Position numbers and translations under genes: made by a program. The notes under the pieces were generated by a model, which worked only from the letters and a program-made list of their open reading frames with translations, did no database searches and was not told the DNA's origin. A stretch of 64,000 nucleotides of DNA, taken from the NCBI GenBank assembly GCA_900539595.1, contig UQCQ01000001.1:80626-144625 (forward strand), read 5' to 3'. This document shows, in pieces, positions 1 to 64,000 of the stretch (positions are counted from its first letter, which is position 1; each line of letters starts with the position of its first letter). Origin of the DNA: an uncultured Mollicutes bacterium (lineage in GTDB: Bacteria > Bacillota_I > Bacilli_A > RFN20 > CAG-826).

Positions 1-622
1 TGGTCGAGGCCTTTAAGCGAGGCGGAGTCCCCGTTTTAAGACGGATGAGCTCAATCCCCATCTTTTGTAAGGATTCCGATAATCCTTTCGATGGCTTTTC
101 TCCATCGGGTCCGCCTTCAAAAACATCGCGGCCCGAAATAATTCGGCCGTTCATGTAGGTGCCCGTAGTTAAAATTACGGCCTTGGCATTTAGGGTCTTT
201 TTAGAAGAAAGAACGACCCCGTATACGCGTTTATCATCATAAAGAAGGTCTTTGACTTCTTCTTCTATGATGGTTAGATTTGGGGTTTGATCCAAAAGAG
301 ATTGGATGAAAGCGGGGTAGCCTTTTTTATCTTGCTGGGAGCGAAGGCACTGAACGCCGGGCCCTTTGCCGGTATTAAGCATTTTCATTTGCAAAGGACG
401 ATGGTCCGCTGCAATGGCCATAAGGCCACCGAGCGCATCGATTTCGCGAACAACAATCCCCTTCGCACTTCCCCCGATATGCGGGTTGCAGGGCATGTTG
501 CCAATCATCTTGCGGTTCAAAGTGATGAGCAAGGTGTTCAAGCCAAGCATCGCAGAAGCGTGGCTTGCTTCAATTCCGGCGTGTCCGCCTCCAACCACGA
601 TGACGTCAAAATCGGTTTCCAT
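1..622 (-). CDS. mnmG: tRNA uridine 5-carboxymethylaminomethyl modification enzyme MnmG/GidA, N-terminal ~207 codons; the gene runs off the window start
   Basis: Minus-strand translation from ATG 622..620 (2 nt after the sufB stop, TAACGATG) gives METDFDVIVVGGGHAGIEASHA...NMPCNPHIGG...VREIDALGG and RLKTGTPPR near nt 20-45. The FAD-binding GGGHAG motif is present. This ORF is absent from the track because it runs off the edge. Confidence 0.8.
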   Translation of the reverse strand, partial: METDFDVIVVGGGHAGIEASHASAMLGLNTLLITLNRKMIGNMPCNPHIGGSAKGIVVREIDALGGLMAIAADHRPLQMKMLNTGKGPGVQCLRSQQDKKGYPAFIQSLLDQTPNLTIIEEEVKDLLYDDKRVYGVVLSSKKTLNAKAVILTTGTYMNGRIISGRDVFEGGPDGEKPSKGLSESLQKMGIELIRLKTGTPPRLKAST

Positions 623-624
623 CG

Positions 625-2040
625 TTATCCAATGGACCCTGCCATATCCATCTTAATGAGTTGATTGAGTTCTACCGCGTATTCCATCGGAAGTTCTTTG
701 GCGAAAGGCTCAATAAAGCCCATAACGATCATCTGGGTCGCTTCTTTTTCGCTTAAACCACGACTCATCAAATAGAAAAGCTGTTCTTGATCGATTTTAG
801 AAACCGTGGCTTCGTGTTCGATATAAGAATCGTCGTTTTGGATTTCATTCTTGGGGTACGTATCCGATTTGGATTCATCATCCAAAATCAACGTATCGCA
901 TTCGATGTGCGATTTGGCTCCAATAGCCGAGGGCATCATCCTAACGGTGCCGCGGAAATTCGCGACCCCACCATGATGGACGACGGATTTGGAAACAATC
1001 GTCGAAGAGGTGTCTTTTCCAATATGAATCATACGGGCGCCTGAATCTTGGTACTGCCCTTTGTTTCCCACCGCGATCGTTACGGTAGATCCGCGAGAAT
1101 GGTCGCCTTTTAGAATACAGGCGGGGTATTTCATGGTCGTCATCGAACCGACGTTGCCATCCACCCATTCCATGAATCCGTTTTCTTCCACGCGGGCACG
1201 TTGAGTCACCAAATTCAAAATGTTGGTTGACCAGTTTTGAATGGTCGTATAACGGACGTGGGCCCCTTTGTTGACTACGATTTCAACCACGCCCACATGG
1301 AGGGATTCCTTGTTGTAGGTCGGAGCAGTGCAGCCTTCCACGTAATGGATGTCCGCGCCTTCGTCGGCGATGATTAACGTACGTTCGAATTGACCCGTTT
1401 TTTGGTTATTGATACGGAAATAAGACTGAAGGGGCTTATCGAGTTTCACGCCCTTGGGAACATAGATGAAGCTTCCTCCACTCCAGCAGGCTCCATTTAA
1501 CGCGCTGAATTTGCTGTCGGCGACAGGAATCACCGTCCCAAAATATTGCTTAAATAAATCAGGGAAAAGTTTTAACCCCATATCGCTAGAAAGGAAGATA
1601 ACGCCCTTTTCCTGCAATTCGGAAAGCATGTTGTGATAAACGACTTCCGATTCGTATTGGGTGGAGACGCCAGAAAGGAATTTTTGTTCCGCTTCTGGGA
1701 TCCCAAGGCGGTTGAAGGTGTTTTTAACGGTCTCGGGAATCTCATCCCAAGAGGAATGTTCTCCTTCCGCCACGCGGGTGAAATAGGTATAAGAATCGAA
1801 ATCGACGTTATCAAGGGAGGGGCCAAAATCTGGCATCGGCATCTTCAAAAACTGACGGTACGCCTTTAAACGGAATTCGAGCATCCATTCCGGTTCCCCT
1901 TTGGCTTTGGAAATCTCGCGAACGACGTTTTCGTTTAATCCTTTGCCGGTGTTATAAATCGAGACGTCCTTATCGCGGAAACCATATTGGTATTCTTCGT
2001 TTAGGATATCGCTGGGTGCTGGTTTTTTCTCATTCGCCAT
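625..2040 (-). CDS. sufB: Fe-S cluster assembly protein SufB
   Basis: 471 aa with typical SufB length and motifs. It is the last gene of the sufC-D-S-U-B array. Confidence 0.9.
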
Positions 2041-2494
2041 GGTGCTTTGCCTCCTCTTCTTGGATCAATTTGGCAAAGGCATCCCAGCCAATGGTCGCGC
2101 AATGGATGCGAGAAGGCTGACGATGGGTGTTGGCAAAGCAAAGAGCTTCATCCAAAACGGAAGCATCGTATTCTTCCTGCCCCGTAATCATCTTGGTGTA
2201 TTCCTCTTGGATTTTTTTGGCTTCTTCGTCTTTTTTGCCAATTAATAAATCGCAGAGGATATCCGTGGAAGCGGTGGAAATCGCGCAGGCGGTGCCATCC
2301 CAGCACGCATCGACGATCGTTCCATTTTCTTCCTTGAGCCAAACATCGATATCGTCGATGCAATTGACCGAGGAACTATGCGTGGAAAGATAGCCATCTA
2401 AGCTGGAGGGCTTGGCCTTATGACGCGGAGCGTTATAGTGGTCGATGATGATTTCCCGCATCATCATGGGATTGAGTTCAATTGAAGTAGGCAT
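2030..2494 (-). CDS. sufU: SufU/IscU-like Fe-S scaffold (zinc-dependent sulfurtransferase)
   Basis: 154 aa. Conserved Cys residues ([10 protein letters not shown]...C) and a HYNAPRHKA-type N-terminus. GGAGG lies 11 nt before ATG 2494. The first 17 nt overlap the sufS 3' end. Confidence 0.8.
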
Positions 2495-3710
2495 CTAAGA
2501 AATGACCTCCATTTTTAACAGCATCGACGAGGGCGTCGATTTCTTGCTTGGTGGTGTAAAGATAAAACGAAGCGCGGACCGTGGCTACCGTCCCCAACAA
2601 GGAGGAAAGGATTTTGGCGCAGTGATTGCCCGAACGGCAGGCAATGCCACGGCTATTAAGGTAAGTTGCCGCGTCTTGGGCAAAGACCCCATTGATATTA
2701 AAGGTAACGATTCCCGCTTCGCTATCGGGATTGTAAATCGTGACTTTCCCGGTTTTTTGCAGTTCTTCGACCGCGTATTTTTTGAGTTCGCGTTCGTGCT
2801 TTTGAATGTTGTCTAGGCCGATGCTTTCCAAATATTCAACGGCGGGACGCAAAGCGCAGATTTCGGCCAAAGGTTGGGTTCCGGCTTCAAAGCGCATCGG
2901 AGGTTCCAAGAAGGAGGCTTCCCCACACATATCGAATTTGACGTTCATACCGCCACCCGTCATATAGGGCTGTGTTTGTTTTAACAAATCGTATTTGCCA
3001 TAGAGAACGCCAACTCCGGTCGGGCCGCACATCTTATGAGAACTAAACGCCAAGAAATCGCAATCGAGGTCTTGGACATCCATCTTCATGTGCGGAACGC
3101 ATTGGGCGCCATCAAGAATGAAGATGGCCCCATTTTCGTGAGCCACTTCCGCAAGCTCTTTCATCGGGGCGAGGTAGCCTAAGACGTTGGTTACCCCCGC
3201 GATGCTAACGATTTTGGTTTTAGGGGAAATGACCTTTTTAAGGTTTTCTACCGTTAAGCGACCCTCTTTGGTCAAAGGGATGAAATTCACTTGGCAGCCC
3301 GTTAGCTCGGCAACGCGGTACCACGGCAAAACATTGGAAGCGTGTTCAGCTTGGGTAATCAAAATTTCATCGTCGGGTCCGAGCTTTCTAGCGGCGTACC
3401 CATAGGCGATGAGGTTCATGCCGGCGGTATCTCCAGCAGTGAAAACCACTTCGGTGGGGTCGCAATGCAATAAATGGGCAACGGCTTTTCGGGTTCCAAG
3501 AACCTTTTGGTCCATGTTGTAGCAAAGGTCATAATCCCCACGATGGGAATTGGCCGTTTCAAACGAATAGTAACGAACCGTTTCGTTGATCACGCAGTCG
3601 GGCTTAAACGTCGTGGAGGCGTTATCGAGCCAAACAAGAGGTTTCCCCTGCATTTGAATATGGTTTCGAAGCATCGGGAAATCGGAACGGATTTTATCGA
3701 GATCCAACAT
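2478..3710 (-). CDS. sufS: cysteine desulfurase SufS (class II aminotransferase V)
   Basis: 410 aa with a PLP-lysine region (SSHKMCGPTGVGVLY) and an RSGNHCA active-site cysteine loop. Confidence 0.9.
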   Translation of the reverse strand: MLDLDKIRSDFPMLRNHIQMQGKPLVWLDNASTTFKPDCVINETVRYYSFETANSHRGDYDLCYNMDQKVLGTRKAVAHLLHCDPTEVVFTAGDTAGMNLIAYGYAARKLGPDDEILITQAEHASNVLPWYRVAELTGCQVNFIPLTKEGRLTVENLKKVISPKTKIVSIAGVTNVLGYLAPMKELAEVAHENGAIFILDGAQCVPHMKMDVQDLDCDFLAFSSHKMCGPTGVGVLYGKYDLLKQTQPYMTGGGMNVKFDMCGEASFLEPPMRFEAGTQPLAEICALRPAVEYLESIGLDNIQKHERELKKYAVEELQKTGKVTIYNPDSEAGIVTFNINGVFAQDAATYLNSRGIACRSGNHCAKILSSLLGTVATVRASFYLYTTKQEIDALVDAVKNGGHFLDAYFN

Positions 3711-4384
3711 TAGATTCCTCCTTCGATCGCCTCGTCGATACGAGAACGATCCGCTTCATCAAAATAAGTTTCGATGGGTTTTAAGTAACCCAAGGTAATG
3801 AGTCTGCGGGCTTCTTTGGAGTCCAGCCCGCGGGACATCAAATAGAACATATGGTCTTCGTTGAGTTTGCCAACGATTGCCGCGTGAGAAGCCGACACGT
3901 CATTCTCATCGATTTTTAAAATCGGAGAGCAACGGGCCAAGCAGCGAGGATCGAAAACAATGATTTTGGCCGCTTGTCGGGTTTTGGAGGCGCGAGCTCC
4001 ATGCTGAATCTGACTAACTCCGGTAAAAACTAGATGGCTTTCATTTTCGCTGATGCCGTAATTTTCCATAACCCCCTCGGTATGTGGGGCCAAATGGAAA
4101 CAGCTGGCTTCAATCGTCTTTTTATCGCTACCTTTGGACAAAACGGCGCCATGGAATTCGCAAGACGCGCCTTCTCCTTCTAGAAATACGAAAAGACGGA
4201 ACGTACCACTTCCCTTCGAGAAGTCCGCCAAGGCACCGATAAATTTGGCGTCCTTTGCAACGTGAACTTCGATATCCGCGGAAGGGAAGGAGTCAAAACT
4301 TGCAATATTAAGACGTAGTTCTTCTCCTTCTTTCACCGAATAGGAAGCGGCTTGAATATTCTGGTTGATTAAAGTCGTTTTCAT
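3710..4384 (-). CDS. sufD: short SufD-like protein (only the C-terminal half of canonical SufD)
   Basis: 224 aa. The C-terminal [10 protein letters not shown]...EARRLI motif is shared with the SufB C-terminus. Its ATG overlaps the sufC stop. Confidence 0.7.
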   Translation of the reverse strand: MKTTLINQNIQAASYSVKEGEELRLNIASFDSFPSADIEVHVAKDAKFIGALADFSKGSGTFRLFVFLEGEGASCEFHGAVLSKGSDKKTIEASCFHLAPHTEGVMENYGISENESHLVFTGVSQIQHGARASKTRQAAKIIVFDPRCLARCSPILKIDENDVSASHAAIVGKLNEDHMFYLMSRGLDSKEARRLITLGYLKPIETYFDEADRSRIDEAIEGGI

Positions 4385-5205
4385 CAGATACCCGCTTTCT
4401 CCTTGGCGGCGCAGACGCCGATGGAAACGTTATTCATGCCTGGGTTTTCTTTTTCGATTTCAATGCCGAGTTCCCGTTTAATCCATTCATATCCTTCGCG
4501 GTCAATTCGTTCAATGAGGCTAGAATCGCCATTAACGCGAATACGACCATTGATCATGATGGCTACGCGAGTGGGGTGAATCAAATCATATAAACGGGCA
4601 TAGTGCGAGATGACCAGAAATCCACGTCCCTTAGCCTGCTCTTCTTCGATGGATTTGGCGACAATATTGATGGCATCCACGTCAAGACCCGAATCGATTT
4701 CATCTAGCAAAGCAAATTTCGGATCAAGCAATTTCATTTGGAGGATTTCGTTTCGCTTCTTTTCACCACCGCTGAACCCTTCGTTCAAATTGCGATTGCT
4801 CATTTCAAAGGGAATGCCCGTTTCCTTATAAGCCTTCTGCAGTTTGGAATAGTATTCAAAAAGCGACATCGGCTTTTGACGGCGAGCATTCATAGCCGCC
4901 TTCAAAAAGTCAGCGCTGTTTACCCCGGGAATTTCGCTGGGGTATTGGAAAGCAAGAAAAATGCCGGCTTTGGAACGTTGATCAACGCTCATTGCCAAGA
5001 CGTCTTGCCCATCCAAAGTAATGGACCCTTCCGTCACATTGTAATTGGGATTTCCCATGATCGCGGCGAGTAACGTGCTCTTGCCGTGACCATTGGGGCC
5101 AAGGAGGGCCAGGGTTTCGCCTTCATTCAATTCGAGGTCGACCCCTTTCAATATTTCATGGTCTTGAACCGATACATGTAAATTTTCAATTTTTAGTGTG
5201 GACAT
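4384..5205 (-). CDS. sufC: Fe-S assembly ATPase SufC
   Basis: Walker A GPNGHGKST and signature LSGGEKKR. The track start is an upstream TTG. The ATG at 5205 has a perfect GGAGGTG 6 nt upstream. Confidence 0.9.
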   Translation of the reverse strand: MSTLKIENLHVSVQDHEILKGVDLELNEGETLALLGPNGHGKSTLLAAIMGNPNYNVTEGSITLDGQDVLAMSVDQRSKAGIFLAFQYPSEIPGVNSADFLKAAMNARRQKPMSLFEYYSKLQKAYKETGIPFEMSNRNLNEGFSGGEKKRNEILQMKLLDPKFALLDEIDSGLDVDAINIVAKSIEEEQAKGRGFLVISHYARLYDLIHPTRVAIMINGRIRVNGDSSLIERIDREGYEWIKRELGIEIEKENPGMNNVSIGVCAAKEKAGI

Positions 5206-5687
5206 AAAAAGCACCTCCAAAGGAGCCTGTCTATTTTATGCATCTAGGCATAGCCTATCAAACGAAACGATAACGTCAAACGTAAATTAAGCCCTCTTTC
5301 GTCCTAGAAACACATTTATCCGTGTTCCGTGGACAGCAAATAGAATCCCCTTCCTAAGCGAAACCAAGGCTAAAATATAATTTTCAAATCATCAAAAGAT
5401 AAATATTTTTTGTTATACATTCGCGTTCAGTATTTTTAAAAAGAAATCCGCGTTAGTTTTCAAACCTTTCTTAGTAATTAAGAATATTAGGAAGAATTTG
5501 ACGTTTTCACTCCGCTTACATTTGTCATTTTCTTATACATTAAAATTAAACTTTGAATGAAAAAACGTTTTTTAACATAATCCAACAAAATTTGACCAGT
5601 TTGGATTGAGAACAAAACCATTTGATTTCTTCTTTTTACCCCGTAAGAAATAATCCCTCATCATCCCGAATTATTTTTATTGCCTTG

Positions 5688-5703
5688 ATACTCTTAAGAG
5701 TAT
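5688..5703. promoter_or_regulatory. perfect 16-bp palindrome ATACTCTTAAGAGTAT overlapping a TATAAA -10-like hexamer, 44 nt upstream of the lipoprotein operon start
   Basis: Read directly at 5688..5703. TTGCCT/TTGATA hexamers lie just upstream and the RBS GAAGGAGG is at 5731-5738. Confidence 0.35.
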
Positions 5704-5746
5704 AAACTTCAAAGGCTACGTTCAGACGAAGGAGGAACGATTCCAC

Positions 5747-7864
5747 ATGAAGAAAACCAAACTCCTCACATGTTTAGTTAGCCTCACTGCTCTCACCACT
5801 TTGGTGGGCTGCAACGAGACCAGCTACAAAGAGGGTGTCGCGATTAGCTTCACCGATGCGAATGGCAAAGTCACGAACTATACAACCAAAGAATTGTTTG
5901 AGGACTATCAAGCCAGTAGCAGCACCGCAAGCAGCGATTTTGACAAAATCAAAGAAATTCTAATCCGTAAGTACTATCAGGATCCGAGCCGCGCCGGCGA
6001 CCTCAGCCTTTTGAAGTCCTCGGCCCAAACCAAAGTTGACGGTATCAAGAACCAAGCGGAGACCAATGCCAAAAATAACCGCACGTCTTACGCGACTGAA
6101 CTCGAAGCCTTGTTAGATGGCGAAAATGTCGACAACGTTGAAGAACTTTATCAAAAGAAACTCTACGAAGTCGAATCCGACAAATTCAACACTGACTATC
6201 AAAGCGACACCAACTTGGTGAAGATGCGTGATGGCAAGGATGCTGACGGTAATAAATTCTTCCCCGAAGACGAAAACTTCGGCAAAGGATCGGAAGGCTA
6301 TTTGAAGACCCGCATGCCGTACAACGTTTCGCACATTTTGCTCGAAGCTTCCAGCGCGAGCGAATCCGATGCCACAAGCACCGCGGTCAGCGAAACCGAA
6401 GCCAAAACCTTTGGCGATGTCATCTTGATGATGGCGGGCGCCAGCACCGTTGACAGCGATAACGGCAAGAAATCCGTCGCCGACGGACGCATGACCTTTG
6501 GCGAATTGGCCAAAACCTATTCCAAAGATACCGGATCCGCTGAAAAATACGGCAACCTCGGCATCATGGATACTTCCACTTCCTTCGTCCAAGGATTCCA
6601 ATACGGCGTTTATGCCTACGACCTCTTCTTCAATAAGAGCACGCATAAGGATGCAGATGCCAAAAAATCGGCCATTATGTATTCCGAAGACGCCAAATTC
6701 CGCAACGAAAAAGGCGAGGAAACCCTTCTTTCCGAAGCCACGGCCGCTCATGGCGTTTTAGGCGAAATCGGCACGATTCCCTTCGGTGCCGCCGTCGCTT
6801 TGGCCAATGACCAAGTCAACAAGAACTTCCCGTCGCAGCAATATCAAGTCAATGACAATGATTCGGCCTACATGCCGCGCAATGTCATTTGGAACAAATA
6901 CTTCAACTCGCACCGCATTGCCGTGATCACTCCGAACCGCATCGCCTATAACGATGTCGTCGAAGCGGGATTCACCCAAGCCAGTGAAGAAGCCGCCGCT
7001 ACCAAATATGCCGAAGCGGAAGGTTATTACAAGAAGGCCGCCGAAGACGCTGCTTGGAAAGGCACCTTAGATAACGATTACGCGAAGCTCCCCGGTTTCC
7101 AAAACAACACCAAGGACATCCTTGATGTAAAAGATGCCAGTGGCAACGCCGAAAACGTTCTCACCAACGAAAAAGGACAAATCATCCTTGCCGTTCGTGG
7201 CGATTCCGGAACCAAAGGCATCCACTTCATCGTCGTGGAACGCAGCCCGCTCATCGCTTACGCTGGATTCGACAATGGCAAATACGTCGAAACCACCGAA
7301 TCGAGTTCCAGCAAAGATATCACCTCGCTTTCTGAATACTACACCTTCGAAAACCCGGCTGAATCCAAGAGCTATCCGCAATATACGCATGGCGATACCA
7401 AAGTGAACAAGACGACCCTCATCACCATGGGCCTTGATACCACCAAGGAAAATTACAAGACCAACATCGAAGATTTGAAGAGCAAAGTCAAAGCCGCCTA
7501 TTCCAGCGACCTCGACACCTACGAAGTCCAATACCTGGTCAAAGAAACCAACGCGCAATTCAACGTGGAGAACGCCACGGTCAAAACGATCATGGATTCC
7601 GTTTATAACTATTCGAAGCAACAAAGAAAGAAGAACGCGGAAGACGCAGAAAAGTCCATCGACGAAGCCTGGGCCAAATACGCGGAATTCCTCCTTCGCG
7701 AAGACGCTTCCCGCGAAACTCGCGCCGATGGTTCCCAAAAACTCATCTCCGAAGTCGCGGCCTTGACCTACAACACCGCCGACGCCCGTGATGGAAAGAA
7801 CATCTGGGGCATCGTCACCAGCGGCACCCACGCCGGAAAACCGGGCGCCTGCTATAAGAAGTAA
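5747..7864 (+). CDS. large surface lipoprotein with an internal parvulin-type PPIase (PrsA-like foldase) domain
   Basis: Signal peptide MKKTKLLTCLVSLTALTTLVGC with lipobox LVGC. It has parvulin motifs NVSHILLEASS and FGELAKTYSKDTGSAEKYGNLGIM...FVQGFQYGVY. A strong RBS is present. Length 705 aa. Confidence 0.6.
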   Translation: MKKTKLLTCLVSLTALTTLVGCNETSYKEGVAISFTDANGKVTNYTTKELFEDYQASSSTASSDFDKIKEILIRKYYQDPSRAGDLSLLKSSAQTKVDGIKNQAETNAKNNRTSYATELEALLDGENVDNVEELYQKKLYEVESDKFNTDYQSDTNLVKMRDGKDADGNKFFPEDENFGKGSEGYLKTRMPYNVSHILLEASSASESDATSTAVSETEAKTFGDVILMMAGASTVDSDNGKKSVADGRMTFGELAKTYSKDTGSAEKYGNLGIMDTSTSFVQGFQYGVYAYDLFFNKSTHKDADAKKSAIMYSEDAKFRNEKGEETLLSEATAAHGVLGEIGTIPFGAAVALANDQVNKNFPSQQYQVNDNDSAYMPRNVIWNKYFNSHRIAVITPNRIAYNDVVEAGFTQASEEAAATKYAEAEGYYKKAAEDAAWKGTLDNDYAKLPGFQNNTKDILDVKDASGNAENVLTNEKGQIILAVRGDSGTKGIHFIVVERSPLIAYAGFDNGKYVETTESSSSKDITSLSEYYTFENPAESKSYPQYTHGDTKVNKTTLITMGLDTTKENYKTNIEDLKSKVKAAYSSDLDTYEVQYLVKETNAQFNVENATVKTIMDSVYNYSKQQRKKNAEDAEKSIDEAWAKYAEFLLREDASRETRADGSQKLISEVAALTYNTADARDGKNIWGIVTSGTHAGKPGACYKK

Positions 7865-7876
7865 GGAGAAACGAAC

Positions 7877-9553
7877 ATGAAGAAAATCAAAATCTTCTCC
7901 GCAGCCTTCCTTGCTGCGATGACCCTCGGCCTCGCTTCTTGCGGCGACGTCGAAATGAGTCTCGGAAAAGCCGATCAAAACGAGACCATCCTCAAAGATA
8001 CCGATGTCTTTGGCAATAAACTCCTTGAGATTTATGACAAAGTCGTCGTCAGTGGGGATACCAATAGCGAAAAGATCCTCAATAACGTTCTTTATCTCTA
8101 TGCCAAATCCTATTTCGGTGACTTCTTCGCGGATTATACCTGCGATACTACCGGAACTTGGAAATTAAACGACGGAGTCAAGCCGGCGGCCTTCTTCCGT
8201 GAAGGCGTCAGCGATGAAGTCGCGACGACCAAAGCCTTGGATTTCCACAATTCCATCGTGACTTCCATCATGAAGTCGTTCTGGTCCGTAGTCAGCAATA
8301 GTTCCTATCAAAAGAACCAACGCTTCCACGAAGAACGCTTCGTGGAAGCCCAGCAGGCCGAGCTTTATAAGCTCGACGATAGCAATGTCATCTTCAAAAA
8401 TGACGGCGCCATCGACGGCTCCAAGACCTACAAGGACGTCATGGGCTACTTCCACGTCCAAAACGATCAATTCTTCTCTTATTATAAGGATTATATTGAA
8501 CGTTCCTTGTTGCCGAACGCTTATCGCAAGGCTTTAGTCGAGCAATACCTCATCGACAACAACTATGGTGCTCTCGGACGTTCCTATGCCCGTAAGGTCC
8601 AATACGTTGCTTTGCCGAACCTCGACAAATATGAATCCTCCACCCGTTCTCTTGTTCGTGCCTATTGCAAGCACGTCTTGGATAAGCAGGATAGCGAACT
8701 CGGCGAATTTGCTGGCGTCTATAAAGACCTTCACTTCTTGAATCGTCTTTATTCCGGCTATTTCACCGCTGAAGAGCAAACCTCTTACGCAACGGTCTTA
8801 AATAGTATTTATAGCGAAGCCGGCTTCACCGCTGTTGCCGCTTATAACGTTACCAACGCAGATGGCGACTTGCTCTATACGACCGAAGCCACTTATCGCG
8901 AAACGACCTATGGCCAACTCGTTCTCGATTTCAAGGATCTCAGCGATTCTCGCTGGGAAACCGGATCGACCACGGACTTCACCAATTCCGGTGCTTACAC
9001 CAAAGTCACCGGCCTTGAAATGAAGACCCGCGACATTGTCGCTTCCAGCAAAGTCACCGAAGGATGGTACACCTCTTCCGGTTTGAGCGATCTTCCCTCT
9101 TCCATGAAGACCCGTTTGTTCAAGACCCAAGTGGCCAACGAAGTCGATAACCCGGCCTATGCCGACAAACCCATCACGGAAACGATTAAGGACACCTTCA
9201 CTTGGCGCGTTCAGGGCAAATATTACCTCCGCCCCGAAACGATTCAAACCGGCGAAGCCTATCCGTACGCAATGTATGATGACTCCGGCAAAACCTGGTA
9301 CATCGTCCGTGTGGACGAAGCCGTCAAATCTCCGAAGCTCCAAAGCAAAGAGAACAGCGACACCAGCTATGAAAACCGCACCTCTGGTGAAACGATGAAC
9401 CAAATCATTTGGGATATCGCGGACCTCATTGGCGATGGTGATTCCTACAAAAAGGCTGCTCGCCAGTACTTCGTGGAAAAAATGTCGATTTCCTATCATG
9501 ACGATGACGTCTATTCCTATTTCGAAAAGACGTTCCCGGACCTCTTCGACTAA
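7877..9553 (+). CDS. surface lipoprotein of unknown function, co-transcribed with the upstream lipoprotein
   Basis: MKKIKIFSAAFLAAMTLGLASCGD with lipobox LASC. It starts 13 nt after the upstream stop. Length 558 aa. Confidence 0.7.
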   Translation: MKKIKIFSAAFLAAMTLGLASCGDVEMSLGKADQNETILKDTDVFGNKLLEIYDKVVVSGDTNSEKILNNVLYLYAKSYFGDFFADYTCDTTGTWKLNDGVKPAAFFREGVSDEVATTKALDFHNSIVTSIMKSFWSVVSNSSYQKNQRFHEERFVEAQQAELYKLDDSNVIFKNDGAIDGSKTYKDVMGYFHVQNDQFFSYYKDYIERSLLPNAYRKALVEQYLIDNNYGALGRSYARKVQYVALPNLDKYESSTRSLVRAYCKHVLDKQDSELGEFAGVYKDLHFLNRLYSGYFTAEEQTSYATVLNSIYSEAGFTAVAAYNVTNADGDLLYTTEATYRETTYGQLVLDFKDLSDSRWETGSTTDFTNSGAYTKVTGLEMKTRDIVASSKVTEGWYTSSGLSDLPSSMKTRLFKTQVANEVDNPAYADKPITETIKDTFTWRVQGKYYLRPETIQTGEAYPYAMYDDSGKTWYIVRVDEAVKSPKLQSKENSDTSYENRTSGETMNQIIWDIADLIGDGDSYKKAARQYFVEKMSISYHDDDVYSYFEKTFPDLFD

Positions 9554-9572
9554 TCCAAAAACACGCTATAAT

Positions 9573-9602
9573 AAGGGACAAGCAATTGTCCCTTATTTTT
9601 AT
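9573..9602 (+). terminator. rho-independent terminator of the lipoprotein operon
   Basis: Stem AAGGGACAA, loop gcaa, stem TTGTCCCTT, followed by ATTTTTAT. Confidence 0.7.
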
Positions 9603-9619
9603 AGGGAGAAGGAGCGATT

Positions 9620-10036
9620 ATGGAAGACGTATTCTGCAAAATCATCAAAGGGGAAATCCCCTCCGCCAAAGTCTATGAAGACGATGACGTCCTCGCAATT
9701 CTTGATATTTCTCAGGCCACTCGTGGCCACACCCTCGTGATCCCGAAAAAGCATTACGATTCCTTCTTATCCTGCCCCAAGGATTTGATGATGAAGGTTT
9801 ATGCCGTGGCGCAGCGCATCGGCCAAGCGGAAATGGCCGTATTAGGAGCCAAGGGCGTGAATATCCTCACCAATTGCGGCGAAGCGGCCGGACAAAGCGT
9901 TCCCCATTTCCACGTCCATGTCATCCCGCGGTATATTCGTGGGGAAGGCGGATTCCAAATTAAAATGGCCGAGAACGACACCTCCGGAATGGATTTGCCG
10001 CGCTTGGCCTGCGATATCTCGAAAGCGATTCGCTAA
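9620..10036 (+). CDS. HIT-family (HinT-like) nucleotide hydrolase
   Basis: 138 aa with the histidine triad HFHVHVIP. RBS GGAGAAGGAG is present. Confidence 0.85.
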   Translation: MEDVFCKIIKGEIPSAKVYEDDDVLAILDISQATRGHTLVIPKKHYDSFLSCPKDLMMKVYAVAQRIGQAEMAVLGAKGVNILTNCGEAAGQSVPHFHVHVIPRYIRGEGGFQIKMAENDTSGMDLPRLACDISKAIR

Positions 10037-10038
10037 AT

Positions 10039-11127
10039 CTAGAACAATTGACCTTGCTTCGGTTCGCCCGCGGCGAGGTCTTTTTCTTCTTCCTCGACAC
10101 TAGTTCCATAGGGGCGAGCGTCATCGCTAGAATAGAAAGGACGATAGAAAAATCTCCCATCCAACGCCATGACTTTCGGGGTGTTTTCCCCTTTGACGGT
10201 TCCGTTATACGCGGCATCCAAAATCAGCATCTTCGCATCCATGTCATCGATCATGGAGATGGCAAGCGCTTCGCGGGTCACGGGCAAAACAGGGCTGCCA
10301 AATTCCATTTTGCCATGGTGAGACAAAATGATGTGTTCAAGAGTGACCGCCACTTCGTAACGATGGAAGATATCCGAATTGGCTTGTCTTTCCTTCTCTT
10401 GCTCTGCGCTAGAAAGGGAGGCGAATTCAAAATAGCCCAAGTTTTTAGCAATCTCGCGAAGCTCGGCATGGCCGAGTGAAATATGGCCAAGCAATTTGCC
10501 TTCCAAGGTATAAACGGTGCCATTAGGACCAGATAGTTCAATTACTTTCCCAATGTCGTGAATCAACGTTCCCGCAAGCATAATATCGCGGTTTAAGGAG
10601 GGATAGATTTCGCATACTTTAAGAGCTAAATCCGTCATGGTTAAGCTATGGAACAGCAATCCCGATGCAAAATTATGATGGTTACGCACGGCAGCCGGCC
10701 ATTGGAGGTAATGATCCATATAACGGTTTAACATCGCCTTCACCAACTCGCCAACAACGGGATCGCGGAAGGAATTCAAATACACGTCTAGCTTCTTTTG
10801 CAAAATATCTTGATCCACGGGAGCACTAGGAACGAAGATGGACCAGTCGATACCTTTTTGATCCAAGGCTTCGGCCGTCTTGATTTTCAGTTGCAAATGG
10901 GAAGCGTATAAAAGGACATTGCCCTGAATCTGGACGACGCTCCCTTTTTCGAAAAGTTTATCATCCTCCGGCTGATAATCCCATTTCTTGCCATCGATCG
11001 TTCCAGAGCAATCTTGAAGGGTCACCGTCAAATAGGGTTTGCCTGCAGAGCTCACGCACTTTTTGGAATCGGCAACTAGATAGGGGCCAAAGACCTCTAC
11101 GCCGTCTTTTAAATCTTTAATCAGCAT
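10039..11127 (-). CDS. yhaM: 3'-5' exoribonuclease YhaM-like (OB-fold plus HD domain)
   Basis: N-terminal OB-fold followed by an HD domain (HSLTMTDLA...IHDIGK...HH). Confidence 0.8.
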   Translation of the reverse strand: MLIKDLKDGVEVFGPYLVADSKKCVSSAGKPYLTVTLQDCSGTIDGKKWDYQPEDDKLFEKGSVVQIQGNVLLYASHLQLKIKTAEALDQKGIDWSIFVPSAPVDQDILQKKLDVYLNSFRDPVVGELVKAMLNRYMDHYLQWPAAVRNHHNFASGLLFHSLTMTDLALKVCEIYPSLNRDIMLAGTLIHDIGKVIELSGPNGTVYTLEGKLLGHISLGHAELREIAKNLGYFEFASLSSAEQEKERQANSDIFHRYEVAVTLEHIILSHHGKMEFGSPVLPVTREALAISMIDDMDAKMLILDAAYNGTVKGENTPKVMALDGRFFYRPFYSSDDARPYGTSVEEEEKDLAAGEPKQGQLF

Positions 11128-11923
11128 TCTCGTTTTCCTCCATCGTATTTTGAATGTCTTGCGATTGGTATCCTTTGCGCATCAACGCTCCAAAGATGCG
11201 TTGACGCAATTCATATCCTTCATATTTCTTCTCGTACCTCGCCCGATAGGTGAAATAATCTTTGAGAAGGGCGTTGCGTTCCGACTCTTCGTCATTGACG
11301 CTCGCGCATTCTTTTGTAGCCAGAATCGCGATATCTTCGTCAAAGCCCCGTTGAATTAAGCCCTGAATCATCTTGGTTTGTTTCTTCGCGTTAGGAGCTT
11401 TTTCGTTCCGTTTATTGAGCAACGCCGCATACCTAAGGGCTTTGTTCTTTTCGTTTTCTTCGTCGAAAACCAGTTTGGAAAGGATTTCGTCTCGAATCCC
11501 TTTTTTCTTTAATTCGTAAAGGATTCTCTTTCGGCCATAGGATTTGAAATCCGCGATATCCGAAGCATAGACTTTCGCGTACATCTCATCGTCCAATAAC
11601 CCAATTTTGATTAAGCGCGAGCAGATGGCGGATATCGTCTCTTGACTGGCTTTTTTGGACTCGAGTTTCGCGGATACTTCATGGATCGTTTTGCTGCTTC
11701 CCGAACAAAGTTTTAGGGCATAATCGTAATATTCGTCCAATTGGGCCGCCTTCTTTAATTGGGCGAATTCCTGAGAAGAAATCTCTTTTCCCTCGTAAAG
11801 GGGCTGATCTGTAAAGCTATGGAGGCCCATTTCCAGTTTGGACCCATCATTAAAAACAACAAGAACGCCTTTCTTTTTTCTTTCTATCGATGCAATAACT
11901 TTACCAGTTTTGACGGACGACAC
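11117..11923 (-). CDS. recX: recombination regulator RecX
   Basis: Repeated helical RecX modules and ~268 aa, the typical length. The likely start is GTG 11923..11921, with GGAGGTG 7 nt upstream, inside the 3' end of the GT4 gene. The track's 286-aa version starts at an upstream TTG. Confidence 0.7.
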   Translation of the reverse strand: MSSVKTGKVIASIERKKKGVLVVFNDGSKLEMGLHSFTDQPLYEGKEISSQEFAQLKKAAQLDEYYDYALKLCSGSSKTIHEVSAKLESKKASQETISAICSRLIKIGLLDDEMYAKVYASDIADFKSYGRKRILYELKKKGIRDEILSKLVFDEENEKNKALRYAALLNKRNEKAPNAKKQTKMIQGLIQRGFDEDIAILATKECASVNDEESERNALLKDYFTYRARYEKKYEGYELRQRIFGALMRKGYQSQDIQNTMEENENAD

Positions 11924-13076
11924 GACGATACACCTCCATGATGTTTTGATAGAACCGCTCCAAAGAATAGACATCAATGATTCCCAAAGCGGACTGAATG
12001 ATTTTTTCTTTGGCTTCTTCTTTTAAATTCATGACATGCTCCAAACGTTCCGGAAAATCCTTTTCGTCAAAAAAGAAGAACCCCGTGGAGCCGTCTTGAA
12101 TCGTTCCGACGAGATTATCGTCGTATCGAGCCAATACCGGCAGCGACGCTGCCATCGCCTCCATAAACGTCAATCCCTGCGTTTCGGTGACGGAAGCGGA
12201 AACGAAGCAATCTCCCAAATGATAGAATTTTTGAGTTTCGTTTGGAGATACCTTCCCCGTGAAAACCACGTTGGATTCGATTTGAAGTTCGTGAGCAAGG
12301 TCTTGTAGTTCTTTTTCAGCAGGCCCCCAGCCCGTAATGACGAATTTAGTTTTACGGGACGGAGAATTCTTAAGGAAACGGGCATAGCCACGAAGCAACA
12401 CATCGATGGATTTTTCTTTCGCTACGCGGCCCAAAGACAATACCACATATTCATCCGGCTGGATTCCGTATTTTCTTTTCAATTCTTCTGTTTCCGATTT
12501 ATTTTCGTTTTTCAAAGAGAATCGCTCAAAATCGATGCCGGTAGGGATAACGGCCACATTGGCGTCAACCCCCACCATACGAAGATAGTCGTAAGTTTTT
12601 TCGCTGGGAGAGATAATCGCACCAAAATCCCTTGTTTTTTCCCGGTAAAAAGCACGGATGCAGTGTCTAGCAACGCGGTCGAAATGCCCGTGGGTAATGT
12701 AATAGGTATAGTCCTCAATCATCGTATGGAAGGTGTAGATCTTTCCGATGTGAAGCTGATCCGCCATCATCGAGCCAAAGATGCCAACGCTGGAATCGGT
12801 TTGAACGTGAATCACGTTAGGATGAAAATCACGAATGATTTGAGCGGCCTTTCGGTTATAAGGGGTAGGGAGGCGATAATTGTAAAGACGCTTCAATTGA
12901 ATGCCCGGGACACGGACGACACCATCTTCATAGGCAAACTGGTTGCCATAGGGGTTGGTCGTGACAACCAAAACCCTCTCTCCGTGCGCCTTTAAAGTAG
13001 TAGCCAAGTTATAGGTGGAGGTGGCTACCCCATTAATTTCGGGTGGGTAGGTATCCGAGAAAAGAACGATATTCAT
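11901..13076 (-). CDS. family GT4 (GT-B) glycosyltransferase, likely a glycolipid glycosyltransferase
   Basis: N-terminus NIVLFSDTYPPEINGVATS and C-terminal GT4 signature (E...TQGLTFMEAMAASLPV). ATG 13076 with GGGAGA, 2 nt after the upstream stop (TAACGATG). Confidence 0.8.
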   Translation of the reverse strand: MNIVLFSDTYPPEINGVATSTYNLATTLKAHGERVLVVTTNPYGNQFAYEDGVVRVPGIQLKRLYNYRLPTPYNRKAAQIIRDFHPNVIHVQTDSSVGIFGSMMADQLHIGKIYTFHTMIEDYTYYITHGHFDRVARHCIRAFYREKTRDFGAIISPSEKTYDYLRMVGVDANVAVIPTGIDFERFSLKNENKSETEELKRKYGIQPDEYVVLSLGRVAKEKSIDVLLRGYARFLKNSPSRKTKFVITGWGPAEKELQDLAHELQIESNVVFTGKVSPNETQKFYHLGDCFVSASVTETQGLTFMEAMAASLPVLARYDDNLVGTIQDGSTGFFFFDEKDFPERLEHVMNLKEEAKEKIIQSALGIIDVYSLERFYQNIMEVYRRVVRQNW

Positions 13077-13078
13077 CG

Positions 13079-14614
13079 TTAAATCTCCCAGTTGGACCAT
13101 CCGGATTCTTCGCTTTGGTCCTTCTTTTTCTTCTCTTTTTTCCGCTTAACCTTTTTGGGTTTTTCTTCTTGGATGGGGAGGGGGCTGGTCTCCGTATTGC
13201 GGCGGCGGCTTCTCCGCTGTTCTTTTTCCGGTTCTTGGCCGACTTTCATGTAGGTGGAAGATAAGTCGGTGGTATGGGAATTGATGGGGTCTTGCGTGGT
13301 CAAAGCTTCTGCCTCTTCCTCGCTCTTTTTGCGGAACGTGGCCGTTAAGCGGCGTTGCATTTCCTTGCGAGAGAATTGGCTGGTCTCATACATGGTGTCC
13401 GCGGAACGCTTACGTTCATCAAAGGTCTCAAGTTGCAAAGTGACATAGGTTTTTCGGGAAGCAAATTCGGGGGCAGCCCCGCCACGAGAATGATAGAAGG
13501 CGCTGACGACCCCCGAAATCAATAAAACGATATGGAAGGTTGCGCTACGCCAAAGGATCTGGGTGGCCGAAATAACACCTTGGCTGGAACCAAAGAAATT
13601 GGTGAAGATGGCGTTATAGAAGATTTCAGCAACACCAGCACTTCCCGGAAGAGGAATCAAACCTGTGACCATTTGGTGGAAGGCCATGAGGAAGGAGGCG
13701 CGGACCATGGAATTCCCATAGTTTTTCAAAGAGACAAAAACAAAATGCGTGTCCTCTCCCCACGCATGCATCGCAAGGCCACAGAAATAAGGCACGGAGA
13801 AACGGAAGAAAATGAGGATAAGGAACAAAGTGAAGAGGAGAATCAAAACAGGGATATTGGACTGCAAACGGCGCAACTCGATTTTGAAGTTTTCAACCTG
13901 AACGCGTAAAGATTCGCGGGTTTTATCAGGGTGCTTCAAAAGATGGATTTTTCCTAAAAAGCCAATGACGTAATGCAAAATGAAATTGTGGAGACGGTGA
14001 CTATAACTCATGACGAACAGAATGAGGATAACGGACAAATTGATGACGAAGCCGATAATAATGAGCGGCCACATCGGAACGGTAAAAGAATAGTCGAATA
14101 ACGTAATGACGGGATTAATGCCAATCATGGTGTTCCACTCAAAGATAAGGGCCACCCCACCAAAAATAATCAACGCGGATTGGTACAAAATGAAGAACAT
14201 GACCATGATGGAAGCGCCATTAGAAACCAAGATTCCCTGGCTCTTCATCGTATAGACCTGCATGACCTGTCCCCCACTCGACCCCGGGGTGACGTCACTA
14301 TAGAATTGGCCAACAAGGGCGCAGGCTAAACCCTGGTGAAAACGATATTTTCGTGTATAGAGCCGGCAGAAGATAACCAGGATCAAAGCTTCAATGCAAT
14401 AAGTGAGGGCAACGACGCCAAACGTAAGCAAAACATAACGCCAGTCTGATTGGCTAAAGGCCGTCATGGCATCGTTAAAATTATCGCCCCAAAGCGAAAT
14501 GACCAAAGAAATCGCGGTGGCAACGAGAACGACGACGATGTAGATGAGATATTTGAACCGCTGAGACTTTTTCTTAGGTGGCTCTTGGTTGGTATTCATT
14601 TGATATTCGGCCAT
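13079..14614 (-). CDS. integral membrane protein of the UPF0104 / LPG-synthase transmembrane (flippase-like) family with a poly-Lys/Glu C-terminal tail
   Basis: About 8 TM helices. Family-like stretch QVYTMKSQGI...; the C-terminus reads KPKKVKRKKEKKKKDQSEESG. Confidence 0.7.
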   Translation of the reverse strand: MAEYQMNTNQEPPKKKSQRFKYLIYIVVVLVATAISLVISLWGDNFNDAMTAFSQSDWRYVLLTFGVVALTYCIEALILVIFCRLYTRKYRFHQGLACALVGQFYSDVTPGSSGGQVMQVYTMKSQGILVSNGASIMVMFFILYQSALIIFGGVALIFEWNTMIGINPVITLFDYSFTVPMWPLIIIGFVINLSVILILFVMSYSHRLHNFILHYVIGFLGKIHLLKHPDKTRESLRVQVENFKIELRRLQSNIPVLILLFTLFLILIFFRFSVPYFCGLAMHAWGEDTHFVFVSLKNYGNSMVRASFLMAFHQMVTGLIPLPGSAGVAEIFYNAIFTNFFGSSQGVISATQILWRSATFHIVLLISGVVSAFYHSRGGAAPEFASRKTYVTLQLETFDERKRSADTMYETSQFSRKEMQRRLTATFRKKSEEEAEALTTQDPINSHTTDLSSTYMKVGQEPEKEQRRSRRRNTETSPLPIQEEKPKKVKRKKEKKKKDQSEESGWSNWEI

Positions 14615-14616
14615 GG

Positions 14617-14647
14617 GCTAGTCTATTTTAGACTAGTTCCTAGGAAC
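14617..14647. promoter_or_regulatory. two abutting CTAG-rich perfect palindromes (CTAGTCTAttttTAGACTAG and GTTCCTAGGAAC) immediately upstream of the membrane-protein start
   Basis: Read directly. Contains AGGAACTAGT in gene orientation. The same 10-mer precedes the degV ATG. Confidence 0.3.
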
Positions 14648-14698
14648 ATGAAACCCATCCCCAGTGAAAACAAAGAAAAACGGAAGAGATTCCAAATT

Positions 14699-15454
14699 TT
14701 ATTTTTCACGCTTCTTAGGGTCAAAATGGGGCATCGGAAGGAGTTTATGCAGGTTCATTCGATGCAAGCGATCGATTCTTTCTTTCGTGGTTAAATCCGC
14801 GCATTCTCCCGTTTGAATATAGTGATCCAAAGTCGCATAGGTGAAGCCTAGTTTATCTTCATCGCTGCAACCAGATAGGCCGTCGCTAGGTGTCTTATCC
14901 ACAAGATGAGAAGGTAATCCCAGGACCCTTCCTATTTGTTTTACTTCTTCCACCAAAAGAAGCATTAAAGGACTCACGTCCCCCGCGGAATCACCGAATT
15001 TGGTGGAATAGCCTACATAATCTTCGCTGCGATTGCAGGTATTGATGACGCGTCCTCCCCCTTCTATGGACTGCGCCACGGCATAAAGAGTTGCCATGCG
15101 CAAACGAGGCGGCAAATTAATCCGAGCATCATGACTCAAAGAACAGGATGCCTCTATGTCCTTCTTCATGCCAAGGAACCCGTCGTTAATATTGATTTCC
15201 ATAAAGGGGATATCTAAAAAGCGAACCAAGGAACGAGCATCTTCGATGTCGCTTTGAACTCCATTGGGCATTAAAACGCCTAAAACCCTTTCTTTCCCAA
15301 GGGCTTTCACGCACAAAGCCGCGCAAACAGAAGAATCTTTTCCGCCAGAAATCCCAATAACCGCCTTGCATTTTGGACCATTGTTCTCAAAATAATCCAC
15401 CAGCCATCGAATCAATTCTTCCGCTGTTCTTTCAGGATTTTCTAGCATCTTCAC
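14699..15454 (-). CDS. nadE: NH3-dependent NAD+ synthetase
   Basis: SGGKDS PP-loop. Length 251 aa. Confidence 0.9.
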   Translation of the reverse strand: MKMLENPERTAEELIRWLVDYFENNGPKCKAVIGISGGKDSSVCAALCVKALGKERVLGVLMPNGVQSDIEDARSLVRFLDIPFMEININDGFLGMKKDIEASCSLSHDARINLPPRLRMATLYAVAQSIEGGGRVINTCNRSEDYVGYSTKFGDSAGDVSPLMLLLVEEVKQIGRVLGLPSHLVDKTPSDGLSGCSDEDKLGFTYATLDHYIQTGECADLTTKERIDRLHRMNLHKLLPMPHFDPKKREK

Positions 15455-15578
15455 TCCCTCCTCTTTTTCACCATTATTCTACGCATTCTTTTTGGATAAA
15501 AAAGCCCGTGAAATACCTCGAATTATGTTGACATTTTTCACCATGATACTAGCATTAAAACCGAAAGGAACTAGTTTT

Positions 15579-16463
15579 ATGAACTATATACTTAGCGCTA
15601 CCTCCACCGCCGACCTCACCAAAGAGGAATTCCGCAATCGGAACATTCATTATCTTTGTTTCCATTTCAACCTCAACGGAGTCGATTACGTCGATGATTT
15701 AGGACAATCCATCCCCTTCGACGAATTCTATGAACGCATGTCCAAGGGTGAAATGACCAAAACCAGCCAGCCCTCCACTGGAGACTACATCGACTACTTC
15801 ACGCCATTCCTTCAAGAAGGGAAAGACATCTTGCACGTCAGCCTTTCCAGCGGGTTAAGTGGCGAATACAACTCGGCAAACCTCGCTGCAGAAATGCTCA
15901 AGGATCAATTCCCTGAACGCAAAATCCGCATCGTGGATAGTTTGGGTGCTTCCAGCGGCTACGGCTTGTTCATGGATAAATTAGCCGATTTACGGGATGA
16001 AGGCATGGGATTAGACGAACTAGGCGATTGGGCCGAGGAACACCGCCTTGAGCTCCACCATTTCTTCTTCTCCACCGATTTGAAATATTATGTCCGCGGC
16101 GGTCGCGTTACCCCCATCGCCGGTTTCTTCGGAAACTTGCTTAACATTTGTCCCTTGCTCCATATGGATGAGAATGGGAAGCTCATTCCGTTAGAAAAAG
16201 TCCACGGAACCAAAAAGGTGGAAAAGCGAATCGTCGAGAAAATGGTTGAAAACGCTAACGATGGACTCGACTATAACGGAAAAGTCTTTATCTCGATGTC
16301 TCACTGCATGGATCTTGCAATGCCCGTGAAAAACATGGTCGATGAAAAATTCAAGAACATGAACGGAAAAGTCGTCATCCATTCTATTGGAACCACGATT
16401 GGATCCCATACGGGGCCTGGCACGGTCGCCCTCTTCTTCTGGGGCAAAAGCCGCGCGAAATAA
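15579..16463 (+). CDS. DegV-family fatty-acid-binding protein
   Basis: DegV fold motifs. ATG 15579 with RBS AAAGGAA. The track start is an upstream non-ATG extension. Confidence 0.8.
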   Translation: MNYILSATSTADLTKEEFRNRNIHYLCFHFNLNGVDYVDDLGQSIPFDEFYERMSKGEMTKTSQPSTGDYIDYFTPFLQEGKDILHVSLSSGLSGEYNSANLAAEMLKDQFPERKIRIVDSLGASSGYGLFMDKLADLRDEGMGLDELGDWAEEHRLELHHFFFSTDLKYYVRGGRVTPIAGFFGNLLNICPLLHMDENGKLIPLEKVHGTKKVEKRIVEKMVENANDGLDYNGKVFISMSHCMDLAMPVKNMVDEKFKNMNGKVVIHSIGTTIGSHTGPGTVALFFWGKSRAK

Positions 16464-16482
16464 TTCGCATCTCTAACATAAA

Positions 16483-16506
16483 AACGGCAGGGGGCCTGCC
16501 GTTTTC
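16483..16506. terminator. bidirectional rho-independent terminator between degV and pflB
   Basis: AAACGGCAGG ggg CCTGCCGTTT, flanked by an A-run and a T-run. Confidence 0.7.
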
Positions 16507-16521
16507 TTGTTGTTCTACCAA

Positions 16522-18774
16522 TTAGAGCGATTCGTGCGCGTGACGAGCGATAACGTCTAGTTGCTGTTCTTTCGTCAAATCGATGAACTTAACCGCATAA
16601 CCAGAGACGCGGATCGTGAAATTCGCATATTCGGGTTTTTCCGGGTGCTCCATCGCGTCTTTAAGCTTATCGATGCCGAAGACGTTGACGTTAAGGTGAT
16701 GGGCGCCTTTATCAAAGTAGCCATCGAGAATACAGACGAGGTTTTTCACTCGTTCCGCATCCGTTTTCCCAAGAGTATTCGGAGCAATCGTCTGGGTGTT
16801 GGAAATGCCATCTAACGCATATTCATACGGAAGTTTTGCTACCGAATTGAGGGAAGCGAGCAAGCCGTTTTTCTCCGCTCCATAGGCAGGGTTAGCACCC
16901 GGGGAGAGCGGTTCTCCCGCTTTGCGGCCGTCCGGCATCGAACCCGTGGCTTTGCCATAAACGACATTGGAAGTAATCGTGAGGATCGAGGTCGTGGGCT
17001 CGGAATCGCGGTAGGTGTGGTGCTTCTTGATCTTCTTCATGAAGGTTTTCAGCAACCAAACGGCGATGTCGTCCGCGCGATCATCGTCATTGCCATAACG
17101 GGGGAAGTCGCCTTCGATTTCATAATCCACGACTAGACCCGTTTCGTCACGGATGGTCTTGACTTTGGCGTAGCGAATCGCGGAAAGGCTATCGACAACA
17201 TGGGAGAATCCCGCGATCCCTGTAGCAAACGTGCGGCGAACATCCGTATCGATGAGGGCCATTTCGGCGGCTTCGTAATAATAACGGTCATGCATATATT
17301 GGATGAGGTTCAAGACATTCACATAAATGCCCGCGAGCCATTCCATCATGTCGTCATAGCGTGCCATGACTTCGTCGTAATCCAAATATTCGGAAGTAAT
17401 CGGGCGGTAACGTGGACCCACTTGATCGTGCGTTTTTTCGTCAACGCCGCCGTTAATCGCGTAAAGCAAGCACTTAGCCAAGTTCGCGCGGGCGCCGAAG
17501 AATTGCATTTCTTTGCCGGTTTCGGTTGCAGAGACGCAGCAGCAAATCGAATAGTCGTCTCCCCAAATTGGGCGCATCACATCATCGTTTTCATATTGGA
17601 TGGAGCTGGTTTTCACCGAAATATTCGCCGCATAGGACTTAAATCCTGCAGGAAGGCGCTTCGAATACAAAACCGTGAGGTTGGGTTCGGGAGCAGGGCC
17701 CATGTTCTCTAGGGTGTGAAGGAAACGGAAATCGCTTTTGGTCACTAGGCTGCGGCCATCTTGCCCCATACCGCCAACTTCCAGGGTCGCCCAAACGGGG
17801 TCACCAGAGAAAAGTTGATTGTAGGAAGGGATGCGGGCGAATTTGACCATGCGGAGTTTCATGACGAGGTGATCGATGAGCTCTTGGGCTTCCGTTTCAG
17901 TAAGGATGCCTTTGCGTAAATCGCGTTCGATATAAATATCCAGGAACGTGGAGATACGGCCTACAGACATGGCAGCGCCATTTTGCGTGCGGATGGCGGC
18001 AAGGTAACCAAAATAGAGCCATTGCACCGCTTCTTTGGCGTCTTTGGCCGGTTGAGAAATATCAAAACCAAACGAGGCAGCCATTTGTTTCATTTCGCGG
18101 AGCGCCTTCATCTGATCCGCGATTTCTTCGCGCAGGCGGATGACATCTTCCGTCATCGTGCCATCGCCGCATTCGGCGAGATCTTCTTCTTTTTTCGCTA
18201 GCAAAAAATCGATGCCATAAAGGGCAACGCGGCGATAATCGCCAACGATTCTGCCGCGGCCATAGGCATCGGGAAGACCCGTTAAGATTTTGTTGTGACG
18301 GACTAATTTCATCTCCGGGGTATAGACATCAAAGACCGCTTGGTTATGGGTTTTGTGATAATCCGTGAAGATTTTGTGGAGTTCAGGGTTGGGGGTATAG
18401 CCATAGGTTTGGCAGGCTTTTTCCGCCATCTTGATGCCACCATAAGGCATGAAGGCGCGCTTTAAAGGCTTATCGGTTTGCAAGCCGACCACCTTTTCCA
18501 ATTCTTTCGTTTTATCGCCAATATAAGCGGGACCGTAGGCGTTAATGGAGGAAACCACCTCGGTTTCCATATCCAAAACACCGCCTTTGGCACGTTCTTG
18601 ATGCTGAAGATCCTGCACCATGTTCCAAAGCGTTTCGGTTGCGTCGGTCGGCCCTTCCAAAAAGGAAGCGTCTCCTTGATATTCCGTATAGTTTCGTTGA
18701 ATGAAGTCACGAACGTTGACGTCTTCATTCCAATGTCCGGGGGCAAAGCCCTCCCATTGTAATTTCTGTTCCAT
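16522..18774 (-). CDS. pflB: formate C-acetyltransferase (pyruvate formate-lyase)
   Basis: 751 aa from ATG 18774, which has AAAGGAGGG 6 nt upstream. Glycyl-radical C-terminal region RVSGYAV. The track adds 23 codons from an upstream TTG. Confidence 0.9.
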
Positions 18775-18829
18775 GTTATCCCTCCTTTGGGGGCATGCAA
18801 TATTTTGAGAGTTTAGAGGAAGCGTTTCT

Positions 18830-18843
18830 TTGATTTCAATCAA
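18830..18843 (-). promoter_or_regulatory. FNR/CRP-family box TTGATTTCAATCAA upstream of pflB
   Basis: Perfect TTGAT-N4-ATCAA, centred ~62 nt upstream of the pflB ATG, between pflA and pflB. Confidence 0.65.
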
Positions 18844-18850
18844 TTTCGCT

Positions 18851-19576
18851 TCATTTTTTTACAAGAATGTTTTCCGCGTTTTTTACCCGTTCATTCGAGG
18901 GGGGTTCTACTTTTCCAAGCAAATAATCCAAATGAAGCTCTTTCCATTTGAATTCCCCCATTTTATGGAAGGGGAGCACTTCCACCCGTTCCACGTTATG
19001 GAGGTTATCGATGAAACGACGGGTTGCATTCAAATCCTCGTCGAAATCCGTGTATCCCGGCACTAAGACATGGCGAATCCACACGGGCTTATGGATTTCA
19101 TCCAAATAACGAAGCATATCAAGAATATTTTCATTGCTTTTGCCCGTTAGAACACGATGCTTTTTGCTATCGATTTCTTTGATATCGACAAGCAACAAGT
19201 CCGTTACCTTCATAAGGCCTTGGAAGCGGGGGAAGAATGGCTCTTCTCTTGTAAATGGGGATCCCGAAGTATCGATGCAGGTGGATATCCCTTTTTCTTT
19301 GGCTTTCGTAAATAGTTCCGTCAAGAATTCGATTTGAAGCAAGGGTTCTCCTCCACTGACGGTGATGCCGCCTTCTTCGCCCCAATAAGATCGATAACGT
19401 AACGCTTGTTCCAGAATAGAATCCGCTGAGCGGAGTTCTCCACCAGGAGTAGCCCACGTATCGGGGTTATGGCAATAAAGACAACGCAAAGGACAGCCTT
19501 TCAAAAAGATAACAAAACGGATTCCCGGGCCATCCAGGGATCCAAACGTTTCGATCGAATGAATGTTTCCTTGCAT
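18851..19576 (-). CDS. pflA: pyruvate formate-lyase activating enzyme (radical SAM)
   Basis: [11 protein letters not shown] radical-SAM motif. RBS GAGAGGA. Confidence 0.9.
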
Positions 19577-19591
19577 CTAAAATCCTCTCAG

Positions 19592-19645
19592 CACGCTTAT
19601 TATCTTTTTAAAATATCGAAACTTCCTTGATTTCAATCAAGAATT
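19592..19645 (-). promoter_or_regulatory. class II FNR-type promoter of pflA: FNR box TTGATTTCAATCAA (19627..19640) centred about -41.5 from a GATAAT -10 (19604..19599)
   Basis: Box and spacing read directly. The box is identical to the one upstream of pflB. It overlaps the stop codon of the fnr-like gene. Confidence 0.6.
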
Positions 19646-20332
19646 GACAATTTCTACCAACGCATCGAAATCGCAGATTCGAAAAGCAGAACGTCCCTTC
19701 TTTTCCAAGACACCATCTTGCAGCAATTCGCTGATTTTTCGAGATACCGTCTCGGGGCGAAGGGATACCGCCGAAGCAATATCGCTTAATTTCATCGAGA
19801 AGGTATCACGGTGAAACTGCGAAGCGCGATAAGCAAATAGTCGAGCGATTTTGGCTTTGGGGTCTGTGGTAGACAGAATCATATTTCGTTCATTCGCATC
19901 GTGAAGTTTTTTCGAAAGGATCTCGATCACGGACAAAGCGCCGCGCCCATCCTTTAGATGATTCCGGACGATGGAGACGGGAACTTTGCAGACCACCACT
20001 TCATCCATGGCAATGCCATGGAAGGGGAAAGTGGGTTGTTCAAGAAATAAACCCTCCCAAATCCATTCTTCCTTACCGAAAAACGCAACAATCTTTTCTC
20101 TGCCGTCCGAATCGTAATTTACAAGTTTGATGTTCCCTTTATGAATCAAGTAAAGGGAGTCGGCAGGATCGCCAAGAGAAAAAATCGAATCGCCTTTTTG
20201 GTAAGTCGACTGAATCGCCGAAGTAAAAAGCAAATCCTTTTTCCCTTGCTTCTTGTCGTCCTCAAAAAGCCACGCGGATACACATGGAGAGGGGCATTGT
20301 TGGCATGGCGTCTTGGTTTTCATAAATAACAT
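19637..20332 (-). CDS. fnr: Crp/Fnr-family transcriptional regulator with an N-terminal Cys cluster (FNR-like O2 sensor)
   Basis: cNMP-binding fold plus C-terminal HTH (RPETVSRKISELL). N-terminal CQQCPSPC plus a further Cys. The start is ambiguous: ATG 20332 or 20323, or the track's TTG at 20392. Confidence 0.75.
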   Translation of the reverse strand: MLFMKTKTPCQQCPSPCVSAWLFEDDKKQGKKDLLFTSAIQSTYQKGDSIFSLGDPADSLYLIHKGNIKLVNYDSDGREKIVAFFGKEEWIWEGLFLEQPTFPFHGIAMDEVVVCKVPVSIVRNHLKDGRGALSVIEILSKKLHDANERNMILSTTDPKAKIARLFAYRASQFHRDTFSMKLSDIASAVSLRPETVSRKISELLQDGVLEKKGRSAFRICDFDALVEIVNS

Positions 20333-20566
20333 TGTCGAACGTTTCAATATCGACTCTAGCAAGATACATGGAAGAAAGAAGAAATCAAGCAAAATACCCC
20401 AAAGCCTCTTTGCCTATTTCTCGGGCTTTTTTACCTCTTTATAGGACGTTGTCAAAACTTTGGTCCTCTCTTGTTGCAACATTCTCTCACACGCCTAAAA
20501 TGAGAAATCATCAGCAGTGAAAGAGAAGGGTGCTTGTCTTTCTCTAGCGTCTTGAGGAGTATCGGT

Positions 20567-22882
20567 ATGACAGTTATTTACGACGAAAGTCTCGATGGGA
20601 ACTTAGATATTGAGGAACCAAAAATCTGCGTCATGAAGCGTTCGGGCGAACGAACGAGTTTTGATCGCATGAAAATCGTGGAAGCTATCCGCGGGGCCAA
20701 CGAAGAAGAAGGCATCGTTTCTGAGCGTTTAACCGAAGAACAAATCAATGGAATCGCTTATGGCATTATGAAGGATGCCATGAATGCGGGACGCGATTTG
20801 TCCGTGGAAGAAATCCAGGACAAAGTCGAGGATGCTTTGATGGGCACCGGCAAATACAAGGTTGCCCGTCTTTATATCACCTATCGTTATAAGCACGGCG
20901 AAAACCGAAAAATGAGCGATATCGACCAGAAAATCGCTGGTGTTGTCGAACGCTCTAACGAAGAAGTCAAACAAGAAAACTCCAACAAGAATCCGACGAT
21001 TCTCTCCGTTCAACGCGACTATATGGCCGGGGAATGGAGCCGTTATTATACGAGCCGTTATTTGCTTAGCGACGACATCGTCCAAGCTCACCGCGAGGGC
21101 ATCATCCACTTCCACGACGCCGACTATTTTGCCCAGCACGAGCACAACTGCGACCTCGTTAACCTCGAGGATATGCTTCAAAACGGAACCTGCATTTCGG
21201 GCACTCATATCGATACCCCGCATAGTTTCTCCGTCGCTTGCACCGTTGCCAGCCAAATTGTAGCCCAAGTCGCTTCGAGCCAATATGGTGGACAAACGAT
21301 CACCATGAGTCACTTGGCTCCGTTTGTCGACGTTTCGCGCAAGAGAATTGCCAAACGTTTAAAAGCAGAATTTGAATCCGCTGGCATCGAAACTTCCAGC
21401 GATAAGTTCAATCACTTGGTCGAGCAAGAAGTCCGCAAGGAAATCGAAACGGGCTGCCAAACCATCCAATATCAGTTGATCACGTTGCAATCCACCAACG
21501 GCCAAGCTCCTTTCGTGACCGTCTTCCTCTATCTCCACGAAGTTCCGGAAGGCCGCACTCGGGATGACCTCGCCCTCATTATCGAAGTCATGCTCAAGCA
21601 ACGCATTCTTGGAGTCAAAGACCGCACCGGGCAATATATCACCCCGGCTTTCCCCAAACTCATCTACGTCCTTCAAGACGACAACATCGACGAAGGAACC
21701 CCCTATTTCTATTTGACCAAATTGGCCGCGGAATGCACGGCCAAGCGCATGGTCCCCGACTACATCTCCGAAAAGAAGATGTTCGAATTAAAGGGTGATT
21801 GCTACCCCTGCATGGGTTGCCGTTCCTTCTTAACTCCGGACCGCTTCACCGATGCGGGCATTGGTAACATTGCCAACGCTTTGGATTATGTTCCCGGTAA
21901 GCACCGCTACTACGGCCGTTTCAATCAAGGCGTCGTCACCATTAACCTTGTCGATGTGGCTTGCTCTAGTGGCAAAGACGAAGAACGCTTCTGGGAGATC
22001 TTCCGCGATCGTTTGGAACTTTGCCACCGCGCCTTGCAACTTCGCCACAAGCGCTTGCTCGGCACTCCAAGCGACGTGGCTCCGATTCTTTGGCAGGATG
22101 GAGCTTTGGCTCGCCTAAAGCCAGGAGAAACCATTGATAAGCTTCTCTTCAATGGCTATTCCACGATTTCTTTGGGTTATGCCGGACTCGCCGAATGTGT
22201 CTATTACATGAAAGGCGTTTCCCACACTTCGGGAGCAGGGGAAGAGTTTGGCATTCGCGTCATGAAGCTTCTCAATGATTCCTGCGCTAAATGGAAGAGA
22301 GAAGAAAACATCGACTACTCCGTCTATGGCACTCCTCTTGAGTCCACGACCTACAAATTCGCCAAGTGTCTCCAAAAGCGTTTCGGCATCATCCCCGGAG
22401 TTACCGACCATAACTACATCACCAATTCCTATCACGTCAACGTCCGGGAAAAGATCAACGCCTTCGATAAATTGACCAAGGAAGCCCAATTCCAACAGCT
22501 TTCTCCAGGTGGAGCCGTGAGCTATGTTGAGGTCCCGAACATGCAGAATAACATCCCTGCGGTTCTTGCGATCATGAAACATATCTACAACACGATCGTC
22601 TACGCGGAGCTCAACTCCAAAAGCGACCTTTGCGAGAATTGCGGCTATACCGGCGAAATCAAAATCGTCAAAGACGAAACCGGCAAACTCGTTTGGGAAT
22701 GCCCCAATTGCGGCAACCGCGACCAAAGCAAGATGCATGTTGCCCGTAGAACCTGCGGGTATATCGGCACCCAGTTCTGGAATCAGGGCCGCACGCAGGA
22801 AATCCAAGACCGCGTCCTGCATCTAAGCTTAGGAACCTTGGACGAAGAAGCCGAGAAGAAAAAAACGGAAGAAAATAAATAA
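20567..22882 (+). CDS. nrdD: anaerobic ribonucleoside-triphosphate reductase (class III)
   Basis: ATP-cone N-terminus, C-terminal CxxC pairs and glycyl-radical RRTCGYIG. ATG 20567 with RBS GAGGAG. The track start is an upstream TTG. Confidence 0.9.
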   Translation: MTVIYDESLDGNLDIEEPKICVMKRSGERTSFDRMKIVEAIRGANEEEGIVSERLTEEQINGIAYGIMKDAMNAGRDLSVEEIQDKVEDALMGTGKYKVARLYITYRYKHGENRKMSDIDQKIAGVVERSNEEVKQENSNKNPTILSVQRDYMAGEWSRYYTSRYLLSDDIVQAHREGIIHFHDADYFAQHEHNCDLVNLEDMLQNGTCISGTHIDTPHSFSVACTVASQIVAQVASSQYGGQTITMSHLAPFVDVSRKRIAKRLKAEFESAGIETSSDKFNHLVEQEVRKEIETGCQTIQYQLITLQSTNGQAPFVTVFLYLHEVPEGRTRDDLALIIEVMLKQRILGVKDRTGQYITPAFPKLIYVLQDDNIDEGTPYFYLTKLAAECTAKRMVPDYISEKKMFELKGDCYPCMGCRSFLTPDRFTDAGIGNIANALDYVPGKHRYYGRFNQGVVTINLVDVACSSGKDEERFWEIFRDRLELCHRALQLRHKRLLGTPSDVAPILWQDGALARLKPGETIDKLLFNGYSTISLGYAGLAECVYYMKGVSHTSGAGEEFGIRVMKLLNDSCAKWKREENIDYSVYGTPLESTTYKFAKCLQKRFGIIPGVTDHNYITNSYHVNVREKINAFDKLTKEAQFQQLSPGGAVSYVEVPNMQNNIPAVLAIMKHIYNTIVYAELNSKSDLCENCGYTGEIKIVKDETGKLVWECPNCGNRDQSKMHVARRTCGYIGTQFWNQGRTQEIQDRVLHLSLGTLDEEAEKKKTEENK

Positions 22883-22887
22883 AATAG

Positions 22888-22917
22888 AAAGCCACAGGGA
22901 TTCCTTGTGGCTTTTCG
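22888..22917 (+). terminator. hairpin between nrdD and nrdG (AAAGCCACA...TGTGGCTTTT); an attenuator or partial terminator
   Basis: 9-bp stem plus a T-run. The nrdG RBS AGGAGG follows immediately. Confidence 0.4.
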
Positions 22918-22931
22918 ATAGGAGGACAAAG

Positions 22932-23468
22932 ATGCATTACGGACAAATCATGATCGCCGATAGCGCGAACGGAGCAGGGATTCGCCTCACCCTATTTGTT
23001 TCGGGATGCACGAATCATTGCCCCGGGTGTTTTCAGCCAGAAACTTGGGACTTCTCTTTTGGAGAGCCTTATACCCAAGAGGTGGAAGACAAAATCCTCG
23101 ACGAACTTCAAAAACCCTACTACGACGGATTGACGATTTTAGGAGGCGAACCTTTTGAAATCGAAAATCAACCCGCCCTTCTTCCCCTAATTAAGCGCGT
23201 TCACGAAATGAATCCGAAACGAACTATTTGGATGTATACCGGGTTCCATTACGAAGACCTTTTGCCGGGCGGAAAACGCTACACGCCCTTCACGGATTCC
23301 ATTTTGGATAAGATTGATATCCTCGTGGATGGGCCCTTTCAAGAAGAAAACAAAAACATCTCTTTGAATTTCCGCGGATCCACCAACCAACGAATCATTG
23401 ATATCCCCCAAACAAGAAAAGCGGGGCGCATCGTCTTATCCCCGCTTCAAGAAAGTTCTCTTCTTTAA
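22932..23468 (+). CDS. nrdG: anaerobic RNR activating protein (radical SAM)
   Basis: CTNHCPGC motif. ATG 22932 with AGGAGG. The track start is an upstream GTG. Confidence 0.85.
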   Translation: MHYGQIMIADSANGAGIRLTLFVSGCTNHCPGCFQPETWDFSFGEPYTQEVEDKILDELQKPYYDGLTILGGEPFEIENQPALLPLIKRVHEMNPKRTIWMYTGFHYEDLLPGGKRYTPFTDSILDKIDILVDGPFQEENKNISLNFRGSTNQRIIDIPQTRKAGRIVLSPLQESSLL

Positions 23469-26083
23469 TCGTCTTTTTCACTCCAACCAATCTTCTCGGC
23501 GAATTGGTTATTCACCGCGATTTTTAGTTGATAACGATCTTCTTCTAGCTCACTAGCAGGAGAGAGGAAGACCAAAGCCCCATTTTTCTCTTGGCTTGCC
23601 CGGTGGGCGGGCATCACTTTATAAGTGAGCCTTCCTTTTTGTTTCATCGAATAATCCTTGTCGAGGAAGGAAGAACGCTCTAATACGGCAAGCAATTGGT
23701 AACGAGGGGAATCCCCTTCCGCGCGATATAAGGCAAAAGGCCCTTCCCCTTGCCAAGATAGATGCACGCCATCCATCGCATAGGAAGCTTGGAAGTACTG
23801 AATAGGAGTAAAGACTTCGGGAGGAACAAACCCTTTTATCACATAGGTATGCCCTGGAATGGTGGGGAAAGAAACTTCCGTCCCTTCGACGTTGGCGTAC
23901 GCCCCTTCTTCGCTTTCCACTTGAATCGCGGGGGTAATCCCCTCATAACGAATCCGTGCTTCTTGCCCTTTCAAAGAGAGAAGACGAACTTCTTGAATCA
24001 CCCCGCCTTCATAACGGCAGGAAATCTCGAAATTGCCACGGGCTTTTAATCCGCGGAAGGATACCTTTTTCCAAGAAGAAGGCAAGGCAGGTAGCAAAGA
24101 AATATATCCTTCATGACTTTGAAGGAGCATCTCCGCAATCCCAGCCGTCGCCCCAAAATTTCCATCGATTTGGAAAGGCGGATGGACGTCCCAAAGGTTC
24201 GGATGGGTCTTCTTTTCTAGGAGCATTCTTAATAAACGATAGCAATGGTCTCCATCCCCAACGCGAGCCCAGCAGCAAAGGCGATGCGCCAAAGCCCAGC
24301 CGGTGGAGAAATCCCCGCGAAGTTCCAAGGTGCGTTTCGCCGCGTCTAACCACGCAGGAGTTTGATGGGTGATTAAGCTTCCCGGCATTAAACCAACGAG
24401 CTGAGAAAGATGACGGTGATGATATTCGCCGATTTCCCCGTAGAAATGCTCTTCTTGGTATTCTTTGATTTGCCCGCTGTAGCCAATTTGGACGGGGTCG
24501 TAATGGTTGGCTTGAAGACATTCTAATTTTGTGGTGTCGTCTTCTTTTCCTAAAACCGCGGCGATACGTAGGTCATTTAAAGCATTATCCTGCATCATTT
24601 GCTCGTCAAAAGCGCAGCCAACCGTGTGATAATATTGCTGAGCAGGGTCGCTTAATACCCAGTGTCCACCTAAAAGCTGCTCCGGGGAAGCCGAATACGA
24701 GCAAAGATATTTATCGTCGTATTTTTTGACGCAGCGGACAAAGAATTTCGCCATGCCGTGAACGGCGGGTTCGACGTATTGGGATGCAAAATCCTGATCT
24801 AAGGTAAAGGCATAGGCATCATAGAACAAACGACTGGTCATTCCTCCGGTTCCAGGACCCGAATGAGTTTGATGACGCATGCCCTCAATTTCGTAGGCAA
24901 AAGCACCTGTTCCGATGATCCAACCGCATTTCCCTTCCCCCGCTTCATAGGAGGCGGGATTTTCTTCCTGAACCCATTTCGACGCGCTGGTTTGCGCATA
25001 AGGCAAATAGGCCAAGAAGAAATCTGCATAGGCATCAAAAGTTTCACCAAGATTCGTGACAAAAGCCGGCCAGTAATTCATCTGGATATTGATGTTATGC
25101 CAGAATCCGCTCCCCCACGGGGATTTATCATGAGCCGTCCATACTCCTTGCAAGGAAGCGGGCAAACTGCCTTTTCGAGAAGAAGAAACCAAAAGGTGAC
25201 GGCCGTATTGGAAATAAAGTTCTTCTAAATAGGGAATGGATTCCCCTTGACGGCAGCTTTCTAATAATTCATCCGTATAACGAACGTCTTCTTTTCCTCC
25301 AAGATCCAAGTCTACGCGACCCATCAAGGAGACATAATCTTGGAGATGACGTTCTCTTAACTCGGCATAGCCAAGTTCCATCGCGTTTTGAAGACGTTTC
25401 GCAACATCTTCATGAGGATCTTTTCCTTCCGCCTTATGGCTGAAGAAAGTCTCAGGGCAAAGCGAATAAGAAGTTCCTGCGGCATAGAAAATCGATACAC
25501 GGGTCGCTCCTTTGATGCAAAAAGCCGCTTCTTTTTGTTCCACGGCTCCATTAGAAACTACTCCCAACCTTCCTTCATAAATCAGGTTTTTAGCAGGATG
25601 GGTTCCTCGCATCACAAGAACATTTTGATCAAAATAGACCTTTCCTTCTCTTCCGCCATCTTCGATGCTGCGTTTTCCCAAATAGGAGATGACAAGGCCA
25701 ATCTTCAAATCAACGGGCTGATTCGCTTCGATGGAATAAGCGAAACAATGATCGGGGTAGGAGCAAAAGCATTCCCTTTGGATGCGATTGCTTCCATCAA
25801 AAAAGGAAGAGGAGGCACATCCGGTTTGAAGAGACAAGGAACGGACGTAGTCCGTGATGCTATTTTGGGGTTGATAGGCAATATGGATCTCCGAAAAGGA
25901 GGAAACACCCCCATGCGGATAGTCGTTTGCATATTCATTCGTGGTGAATTGGATTTCCTCGTCTTCAATCCCGCCAAACACGCTTGCCCCGAAATACCCA
26001 TTTCCAATGGGAAGAGAATATTTCTCCCATCCTTCGATGTTCATGGGCGCAGGTTGCCCGTAACGTAATTCTAATTTCTTCAT
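23465..26083 (-). CDS. GH95-family glycoside hydrolase (alpha-L-fucosidase-like), cytoplasmic
   Basis: 872 aa with a GH95-type N-terminal beta-sandwich and (alpha/alpha)6 region. No signal peptide. Confidence 0.75.
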   Translation of the reverse strand: MKKLELRYGQPAPMNIEGWEKYSLPIGNGYFGASVFGGIEDEEIQFTTNEYANDYPHGGVSSFSEIHIAYQPQNSITDYVRSLSLQTGCASSSFFDGSNRIQRECFCSYPDHCFAYSIEANQPVDLKIGLVISYLGKRSIEDGGREGKVYFDQNVLVMRGTHPAKNLIYEGRLGVVSNGAVEQKEAAFCIKGATRVSIFYAAGTSYSLCPETFFSHKAEGKDPHEDVAKRLQNAMELGYAELRERHLQDYVSLMGRVDLDLGGKEDVRYTDELLESCRQGESIPYLEELYFQYGRHLLVSSSRKGSLPASLQGVWTAHDKSPWGSGFWHNINIQMNYWPAFVTNLGETFDAYADFFLAYLPYAQTSASKWVQEENPASYEAGEGKCGWIIGTGAFAYEIEGMRHQTHSGPGTGGMTSRLFYDAYAFTLDQDFASQYVEPAVHGMAKFFVRCVKKYDDKYLCSYSASPEQLLGGHWVLSDPAQQYYHTVGCAFDEQMMQDNALNDLRIAAVLGKEDDTTKLECLQANHYDPVQIGYSGQIKEYQEEHFYGEIGEYHHRHLSQLVGLMPGSLITHQTPAWLDAAKRTLELRGDFSTGWALAHRLCCWARVGDGDHCYRLLRMLLEKKTHPNLWDVHPPFQIDGNFGATAGIAEMLLQSHEGYISLLPALPSSWKKVSFRGLKARGNFEISCRYEGGVIQEVRLLSLKGQEARIRYEGITPAIQVESEEGAYANVEGTEVSFPTIPGHTYVIKGFVPPEVFTPIQYFQASYAMDGVHLSWQGEGPFALYRAEGDSPRYQLLAVLERSSFLDKDYSMKQKGRLTYKVMPAHRASQEKNGALVFLSPASELEEDRYQLKIAVNNQFAEKIGWSEKDD

Positions 26084-26096
26084 AAAACGCCCCTTT

Positions 26097-27713
26097 TTAG
26101 ATTTCGCTTGTAGAAATCGACCAACGGTAATTATTCACGCGCAATCCTTCTGGACGGTAAGAAGGAAGCTGCTTCGCTTCCAGTTCTTCAATCGAATCGA
26201 TTTCTCCCTTTAAATAAGCGTTTAATCGGCGTTTTGCATAGGCCATGCGTTCTTTTAATCCACCGAGTCGTGCACATTGGATTTCGTAGCCAAAGGCTTT
26301 GTTTTCTTTGAGCCACATTTTTTCAAACGCGTCTTGGAAAACATTCAAGGATTCCACGATGGCATCGCATTCGTCGCAAAGGAATCTAAGCTCCTTCTTA
26401 TCTTGGGCAAAATAAGCTTCATGGGCCTTGATTCCCCAATAGGCTTTATGTTCTAAAACCCCACACAAAGAAGCGACCATATCAAAGACGTAACGGTAAG
26501 GTTCATTCCGTTTTCCCGCTTCCTCAATTTCTATTTTCATCGCCTTAAAATCCATGGGATCCAATTCTTTGAAGTCCAAGTCATAGACGCCCATCAAGGG
26601 ATCGGAATAAAGCAGGCATTTGGATAAGCTATTGGCCCCGCCAAGCAGCTCGCCTTTTAGGGTTCCTAAATTTGGTTTATCTAAAAGCAGGAAATCTTCA
26701 AAAGACAATCCAAGGACATCCTTCATTTTTTTCGCGATGTCTGAAACATTCTCGTTCCCTTTGGCAAACTCGGAAGCCGCGAAAATAACGGGCAAGGCTT
26801 CATAAAGGGAGCATTCTTTTCCGTTATCTCCCCAGAGGGTAAGCAGGTAATGCTCCACATGATTTTTTCTCATGCTTTGGAAAGAAGCTTTCAATAGACC
26901 GAGCGAATAGGCATTCTGCGGGCAGAATCCGCGCCAGGTATATCCGGCGCCAGCGAACCAAACGGGATGATGGAATTCGCCATAGAATTCAAACATGCGG
27001 TCATAGAAGTGGGGATCTTCATGCCCGTAGTCCCAATAGGCGAGGCTGACGTTAGAAGGAATCCGATTCACCACCTCTTCGGGAGCGTGGAAATTTTCAA
27101 TGTCGATTTCATCCAAATAATGGCCATTATTAGACAAACGAACGAACATATCGCCCCACATATGGCAGTCAAAATCATATTTTTTGGCTATTTTAGCCAC
27201 GCGTTCCAAATGGCGGGCGATGATTTCGCCTTGCTTTTCGTAACCATATTCCCGGAGATGCTTCCCATATCCAAGGTTATAGGCTTCATCCATTCCAATG
27301 TTGAGATTTTTCGAAGTAAAGCAAGCCCGGACATTGGCGATTAAGCGTTCAATGAAATCGTATACCTCCGGCTTATCCACGTTGAGGATATCGTCGATAT
27401 CAAGCAGTTTTTGGAAGCAGCCAAGTTTCGCTGGATTCGTGAAATGCGCCAGGGTTTGGATGCAGGGAATAAGTTCTACTCCTTTGGAAGCGCAATAACG
27501 GTCCAATTTTTGGATTTCCTCCTTGGAATAGGCCCCGCGAAGATATCCAAAATAGGGCTCCCCATCGATTTCATAAATATCTTCGCTATAAAGTTCTAAC
27601 GTGTCGTAGCCCATCTTGGCAATCAAATCCACGAAGCGAATCAATTCGTCGTGATTTAAAACCCCATTACGGGAAACATCGACCATAACACCGAAATGCT
27701 GATATCCTTGCAT
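26097..27713 (-). CDS. GH20-like beta-N-acetylhexosaminidase/lacto-N-biosidase-like TIM-barrel hydrolase, cytoplasmic
   Basis: GH20 catalytic-domain pattern (VMVDVSRNG...LELYSED...IPCIQTLAHF...NIGMDEA). ATG 27713 with AGAGGA. Confidence 0.7.
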   Translation of the reverse strand: MQGYQHFGVMVDVSRNGVLNHDELIRFVDLIAKMGYDTLELYSEDIYEIDGEPYFGYLRGAYSKEEIQKLDRYCASKGVELIPCIQTLAHFTNPAKLGCFQKLLDIDDILNVDKPEVYDFIERLIANVRACFTSKNLNIGMDEAYNLGYGKHLREYGYEKQGEIIARHLERVAKIAKKYDFDCHMWGDMFVRLSNNGHYLDEIDIENFHAPEEVVNRIPSNVSLAYWDYGHEDPHFYDRMFEFYGEFHHPVWFAGAGYTWRGFCPQNAYSLGLLKASFQSMRKNHVEHYLLTLWGDNGKECSLYEALPVIFAASEFAKGNENVSDIAKKMKDVLGLSFEDFLLLDKPNLGTLKGELLGGANSLSKCLLYSDPLMGVYDLDFKELDPMDFKAMKIEIEEAGKRNEPYRYVFDMVASLCGVLEHKAYWGIKAHEAYFAQDKKELRFLCDECDAIVESLNVFQDAFEKMWLKENKAFGYEIQCARLGGLKERMAYAKRRLNAYLKGEIDSIEELEAKQLPSYRPEGLRVNNYRWSISTSEI

Positions 27714-27880
27714 ACAAAATCCTCTGTTAGCTTGATTGTACATGGAATTCTATCAATCGTTTCTTCCTATTTTCACCATGAGTAAAAAACATGAAAAACT
27801 TGTACAAAAAACAAACCAGCAAAACCATAGTTTTATTAGATTCCATAGGCCAAAACTCCTCTTTATGCCATAATGAACAC

Positions 27881-28771
27881 ATGAATTTTACTTTAGAAAA
27901 TAACGTTTTACGGATCGGGGTCACTTCTTTTGGAGGAAACCTTACCTCCGTTTTTGATAAAACCCGGAACGAAGAACTCTTCTATCAGCCTCTTCTAGAA
28001 TCTTGGCAACGTCAGGACCATTTCCTCTTCCCCTTCACGGGAAGAATGGTCGATGGGAATTACCTTTATCGCGGCAAAACCTATACCATGCCGATGCATG
28101 GCTTGTTATTAAACCAAGAAGGGCGAGGAAGAAAAGGATCCGATACCACCATCGAAATCGTTTTTGCCTCTAACGAAGAAACGTTAATCCATTACCCCTT
28201 CCCCTTCGAAGCAAAAGCCACATTCTCTCTTTTGCCCCACGGGGTTCAAGTTGCTTATGAAATCCAAAATAAGGGGGACAGTACCCTAATATTCGGACTT
28301 GGCGGCCACCCCGCATTCCGCGTCCCTTATCAAAAAGAACCAAATGGAATTCTAGAAACATCCGGGAACATCCTTCTTCTTCCACCCTGCAAAGAAGAAA
28401 TCAAAATGACGGAATTATTGCCGGGAGGATTCGTCAGCAATCGTCTTCTAAAAGTCCCCGGGCTTCAAAATAACGTTATTGATTTATCCTCTGATTTCTT
28501 CCAAAAAGTAGACACGGCAATTCTTGACTCAAGGAACTTTGAAGAGGTCGTTTTAAATAAGAAAGACGGATCCAAAATTCGTTTCCACTTAGGGTCTGCT
28601 CCCCATCTATGTTTGTGGCGGAATTTAAAAGGGGATTTCGTCGCCATCGAGCCCTGGTTATCTACTCCTGATGTTTTGCCTCTAGAAAAGGATTTGGAGA
28701 AAAAGAAAAACCTCCTCCATTTAGAGGCGGGGAAAACATTCGTCTACTCCTATTCCTTTGATATTGAATAG
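27881..28771 (+). CDS. aldose 1-epimerase (galactose mutarotase)-family protein
   Basis: N-terminus MNFTLENNVLRIGVTSFGGNLTSVF is typical of mutarotases. An alternative upstream ATG is at 27791. Confidence 0.65.
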   Translation: MNFTLENNVLRIGVTSFGGNLTSVFDKTRNEELFYQPLLESWQRQDHFLFPFTGRMVDGNYLYRGKTYTMPMHGLLLNQEGRGRKGSDTTIEIVFASNEETLIHYPFPFEAKATFSLLPHGVQVAYEIQNKGDSTLIFGLGGHPAFRVPYQKEPNGILETSGNILLLPPCKEEIKMTELLPGGFVSNRLLKVPGLQNNVIDLSSDFFQKVDTAILDSRNFEEVVLNKKDGSKIRFHLGSAPHLCLWRNLKGDFVAIEPWLSTPDVLPLEKDLEKKKNLLHLEAGKTFVYSYSFDIE

Positions 28772-28820
28772 CAAAAGGCCGTCTCCCCATCGCAGGAAAC
28801 GGCTTTTTAAATTCAACGGT

Positions 28821-29441
28821 TTATCGCGGGTTATAATCGTAAAAGCAGCTATAATCCAAAGGCTTATTTAGCTCAGCATTGTAGGCGTAATAAAGCGTCG
28901 TTCCGTCCTCGTAGTCCTTGAATTCCTTTTTCACGATGGTCTCGTTGTTTTTGCTTAAGCAATAACCAGCACGTAAATAAGGAAGATTAATCTCGGGCCC
29001 TTCAGAGCCATCCGCATAAGAAAAGGAAGCATCGTCTCCATTCCGATGGATGACAACCGAATAAACATCAGCATAGTTGACTTCGATCTTATCGATTTGA
29101 TCATCAATATAGCATCGCCCCGGCATCATCTCTAGGATCATAACGTCCCCCGATCCTTTCAAGGTAATGTCAAGGGCATCTCCGCCGATTAATTGGTCGA
29201 AATCAATGCCAAAATCTTCTAATTTCAATGGAACGAAATCCCCTTTTTCGTTTCGGTATTCAACATCGTTACAGTCATTGAGGAGTTTATAATACGATTC
29301 TTCTTTTCCTTCGAATGACAAAAAAACATTTGTCACGGCAAAAAGGCATTCAGTCGGCTCCGGCGGAGTCTCTGGGGTGGAGTTGCATCCTATTAAAGCC
29401 GCTAGACCGGCGATGAAGACAAAAGCGTTGCGTTTATTCAT
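28821..29441 (-). CDS. small lipoprotein of unknown function
   Basis: MNKRNAFVFIAGLAALIGC lipobox. ATG 29441 with GGAGAGG. Confidence 0.7.
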   Translation of the reverse strand: MNKRNAFVFIAGLAALIGCNSTPETPPEPTECLFAVTNVFLSFEGKEESYYKLLNDCNDVEYRNEKGDFVPLKLEDFGIDFDQLIGGDALDITLKGSGDVMILEMMPGRCYIDDQIDKIEVNYADVYSVVIHRNGDDASFSYADGSEGPEINLPYLRAGYCLSKNNETIVKKEFKDYEDGTTLYYAYNAELNKPLDYSCFYDYNPR

Positions 29442-29679
29442 ACAGCACCTCTCCATGGTTTGATTACTTTTAGGATATATATGAAAAAAGCAAGTAAACG
29501 TGGAAACGGATGCTTTTGAGAATGACGACGCCACTTAAATAATCAGGCCTTGATGTTCATGCAACTCCTTTAAGCAACCCACATTCCAGTTGTAATCACG
29601 GTTTTTATGCTAACAAACAGGAAGCGCGAATATCGATTTCAACTCCACGTTTAGAAACTCTCGTCAAATCTTGCAAACG

Positions 29680-29709
29680 AAAAGGCCGCCTTTTCGACGG
29701 GCAGCCTTT
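29680..29709 (-). terminator. rho-independent terminator of htpG
   Basis: On the minus-strand RNA: AAAAGGCUGCC-loop-GGCGGCCUUUU followed by CGUUUG. Confidence 0.65.
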
Positions 29710-29729
29710 TCGAATGGATATCTACGGTT

Positions 29730-48032: not shown

Positions 48033-50000
48033 TTAGATACCCCAAGTCGCATAGACGGAGTCGATGAAATAGTGTTCCATGTGCTCGACCATGCCGATCG
48101 ATTCCGCATCCTTACGGAAGGCTAGCCGCATTTGACGGAGTTCTTCCGGGGCATAGGTTCCGCCATGTAAATTACAAAGCGCAAAGCGGGGGAACATGGT
48201 TTCGATGAGGATGTGTTTGCTTAACGTTGTATAAAGGGAGCTATCCGTCGTTTTGTATTTTTCGATGGTTTTATACGCTTCCTCCATCTTGTCGACCCAG
48301 TTCACGAGCATCTGCTTCGGCCAATATTCGGCTTTGCTGCCGATTTCTTGGTAAACGCCTCCGCCAAGTCCATAGACTTCGGGTTTGCTTTCCAAATAAG
48401 TTTCCCATCCGGTCAATTCTTCGAAATATTCCCGCATGATGGGGGCAGCGTCTTTAAAGTAATTCGTGAAGAATTTCTCGCTGTAATCCGTGTAATTCGC
48501 GTTGACGTCGAACTGGGCTTTGCTATTCAAATATTCTTTGAGTTTGCCAAAGCAAGTGACGTTCGCGTTATAACGTTGCCCTTCGTTATACATAACGGAG
48601 GCGCCTTTGGATTTGACGAAGCGGTAATTCTTCATCATCGTCGCATAGGTGTTATACGGATAGATGTAATGGTGATAATCCGTTTCATAAAGCCATGCGG
48701 TGATGTGATCCGCGTAATGGCTCCAGGTTTCAAACGTATCCGCGTACATCGCGTTTTCTTTGTCATAGAACGTTTTGGTGTAATTCGCGTGAAGGGGGGC
48801 GATCATGACGGAGACGTCTGGGTTGCACTTTAAAGTCGGGTCTTCTTCTACCGAAACCGTCGGGGCTTGGAGGGAAGAAAGGTAAGCGAAGAATTGAAGG
48901 TGGATCGTGCGCTTTTCGCTATGAGTCTTTTCCGCTTCTTCTTGTAGATACGCCTGGAGTTTATCGTCAAGGCGGTTGATGAAGCGAATGACCGCGCCCG
49001 AAATCGTCCCGCCATCTTTTTCGATGGAAGCTTTGCAGGCATCGCATTGGCAGCAGTTGCCCACATCGTTATCCGTGAAATTGAGCATCTCGGAATCCGT
49101 TTTGTATTCCACGGATTTTTTGACGGTTTCAAAAGCTGTATCGACCATTAAATCGAGGGATTCCTTATCCCCGTGGGCGGTATAGCAAAGCTGTTCGCGT
49201 CCATCGGAGAACCATTCGGGATGGTACATCTCCGTATTGGAGGCGTCGCAATGCAAATCCGGATCCAAGAAATTGAAGACGTTATGGACCGTCTTCGGTG
49301 TGGCTTTGGGATTTTCCGTCGCCGGAACGATATAGGAATAAAGGGTCGAGAAGCCTAAACCGTATTTGGTCTTTTCGGTGAAGTTGTTGATCGGGTGGGC
49401 CCAGTCGAAGTCGGGGCGTTCCTTGATTTCCATATCCGGCATCACGGACCCATCTCTTTCATAGATGACCGTATCTTCGGAAATCATGTCGTAACCCACC
49501 ACGTGACGTAAGAAGGTTAGGGCTCCTTGCTGATATCCGGAAAGGCGGTGGGCCATGAGGAAGACGTTATTCCCGTAGCTTGAAATATAATATCCCGCGA
49601 TACCAAGGGTCTTGTAATCGGGCATGGTTTTGCCCGCATCGTCAAAGAGGTCGCTGCTTCCCACGATGATATAGTGGTCGGCACGGGAGATGTCCTCATC
49701 GAATTGGCTGATATCAAGGGAAGTCATCATCGCTCCCGTCGCGTTGTAGACGTTAGAAACGATATAGGCCGCGGCCTGGGCAGCTCCTTTTTGCTTGCTA
49801 TCGTAGATGACTTGATATTCCGTCGAGCCATCTTTGACGAATTCGCGGTTCCCATAACGGACCGAGACATCGTGAAGGGTGCCTGTCGTTAATAAAGGAT
49901 AGCCCTCATCATCATAGGCGACGACTTTTTGGGACGGTCCCGAGCAAGAAGCGAGGGTGAGCAGCGAGAGTCCGAGAATCTTTTGGAATGTTCTTTTCAT
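48033..50000 (-). CDS. surface lipoprotein with a conserved CCQCDAC cysteine cluster; possibly a DUF4838-like glycan-binding or hydrolase-like protein
   Basis: MKRTFQKILGLSLLTLASCSG lipobox. RBS AAGGAGG. Length 655 aa. The family assignment is uncertain. Confidence 0.7.
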   Translation of the reverse strand: MKRTFQKILGLSLLTLASCSGPSQKVVAYDDEGYPLLTTGTLHDVSVRYGNREFVKDGSTEYQVIYDSKQKGAAQAAAYIVSNVYNATGAMMTSLDISQFDEDISRADHYIIVGSSDLFDDAGKTMPDYKTLGIAGYYISSYGNNVFLMAHRLSGYQQGALTFLRHVVGYDMISEDTVIYERDGSVMPDMEIKERPDFDWAHPINNFTEKTKYGLGFSTLYSYIVPATENPKATPKTVHNVFNFLDPDLHCDASNTEMYHPEWFSDGREQLCYTAHGDKESLDLMVDTAFETVKKSVEYKTDSEMLNFTDNDVGNCCQCDACKASIEKDGGTISGAVIRFINRLDDKLQAYLQEEAEKTHSEKRTIHLQFFAYLSSLQAPTVSVEEDPTLKCNPDVSVMIAPLHANYTKTFYDKENAMYADTFETWSHYADHITAWLYETDYHHYIYPYNTYATMMKNYRFVKSKGASVMYNEGQRYNANVTCFGKLKEYLNSKAQFDVNANYTDYSEKFFTNYFKDAAPIMREYFEELTGWETYLESKPEVYGLGGGVYQEIGSKAEYWPKQMLVNWVDKMEEAYKTIEKYKTTDSSLYTTLSKHILIETMFPRFALCNLHGGTYAPEELRQMRLAFRKDAESIGMVEHMEHYFIDSVYATWGI

Positions 50001-50012
50001 TTTCTTTCCTCC

Positions 50013-53000
50013 TTAGGCTTTCGTAACCACGGTTTCAAAAGACTTGGAAACGATGTTCCCCGCTTCATCCATCACGCGGATCATGAAGCGATAGGTTCCT
50101 TCTTCTTGGAAGGTATAGGCCGTATAGGATTCATCGAGATAACGATAGTCTCCTCGCGGAGTAAGCATCACGCGTTGGATGATGAGGTTTTCCGTTTTGG
50201 TGATGTTGTCGCTAGCGGTGAATTCGGGGAGAAGAATGGTTTCCCCAACCTTGGCTTCTTTCTTCATGCCCGTAGAGAATTCAACGACCGGGGCAACGTC
50301 ATCATAGACGCTAACATAGTAGCTGATCGTTAATTCCGAACCATTGGAGAGGAAACGAGAATCTTCAATCGTGGTCAAGGTGAAGTAATATTGGCCGTAT
50401 TCTTCGAGGGAAATGTCGTACCCCTTCGTTGGATCGGCTTTTTGGAGAAGGGTTCCATCCAATGCTTTCACAGGCTGTCCGCTCGGAGAGAGGACATCCA
50501 AGGTGAAGACAGTATTAGGAGAGAGAACGTCGAAGGAATAGGCGGGATCGATATGGTAGGTCGTATGGATATTTCGGGTTCCGCCGTAATTATCATCCAT
50601 TTGGACGACCGGGCTCACGCGGTCTCTGGCGGTTCTAGAAGAGAAGCCGCATTGGCAGAAATTCACGAAATGGAGGTTCGCGCCAACCGGGCAATTTTCG
50701 AATTCGAGGCTCATGTATCCTTTTAAGGATTCAAAGCCTTGGAACGCGTCTCCGCTTGCAAAGGCCTTAACTGGGAGAGCAATGTCGCCACAAGTGAAGG
50801 AGCCGTTTTTATAGCCAAGAACGTAGTTGTTATTTCCCACGTTGATGTCGTTATTCACTAGCACGCTCTTCGTTCCATTCACCTCAAAGGTGGTCACGTC
50901 GTTATTTAAGGCGATACGGGCTTCGATTTGGTTCTCGTCGTTAGCAAAATCGGTGATGCGAACCACGATTCCGCTATGATTGGCAAATCCAAGCAACGCT
51001 TTGATATCAAGGCTAAAGGAATCCAAATAGAACGGGGTGACAAAATCGAATTTGGCTTCTTCTTTCGTCGTCGTTAGAAGCATGCCATCATCGGGGGTAA
51101 GTTCCTTTTTGATGCCATCGCTCATCAAATAATTGGTCAAATTGATGGAACGGGCGCTACTTTCGGTGCCCATGTTCTTCATCACGACGATTTCATCGCT
51201 TTGAAGGACTTCGTCCCCGCATTTGGCCTTAATGGTCACCTTATCTTTATTATGGATAATGACGGGGCAGAAATCCTCGTTGGCATAGGTCTTGGTTCCG
51301 TTAGAATCCGTTACTTCCAAGGTCAGTTGCTTTTCCGTCAACGCGCCGTTTTCATAATAGAAAACCTTTTCGGTGGGGAATTCGTAATAGCCACCAGAAA
51401 CCAGATACTTCGGATAATGGATTTTCTTCTCTAAAATCGGCTTTTTGCTATCCACGACTCGAATATCAAACCCTTTTTCACTCACTTGGCCGATCATGTC
51501 GGTCACGCGGTACATCACTTTATAGGTTTTGAGTTCGGTGATGCGGAATCCATTTCCTTCGATGGGGAAACGCTTCCCATCTACTTCGTAATAGGCTTCC
51601 ACGGTCTTCTCGCCGACTCCGCCGCGAGTAGCGATCTTCTTATTCACGGAAAAGAAATCACCCACCGCGATATGGTCCTCATGGGCAGGCATATCAAAAT
51701 CTGGCTTATCCATGTTTTTGAATACGCTGATGGTATGGAGGCTTTCCGCTTTGTTGCCCGCTTTATCGTAAGAGGTATAGCAAATCGTATAGGTACCTTC
51801 TTTATCCATATAGAATTTGCCGTCTTTGATTTTGACGCTCGTGCGGTCGGAAGAGAAATAGTTGTAGAACACTTCCGTCTTCACCGGGCAGTCCAAGGAG
51901 ACTTGGTCATAGGCTTTGGCCGTAGGGACTGGGTAATAATAACCAACCGCTCCGTTAGGCAACGAATCGAAATCGGTATCGATGCTGATTTCTGGTTCTT
52001 CCGAATCGGTGAAGGAATTGTCCGCCATTTGCTTCGCGGAGACCCCAGCTACTTCGCTGATGACGAAATTCGCGGTCGATCCGCTATAGCTTTCCGCGTA
52101 AATGGACAAAAACGCGCGGTTACTCGTAAATCCTGTCCAGGCCGTTTCCACTTGAGTCGGAACTTCATCCAAATCCAAAACGGTGTCGAGGGTTTGGCCT
52201 TTGCCAAATCCCGTTCCATAAACCACTTTGTTCGCATAATTGAATCCGAAAACGAATTGGGCTTCATCAATGGTGTCTTTGTAGCCGTTTTTATCTTTCA
52301 TGTAGCCATCGAAGACCACGCCGGACCACAAGCCGTATTTATCGTTGGTATGAAGGCCCTGAGTTTGATGGATACCAGCAAAATAAGGCTGGGCATCGCT
52401 GCGGGCCATCGCGGAGGAAGAGTGGGTGGTTCTGCCATCTCCGCCGGTTTCTACGTGAGAGTAATAACAAAGAATGACGAATTTGTTCGGATCATCCGCA
52501 TCCGTCAATTTGATGAACAATTGGTTAAAGTCCACGGACCCCTTGCTTAACGGAGCAATATACCCCTTCACCAAGGCGGTCGTGTCATTCATCTCATCCA
52601 AATAAATGGGTTTGGTGAAATTTAAGGTATCCCCCATGCCGAGTTTGACATACATCCCCGCGGTTCCCGCGGCTCCTAATTCCTTGGATTGCTCCGCGGT
52701 GATGTATTCGATGGAGGATTTTTCGCGGTTCCCGACGCGCATCTGAGGAAATCCCACCTTAATTTGCTTGGTGATGTTATGGATTTCCCCATTCACAAGC
52801 ACGGAATATTCAAAGGTATGAACCCCGGCTTGGTCCAAAAACAAAGTCGAATCGGCGCTTTGGGTGCCATCGGGGAAAGTCACGATGACACTCGCGGGAT
52901 AAGAAACGCCATTGAGCTCATAACTCATCTTGGGGACTTGGTAAGAGGTGCCAAAACTGGGATCGCCTTCTTGAAAATCGCTCCAACCAGCTGCCCTTAA

Positions 53001-53105
53001 AACATCCTGTTGAAACGAGGCTTGGAAGCGCGGAGAGAGATCGGCGACCATTCCTACTCCTGCTAGGAGGAGAACGGCGGATAGAAACAGGTTCTTCGCT
53101 TTCAT
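50013..53105 (-). CDS. 1030-aa secreted multi-domain surface protein with repeated Ig-like (HYR/DUF5011-type) domains
   Basis: N-terminal signal sequence MKAKNLFLSAVLLLAGVGMVA. Repeated motifs such as TYTICYTSYDKAGNKAESL and TYRFMIRVMDEAGN. ATG 53105; the track's TTG extension was rejected. Confidence 0.75.
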   Translation of the reverse strand: MKAKNLFLSAVLLLAGVGMVADLSPRFQASFQQDVLRAAGWSDFQEGDPSFGTSYQVPKMSYELNGVSYPASVIVTFPDGTQSADSTLFLDQAGVHTFEYSVLVNGEIHNITKQIKVGFPQMRVGNREKSSIEYITAEQSKELGAAGTAGMYVKLGMGDTLNFTKPIYLDEMNDTTALVKGYIAPLSKGSVDFNQLFIKLTDADDPNKFVILCYYSHVETGGDGRTTHSSSAMARSDAQPYFAGIHQTQGLHTNDKYGLWSGVVFDGYMKDKNGYKDTIDEAQFVFGFNYANKVVYGTGFGKGQTLDTVLDLDEVPTQVETAWTGFTSNRAFLSIYAESYSGSTANFVISEVAGVSAKQMADNSFTDSEEPEISIDTDFDSLPNGAVGYYYPVPTAKAYDQVSLDCPVKTEVFYNYFSSDRTSVKIKDGKFYMDKEGTYTICYTSYDKAGNKAESLHTISVFKNMDKPDFDMPAHEDHIAVGDFFSVNKKIATRGGVGEKTVEAYYEVDGKRFPIEGNGFRITELKTYKVMYRVTDMIGQVSEKGFDIRVVDSKKPILEKKIHYPKYLVSGGYYEFPTEKVFYYENGALTEKQLTLEVTDSNGTKTYANEDFCPVIIHNKDKVTIKAKCGDEVLQSDEIVVMKNMGTESSARSINLTNYLMSDGIKKELTPDDGMLLTTTKEEAKFDFVTPFYLDSFSLDIKALLGFANHSGIVVRITDFANDENQIEARIALNNDVTTFEVNGTKSVLVNNDINVGNNNYVLGYKNGSFTCGDIALPVKAFASGDAFQGFESLKGYMSLEFENCPVGANLHFVNFCQCGFSSRTARDRVSPVVQMDDNYGGTRNIHTTYHIDPAYSFDVLSPNTVFTLDVLSPSGQPVKALDGTLLQKADPTKGYDISLEEYGQYYFTLTTIEDSRFLSNGSELTISYYVSVYDDVAPVVEFSTGMKKEAKVGETILLPEFTASDNITKTENLIIQRVMLTPRGDYRYLDESYTAYTFQEEGTYRFMIRVMDEAGNIVSKSFETVVTKA

Positions 53106-53123
53106 ATGTTGATATCCTTTCAA

Positions 53124-54035
53124 TTAACCTTTGATGCCACCCATGGTTAAGCTACCCATGAAGCGATCCTTGAAGATTGCAAATAGCGTAACCACCGGGA
53201 GGGAGGAGAGAATGACCATGTTGAAGGCATAGACGCCGGTTTTGAGTTTGGTGTCCCCGGGGACGCCGGTACCGGCAATGAGTTGCCATAGCACATAGCC
53301 AAGAGTTGGTTTATCGAGTAAATAAACCATTGGGGTCTGGTAGTCGTTCCAGAACGTGACGAAGTTGATGAGGACGATGGTTAAGAAAACGTTACGGACA
53401 AGGGGGAAGCCAATCCGGAAGAGGATCTGCCAATTATTCGCTCCATCGATTTTTGCCGCTTCGAAGTAGCCATCCGGCATGCTCTTGAACGAAGCGTACA
53501 TCACAAAGAAATAAAGGCCGAGCATGTTGGCTTTAAGCATAATGACGCCCGCCATGTTGTTGACAAGACCCAGGGCGTAAGCTAGCTTCAATTCCGAGGG
53601 AAGAGAGCCAACAATCGGAATCATCATGGCAACTAGCACAGCCGTATAGACGATTTTGCTCGTTTTGAATTCAAACCTCGCGCAGGCATAAGCCGCAAGG
53701 CAGGGGACGAGGGTTTTGACGAAGGCCGAACCCACGGAATAAATCAAGGAGTTCAAAACGACGTTGAGGAGGGTGGATTCGCCGCCACTGCTTTTGGAGA
53801 TGTGGACCAATTTAAAGATTTCGAACAAATTGAAATAGAATTTCTTGTTCGTCATCATCAAATAGGTGCCGCTGAAATCCGCACGTTCCGGAGAACGGGT
53901 GGAAACGAAGAGGGCGTAGGCCAATAAGCCAAAGAGAATGGTCGTGTAGAGAAGTAAAATGACCATGATGATGATGGGGAACACGGTCAATTTGTTGCTG
54001 CGCATCCGATCTTTTTTACGTACTAATTTATGCAT
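53124..54035 (-). CDS. carbohydrate ABC transporter permease (LplC/YtcP-like)
   Basis: 6 TM with an EAA-like loop (EAAKIDGAN). ATG 54035 after the TGA-TTG junction. Confidence 0.85.
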   Translation of the reverse strand: MHKLVRKKDRMRSNKLTVFPIIIMVILLLYTTILFGLLAYALFVSTRSPERADFSGTYLMMTNKKFYFNLFEIFKLVHISKSSGGESTLLNVVLNSLIYSVGSAFVKTLVPCLAAYACARFEFKTSKIVYTAVLVAMMIPIVGSLPSELKLAYALGLVNNMAGVIMLKANMLGLYFFVMYASFKSMPDGYFEAAKIDGANNWQILFRIGFPLVRNVFLTIVLINFVTFWNDYQTPMVYLLDKPTLGYVLWQLIAGTGVPGDTKLKTGVYAFNMVILSSLPVVTLFAIFKDRFMGSLTMGGIKG

Positions 54036-54038
54036 CAA

Positions 54039-54974
54039 TCAGTCCTCCCTTGGGCCGAAGCGCTCCAGCAAATATTTGACCCCGAAAACAAGGGGAATCG
54101 TGATGAAGGTGCAAATTAAGCCGAATGCCGCCATTTGATGGAAGGCTTCCGCTTGGTAATTGCCCTGAACCGCATATTGTTGAATGTTGTTATAGATGAC
54201 ATATCCTGCAGGACCAGGGCCAAGGTTATTGAGATTCGAGCCAAAGAAAGTGAATAACGAATATTGGTTCACGAACATCGTGGCGATTCCCGTGACAATG
54301 AAGGTCGACAAAGTAGGAAAGGTAAGGGGGAGGGAGATGCTGAAGAATTCCCGGATGTGGCTCACTCCATCGAGCTGAGCCGCCTCATAGATATCGGTAG
54401 GAATCTCACTCATCTTATTCGAATAGATAAGGGTCGTCGTCCCGAAGTTGATGAAGGCATCGAAAAGAATAATCGTGATATAGGTGGTCTTTCGATCGGT
54501 GGCCAAAATATTGATGACCTTATCCGCGGGTAAATGTTCATGGGCAAAATAAAGGATTTCCAGGTCATTGAAATATTTGAAGAGAATGATCATGACCGTC
54601 GCGGAAAGAATCGAAGGCAAGAACAAGACGAATCGATAGAATTTGCTCCCTACAAAGCGTCTAGAAATGTAATAGGCGAAAAGGAGAGACAAAGGAATCG
54701 ATAAGACGGCGCTGCAGAGATAGAGAATCACCGCAATCCCCATGGATTCCAGGTAGATATAGCTTCCGCCTTCTTGTTGGAAACATTGGGCGAAGTAATA
54801 GAAGAATCCGCCATTGGGGTTGGCGTCCGCCCCGTAGTTGAAGGCGAGAAGGATCGAATTGAAATTAACGAAAAGATAGAAGACGCAAAACTGAAGGACA
54901 GGCCAGGCAAGAAGGATTAAGTGGAAAGCCAAATCCTTCTTGCGGTCTGGAGTACTCTTATGCTTTCGGCGCAT
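54039..54974 (-). CDS. carbohydrate ABC transporter permease (LplB-like)
   Basis: EAA loop (YEAAQLDGVSH). ATG 54974 overlaps the SBP stop (TAATG). Confidence 0.85.
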   Translation of the reverse strand: MRRKHKSTPDRKKDLAFHLILLAWPVLQFCVFYLFVNFNSILLAFNYGADANPNGGFFYYFAQCFQQEGGSYIYLESMGIAVILYLCSAVLSIPLSLLFAYYISRRFVGSKFYRFVLFLPSILSATVMIILFKYFNDLEILYFAHEHLPADKVINILATDRKTTYITIILFDAFINFGTTTLIYSNKMSEIPTDIYEAAQLDGVSHIREFFSISLPLTFPTLSTFIVTGIATMFVNQYSLFTFFGSNLNNLGPGPAGYVIYNNIQQYAVQGNYQAEAFHQMAAFGLICTFITIPLVFGVKYLLERFGPRED

Positions 54975-56692
54975 TATTTCATCCCGGCCCAAACGGTGTC
55001 TTTGTAATATTTATACATCTTGGCTTGATATTGCCCCGCGGTCAGGCCTTTGTCGTTGATGAAATCATCTTGCGGGAAATATTTGGCCGAGGAGGTCGCG
55101 TATCTTCTGGAAGAAAGCTGCTGTCCAAGTCCATTGGTATATTGGGTGGTGCGGCTTTCTGGGATGATGACTTCGCTATGATGGAAGTGTTCCCAATAAT
55201 TCTTACCGAAGTTGCTCATTTCCGCTTTATCCGCGTCGGTGATGTCGTATTGGAAATACTTGATCGCGTTGGTGGTGCGAGTGAATTCGCGGTAGGCTTC
55301 GTCGGTATTCATGTATTGGAGGAAGTCGCCGGCGAGTTTCCGTTTGGAATCATGGAGCCCCTTTTTAAGGAAGACCAAGGATCCGAGGGCACCAAGCGAA
55401 GTTTGCTTGGTGTTGGAATGCTCATCCGCGCGGGGGAGGGGCATCCAGCCAAAGTCCAACTGGCTCTTTTCGCTTTCGGCAAGAGAAGAGATGACTTCGC
55501 TGGCTTCCGATTCCCACCAATCGCCTTCCACGATCATCGCGATGGATTTGTTCTTCTGCTCCTGGTGAGCATTTAAACGTCCAAATTGAGAATTGATGAA
55601 GAAGTTTTGGGCATCAAGGTGGTTCGTGCTGTCGGTGACCAAATTGCAAAGCCATTTGTCTTTATTGGTGACCACGGTGCGGACAAAGTTCAAGGCGTGG
55701 TATTTGCCGGCCATACGTTGGACTTCATATCCGTCGTATTTGTTATCAACGCGATTAGGATGAACCGTCACTTCTTCCGTAACGGGCGAGCCGTCGGAAT
55801 TTAGCACAACATCCGTGCCTTTCTCATTGAATTTCACGCAGGTGATCTTGCCATCCATCGTGTAATTCACTTTGTTTTGGCTGGGTCCATCATAGAAAGC
55901 GGAAAGGGAATTGAGCAACATGCCAAAGTAATCTTTCGCGTTGCCTTCGCCTCTCCAAACAAAGGGAATCTGCTTTCCTTCATAGATATAATTCACGAGT
56001 TCGAAGAATTCGGCATAGGTCGTGGGAAGGCCATCGTCCGATGTGCCGTATTTCCCATCGGGTCCCGCGCTCTTTTTCTCATTGGCGTCGGCGATGAAGC
56101 GGAGTTCATTACCCGGGGCTTCGCTTTCATAGCCATCGGCAAAATAGAAATTGTATTTATTGAAGACGGTTTTGTTATAAACGATGCCGAAATTGGAAAC
56201 GTAATGGGGAACCGCATAATAATGGCTTTGTCCCTTGTCATCCATGATATTCATGAAATTAGCAACCCCATCATAGATTTTGCTCTCGATGGTTTTGTCT
56301 TTTTCATAGGGGTTCGTGCCCGTGACGAAATCCGTGATGTCTTCAAAGGCATCATCGCTGATGCAATTGAGGTAATTGAGCCCTTCGAAGAAATAAAGCT
56401 CGCTTTGGTTGTTCTTGATTTCCGCGGTGGACGGGGTCTTCTTTTGATCCGCAATCACGATTTGAACACCGGTTTTCCCGGATTCAAAGGAATCGTTCGC
56501 GTGGAGTTTTTCATAGCGTTCCTTGGCGGAGTAAAGCCATTTATTGCCATAGCCACCTTGATAGCATTTCACGTAAAGCTGGGTTTTGTTCTTATCAATC
56601 GAACTGTCACCGCAGCTGGCTAATCCACCAGCAACACCCGTCAACGCGATTGCGGCGAGAAGGGTCGTTTTCTTGTTCAACTTATACTTCAT
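54974..56692 (-). CDS. large extracellular solute-binding lipoprotein (family 1, LplA-type; oligosaccharide-binding)
   Basis: MKYKLNKKTTLLAAIALTGVAGGLASCG lipobox. 572 aa. RBS AGGAGG. Confidence 0.85.
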   Translation of the reverse strand: MKYKLNKKTTLLAAIALTGVAGGLASCGDSSIDKNKTQLYVKCYQGGYGNKWLYSAKERYEKLHANDSFESGKTGVQIVIADQKKTPSTAEIKNNQSELYFFEGLNYLNCISDDAFEDITDFVTGTNPYEKDKTIESKIYDGVANFMNIMDDKGQSHYYAVPHYVSNFGIVYNKTVFNKYNFYFADGYESEAPGNELRFIADANEKKSAGPDGKYGTSDDGLPTTYAEFFELVNYIYEGKQIPFVWRGEGNAKDYFGMLLNSLSAFYDGPSQNKVNYTMDGKITCVKFNEKGTDVVLNSDGSPVTEEVTVHPNRVDNKYDGYEVQRMAGKYHALNFVRTVVTNKDKWLCNLVTDSTNHLDAQNFFINSQFGRLNAHQEQKNKSIAMIVEGDWWESEASEVISSLAESEKSQLDFGWMPLPRADEHSNTKQTSLGALGSLVFLKKGLHDSKRKLAGDFLQYMNTDEAYREFTRTTNAIKYFQYDITDADKAEMSNFGKNYWEHFHHSEVIIPESRTTQYTNGLGQQLSSRRYATSSAKYFPQDDFINDKGLTAGQYQAKMYKYYKDTVWAGMK

Positions 56693-56751
56693 ATATAAGT
56701 CCTCCTTTAATTACCTAAAAAGGCATAGTGATTGGTTTTAAAAAAGTCTAA

Positions 56752-56765
56752 AGCAAGCGCTTTCA
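56752..56765 (-). promoter_or_regulatory. candidate catabolite-responsive element (cre) upstream of the SBP/permease operon
   Basis: In gene orientation: TGAAAGCGCTTGCT, against the consensus WTGNAANCGNWNNCW. Confidence 0.4.
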
Positions 56766-56904
56766 CGTTTTCAACGAGCGTATCACCATGGATATTATTT
56801 GTGAGAAATTTAATAGGTGCTCTCTTTAGAAAACGGAATAAACCTACGTTTGTTCAGAATCTTTTAAACACAAAACGATAGGTTCATTAAAATCTGACGA
56901 AGCA

Positions 56905-56934
56905 CGGAGGATGACGTTTTTCCGCCATCCTCCG
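56905..56934 (-). terminator. hairpin after the upstream lipoprotein gene (CGGAGGATG...CATCCTCCG); a partial terminator
   Basis: 9-bp stem, 12-nt loop and a weak U-tract. Confidence 0.4.
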
Positions 56935-56939
56935 CAAAA

Positions 56940-58787
56940 TTATTTCTTCTCAGGAGCGACGTAAACTTCGCCGTTAACCGTCAATCCATCCATGGCAGTC
57001 ATGATGCCGTGTTTCCAGTGTTTGATAAGGCCCAGGTATTTGCGGACCTTCAACGTGCAATTGGTGAATTGGGAATCGTTGCAGTGCTGCGTCGCGAAGA
57101 TCATGACGCAATCGCGGTCCCCTAAGTCGAAGGTGCAATCCGTGACAATGTTCGTCATGAAGCGGAAGGCTCCAACCCAGCCCCAATCGAGTTTGGTCAT
57201 ATCGGGATCATCGATGGAGAATGCGCCACCGGTAGCGCGCAAGGTCACGTTTTCAAGCTTCGTATTTTGAATGCCGCCAGCAAGAAGCGGGCAGTTATTC
57301 GTTCCGTTGAACCAAACGTCATTGAACGTCAGATTCTTAATGGTTGCTCCCTCCAACTGGCAGAAAAGACCATAGGAATAATTGCCTTGTCCCGTGATGG
57401 TTTTGCCATTTCCATCTAGCGTCCCTTTAAACGCATAATGGTTTACGTCATTTTTCCATCCACCAATCCAGGGCACGCCCAGGAAATTTTCGGCTTTATA
57501 GACGTCGTGGCTGATATTCTCCATCAACTTGTAATATCCGGTAACCACGTGGTCAGGATCAGAAGAACGAACCGGCTTAATCAAGCTGAAGGTTTCGTCA
57601 TTATCGTAAATTAACGCGGTAGCCATCGTGACTGGAACTTTGATTTCGTGGTCAAATTCCGGAACGATGCCATCTTTTGGAGTCGTGACGACGACCTTCA
57701 ATGCACCGACGCCATGGTGTTCTTTATGTTCTTTAAGCGCGGCGACATCCAAATTATTAAGGTCGGTTCCCAAATCATAGGAAGTGGTCTCATTCACTTC
57801 GTAACGGATGCTCTTCACCGTGTCTTTCGTGGCATCGAAGCTCGTGCCCGTTAAGGCAATCTTCGGAGTCGCATTCAAGTCGACGTCTTGGTTATCGACG
57901 ATCTTTTTGTTGAATTTAATAGGTTCTTGGCAAACGCAGCCAAAGACGTCGTATTCTTCGCTTTCCGTGTTCCAAGACGCGTCATTATGAGAGATGGTCA
58001 AGGTGGTAGACGCTTCCACTCCGTTATAGTCTTCCCCTTCTTGGACCGTCGCCTTCACGTAGAAGACTTTGGGGTCTGAGGAAGCGGGGGAATTCAAGAA
58101 AGAATAATCCGCGCCTAACTGTTCTGCGGTTTTGTATTCTCCATTCTCTGAATCCGCGAAGGTATAAACGATTTCCCCAAACGTGGAAGTCACGCCTTCT
58201 AGGCTAGAGAAGGGTTTGAAACCACAGACCTTTTCTAAGGGTTCCAGCCCTTCGATGACGTTTTCTTTCTTGCTTAAAGTGACATTGGTTTGAACCGTTA
58301 AATCACTATAGGTAAACGTCATCTTCAAATCTTGGGAGTTCAAATCTCCCACAGTGAAACTCGTCGCTCCCGAGGTCGGATAGGAATATTGGATTTTCGC
58401 CTTTTTGGCATCGCTTAATACCGTTCCTTGGCAGAATTCGCATTTCACCGCGAATTCGGCGTGTTCCATATCAAAGGTATCCCCAACGCAATAATGGGTT
58501 TGGAAGGAACCAGAAATCGTTAGTGCTTTCGTTCCTTTGTGGTTATTCGCATCGATGGGAGTTTTAACCGGGGCCTCGATCTCTGCCCCCGTCATGTCAA
58601 AAAACTTATCGCACCCCGAACAGGTTTGATAGGCTTCTGTCCCTTCTTCGCAGCAGGTGGGGAACACCTCTTCATGGGTTTCAAACTCATGAACGTGCTC
58701 TTTTTGGCCCCCACAGGAAACTAGTCCCATCAAGGCCAAAGAAGGCAGCACCAGCAACCGGACTTTTGGATTTTTCATCATCTTCAT
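56940..58787 (-). CDS. surface lipoprotein with a C-terminal beta-helix (GLUG-like) module; paralog of 46140..48020
   Basis: MKMMKNPKVRLLVLPSLALMGLVSCGG lipobox. ATG 58787 with GGAAAGGAG. C-terminal YAFKGTLDGNGKTITG...GATIKNLTFNDV. Confidence 0.75.
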   Translation of the reverse strand: MKMMKNPKVRLLVLPSLALMGLVSCGGQKEHVHEFETHEEVFPTCCEEGTEAYQTCSGCDKFFDMTGAEIEAPVKTPIDANNHKGTKALTISGSFQTHYCVGDTFDMEHAEFAVKCEFCQGTVLSDAKKAKIQYSYPTSGATSFTVGDLNSQDLKMTFTYSDLTVQTNVTLSKKENVIEGLEPLEKVCGFKPFSSLEGVTSTFGEIVYTFADSENGEYKTAEQLGADYSFLNSPASSDPKVFYVKATVQEGEDYNGVEASTTLTISHNDASWNTESEEYDVFGCVCQEPIKFNKKIVDNQDVDLNATPKIALTGTSFDATKDTVKSIRYEVNETTSYDLGTDLNNLDVAALKEHKEHHGVGALKVVVTTPKDGIVPEFDHEIKVPVTMATALIYDNDETFSLIKPVRSSDPDHVVTGYYKLMENISHDVYKAENFLGVPWIGGWKNDVNHYAFKGTLDGNGKTITGQGNYSYGLFCQLEGATIKNLTFNDVWFNGTNNCPLLAGGIQNTKLENVTLRATGGAFSIDDPDMTKLDWGWVGAFRFMTNIVTDCTFDLGDRDCVMIFATQHCNDSQFTNCTLKVRKYLGLIKHWKHGIMTAMDGLTVNGEVYVAPEKK

Positions 58788-58950
58788 AGCAGCTCCTTTC
58801 CTTTCGTTACAAGAAGATTGATTTCGTAGGAGGAGGTACAAGACGTTAAGCAAGCCATCAATGACCAAGGGATTGGCTCTTTAACGTTTCGCCCTTCAAG
58901 TTGAGGATGGAGGGGCTCAGGGGACCAATCGTCCCCGTTGCCCTAGAAAT

Positions 58951-60192
58951 CTATTTATGTTCAATCGTTTCGGTAGCCCCGTTGTGCAAACGGCTTTCTT
59001 CCGCGGCAAAGGCCATAAGGTGACTTTCAATGGAAGCTTCTAGAGTTGTTCCGCCCGGTTTATCCGAGACGATGAAGTCATAGAGGGCGTTAATTAACCC
59101 ATCATCGCCTCCGCCGTGTCCGCTCACCGCGTCAACAAGAGTGGAGATTTCAATCGTCTCCTTCTTCTTTCCAAATTCCATGATGTCGATGCGACCCGCC
59201 TCTTCGTCGAGGTCGATTTCTCCTAACGTCCCATAGAATTTCATGATGCGTCCTCCCCCGTAGGTAAAGGCCGTCATGCGGAGGTTCGCCGTCACGCCAT
59301 TTTGGAAACGCATAATCGTCATCTCGTTATCCACGACGTCGTTATCGCAGGCGAAGACGCAACGTCCATAAGGGCCGTGGTCCAAGGCATCGATAATGGC
59401 TTCGTCCGTAATGGGGCGGACATCGGTAATCATCTTCTTGCCCCAGAAGTTATGGACAAGATAAGCCTCGTAGGCATCGTAAGGGCATTGGCCGCGGTAT
59501 TTGCAGTTTTGGCAGCGGTCGCTCGCCCCTTCCGGCTGATTTTCTTTCTTAAAATAACGGAGGTCTCCCCTGGAATTGAGGGATTCGCATTTGCTGCCCG
59601 AATACCAAACGAGCAAATCGAGGTCATGGCAGCATTTGGCCAAAATCATCGGAGAGGTCTCTTCGCTTTTCCGCCAATTGCCGCGAACAAAGGAATGGGC
59701 TTGGTGGAGGTAGCCGACATTTTCAATCGAATCGATCATCACGAGTTGGCCGATTTTCCCCGCGTCGAGAAGGTCTTTGACCCTGCGGAAAGCAGGAGCA
59801 AACCGAAGCACGTGGCAAACAAAGATTTTATGGCCGTATTTCCGATGGGCTTCTAGAAGTTCTTCCACTTCTTCTTTCACCCCCGAGATCGGTTTTTCGC
59901 AGAGAATGTCATAACCAAGTTTCAAAGCTTTGATGCAATGGCCCACATGGTCGCGGTCTTGGGTGGCGACAATTAAAATATCGCCGCGATTTTTAGCGAA
60001 GAATTCGTTCTCCTCGTAGAAGCAATTCTCGTCTTTTAATTGGAATTGCTCTTTGGCTTGGCGGACCCGTTCATGGTTGATATCGCAGACGGCAACCAAT
60101 TCATAACGGTCCTTTTGAAGAAACATCCTCTCCAAATAACACATCCCACGATGTCCTAAGCCGATGCAGCAGACTTTAAACCTTTTTTCCAT
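58951..60192 (-). CDS. Gfo/Idh/MocA-family NAD(P)-dependent oxidoreductase with a Cys-rich insert (CQNCKYRGQC)
   Basis: N-terminal Rossmann motif CCIGLGHRG, an EKP motif, and length 413 aa. Confidence 0.85.
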   Translation of the reverse strand: MEKRFKVCCIGLGHRGMCYLERMFLQKDRYELVAVCDINHERVRQAKEQFQLKDENCFYEENEFFAKNRGDILIVATQDRDHVGHCIKALKLGYDILCEKPISGVKEEVEELLEAHRKYGHKIFVCHVLRFAPAFRRVKDLLDAGKIGQLVMIDSIENVGYLHQAHSFVRGNWRKSEETSPMILAKCCHDLDLLVWYSGSKCESLNSRGDLRYFKKENQPEGASDRCQNCKYRGQCPYDAYEAYLVHNFWGKKMITDVRPITDEAIIDALDHGPYGRCVFACDNDVVDNEMTIMRFQNGVTANLRMTAFTYGGGRIMKFYGTLGEIDLDEEAGRIDIMEFGKKKETIEISTLVDAVSGHGGGDDGLINALYDFIVSDKPGGTTLEASIESHLMAFAAEESRLHNGATETIEHK

Positions 60193-60212
60193 TGTTCTTG
60201 CCTTCTTTCTTT

Positions 60213-61409
60213 TTAAATCGATTCCGTTAAGTTGGCTTTGACCTGATTTAACGTGGTTTGGCTGATGCCGCAGACTGTTTTTAAGTAATGGCTAATCGCT
60301 CCGCTTAGGGAGTTGTCGCTGGTTTTGTAATTCTCCATCATCGCTTGGTGCAAAGCCCCAAATCCGACGTAGTTATTCGCATCATCCTGCATGACGCCGC
60401 TCGAATCAAATTCCCCATCGACGATATTGCTTCTCCAACGCTTGGAGTTATAAATCGAGGTCAATTCGAAGTCCTTGCATAAATCTTCATAACTAACTCC
60501 AAGCAATCCATTCACCAAATAGGCAAGGGTTCCCGTGCGGTCGGCTCCTGCCGTGCAATGGAAGGTCAACGGATAGCTTTCCTTCTTGGCGAGCAATTCA
60601 AACGTCTTTTTGAAGTTCGCATGCGAAGTCGCGTAATATTTTTTGCTCTGGGGGATAATCGAATCGTATTGGCCCATGCCTAGATTCACGTAATTGACCC
60701 CGGAAATCGGGTGTTCCGACTTGGAATAATCCGAACTTCCTGAGCTATAACGGATATCGAGTTCCGTCTTCATGCCAAGTTCTTTAAAGCGCGAATCTGT
60801 CGTATTGTCCGCGCTGCTCCAGGCGGCACTGCGATAGAGGCATCCGTAACGGACACGGTGGGTATCATCGATCTTCCATCCCCCACAATCGCGCATATTC
60901 TTAATGGTATTGTTCGTGTTGATCGTTCTTACGGGCCCTTCTAGAACAAAGGAATCCACAGGAGAAACCATGCTCGGGCTTTTAATCCGATAATAATAGG
61001 TGCCGGGTATCAAGTTATAAACGGGCATGGTTCCCACAGATTTCCTTAAATCCGAATAGGAACGCTCGATATGTTCAAATGCCTCATCCGTTGCAATTTG
61101 AAGGGTATACCGTTCGACCGCTGAAGTGGTGACTTTCCACCTTAACGTCAAAGGAACCGTGTTATCCCCAGGGTTCGAAGAAAGGGAAGCTAGTGTCGAA
61201 GCGGGATTCTTACTATTTAAATAAGCCCTGGCAGGAGCATAAAGCAAATCGATGGATTTCCCGCCGATGGGATCGAGGATTTGGATATTATCCTTATTTT
61301 CTGAGGTGGCGGATTTTTCTGAAGAGGCCGGGGGTTCCACGTTTCCCCCTCCACAGGAAACAAGGCTTAATAAGGCAAAGGCTATAAAAGGGATGATTCT
61401 ATTTTTCAT
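60213..61409 (-). CDS. lipoprotein protein-tyrosine/dual-specificity phosphatase (Y_phosphatase3-like) with an N-terminal beta-sandwich domain
   Basis: MKNRIIPFIAFALLSLVSCGGG lipobox. Catalytic CX5R loop HCTAGADRTG. Confidence 0.8.
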   Translation of the reverse strand: MKNRIIPFIAFALLSLVSCGGGNVEPPASSEKSATSENKDNIQILDPIGGKSIDLLYAPARAYLNSKNPASTLASLSSNPGDNTVPLTLRWKVTTSAVERYTLQIATDEAFEHIERSYSDLRKSVGTMPVYNLIPGTYYYRIKSPSMVSPVDSFVLEGPVRTINTNNTIKNMRDCGGWKIDDTHRVRYGCLYRSAAWSSADNTTDSRFKELGMKTELDIRYSSGSSDYSKSEHPISGVNYVNLGMGQYDSIIPQSKKYYATSHANFKKTFELLAKKESYPLTFHCTAGADRTGTLAYLVNGLLGVSYEDLCKDFELTSIYNSKRWRSNIVDGEFDSSGVMQDDANNYVGFGALHQAMMENYKTSDNSLSGAISHYLKTVCGISQTTLNQVKANLTESI

Positions 61410-61532
61410 AAAGAGGGGCCTCCGAAAAAAGGAATATTAGGAATGCACTTAATATTAACCATAATCTTGGGCAAACGTCCTTCGCCTTCCGCTCAAAACC
61501 CTATTCTTTTTTCGCTTCTATTCCTTGATTTC

Positions 61533-63119
61533 TTAGTTCTTTTGGATAAATTCCATCGTTTTTTCGGCCATCTCATCGATGGAAACACTGCTATAGCCCG
61601 CTAACGTGCTTTCTAGGGTATTGTGCACCCGGTCTTTCCAGTAACTAGGGAGGGCGCGGTAGCCGATTGCCGTACCTAGAACAGAGCCAACAGTCGCCCC
61701 ATTGCAATCGGTGTCGAAGCAGGCTCCGACCGCCATGCAGATGGATTTGCCATAATCCTTGTTGCCGTATAAAAGCGAGGCGGTGACGATTTCGGCATTG
61801 GAGATGGTGTGGCACCAATGATGGCCCTTCCATTCGTCCCAACGGCTACGAATGTCAGCAATGCAATCTTCTGCGGAAACGCCGGATTCGTGTTTTTCAA
61901 TGATTCCAGAAACCGCTTTATGTAATCTCGACGTGGAGGGAATTTGGGATAATCCCGTCCGAATGATGGCTTCGATATCATCCGTCACGAACGCTTCCGC
62001 GATCATGGCCGCCACCCACATGGAGCCATAGACCCCGTTTTTAACATGGGAAACACGGGCATCGCGATAAGCCATCACCGCGGCCATTTCGGGATGGCCC
62101 GGATTGATATAGCCATAGAAATCAGCACGAATTTGAGCTCCAATCCATTCACGGTAAGCATTTTTATATTCCGCGCTTTCGGGAGGGACATAGCCATTGA
62201 TCAAATTGATGTAAGCGACGCGTTCCGCCGTGCAATAGGCGTATTTGGTCTGGGTGGAAAGCCACACCTCCGCCACATCCGCGGACTTAAAATCCCTTCC
62301 ATAACGCTTTAAAACTTCGTAGGCGATAAGGATGTAATTCGTATCGTCATCCGATGGCATGCGATTAAAGTCGCTTGGATAGGCGCGTTGTTTAATCGGG
62401 AAAGTGATGTCAGAGCAATCGATTTTTTCGATTTCTTCCAAACTGATATAGCGGTGCAACGGATAATTGTTGGTCCTAGTTAATACCTTCTCCATATCGG
62501 GCATCTTGATGCATTCAACGGGCTTGCCAAGGTAACAGCCGCAGATGCGCCCCATCCATCCGCCATGCACCTTATCTAAAAGTGCATCGCCACTAGGACA
62601 GGCATGTTCGTCGTTAGCGACATAGCCATCCCGAAGCGCTTTAATCGAGTTCAGGTCATTGGGTTCGACGTATCGATACCCATTACGAGTCGGAAGCGAG
62701 TCCACCATCTTGAAAAGGACATCAGCCAACTCCTCCTTCCGTTTGGTGGAAGGCAATTTGGAAACGGCCAGGAAAACGTCTTTGAGATTCTCGACGTCTT
62801 TGCCTTCGTCTTGCAGTTGCTCATATTCGATTTCAAGGCTTTTCGCATAGGATTCCCAGGCATGCATCTTGCCGTAATCGGGGATGTATTCCTTATCCGT
62901 CCTTCCATCGCTAACGGCTTCATCGTTTCGATCGCAAAGATAATCCATCGTCACGCCAAACATGGTGGCAATGGCAATAAGCTTATCAATGGTTGGCAAG
63001 CCAGCACCGGATTCCCATTTCTGAACGGACTGGCGAGTAACATCGAGTTTCTCTGCAAACGCCTCTTGGGTAATCCCATTTTTGTTTCTTAAAGCGTAGA
63101 TTTTATCGGAGATAGCCAT
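61533..63119 (-). CDS. fusion of an HTH_XRE DNA-binding domain and an ADP-ribosylglycohydrolase (ARH/DraG-like) domain
   Basis: N-terminus ITQEAFAEKLDVTRQSVQKWESG (XRE HTH). C-terminal ARH-type motifs (GACFDTDCNGATVGSVLG). Length 528 aa. Confidence 0.8.
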   Translation of the reverse strand: MAISDKIYALRNKNGITQEAFAEKLDVTRQSVQKWESGAGLPTIDKLIAIATMFGVTMDYLCDRNDEAVSDGRTDKEYIPDYGKMHAWESYAKSLEIEYEQLQDEGKDVENLKDVFLAVSKLPSTKRKEELADVLFKMVDSLPTRNGYRYVEPNDLNSIKALRDGYVANDEHACPSGDALLDKVHGGWMGRICGCYLGKPVECIKMPDMEKVLTRTNNYPLHRYISLEEIEKIDCSDITFPIKQRAYPSDFNRMPSDDDTNYILIAYEVLKRYGRDFKSADVAEVWLSTQTKYAYCTAERVAYINLINGYVPPESAEYKNAYREWIGAQIRADFYGYINPGHPEMAAVMAYRDARVSHVKNGVYGSMWVAAMIAEAFVTDDIEAIIRTGLSQIPSTSRLHKAVSGIIEKHESGVSAEDCIADIRSRWDEWKGHHWCHTISNAEIVTASLLYGNKDYGKSICMAVGACFDTDCNGATVGSVLGTAIGYRALPSYWKDRVHNTLESTLAGYSSVSIDEMAEKTMEFIQKN

Positions 63120-63169
63120 AATGAATATTTCCTTTGTTGTTGCTAAAAATTATGAGTCAGGAGACGTAG

Positions 63170-63203
63170 TTTGCAAACAACCCATCGTTGCATTTTTTGC
63201 AAC
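63170..63203. promoter_or_regulatory. palindromic operators in the XRE-ARH promoter: TTTGCAAA (overlapping -35) and GTTGCA-N5-TGCAAC
   Basis: Read directly. Minus-strand promoter TTTGCA-17-CATAAT. RBS AAAGGAA. Confidence 0.4.
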
Positions 63204-63320
63204 TAACGGTTGTCAATGCAGATTTCGCACCCATCATCTTTCCACGTTCAAAATGGCCAGAAAAACATCTGGTGGCATGCCACTAGCTACATCAAAGCGA
63301 GAACGTTTTTTTGCTGTTTT

Positions 63321-63358
63321 GCGGTAATAAAACGATGATTTTTTCAACTTATTACCGC
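63321..63358. repeat. 10-bp inverted repeat GCGGTAATAA / TTATTACCGC with a 18-nt loop, overlapping the stop codon of the upstream ATPase gene
   Basis: Read directly. No adjacent U-tract on either strand. Confidence 0.3.
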
Positions 63359-64000
63359 AAAAAAGGATTTTCTGCTTGAAGGAATTCAATAAGATTCGCG
63401 TGAACAATGCCATTCCTATGCTGCAACAAATGGTCCATAGTCAAAACGAATTTTGGATAGTTATCGCGAATGGATTCCAAAGGACGATATTCTCGTTCTT
63501 CTGTTTTGGGAACGCCGTTTTCATCGTAGATTCCATTATCGATTGTCTTGGCCACTTGCACATAGGCATATTGATCCCAGCCTTTGCGAAGGGTGAAGTC
63601 GACTTCTAGTCTTCCGATTTTTCCAATACTTGCTTCGTACCCCATGCATTTTGCATAGTTAAAAACGATATTTTCAAGAACCGGCCCATAATTCACGCGA
63701 TTATCTACATTGCTAGCAAAATAGAAGCTTAAATCCGCTAAATAAAACTTTTCCTCGCGGGCCAAAGACTTTTTGCTTTTCAAATCAAAACGTTCGCACC
63801 TAGAAATAATCTGAGCCTTTTCAAGGATTTCCAAATAATGGTAGATGGTTCTCATGCTATGAACCACTCCATTCGTTTTAGACAATTCTTCCGCCAAGCT
63901 CCTCGCGGAGAATATGGCCCCGAAATTATTGATGACGTAACGTTGGACCTGTTCGAATAAAGCTCCATTTTTGATGGTTTTATTCGTCAGGACATCCTTT
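63352..64000 (-). CDS. C-terminal part (DUF4143 region) of an AAA-family ATPase; the gene continues past the window end
   Basis: The minus-strand frame stays open to nt 64000 (KDVLTNKTIKNGALFEQVQRYVINNFGAIFSARSLAEEL...). The track's start is an internal TTG. Confidence 0.65.
   Translation of the reverse strand, partial: KDVLTNKTIKNGALFEQVQRYVINNFGAIFSARSLAEELSKTNGVVHSMRTIYHYLEILEKAQIISRCERFDLKSKKSLAREEKFYLADLSFYFASNVDNRVNYGPVLENIVFNYAKCMGYEASIGKIGRLEVDFTLRKGWDQYAYVQVAKTIDNGIYDENGVPKTEEREYRPLESIRDNYPKFVLTMDHLLQHRNGIVHANLIEFLQAENPFLR

Follow-up and report, generated by a model that had tools for sequence, protein, structure and literature searches.

The locus shown above raises the question of how pyruvate formate-lyase is controlled in little-studied anaerobic Firmicutes, and whether the Crp/Fnr-type gene standing next to pflA and pflB encodes their regulator. 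In gut and rumen Firmicutes, pyruvate formate-lyase is a main route by which pyruvate is turned into acetyl-CoA and formate, and the formate feeds acetogens and methanogens. Our full-text literature search, done in a limited collection, found neither a description of a Crp/Fnr regulator linked to pfl in Clostridia or Bacilli nor a published account of pfl control in these uncultured or little-studied lineages. Our data suggest that the encoded 228-aa protein is probably an FNR-type activator of transcription, local in its action and dedicated to pyruvate formate-lyase.

Gene content of the locus

We analysed a stretch of 64 kb, referred to as the window. The genes that matter here are the following.

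20323-19637, minus strand: regulator gene, a 228-aa Crp/Fnr-family protein, with an alternative ATG at 20332
18851-19576, minus strand: pflA, pyruvate formate-lyase activating enzyme, 241 aa, with the radical-SAM motif CPLRCLYC
16522-18774, minus strand: pflB, pyruvate formate-lyase, 750 aa
20567-22882, plus strand: nrdD, divergent neighbour of the regulator gene
22905-23468, plus strand: nrdG, following nrdD (the two genes cover 20567-23468)

On the minus strand the order is thus regulator, pflA, pflB. The identities of the two pfl genes hold, with PflA scoring 302 bits against TIGR02493 (cut-off 232) and PflB 1164 bits against TIGR01255 (cut-off 994). The CxxxCxxC pattern is visible in the PflA translation, as are the glycyl-radical motif RVSGYAV and a Cys-Cys-Cys active-site run in that of PflB. 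NrdD matches NF006732 with 878 bits and NrdG matches TIGR02491 with 166 bits. Beyond nrdG, the ORFs 23465-26083 and 26097-27743 are without an NCBIfam match; they are GH95 and GH20 glycosidases and unrelated to the pfl finding.

Two identical boxes and their predicted promoters

The preliminary description had pointed out one 14-mer occurring twice near pflA and pflB, and we could confirm it: TTGATTTCAATCAA is found at 18830-18843 and 19627-19640, i.e. two matches in 64 kb with 0.01 expected, a count reached in none of 100 shuffles. The window has no other perfect TTGAT-N4-ATCAA site (0.18 expected; 2 of 100 shuffles reached two). Both read TTGATTGAAATCAA on the coding strand, and their flanks differ. 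The elements around them are listed below.

19627-19640, minus strand: box 1, centre at 19633.5
19599-19604, minus strand: GATAAT, predicted as the -10 of the promoter in front of pflA; its first base is 29.5 nt away from the centre of box 1
18830-18843, minus strand: box 2, centre at 18836.5
18802-18807, minus strand: CAAAAT, predicted as the -10 of the internal promoter in front of pflB, 29.5 nt away from the centre of box 2
16481-16505, no strand assigned: hairpin with 11 pairs in the gap where pflB and degV converge

The stop codon of the regulator gene (TGA, 19639-19637) lies inside box 1, and if the GATAAT hexamer spans -12 to -7 the box is centred at -41.5, both as initially proposed. 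The pflA transcript is predicted to start near 19592, ahead of a ribosome binding site GAGAGGA at 19589-19583 and the ATG at 19576. Box 2 begins 7 nt past the end of pflA (stop codon 18853-18851) and is centred 62.5 nt upstream of the pflB ATG (18774), in agreement with the earlier estimate of about 62 nt. For pflB the predicted start is near 18795, with a ribosome binding site AAAGGAGGG at 18788-18780. The geometry of both boxes relative to their -10-like hexamers is that of putative class II (-41.5) sites. A consensus scan had offered another promoter at box 2, TTGAAA-18-TAAACT (18839-18810); we set it aside because its TAAACT is conserved only in near-identical genomes, whereas the hexamer at 29.5 nt is conserved more widely.

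The two pfl genes had been thought to be driven separately. A terminator scan found no terminator comparable to the hairpin at 16481-16505 between the regulator gene, pflA and pflB, so that strictly separate transcription units are rejected and the promoters are probably nested within one unit. The hairpin itself is likely a bidirectional terminator that ends this unit. Rfam gave no match in the whole window, and an explanation by a riboswitch or another leader was therefore dropped.

The idea of a compact anaerobic regulon finds in-silico support for pflA and pflB with the FNR-type regulator, but not for nrdDG. No box is present in the region between the regulator gene and nrdD (20324-20566), where even the closest candidate differs from the box at 5 of the 12 specified bases. 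Degenerate boxes are not enriched in the window either, with 57 sites found and 52 expected at up to two mismatches, and 58 found and 63.6 expected for the 6-2-6 form at up to three mismatches; these scans indicate no more regulon members in the window. We therefore reject nrdDG as a member. Its synteny with the regulator gene is seen only in the relatives L004-L006, which are 93-95% identical, and is absent from L001 and L003.

Conservation of the arrangement in relatives

Of 81 loci with a regulator homologue, 57 have pflA/pflB no more than 6 kb away, while the other 24 do not adjoin pfl. The 57 loci belong to several Bacillota orders and span Bacilli MAGs, Erysipelotrichaceae, Lachnospiraceae, Ruminococcus, Selenomonas and Acidaminococcus. 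Cultured carriers include Butyrivibrio hungatei (L056), Selenomonas montiformis (L037) and Ruminococcus sp. JE7B6 (L063). The order of pflA before pflB, which had been called atypical, turns out to be the rule in this regulator-linked cluster (46 loci versus 3 with pflB first).

The proposed check for the boxes in related genomes was run, and the boxes are kept together with phased -10 elements even where the regulators are only 36-56% identical. A perfect box occupies the position of box 1 in L001, L003, L004-L006, L008-L010, L012, L014 and L015, its overlap with the stop codon of the regulator gene is conserved, and many diverse loci have a perfect box between pflA and pflB. The relatives point to a tighter consensus, TTGATT-NN-AATCAA, which fits all perfect boxes of those loci but one. 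Their central bases vary and their flanks are divergent; two boxes of one locus keep the arms and differ in the central bases.

The -10 elements are held at a fixed distance from the boxes. The position of GATAAT is invariant in L004, L006, L008, L010 and L014 with a diverged spacer, and T/CAAAAT is conserved 28.5-29.5 nt from the box before pflB. We collected 72 unique promoter regions and observed that TANNNT starts 29.5 nt from the box centre in 35 of them and 28.5 nt in 14, versus 0-8 regions at each other offset; 70 of the 72 have the looser NANNNT at 28.5-30.5 nt. The box-anchored consensus has no separate conserved -35 element upstream. A -10 phased in this way in 49 of 72 regions, together with the missing -35, is the signature of class II activation. 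In the alignment of the regulator-pflA intergenic region the invariant positions are mainly the box, the -10, the ribosome binding site and the ATG, and in that of the pflA-pflB region the main invariant block is the box.

The regulator protein

The regulator has the two-domain architecture of the Crp/Fnr family, i.e. a cNMP-binding-like beta-roll, a dimerisation helix and a C-terminal helix-turn-helix, as indicated by Pfam (cNMP_binding PF00027, 59 bits; HTH_Crp_2 PF13545, 40 bits) and by an AlphaFold2 model searched with Foldseek. Its best NCBIfam match is Fnr (NF008365) with 44.3 bits, which falls below the cut-off of 228, and the CRP and FixK models score nearly the same (42.6 and 40.1 bits). 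The top PDB match by sequence is the FNR of A. fischeri (E 2e-13). The model has a pLDDT of 81, with values below 50 in the N-terminal 30 residues, and its top 11 PDB matches by Foldseek are all A. fischeri FNR structures, with TM-scores of 0.73-0.84. The homologues begin at the MKT/MET position in the alignment.

The N-terminus, MKTKTPCQQCPSPC, carries the cysteines that had been likened to the cluster ligands of FNR. The regulator has Cys7-x2-Cys10-x3-Cys14 and Cys112, and C217 is its sole C-terminal cysteine. The alignment with E. coli FNR bears the likeness out: C7 and C10 pair with C20 and C23, and C112 with C122, all in invariant columns. The third N-terminal cysteine, C14, is 3 residues past the second one versus 5 in FNR, so that all four cysteines of FNR (C20, C23, C29 and C122) have a counterpart, one of them at a shorter spacing. 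The C-x2-C-x3-C form is found in 51 of the 58 homologues that bear the motif, and the N-terminal motif and the central cysteine tend to occur together (counts 55/3/12/12; Fisher p = 9e-6, phylogenetic kinship ignored). Judging from these equivalences, the most likely role of Cys7, Cys10, Cys14 and Cys112 is that of ligands to an Fe-S cluster, like those of FNR.

In the recognition helix RPETVSRK, E191, S194 and R195 are invariant and aligned with E209, S212 and R213 of FNR, placing the ETVSR of the regulator on the ETISR of FNR; an ExSR motif is the mark of FNR-type DNA recognition (PMC3590769). G74 and E76 are aligned with G85 and E87 in the activating-region-3 loop of FNR, the loop being invariant, and an acidic residue in the dimerisation helix is aligned with D154 of FNR. 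The protein belongs to a narrow subfamily of its own, which counts 17 representatives when clustered at 50% identity (E <= 1e-30).

Proposed mechanism and alternatives

The regulator thus appears, on the evidence of its sequence, to be a real, previously uncharacterised and mechanistically conventional FNR-type local activator. From the sequences, the conservation, the geometry and the residue equivalences we infer how it may bind DNA and a cluster, activate transcription and respond to a signal. The dimer would bind TTGATT-NN-AATCAA, centred roughly 41.5 bp ahead of each of two transcription starts, at one site on the regulator's own stop codon that would serve pflA, and at another just past pflA that would serve pflB. 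In this class II placement it would bring RNA polymerase to promoters with a -10 and without a -35, and the nested internal promoter could lift pflB, which encodes an abundant enzyme, above pflA, which encodes a catalytic activase. The intact Fe-S cluster may be the switch that turns on the genes for an oxygen-sensitive glycyl-radical enzyme and its Fe-S activase, and the pfl genes would then be on only under anoxic, Fe-S-replete conditions.

One alternative concerns the signal. The regulator, the boxes and the activation could all be as proposed, with the cysteines sensing nitric oxide, Fe-S or iron status, or thiol-disulfide redox in the manner of FLP, instead of O2. In other genomes, paralogues have the same box before SufC-like Fe-S assembly genes (L054, L075 and L082) and before a RIC/ScdA-like iron-centre repair gene (L032), which fits an Fe-S-related signal. 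The cysteine spacing is unlike that of FNR, related Crp/Fnr regulators of anaerobes sense NO (HcpR: PMC1274295, PMC12915319), and the homologues come from gut and rumen anaerobes, probably strict ones, in which O2 sensing would be less obviously useful. On the other side, the four cysteines stand at FNR-equivalent positions while FLP has two, and the HcpR branches bind other motifs and are reported to miss the FNR-type cysteine motif (PMC1274295). Pyruvate formate-lyase is moreover a classic O2-sensitive enzyme, so that gating by O2 is physiologically sensible. On balance we regard a non-O2 signal as rather unlikely. A broader version, which we put forward tentatively as a possibility, is that the protein ('PflR') represents a narrow, undescribed Fe-S-type Crp/Fnr subfamily of strictly anaerobic gut and rumen Bacillota that is wired locally to Fe-S-dependent and Fe-S repair genes and responds to the integrity or availability of Fe-S clusters and not to O2 as a respiratory cue. 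Its targets would be pflA-pflB here and suf and ric in the paralogues, and cells would make the glycyl-radical enzyme and its radical-SAM activase only if clusters can be built and kept. The homologue clade L008-L015 lacks all cluster cysteines and retains perfect boxes at pflA and pflB, so the Fe-S signal is not essential for the regulatory link; for 'PflR', this derived clade would have lost its cysteines and become signal-independent or responsive to another signal.

Activation by the neighbouring gene product could be questioned as well. We consider it very improbable that the boxes are operators at which the protein keeps pflA and pflB repressed or stops read-through coming from the regulator gene. 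A dimer bound at box 1, on the stop codon, could do the latter, the sigma-70-like promoter set aside above overlaps box 2 and, if real, would be repressed by binding there, and in L009 a box lies within the promoter spacer at a cyclophilin gene. The -10 phasing with no conserved -35 upstream speaks for activation instead, as does the invariant loop aligned with activating region 3 of FNR, and the TAAACT at box 2 is unconserved beyond near-identical genomes. There is likewise little chance that another, global Crp/Fnr regulator from elsewhere in the genome uses the boxes, the adjoining gene being a bystander or having other targets. Bacillota often have several Crp/Fnr paralogues, our view covers 64 kb of the genome, and 24 of the 81 homologues are away from pfl. 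Against this, the synteny of regulator, pfl and boxes extends across several orders at the low regulator identities given above, the ETVSR helix predicts exactly the half-site that we see, the overlap of stop codon and box is conserved, and no second Crp/Fnr paralogue is encoded within the 64-kb window. Chance or a local duplication without regulatory meaning can be practically dismissed for the two 14-mers. A duplication could explain why both copies have the same central bases, but the expected count is 0.01, the flanks of the copies differ, and the boxes of the relatives share the arms and not the central bases, so that the conservation data already refute it.

Implications and comparison with known systems

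The locus offers a testable regulator-operator pair with the consensus TTGATT-NN-AATCAA and a fixed class II geometry, whose conservation reaches from Bacilli MAGs to Butyrivibrio, Ruminococcus and Selenomonas and covers dozens of anaerobic Firmicutes. The pair can improve the regulon annotation of metagenome-assembled genomes, and the natural variants without cysteines could help to dissect the contribution of the cluster. It also suggests that an N-terminal-Cys FNR-type sensor is present in Bacillota besides the C-terminal-Cys Fnr of Bacillus.

The latter, known from Bacillus subtilis and B. cereus, is likewise a Crp/Fnr-family anaerobic activator of Bacillota, in Bacillus with one [4Fe-4S] cluster. 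It holds the cluster on three C-terminal cysteines and an aspartate, and its target is TGTGA-N6-TCACA. In the window protein the cysteine motif is N-terminal, C217 is the one C-terminal cysteine, and the sites are of the FNR-type TTGAT form and not CRP-type.

FLP proteins use two cysteines in a disulfide switch and have no Fe-S cluster, and they control arginine deiminase or metal-related operons instead of pfl. Those of Lactobacillus casei and Lactococcus lactis, and FlpS of Streptococcus suis (PMC5039431), share with the window protein the Gram-positive Crp/Fnr background, N-terminal and central cysteines and FNR-like sites. The window protein differs in having four conserved cysteines, three N-terminal and one central, as candidate cluster ligands.

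HcpR and HcpR2 are also local Crp/Fnr regulators of strict anaerobes, encoded beside the redox-stress genes that they activate (PMC1274295, PMC12915319). They control hcp/frdX through motifs of the GTAAC-N4-GTTAC or TTGAC type (PMC1274295, PMC12915319), and a comparative study of 2005 reported their branches to be without the FNR-type cysteine motif (PMC1274295). In the window the neighbours are pflA, pflB and nrdDG with no hcp, the motif is TTGATT-NN-AATCAA and the cysteine motif is present.

The closest likeness is to FNR of E. coli and Aliivibrio fischeri, with which the regulator shares the two-domain Crp/Fnr fold, the E-x-x-S-R recognition helix, cysteines at the C20, C23 and C122 positions and a third N-terminal cysteine. 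Class II promoters of FNR such as that of the focA-pflB operon have TTGAT-N4-ATCAA at about -41.5 and A/T-rich flanks in common with the promoters here, whose starts are predicted, and pyruvate formate-lyase is among the targets of E. coli FNR too. In E. coli, focA-pflB is followed by pflA and is under multi-promoter control through FNR and ArcA; the order here is regulator-pflA-pflB. The window protein is about 24-27% identical to FNR, has C-x2-C-x3-C in place of C-x2-C-x5-C, and belongs to a family that prefers a tighter 6-2-6 palindrome. FNR, which dimerises and binds DNA by virtue of an O2-labile [4Fe-4S] cluster, is a global regulator, whereas the regulator described here is local and adjoins its targets. 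By analogy, the arrangement would work like textbook E. coli FNR with no new mechanism; as the mechanism is the one expected from E. coli FNR, the gain is one of breadth and not of principle.

Organization of the regulator-pfl locus

The gene of the Crp/Fnr-family regulator is encoded directly upstream of pflA and pflB, and nrdD and nrdG diverge from it. The features are as follows.

Features of the locus
20323 (ATG) to stop codon 19639-19637, minus strand: Crp/Fnr-family regulator gene, 228 aa
19576-18851, minus strand: pflA (TIGR02493, 302 bits against a cut-off of 232; CPLRCLYC present)
18774-16522, minus strand: pflB (TIGR01255, 1164 bits against a cut-off of 994; RVSGYAV and active-site cysteines)
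ATG at 20567, plus strand, divergent: nrdD (NCBIfam, 878 bits, above the curated cut-off)
22905-23468, plus strand, divergent: nrdG (NCBIfam, 166 bits, above the curated cut-off)
19627-19640, minus strand: box 1, centre 19633.5, with the regulator TGA stop (19639-19637) inside it
19604-19599: predicted pflA -10 GATAAT, first base 29.5 nt from the box 1 centre
18830-18843: box 2, centre 18836.5, beginning 7 nt past the pflA stop codon
18807-18802: CAAAAT hexamer, 29.5 nt from the box 2 centre
16481-16505: strong hairpin after pflB

The mechanical nrdD ORF begins at TTG 20534 and its family-model match starts only at residue 31; the ATG at 20567, which has a GAGGAG ribosome-binding site, is probably the true start. 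Since a terminator scan found no intrinsic terminator between the regulator gene, pflA and pflB, a hairpin follows pflB, and Rfam detected no RNA element, we read the three genes as a single transcription unit, which would contain two nested, regulator-dependent promoters.

Elsewhere in the window, two minus-strand ORFs without NCBIfam hits encode glycosidases of the GH95 alpha-fucosidase type (23465-26083) and the GH20 hexosaminidase type (26097-27743), adjoined by an aldose 1-epimerase gene (27791-28771); these genes fit a host-glycan-degrading gut organism. An LPG_synthase_TM (MprF-like) membrane protein gene (11901-14614, minus strand) lies beside a GT4 glycosyltransferase gene, both upstream of nadE and degV. 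These are ordinary envelope genes with no relation to the boxes.

Two identical boxes and their predicted promoters

The 14-mer TTGATTTCAATCAA occurs at the two box positions and nowhere else in the 64-kb window, where 0.01 copies are expected; two copies appeared in 0 of 100 dinucleotide-preserving shuffles. On the coding strand both boxes read TTGATTGAAATCAA. They are the only perfect TTGAT-N4-ATCAA sites in the 64 kb (0.18 expected). Boxes with at most two mismatches are not enriched in the window (57 found vs 52 expected), so the signal lies in the two perfect sites and not in general abundance. Box 1 is at -41.5 if the GATAAT hexamer spans -12 to -7, and 62.5 nt separate the centre of box 2 from the pflB ATG. 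The positions reported in the preliminary description are all correct on the window sequence. A consensus promoter scan also offered TTGAAA-18-TAAACT at box 2, which was discarded; its TAAACT is not conserved beyond near-identical genomes.

We lined up 72 unique promoter regions by their box centre and recorded the start of the -10-like TANNNT. Its first base falls 29.5 nt from the centre in 35 regions and 28.5 nt from it in 14; each remaining offset between 12.5 and 47.5 nt accounts for 0-8 regions. This phasing in 49 of 72 regions is an in-silico counterpart of the spacing check suggested in the preliminary description. The looser NANNNT lies at 28.5-30.5 nt in 70/72 regions, and an extended -10 TG is present in 24/72. 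In the box-anchored consensus a box arm sits at the -35 position, with no separate conserved -35 element. As predicted from these sequences, the spacing is the class II arrangement (-41.5/-40.5) of FNR- and CRP-activated promoters.

Conservation of the locus in other genomes

The closest regulator homologues (93-95% identity) are in three uncultured human-gut 'Bacilli bacterium' MAGs (L004-L006), and the next two loci, L001 and L003, show just 56%. Homologues of 36-50% identity are spread over Erysipelotrichaceae, Lachnospiraceae/Butyrivibrio, Ruminococcus, Eubacterium, Selenomonas and Acidaminococcus. The intergenic sequences of L001 and L003 have little in common with those of the window, yet each locus has a perfect box on the regulator stop codon and a second at the pflA end. 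Their central bases (TTCA, TTAA, TATA) differ from those of the window, and identical central bases in both 14-mers are a feature restricted to this genus.

In 57 of 81 non-duplicate loci the regulator has pflA and/or pflB no more than 6 kb away. Most of these have perfect or one-mismatch boxes before pflA, pflB or both, and all but one of their perfect boxes match the tighter TTGATT-NN-AATCAA. Boxes precede both genes in the Bacilli/Erysipelotrichaceae clade and in several Clostridia; Butyrivibrio has them at pflB only, and some Ruminococcus at pflA only. When both intergenic regions are aligned among relatives, the invariant positions concentrate in the box; the -10 hexamer, ribosome-binding site and ATG are invariant too at the pflA promoter. 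The boxes are conserved in related genomes, both across pfl-linked loci and where the intergenic sequence has diverged. In an Acidaminococcus MAG (L080, 7505-7534) the pflA-pflB interval holds two perfect boxes 16 nt apart, TTGATTATAATCAA and TTGATTGGAATCAA.

The observation of the preliminary description is thus confirmed and its interpretation largely supported, apart from two side claims that we reject. The pflA-before-pflB order, described as atypical, is found in 46 loci (31 regulator-pflA-pflB and 15 pflA-pflB-regulator) vs 3 with pflB first. The inclusion of nrdDG in the regulon is not supported either: in the 243 bp between the regulator gene and nrdD the best candidate site has 5 mismatches in 12, and nrdDG adjoin the regulator only in L004-L006, with other neighbours in L001 and L003.

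The regulator and its cysteines

The regulator has the Pfam domains cNMP_binding and HTH_Crp_2. Its best NCBIfam match is Fnr at 44 bits vs a cut-off of 228, with CRP and FixK nearly equal, so it is not in the curated Fnr family. Among solved structures, the best sequence matches are those to A. fischeri FNR (E 2e-13 to 2e-12), and there the central Cys pairs with the FNR Cys in ...SMVCEIP.... In an alignment with E. coli FNR (sequence from NC_000913.3), the invariant columns include C7, C10 and C112, which correspond to C20, C23 and C122, E191, S194 and R195, which correspond to E209, S212 and R213, and G74 and E76, which correspond to G85 and E87. The third N-terminal Cys (C14) comes 3 residues after the second, vs 5 in FNR. 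In the AlphaFold model the mean pLDDT is 81 (below 50 in the N-terminal 30 residues), and FNR structures fill the top eleven places among its Foldseek matches in the PDB (TM 0.73-0.84), with CRPs next. An exhaustive search places the protein in a narrow subfamily: of the representatives at 50% identity, 17 reach E <= 1e-30 and 216 reach E <= 1e-10.

Of 82 distinct homologues (81 loci and the window), 58 bear an N-terminal motif, which in 51 of them is C-x2-C-x3-C. The N-terminal motif and the central Cys co-occur (55/3/12/12, Fisher p = 9e-6, uncorrected for phylogeny), and several apparent exceptions bear variant motifs, e.g. C-x3-C-x2-C. This reversed order is seen in some Erysipelotrichaceae (CQGNCAKC in L020, CQGRCLSC in L035) with the central Cys kept. 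A clade of loci (L008-L017 and L022) is without the N-terminal motif and has Gly/Ser at the central Cys column; where pfl adjoins, perfect boxes are retained at pflA and pflB. Three of its members (L009, L011, L013) also have a box before a uridine-kinase-like gene, which in L009 is the first of three genes in a row, the regulator being the last.

Boxes away from pfl

Regulator homologues not beside pfl have TTGATT-NN-AATCAA before other genes, whose identities were read from sequence.

Boxes before other genes
L075, box 6688, ORF 6725-7501: SufC-like Fe-S-assembly ATPase
L054, box 2102, ORF 2194-2919: SufC-like Fe-S-assembly ATPase
L082, box 3757, ORF 3842-4576: SufC-like Fe-S-assembly ATPase
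L032, box 1015, ORF 1103-1963: RIC/ScdA-like iron-centre repair protein

This suggests that there are paralogous regulons with Fe-S homeostasis at their centre. A perfect box also lies directly against TATAAT in front of a gene for a cyclophilin-type peptidyl-prolyl isomerase (L009, 3323-3336), a geometry unlike the pfl promoters that may reflect repression.

Proposed mechanism and alternatives

We consider it rather likely that the regulator binds the boxes and activates. A dimer of this FNR-type regulator holding an Fe-S cluster would bind both boxes and switch on two class II promoters, which would restrict synthesis of PFL and its activase to times when the cluster is intact; the internal promoter might lift PflB above the catalytic activase. 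A chance origin of the boxes is unlikely given the shuffles and the conservation in relatives, as is repression of pfl by the regulator given the box/-10 spacing. Reading of the boxes by a distant global regulator is also unlikely, since the regulator, pfl and the boxes stay together across several orders.

Oxygen as the signal of the regulator is about an even call. The main rival keeps the same wiring with another signal: the regulator might respond to Fe-S status or to NO, or be constitutively active in some lineages. It would fit the same box before SufC-like and RIC-like genes of paralogues, the hosts, which are probably strict anaerobes, and the Cys-less L008-L015, which retain both boxes. 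Activation through the boxes is common to this rival and to the oxygen-sensing reading.

Comparison with known systems

The result is solid and useful in annotating gut and rumen genomes, and the locus offers a clean experimental system. A specialist in FNR or PFL would not find the result surprising. Control of pfl by FNR at TTGAT-N4-ATCAA sites is textbook knowledge in E. coli. In the Fnr of Bacillus the cluster is C-terminal and the binding site is TGTGA-N6-TCACA, whereas our regulator has a single Cys at its C-terminus and is therefore not of the Bacillus type.

Crp/Fnr regulators beside their own targets are known in anaerobes, e.g. HcpR (PMC1274295, PMC12915319). The literature searched contained no account of a Crp/Fnr regulator from Bacillota that is linked to pfl and has N-terminal cysteines, and two family-wide surveys mention none (PMC3590769, PMC12531629). 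As FNR control of pfl and local Crp/Fnr regulators are both known and no account of the Bacillota case was found, we regard the finding as an uncharacterised subfamily with a familiar mechanism.

Follow-up and report, generated by a model that had tools for sequence, protein, structure and literature searches.

A helix-turn-helix fused to an ADP-ribosylglycohydrolase-like module as a candidate self-regulating regulator of ribosyl-compound catabolism in gut Bacillota

What might a DNA-binding domain be doing on an ADP-ribosylglycohydrolase (ARH)-like protein? The question is raised by a 64-kb stretch of DNA from an uncultured Mollicutes bacterium (contig UQCQ01000001.1; the whole of this stretch is hereinafter termed the window). 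Here, a single open reading frame on the reverse strand (61533..63119; stop codon at 61533–61535) codes, from its ATG, for a 528-amino-acid protein. An earlier sequence-only reading of the locus described this protein as a fusion of an XRE helix-turn-helix (HTH) with a full ARH domain, a description confirmed both by the reading frame itself and by Pfam, which recovers its HTH_3 and ADP_ribosyl_GH domains. The fusion is uncharacterized but common in the gut Bacillota of humans and ruminants, and one carrier, Hydrogeniiclostridium mannosilyticum (L026), is available in culture; a search for the architecture found it to be widespread, while a known role for it was not found, and literature searches returned no published study of an HTH–ARH fusion. 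We propose, with about an even chance of being right, that it is a substrate-responsive, self-regulating one-component regulator, or trigger enzyme, for the catabolism of a ribosyl compound. The support for its ligand, activity and DNA binding is comparative throughout.

The HTH (residues 7–61; 62937..63101, reverse strand, as are all the coding features below) is of the XRE/Cro-C1 type and matches the Pfam HTH_3 model at 2e-16 (60 bits against a cut-off of 23). Its sequence matches in the PDB are ComR, P22 C2, ImmR-like proteins and the 434 repressor, and it also matches antitoxin-type XRE families. The recognition helix reads TRQSVQKWE in this protein and SRQSVQKWE in the consensus, with column conservation of 100% at Q30, W35 and E36 and 96% at Q33 and K34. 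It is followed by a linker (residues 64–92; 62844..62930) predicted to be flexible, with a pLDDT below 50 in an AlphaFold2 model whose mean pLDDT is 84.8; in the alignment its P80..W88-E89 motif is invariant in the close family and retained in HTH-less homologs. The ARH module then opens with a family-specific helical N-terminal extension (residues 93–185; 62565..62843), modeled with helices at 95–104, 110–120, 126–140 and 156–161, which the stand-alone homologs contain as well (their alignment starts at about residue 85–95). The ARH (DraG/ARH3-like) fold domain proper (residues 186–492; 61644..62564) matches Pfam ADP_ribosyl_GH (PF03747) over model positions 1–286 of 287, at 1.1e-48 (166.9 bits against a cut-off of 26.2). 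Full-length homologs span 48–98% identity, and the single reading frame is conserved over its whole length across >100 clusters and no fewer than 74 genomes at the species level; HTH-less orthologs exist at 57–60% identity. The XRE fusion forms one sub-branch within a large family of stand-alone ARH-like proteins of ~445 aa, and its ARH module belongs to a distinct, uncharacterized ARH-like subfamily comprising at least 528 clusters at 50% identity.

Does the ARH module retain an active site? Foldseek matches the model to ARH3 (with ADP-ribose), DraG, MJ1187 and Tri1, with TM scores of 0.6–0.8 (0.80 to the target for MJ1187) and a probability of 1.00 in each case; further matches are the Tre1–Tri1 complex (6dre) and a Listeria ART–ARH pair (8za7). 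The all-helical fold and the full-length Pfam match are those of the ARH/DraG superfamily (PF03747; DraG, human ARH1, ARH3, Tri1 and MJ1187). Sequence identity to any characterized ARH is 12–19%, phmmer reached no solved ARH structure from the sequence, and a family profile reaches DraG, MJ1187 and Tri1 at the two terminal motifs only. At these, the N-terminal G-x3-G-x3-G-x-x-L-G-x-P-x-E and the C-terminal D-x-D-(T/S/C) motifs align with those of the three proteins, HMMER pairing E202 with DraG E28 and D469, D471 and C472 with DraG D243, D245 and T246. Since the profile stops at the terminal motifs, the middle DDD motif was assigned by its position and by the full-length Pfam match: DDD(T) sits at the place of the canonical ARH (T/S)DDT, with D258 and D259 counted as metal-site residues by motif only.

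The putative metal and catalytic residues, derived from the HMMER alignments, the motifs and conservation, are E202 (62514–62516), D257-D258-D259 (62343–62351), H358 and D469-T470-D471-C472 (61704–61715). Among 129 family representatives sampled without bias, 125 carry E202, 124 carry D257, 125 each carry D258 and D259, 124 carry D469 and 126 carry D471, the putative metal-site positions all being at least 96% conserved; H358 is present in 123, and either C or S occupies position 472 throughout the family. In the fusion protein and all 25 aligned close relatives, none of the catalytic positions varies. The pattern of a binuclear metal site (Glu, (T/S)-D-D, D-x-D-T) is thus matched by a putative metal site in which both Thr ligands are substituted (T to D257 and T to C472), and C195 replaces the Asp of the GDALG motif. 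The prospect of a degenerate domain, raised together with the sequence-only reading, did not materialize, as the ARH domain retains its putative metal and catalytic residues. Relative to the known ARHs, the module additionally has the extension of ~90 aa, an insertion of ~20 aa after the catalytic Glu and, of course, the fusion to a DNA-binding domain.

The promoter region offers the clearest view of what the HTH might bind. A promoter scan predicts a sigma-70-type promoter (63149..63176, reverse strand) with a −35 TTGCAA at 63176–63171, a 16-nt spacer and a −10 CATAAT at 63154–63149, and a ribosome-binding site, AAAGGAAA (63128..63135, reverse strand), can be read from the sequence ~9–10 nt 5′ of the ATG. 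Two predicted operators lie upstream of this core: O1 (CAACTAACGGTTG; 63200..63212), a distal, strong palindrome of the form CAAC-N5-GTTG identified by exact match, a position weight matrix (PWM) and orthologs, and O2 (CAACCCATCGTTG; 63178..63190), a proximal palindrome identified by exact match and the consensus of 55 orthologs. Their centers fall at about −64 and −42, respectively, from the predicted transcription start, i.e., 22 bp or two helical turns apart, with O2 abutting the −35 hexamer. They are the only two exact copies of CAAC-N5-GTTG in the 64 kb, and O1, with a score of 22.6, is the sole PWM match in the window.

Palindromic operators and autoregulation had already been suggested by the sequence-only reading, and the footprint in orthologs upholds the idea, but the unit is CAAC-N5-GTTG, present twice, rather than the parse then claimed. 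Both motifs that it named are present. GTTGCA-N5-TGCAAC (63187–63203) is unique in the window, with 0.09 copies expected, and consists of the two inner arms of O1 and O2. The other, TTTGCAAA (63170–63177), turns out to be the −35 hexamer region: it has 5 copies in the window against 3.4 expected, at least five being reached in 28 of 100 shuffles. We rejected it as an operator given this chance frequency, its non-palindromic form in orthologs and its position, which is that of the −35 TTGnnn. The interval originally marked for the locus ends at 63203, and O1 runs 9 nt past this point.

The O1/O2 layout recurs without gaps 5′ of orthologs that share as little as 48% (and up to 97%) identity and whose flanks are otherwise unrelated. 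The ungapped consensus of 55 promoters comprises O1, an A-rich spacer, O2, TTG and TG-n-TATAAT, giving a core promoter of TTG-N(about 18)-TG-n-TATAAT, with a GGAG/GGA-rich stretch at the position of the ribosome-binding site; O2 is weaker than O1 in most orthologs. A site at the O1 position with at most one mismatch is found in 58 of the 74 orthologous loci, and 56 of these 58 sites are placed at −82 to −117 relative to the ATG. The density of CAAC-N4-7-GTTG is 2.37 per kb 5′ of the orthologs as compared to 0.046 per kb elsewhere in the loci (~50-fold). A PWM scan of 1.08 Mb of these loci placed 47 of 53 matches in the gene's own promoter, with 3 of the other 6 also upstream of the gene, a result that is partly circular in that the PWM was trained on the promoter sites it recovers; the exact-pattern count is free of this. 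Apart from the sites upstream of the gene and three PWM matches, neither the exact pattern nor the PWM yielded further operator sites in the 64-kb window or the 1.08 Mb of loci. Further, the operator is found in 50 of 76 HTH-bearing loci versus none of 7 HTH-less loci (Fisher p = 0.001). Because the layout is conserved in diverged orthologs and absent from HTH-less homologs, autoregulation via palindromic operators in the gene's own promoter, as predicted from sequence, is strongly supported. In silico, the fusion thereby displays the traits of an XRE/Cro-C1 regulator, namely an HTH_3-type domain and a palindromic operator in its own promoter. On the far side of the operators, a terminator-like hairpin (63319..63360, reverse strand; an inverted repeat with perfect 12-bp arms and an 18-nt loop) takes in the last part of the DUF4143 ATPase gene upstream, whose stop codon lies at 63352–63354, and extends into the intergenic DNA. 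It separates that gene from the promoter of the fusion gene and may act as a terminator. No terminator was found in the intergenic DNA between the fusion gene and the genes downstream of it, so that transcription may run on into the carbohydrate cluster there; Rfam gave no RNA family in 56000–64000.

Can the gene neighborhood point to the substrate? The sequence-only reading had entertained a signaling or defense role based on the neighbors in the window, a surface tyrosine-phosphatase lipoprotein and an AAA/DUF4143 ATPase; this is unsupported, because neither is a conserved neighbor across 78 loci. Indeed, when 932 reading frames from 80 loci were clustered, no neighbor was conserved among the 78 loci and no neighbor cluster occurred in more than 7, and a Pfam census of the 146 immediate neighbors of the XRE-fused genes gave 144 families, the top ones being seen 7 times. 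With nothing conserved among the neighbors, deducing function from the synteny of the XRE-fused clade was dropped. A PfkB gene does lie 4–13 nt downstream of the fusion gene in four loci (L012, L016, L022 and L031), but this adjacency, seen in 4 of 74 HTH-bearing loci, contrasts with 6 of 6 evaluable HTH-less loci (p = 7e-7). The adjacent PfkB kinases score best against the ribokinase model (212–299 bits). The window has no PfkB gene within its 64 kb; a sugar ABC importer (a solute-binding protein, SBP, and two permeases) is encoded on the same strand 5–8 kb downstream of the fusion gene, as it also is at about +8 kb in an 80%-identical ortholog (L002). Since the window holds neither a PfkB gene nor a second operator, the gene itself is the sole target identified.

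The wider ARH-like family is more informative, and the catabolic link rests mostly on it (35–47% identity) because the neighborhood of the XRE clade is not conserved. Partners recurring in this family, as neighboring genes or as fused domains, are PfkB kinases of the ribokinase-like type, a nucleoside hydrolase and, together with their extracellular binding proteins, carbohydrate ABC importers (linked in L088, L090 and L091), whereas those of the known ARHs are ADP-ribosyltransferases (ARTs). The family includes ARH–PfkB and ARH–IU_nuc_hydro fusions, and the ARH module is separately fused to XRE, LacI and GntR DNA-binding domains, in the usual position of the effector domain, in keeping with a sensor role. 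Three of the operons have the order GntR-ARH > SBP > 2 permeases > ARH, LacI-ARH > SBP > 2 permeases > PfkB, and LacI > permeases > SBP > ARH > ARH-PfkB. A cassette of ARH, PfkB and transporter, comparable in its parts to yegTUV of Escherichia coli, is seen in the wider family, in the close HTH-less relatives and in the above four XRE-fused loci, with the window having the importer but no PfkB. Such partners, i.e., a ribokinase-like kinase, a nucleoside hydrolase and importers, point to the hydrolysis of an imported ribosyl compound and not to protein de-ADP-ribosylation; the gene context thereby argues for a putative hydrolase acting on a ribosyl substrate other than an ADP-ribosyl linkage. 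Weighing against this reading, the ARH enzymes characterized so far cleave ADP-ribosyl substrates, and the ADP-ribose that they release is not used by ribokinase; to our knowledge, riboside hydrolase activity would be new for the ARH fold.

Taken with the operators, this context suggests the following mechanism. Dimers of the N-terminal XRE HTH would bind O1 and O2 in the gene's own promoter, and this occupancy would most probably repress transcription, because the promoter consensus is near ideal, with a TTG −35 and an extended TG-n-TATAAT −10. Operators at −42 and −64, upstream of the core promoter, also have the geometry of activators, as with ComR, PlcR and lambda cI at PRM; hence, while we infer repression to be the likelier sign, activation retains a substantial share of the probability. 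The ARH module would hydrolyze an imported riboside-type compound, and binding of this compound, probably along with its hydrolysis, would alter the DNA binding of the fusion. Its own expression would then follow the supply of substrate, as would that of co-transcribed genes, e.g., the ribokinase-like gene in the four orthologous loci. A similar double duty is known from trigger enzymes such as PutA and BirA, which act as catalysts in the pathway that they regulate. The computational results themselves establish the domain architecture, the retention of the catalytic residues, the conserved geometry of operators and promoter, the joint occurrence of operator and HTH, and the fusions and operon partners of the family; what we infer is which ligand is bound, that the module is catalytically active, that the ligand affects DNA binding, whether regulation is negative or positive, and any further targets outside the own promoter.

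Other readings give the ARH module a different job. It could sense ADP-ribose or O-acetyl-ADP-ribose, or be an active enzyme that strips ADP-ribose from proteins or nucleic acids and whose activity is coupled to DNA binding, which would tie NAD-consuming reactions to transcription in the manner of NrtR, the Nudix–winged HTH repressor that senses ADP-ribose. The closest solved structures (ARH3 with ADP-ribose, DraG and Tri1) are true ADP-ribosyl hydrolases whose acidic metal-site residues are retained here, and the HTH and its autoregulatory operator are real. Yet the low identity to these enzymes and the reach of the profile to two terminal motifs weaken the analogy; NAD, sirtuin and ART genes are not recurrent among the neighbors, the recurrent partners being instead the kinase, nucleoside hydrolase and importers; and some paralogs are secreted lipoproteins with PKD domains, located where ADP-ribosylated cytoplasmic proteins are absent. 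We consider such a role less likely than a catabolic one and, by itself, improbable. A slimmer prospect is that the module is a pseudo-enzyme-like pure sensor, in a regulator of a dispersed, unlinked regulon that has autoregulation as but one target. The loss of catalytic residues in 3 of 10 XRE-fused cluster representatives (P0127, P0131 and P0135) versus 7 of 116 others (p = 0.03) would fit this, as would gene contexts as variable as those of global regulators and the LacI and GntR fusions, which put the module at the normal place of an effector domain. However, the catalytic positions are invariant in the fusion protein and its 25 close relatives, the flanking 1.08 Mb and the window offer no extra operator, and the HTH-less orthologs indicate that the module functions without DNA binding.

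It is quite unlikely that the fusion is an orphan protein of the immunity or antitoxin kind, with the ARH part reversing ADP-ribosylation by a toxin of a competitor or phage (cf. Tri1 and Listeria Lmo0067) and the XRE part providing antitoxin-style autorepression. The Foldseek matches to Tre1–Tri1 and the Listeria pair, the resemblance of the HTH to antitoxin-type XRE families and to PADLOC HTH models, and the match of the upstream ATPase to the defense candidate PDC-S01 in PADLOC all lend themselves to such a reading. Against it, no ART or other conserved partner adjoins the gene in the 78 loci, and the adjacent ART gene of toxin–immunity pairs (Tre1–Tri1, DraT–DraG and Listeria ART–ARH) is absent from the most frequent neighbor families; the PDC-S01 neighbor is confined to the window and its same-species counterpart L001; and the genes that accompany the family are those for sugar uptake and kinases. 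As PADLOC matched the HTH alone, leaving the ARH part unmatched, membership in a defense system was rejected. Finally, the chance that two adjacent genes were merged into one reading frame next to fortuitous palindromes is negligible: nothing was found in favor of such an artifact, which is refuted by the conservation of the full-length frame in the above-noted clusters and genomes and of the position and sequence of the operator across otherwise unrelated promoters.

The proposed self-regulating catabolic regulator has partial counterparts among known systems. NrtR combines a Nudix-like domain with a winged HTH and is an ADP-ribose-responsive repressor of NAD metabolism, while NadR combines an HTH with NMN adenylyltransferase and ribosylnicotinamide kinase domains. 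Like the fusion, they are one-component proteins in which a domain that is, or derives from, a ribosyl-nucleotide enzyme is joined to an HTH and controls DNA binding. Their sensors, however, are Nudix or nucleotidyltransferase domains and their HTH classes differ as well; their operators lie upstream of NAD genes. The NrtR-type traits of a Nudix-like effector and operators at NAD metabolism genes are not seen here, the effector being an ARH domain by Pfam and the only operator detected by PWM being in the own promoter. In the RRNPP family (ComR, PlcR and Rgg), whose members are usually activators, a TPR sensor binds peptides. The resemblance lies in the placement of an XRE HTH at the N terminus, ahead of a large ligand-binding domain, and in palindromic sites located on the −35 box or immediately 5′ of it; in contrast, the proposed sensor of the fusion is a hydrolase module of the ARH fold, and its gene has no linked peptide gene.

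At the level of whole loci, literature searches for an ARH/PfkB/ABC cassette gave nothing beyond yegTUV and the Bacteroidetes rus loci. The parts of E. coli yegTUV, namely the ARH-family YegU, the PfkB kinase YegV, a transporter and the GntR-type single-target repressor GgaR/YegW (PMC10819704), form the same set of ARH, PfkB, transporter and dedicated transcription factor as in the wider family considered here. In yegTUV, the transporter belongs to another type and regulation falls to a protein of its own, whereas the family considered here carries its DNA-binding domains as fusions, either to the ARH (XRE, LacI and GntR) or to the kinase (AraC); the likeness is one of parts lists. The rus (ribose-utilization) loci include ADP-ribosylglycohydrolase genes, and their authors propose a role for these loci in releasing ribose from a range of ribosylated nutrients (bioRxiv 10.1101/574913). 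They too occur in gut bacteria and bring together ribokinases, transporters and regulators with a variable set of hydrolases, among them products of ARH-family genes, but they belong to another phylum, use SusC/D instead of ABC importers and have regulators as separate proteins, so that the likeness is at the level of gene content.

Many proteins are annotated as "ADP-ribosylglycohydrolase family protein" without a known substrate, E. coli YegU included, and here a coherent subfamily of the above-noted size has fusions and operons pointing to ribosyl-compound catabolism. We tentatively extend this to a broader proposal, which we think has somewhat less than an even chance: the ARH fold in this subfamily may be the ligand-sensing and catalytic module of an undescribed class of one-component transcription factors with at least three origins (the XRE, LacI and GntR fusions), its true substrate being not ADP-ribose but a riboside-type nutrient that gut and environmental bacteria import. 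The fusions to three DNA-binding domains make the question of the ligand directly testable, the XRE form having a defined pair of 13-bp operators. If true, this large group of ADP-ribosylglycohydrolases would have a biochemical function not seen before, the XRE fusion would unite in one self-contained protein a substrate-inducible enzyme and the repressor of its own gene, and the ARH fold would join the enzyme-derived sensor domains of bacterial transcription factors. As the fusion is so common in gut Bacillota, the compound that it acts on would probably be a relevant gut nutrient.

The fusion gene (61533..63119, minus strand) codes for a 528-aa protein, in which Pfam recovers an XRE-type HTH_3 domain (residues 7-61; 2e-16) followed by a complete ADP_ribosyl_GH (ARH) domain (residues 186-492; 1.1e-48, 167 bits against a gathering score of 26) covering positions 1-286 of the 287 in the model, in agreement with the architecture proposed in the sequence-only reading. 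An NCBIfam search matched the HTH only, leaving the ARH part without a match; hence, there is no dedicated NCBI model for this ARH subfamily. The AlphaFold2 model built on 26 homologues (mean pLDDT 84.8) displays a five-helix HTH (residues 3-62), a low-confidence linker predicted to be disordered (residues 64-92; 62844-62930), a helical extension (residues 93-185) and, beyond it, the ARH core. In Foldseek searches of the PDB the top matches are all of the ARH fold, namely ARH3 with ADP-ribose, DraG, MJ1187 (TM 0.80 to target), Tri1 and Listeria Lmo0067, at 12-19% identity. A phmmer search with the fusion protein retrieved no solved ARH structure, and the family profile matches DraG, MJ1187 and Tri1 at two terminal motifs only; by sequence comparison, the domain is remote from the solved ARHs.

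In the family-profile alignment, GGWMGRICGCYLGKPVE of the fusion protein pairs with DraG GAFLGLAVGDALGATVE, making E202 the equivalent of DraG E28 and placing C195 where the Asp of GDALG would be. Likewise, FDTDCNGATVGS pairs with GGDADTTGALAG of DraG, equating D469, D471 and C472 with DraG D243, D245 and T246. The stretch D257-D258-D259-T260 is the predicted counterpart of the central (T/S)DDT, as judged by the motif and the full-length Pfam match and not by a residue-level alignment. All these residues are invariant in an alignment of 26 close relatives, as are YCTAER (295-300), REWIGAQIR (323-331) and SHxKNGxYG (357-365). Among 129 unbiased representatives of the wider family, E202, D258 and D259 are each kept in 125, D257 and D469 in 124, H358 in 123 and D471 in 126, with position 472 being Cys in 97 and Ser in 31. 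The catalytic positions are thus retained across the family and the ARH domain is not degenerate; the loss of all ligand residues, which the sequence-only reading had named as a refutation, is not seen. By its profile, fold and metal-site motifs, we assign the protein to the ARH superfamily, within which it belongs to a separate subfamily marked by ligand substitutions (T to D257, T to C/S472) and by the extra extension. Four cysteines, C193, C195, C296 and C472 (61704-61706), do not vary within the close family, and at two of these positions a cysteine stands in for a canonical ARH residue close to the metal site; in the wider family, Asn sometimes occurs at C195 and Ser often at C472. These cysteines could conceivably bind a thiophilic metal or have a redox function.

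A promoter scan places a -35 box, TTGCAA, at 63176-63171 and, after a 16-nt spacer, a -10 box, CATAAT, at 63154-63149 (both minus strand). The end of the upstream gene lies within a hairpin at 63319-63360 whose 12-bp arms pair perfectly, indicating that this promoter region is the fusion gene's own. Two palindromes had been put forward as operators. One, TTTGCAAA at 63170-63177, occurs at chance frequency in the window (5 copies versus 3.4 expected) and coincides with the -35 hexamer, which is TTGATT, TTGCTT or TTGACG in other species; we accordingly discard it. The other, GTTGCA-N5-TGCAAC at 63187-63203, is indeed present as a single copy, but it is not the conserved unit. Upstream regions of orthologues (73-97% protein identity) share one block with unrelated flanks, and the unit conserved in this block is the palindrome CAAC-N5-GTTG; the motif first noticed represents the inner arms of two such palindromes. 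These are the distal O1 (63200-63212, centred near -64) and the proximal O2 (63178-63190, centred near -42), with centres that assume a start ~7 nt after the -10 box; they are the sole exact copies in the 64 kb. Across 55 non-identical promoters, in an ungapped alignment anchored at O1, the consensus order is a strong O1, an A-rich spacer AAAAATA, a weaker O2 (GCAAc-N5-gTTt/g) exactly 22 bp downstream of O1, the TTG of the -35 box directly after it, ~18 nt, and TG-n-TATAAT. A further near-perfect 18-bp palindrome of the TGGCA..TGCCA type (CTGGTGGCA/TGCCACTAG; 63269-63286) is found in the intergenic region ~55 nt upstream of O1, outside the conserved block, and is retained in part at the same-species locus L001.

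CAAC/GTTG pairs with a 4-7 nt spacer occur at 2.37 per kb in a 230-nt zone around the orthologue start codons as compared to 0.046 per kb elsewhere in the loci, an exact-pattern count that is not circular. With start codons refined by tblastn before positions were taken, an operator with at most one mismatch is present in 58 of 74 loci, 56 of these at -82 to -117 from the ATG. The symmetrised consensus, TTACAACCGnCGGTTGTAA, carries 17.7 bits. A PWM scan of the 1.08 Mb of fetched loci, a partly circular step, gave 53 hits, with 47 lying within 160 nt upstream of a fusion gene and three of the other six also upstream of one, farther off or where the start was misassigned. Residues of the recognition helix, (S/T)RQSVQKWE, are conserved (Q30, W35 and E36 at 100%; Q33 and K34 at 96%), and the operator scores above threshold in none of the 7 loci with HTH-less homologues versus 50 of 76 HTH-bearing loci (p = 0.001), which together tie the predicted operator to the HTH. 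The earlier proposal of autoregulation, now via O1 and O2, is well supported in silico by this conservation of operator position and sequence among orthologue promoters and the co-occurrence with the HTH. As to its sign, repression is favoured by the extended -10 promoter, which is close to consensus; the position of the operators upstream of the core promoter would also suit an activator. Pattern and PWM scans of the 64-kb window found no second operator beyond this promoter.

The fusion protein has matches in more than 5,300 clusters at 90% identity, with both domains present in nearly all of the best 120. Scanning one genome per species by motif gave at least 588 loci, the best 80 of which all come from Bacillota of the gut or rumen, chiefly Clostridia, Oscillospiraceae, Acutalibacteraceae and uncultured Bacilli; the window is 97% identical to L001, from an uncultured Bacilli MAG of the human gut. 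Databases name these proteins only 'ADP-ribosylglycohydrolase family protein' or 'transcriptional regulator with XRE-family HTH domain/ADP-ribosylglycohydrolase', and a full-text literature search found no study of the XRE-ARH fusion. Thus, of the possibility raised earlier that the architecture is widespread with a known role, the first half holds and the literature yielded nothing for the second.

An exhaustive phmmer search of 1.84 billion representatives recovered 528 clusters at E <= 1e-30. Among the best 150, the alignment starts at residue 1 in only ~13, and most are proteins of ~440-460 aa that match residues 85-525, i.e., the helical extension and ARH domain without the HTH; hence, the XRE fusion is a sub-branch of a stand-alone family. 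The linker residues P80, W88 and E89, invariant in the close family, are also kept in HTH-less homologues and may form a short motif for docking on the ARH module or for dimerisation. Among the HTH-less close relatives (57-60% identity), a PfkB (ribokinase-like) kinase adjoins the ARH gene in all six evaluable loci (L019, L050, L072, L081, L085 and L086) as compared to 4 of 74 HTH-bearing ones (p = 7e-7). The best model for these kinases is the ribokinase equivalog (212-299 bits; cut-off 299.65). In three of the six (L050:4192-5451, L072:6645-7892 and L081:4748-6004), the kinase, of 415-419 aa and encoded immediately upstream of the ARH gene, bears a C-terminal AraC-type HTH, a second fusion of enzyme and DNA-binding domain in the ARH cassette. 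Directly after the HTH-less ARH gene in these same loci (L050:6819-8831, L072:9368-11398 and L081:7405-9447), and after an XRE-fused gene in L011 (9613-11673), lies a gene for a secreted ARH + PKD lipoprotein of 670-686 aa with the motifs GGWIGQMVG..., QDD and GQDSDCN and a C-terminal beta-rich region; the D-S-D-C-N motif is one that it shares with the ARH protein.

More distant members (30-40% identity) share the catalytic motifs of the window protein and include fusions to a LacI HTH (P0248, P0264), a GntR HTH (P0270, P0206), a full LacI (P0198/P0276), PfkB (P0207/P0281) and an inosine-uridine nucleoside hydrolase (IU_nuc_hydro; P0266). Each adjoins sugar ABC importer genes (loci L087-L092), in operons of the form GntR-ARH > SBP_bac_1 > 2 permeases > ARH, LacI-ARH > SBP > 2 permeases > PfkB, LacI > 2 permeases > SBP > ARH > ARH-PfkB, ARH-IUNH > SBP and LacI-ARH > permease. 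These associations link the predicted ARH module to a ribokinase-like kinase, a nucleoside hydrolase and carbohydrate-type ABC importers, and the joining of XRE, LacI and GntR DNA-binding domains to ARH in place of the usual effector points to ARH as the ligand-recognising part. On one metagenomic contig, RES-domain toxin and AbiEii genes (L090:2092-2751 and 13680-14702) flank the LacI-ARH/ABC/PfkB operon, probably by coincidence. A matching parts list is seen in E. coli yegTUV with its GntR-type repressor GgaR (PMC10819704) and in Bacteroidetes ribose-utilisation loci that include ARH genes (bioRxiv 10.1101/574913).

Conservation is lacking around the XRE-fused genes: when 932 ORFs from 80 loci were clustered, none of the neighbour clusters was present in more than 7 loci, and the 146 immediate neighbours represent 144 Pfam families, with PfkB and AraC-type HTH the commonest (7 each). 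Only a PfkB kinase recurs as a partner, 4-13 nt downstream of the fusion gene in four loci. Hence, the phosphatase lipoprotein and DUF4143 ATPase beside the fusion gene are incidental, and the signalling or defence role once surmised from them loses its footing, with neither conserved across loci and PADLOC matching the fusion protein's HTH only. The AAA_14/DUF4143 ATPase gene upstream (63352-64000, minus strand) runs off the window end; its full-length counterpart (L001:6492-7769) matches the PADLOC phage defence candidate PDC-S01 (E = 2.9e-124). Downstream, a same-strand array (42098-61409, minus strand) includes genes for the Y_phosphatase3 lipoprotein, a GFO/IDH/MocA oxidoreductase and a 642-aa lipoprotein, and further codes for a solute-binding protein (SBP) plus two permeases, an Ig-like surface protein of 1036 aa, a DUF4838 protein, a protein of 630 aa in which a hyaluronate-lyase N-terminal match stays below threshold, a GH36 alpha-galactosidase and an ABC ATPase. 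The array resembles a glycan-utilisation locus. Its importer also occurs at ~+8 kb in L002, the locus of an 80% identical orthologue. The 64-kb window has no PfkB or ARH paralogue and fits the ARH/importer pattern of the family loosely. No terminator was detected in the intergenic DNA downstream of the fusion gene; thus, read-through into the array is possible.

The best-supported reading of the fusion protein is a one-component regulator or trigger enzyme, which has in silico support from its architecture, intact catalytic constellation, operator-promoter geometry, co-occurrence of operator and HTH, and the fusions and operon partners of the family. XRE dimers would occupy O1 and, cooperatively, O2 beside the -35 box, probably repressing a strong promoter. 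The ARH module would bind, and probably hydrolyse, an imported ribosyl compound, and we infer that this event would allosterically alter DNA binding, with synthesis of the fusion protein, and of the products of any co-transcribed genes, following substrate supply. The sequence-only reading instead had the ARH domain sense ADP-ribose or O-acetyl-ADP-ribose, or act as a de-ADP-ribosylase. The fold and metal site do match those of true ARHs, but neither NAD-related nor ADP-ribosyltransferase genes recur as partners and those that recur are catabolic, making this version doubtful; moreover, an ARH fold outside the cell, as in the PKD lipoproteins, sits poorly with protein de-ADP-ribosylation.

For the window protein, which has lost no catalytic residue, a purely sensory role in control of a dispersed regulon is likewise unlikely. 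Such losses are seen in 3 of 10 XRE-fused cluster representatives versus 7 of 116 others (p = 0.03). The three are P0127, P0131 and P0135, where, for example, E202 is replaced by C or G and D469 by E or A, a hint suggesting that some XRE-fused lineages drifted to non-catalytic pure sensors. An orphan immunity or antitoxin role, for which no linked toxin was found, is very improbable.

NrtR, NadR and trigger enzymes combine an enzyme-derived sensor with an HTH, and the fusion protein, a member of the XRE HTH family, would be analogous to these. On examining the defining features of the NrtR family and of ART-ARH immunity pairs, we found them lacking and reject membership in either. In terms of its sensor, the protein is predicted to be a one-component regulator that senses through an enzyme-derived domain, in this case an ARH fold; as judged from comparative sequence analysis, the fusion is real, widespread and uncharacterised, with a well-defined autoregulatory operator. 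An HTH-ARH fusion is not startling by itself. However, the three independent DNA-binding fusions, together with those to the kinase and nucleoside hydrolase and a ready-made operator, make the substrate of this large 'ADP-ribosylglycohydrolase' family experimentally approachable.
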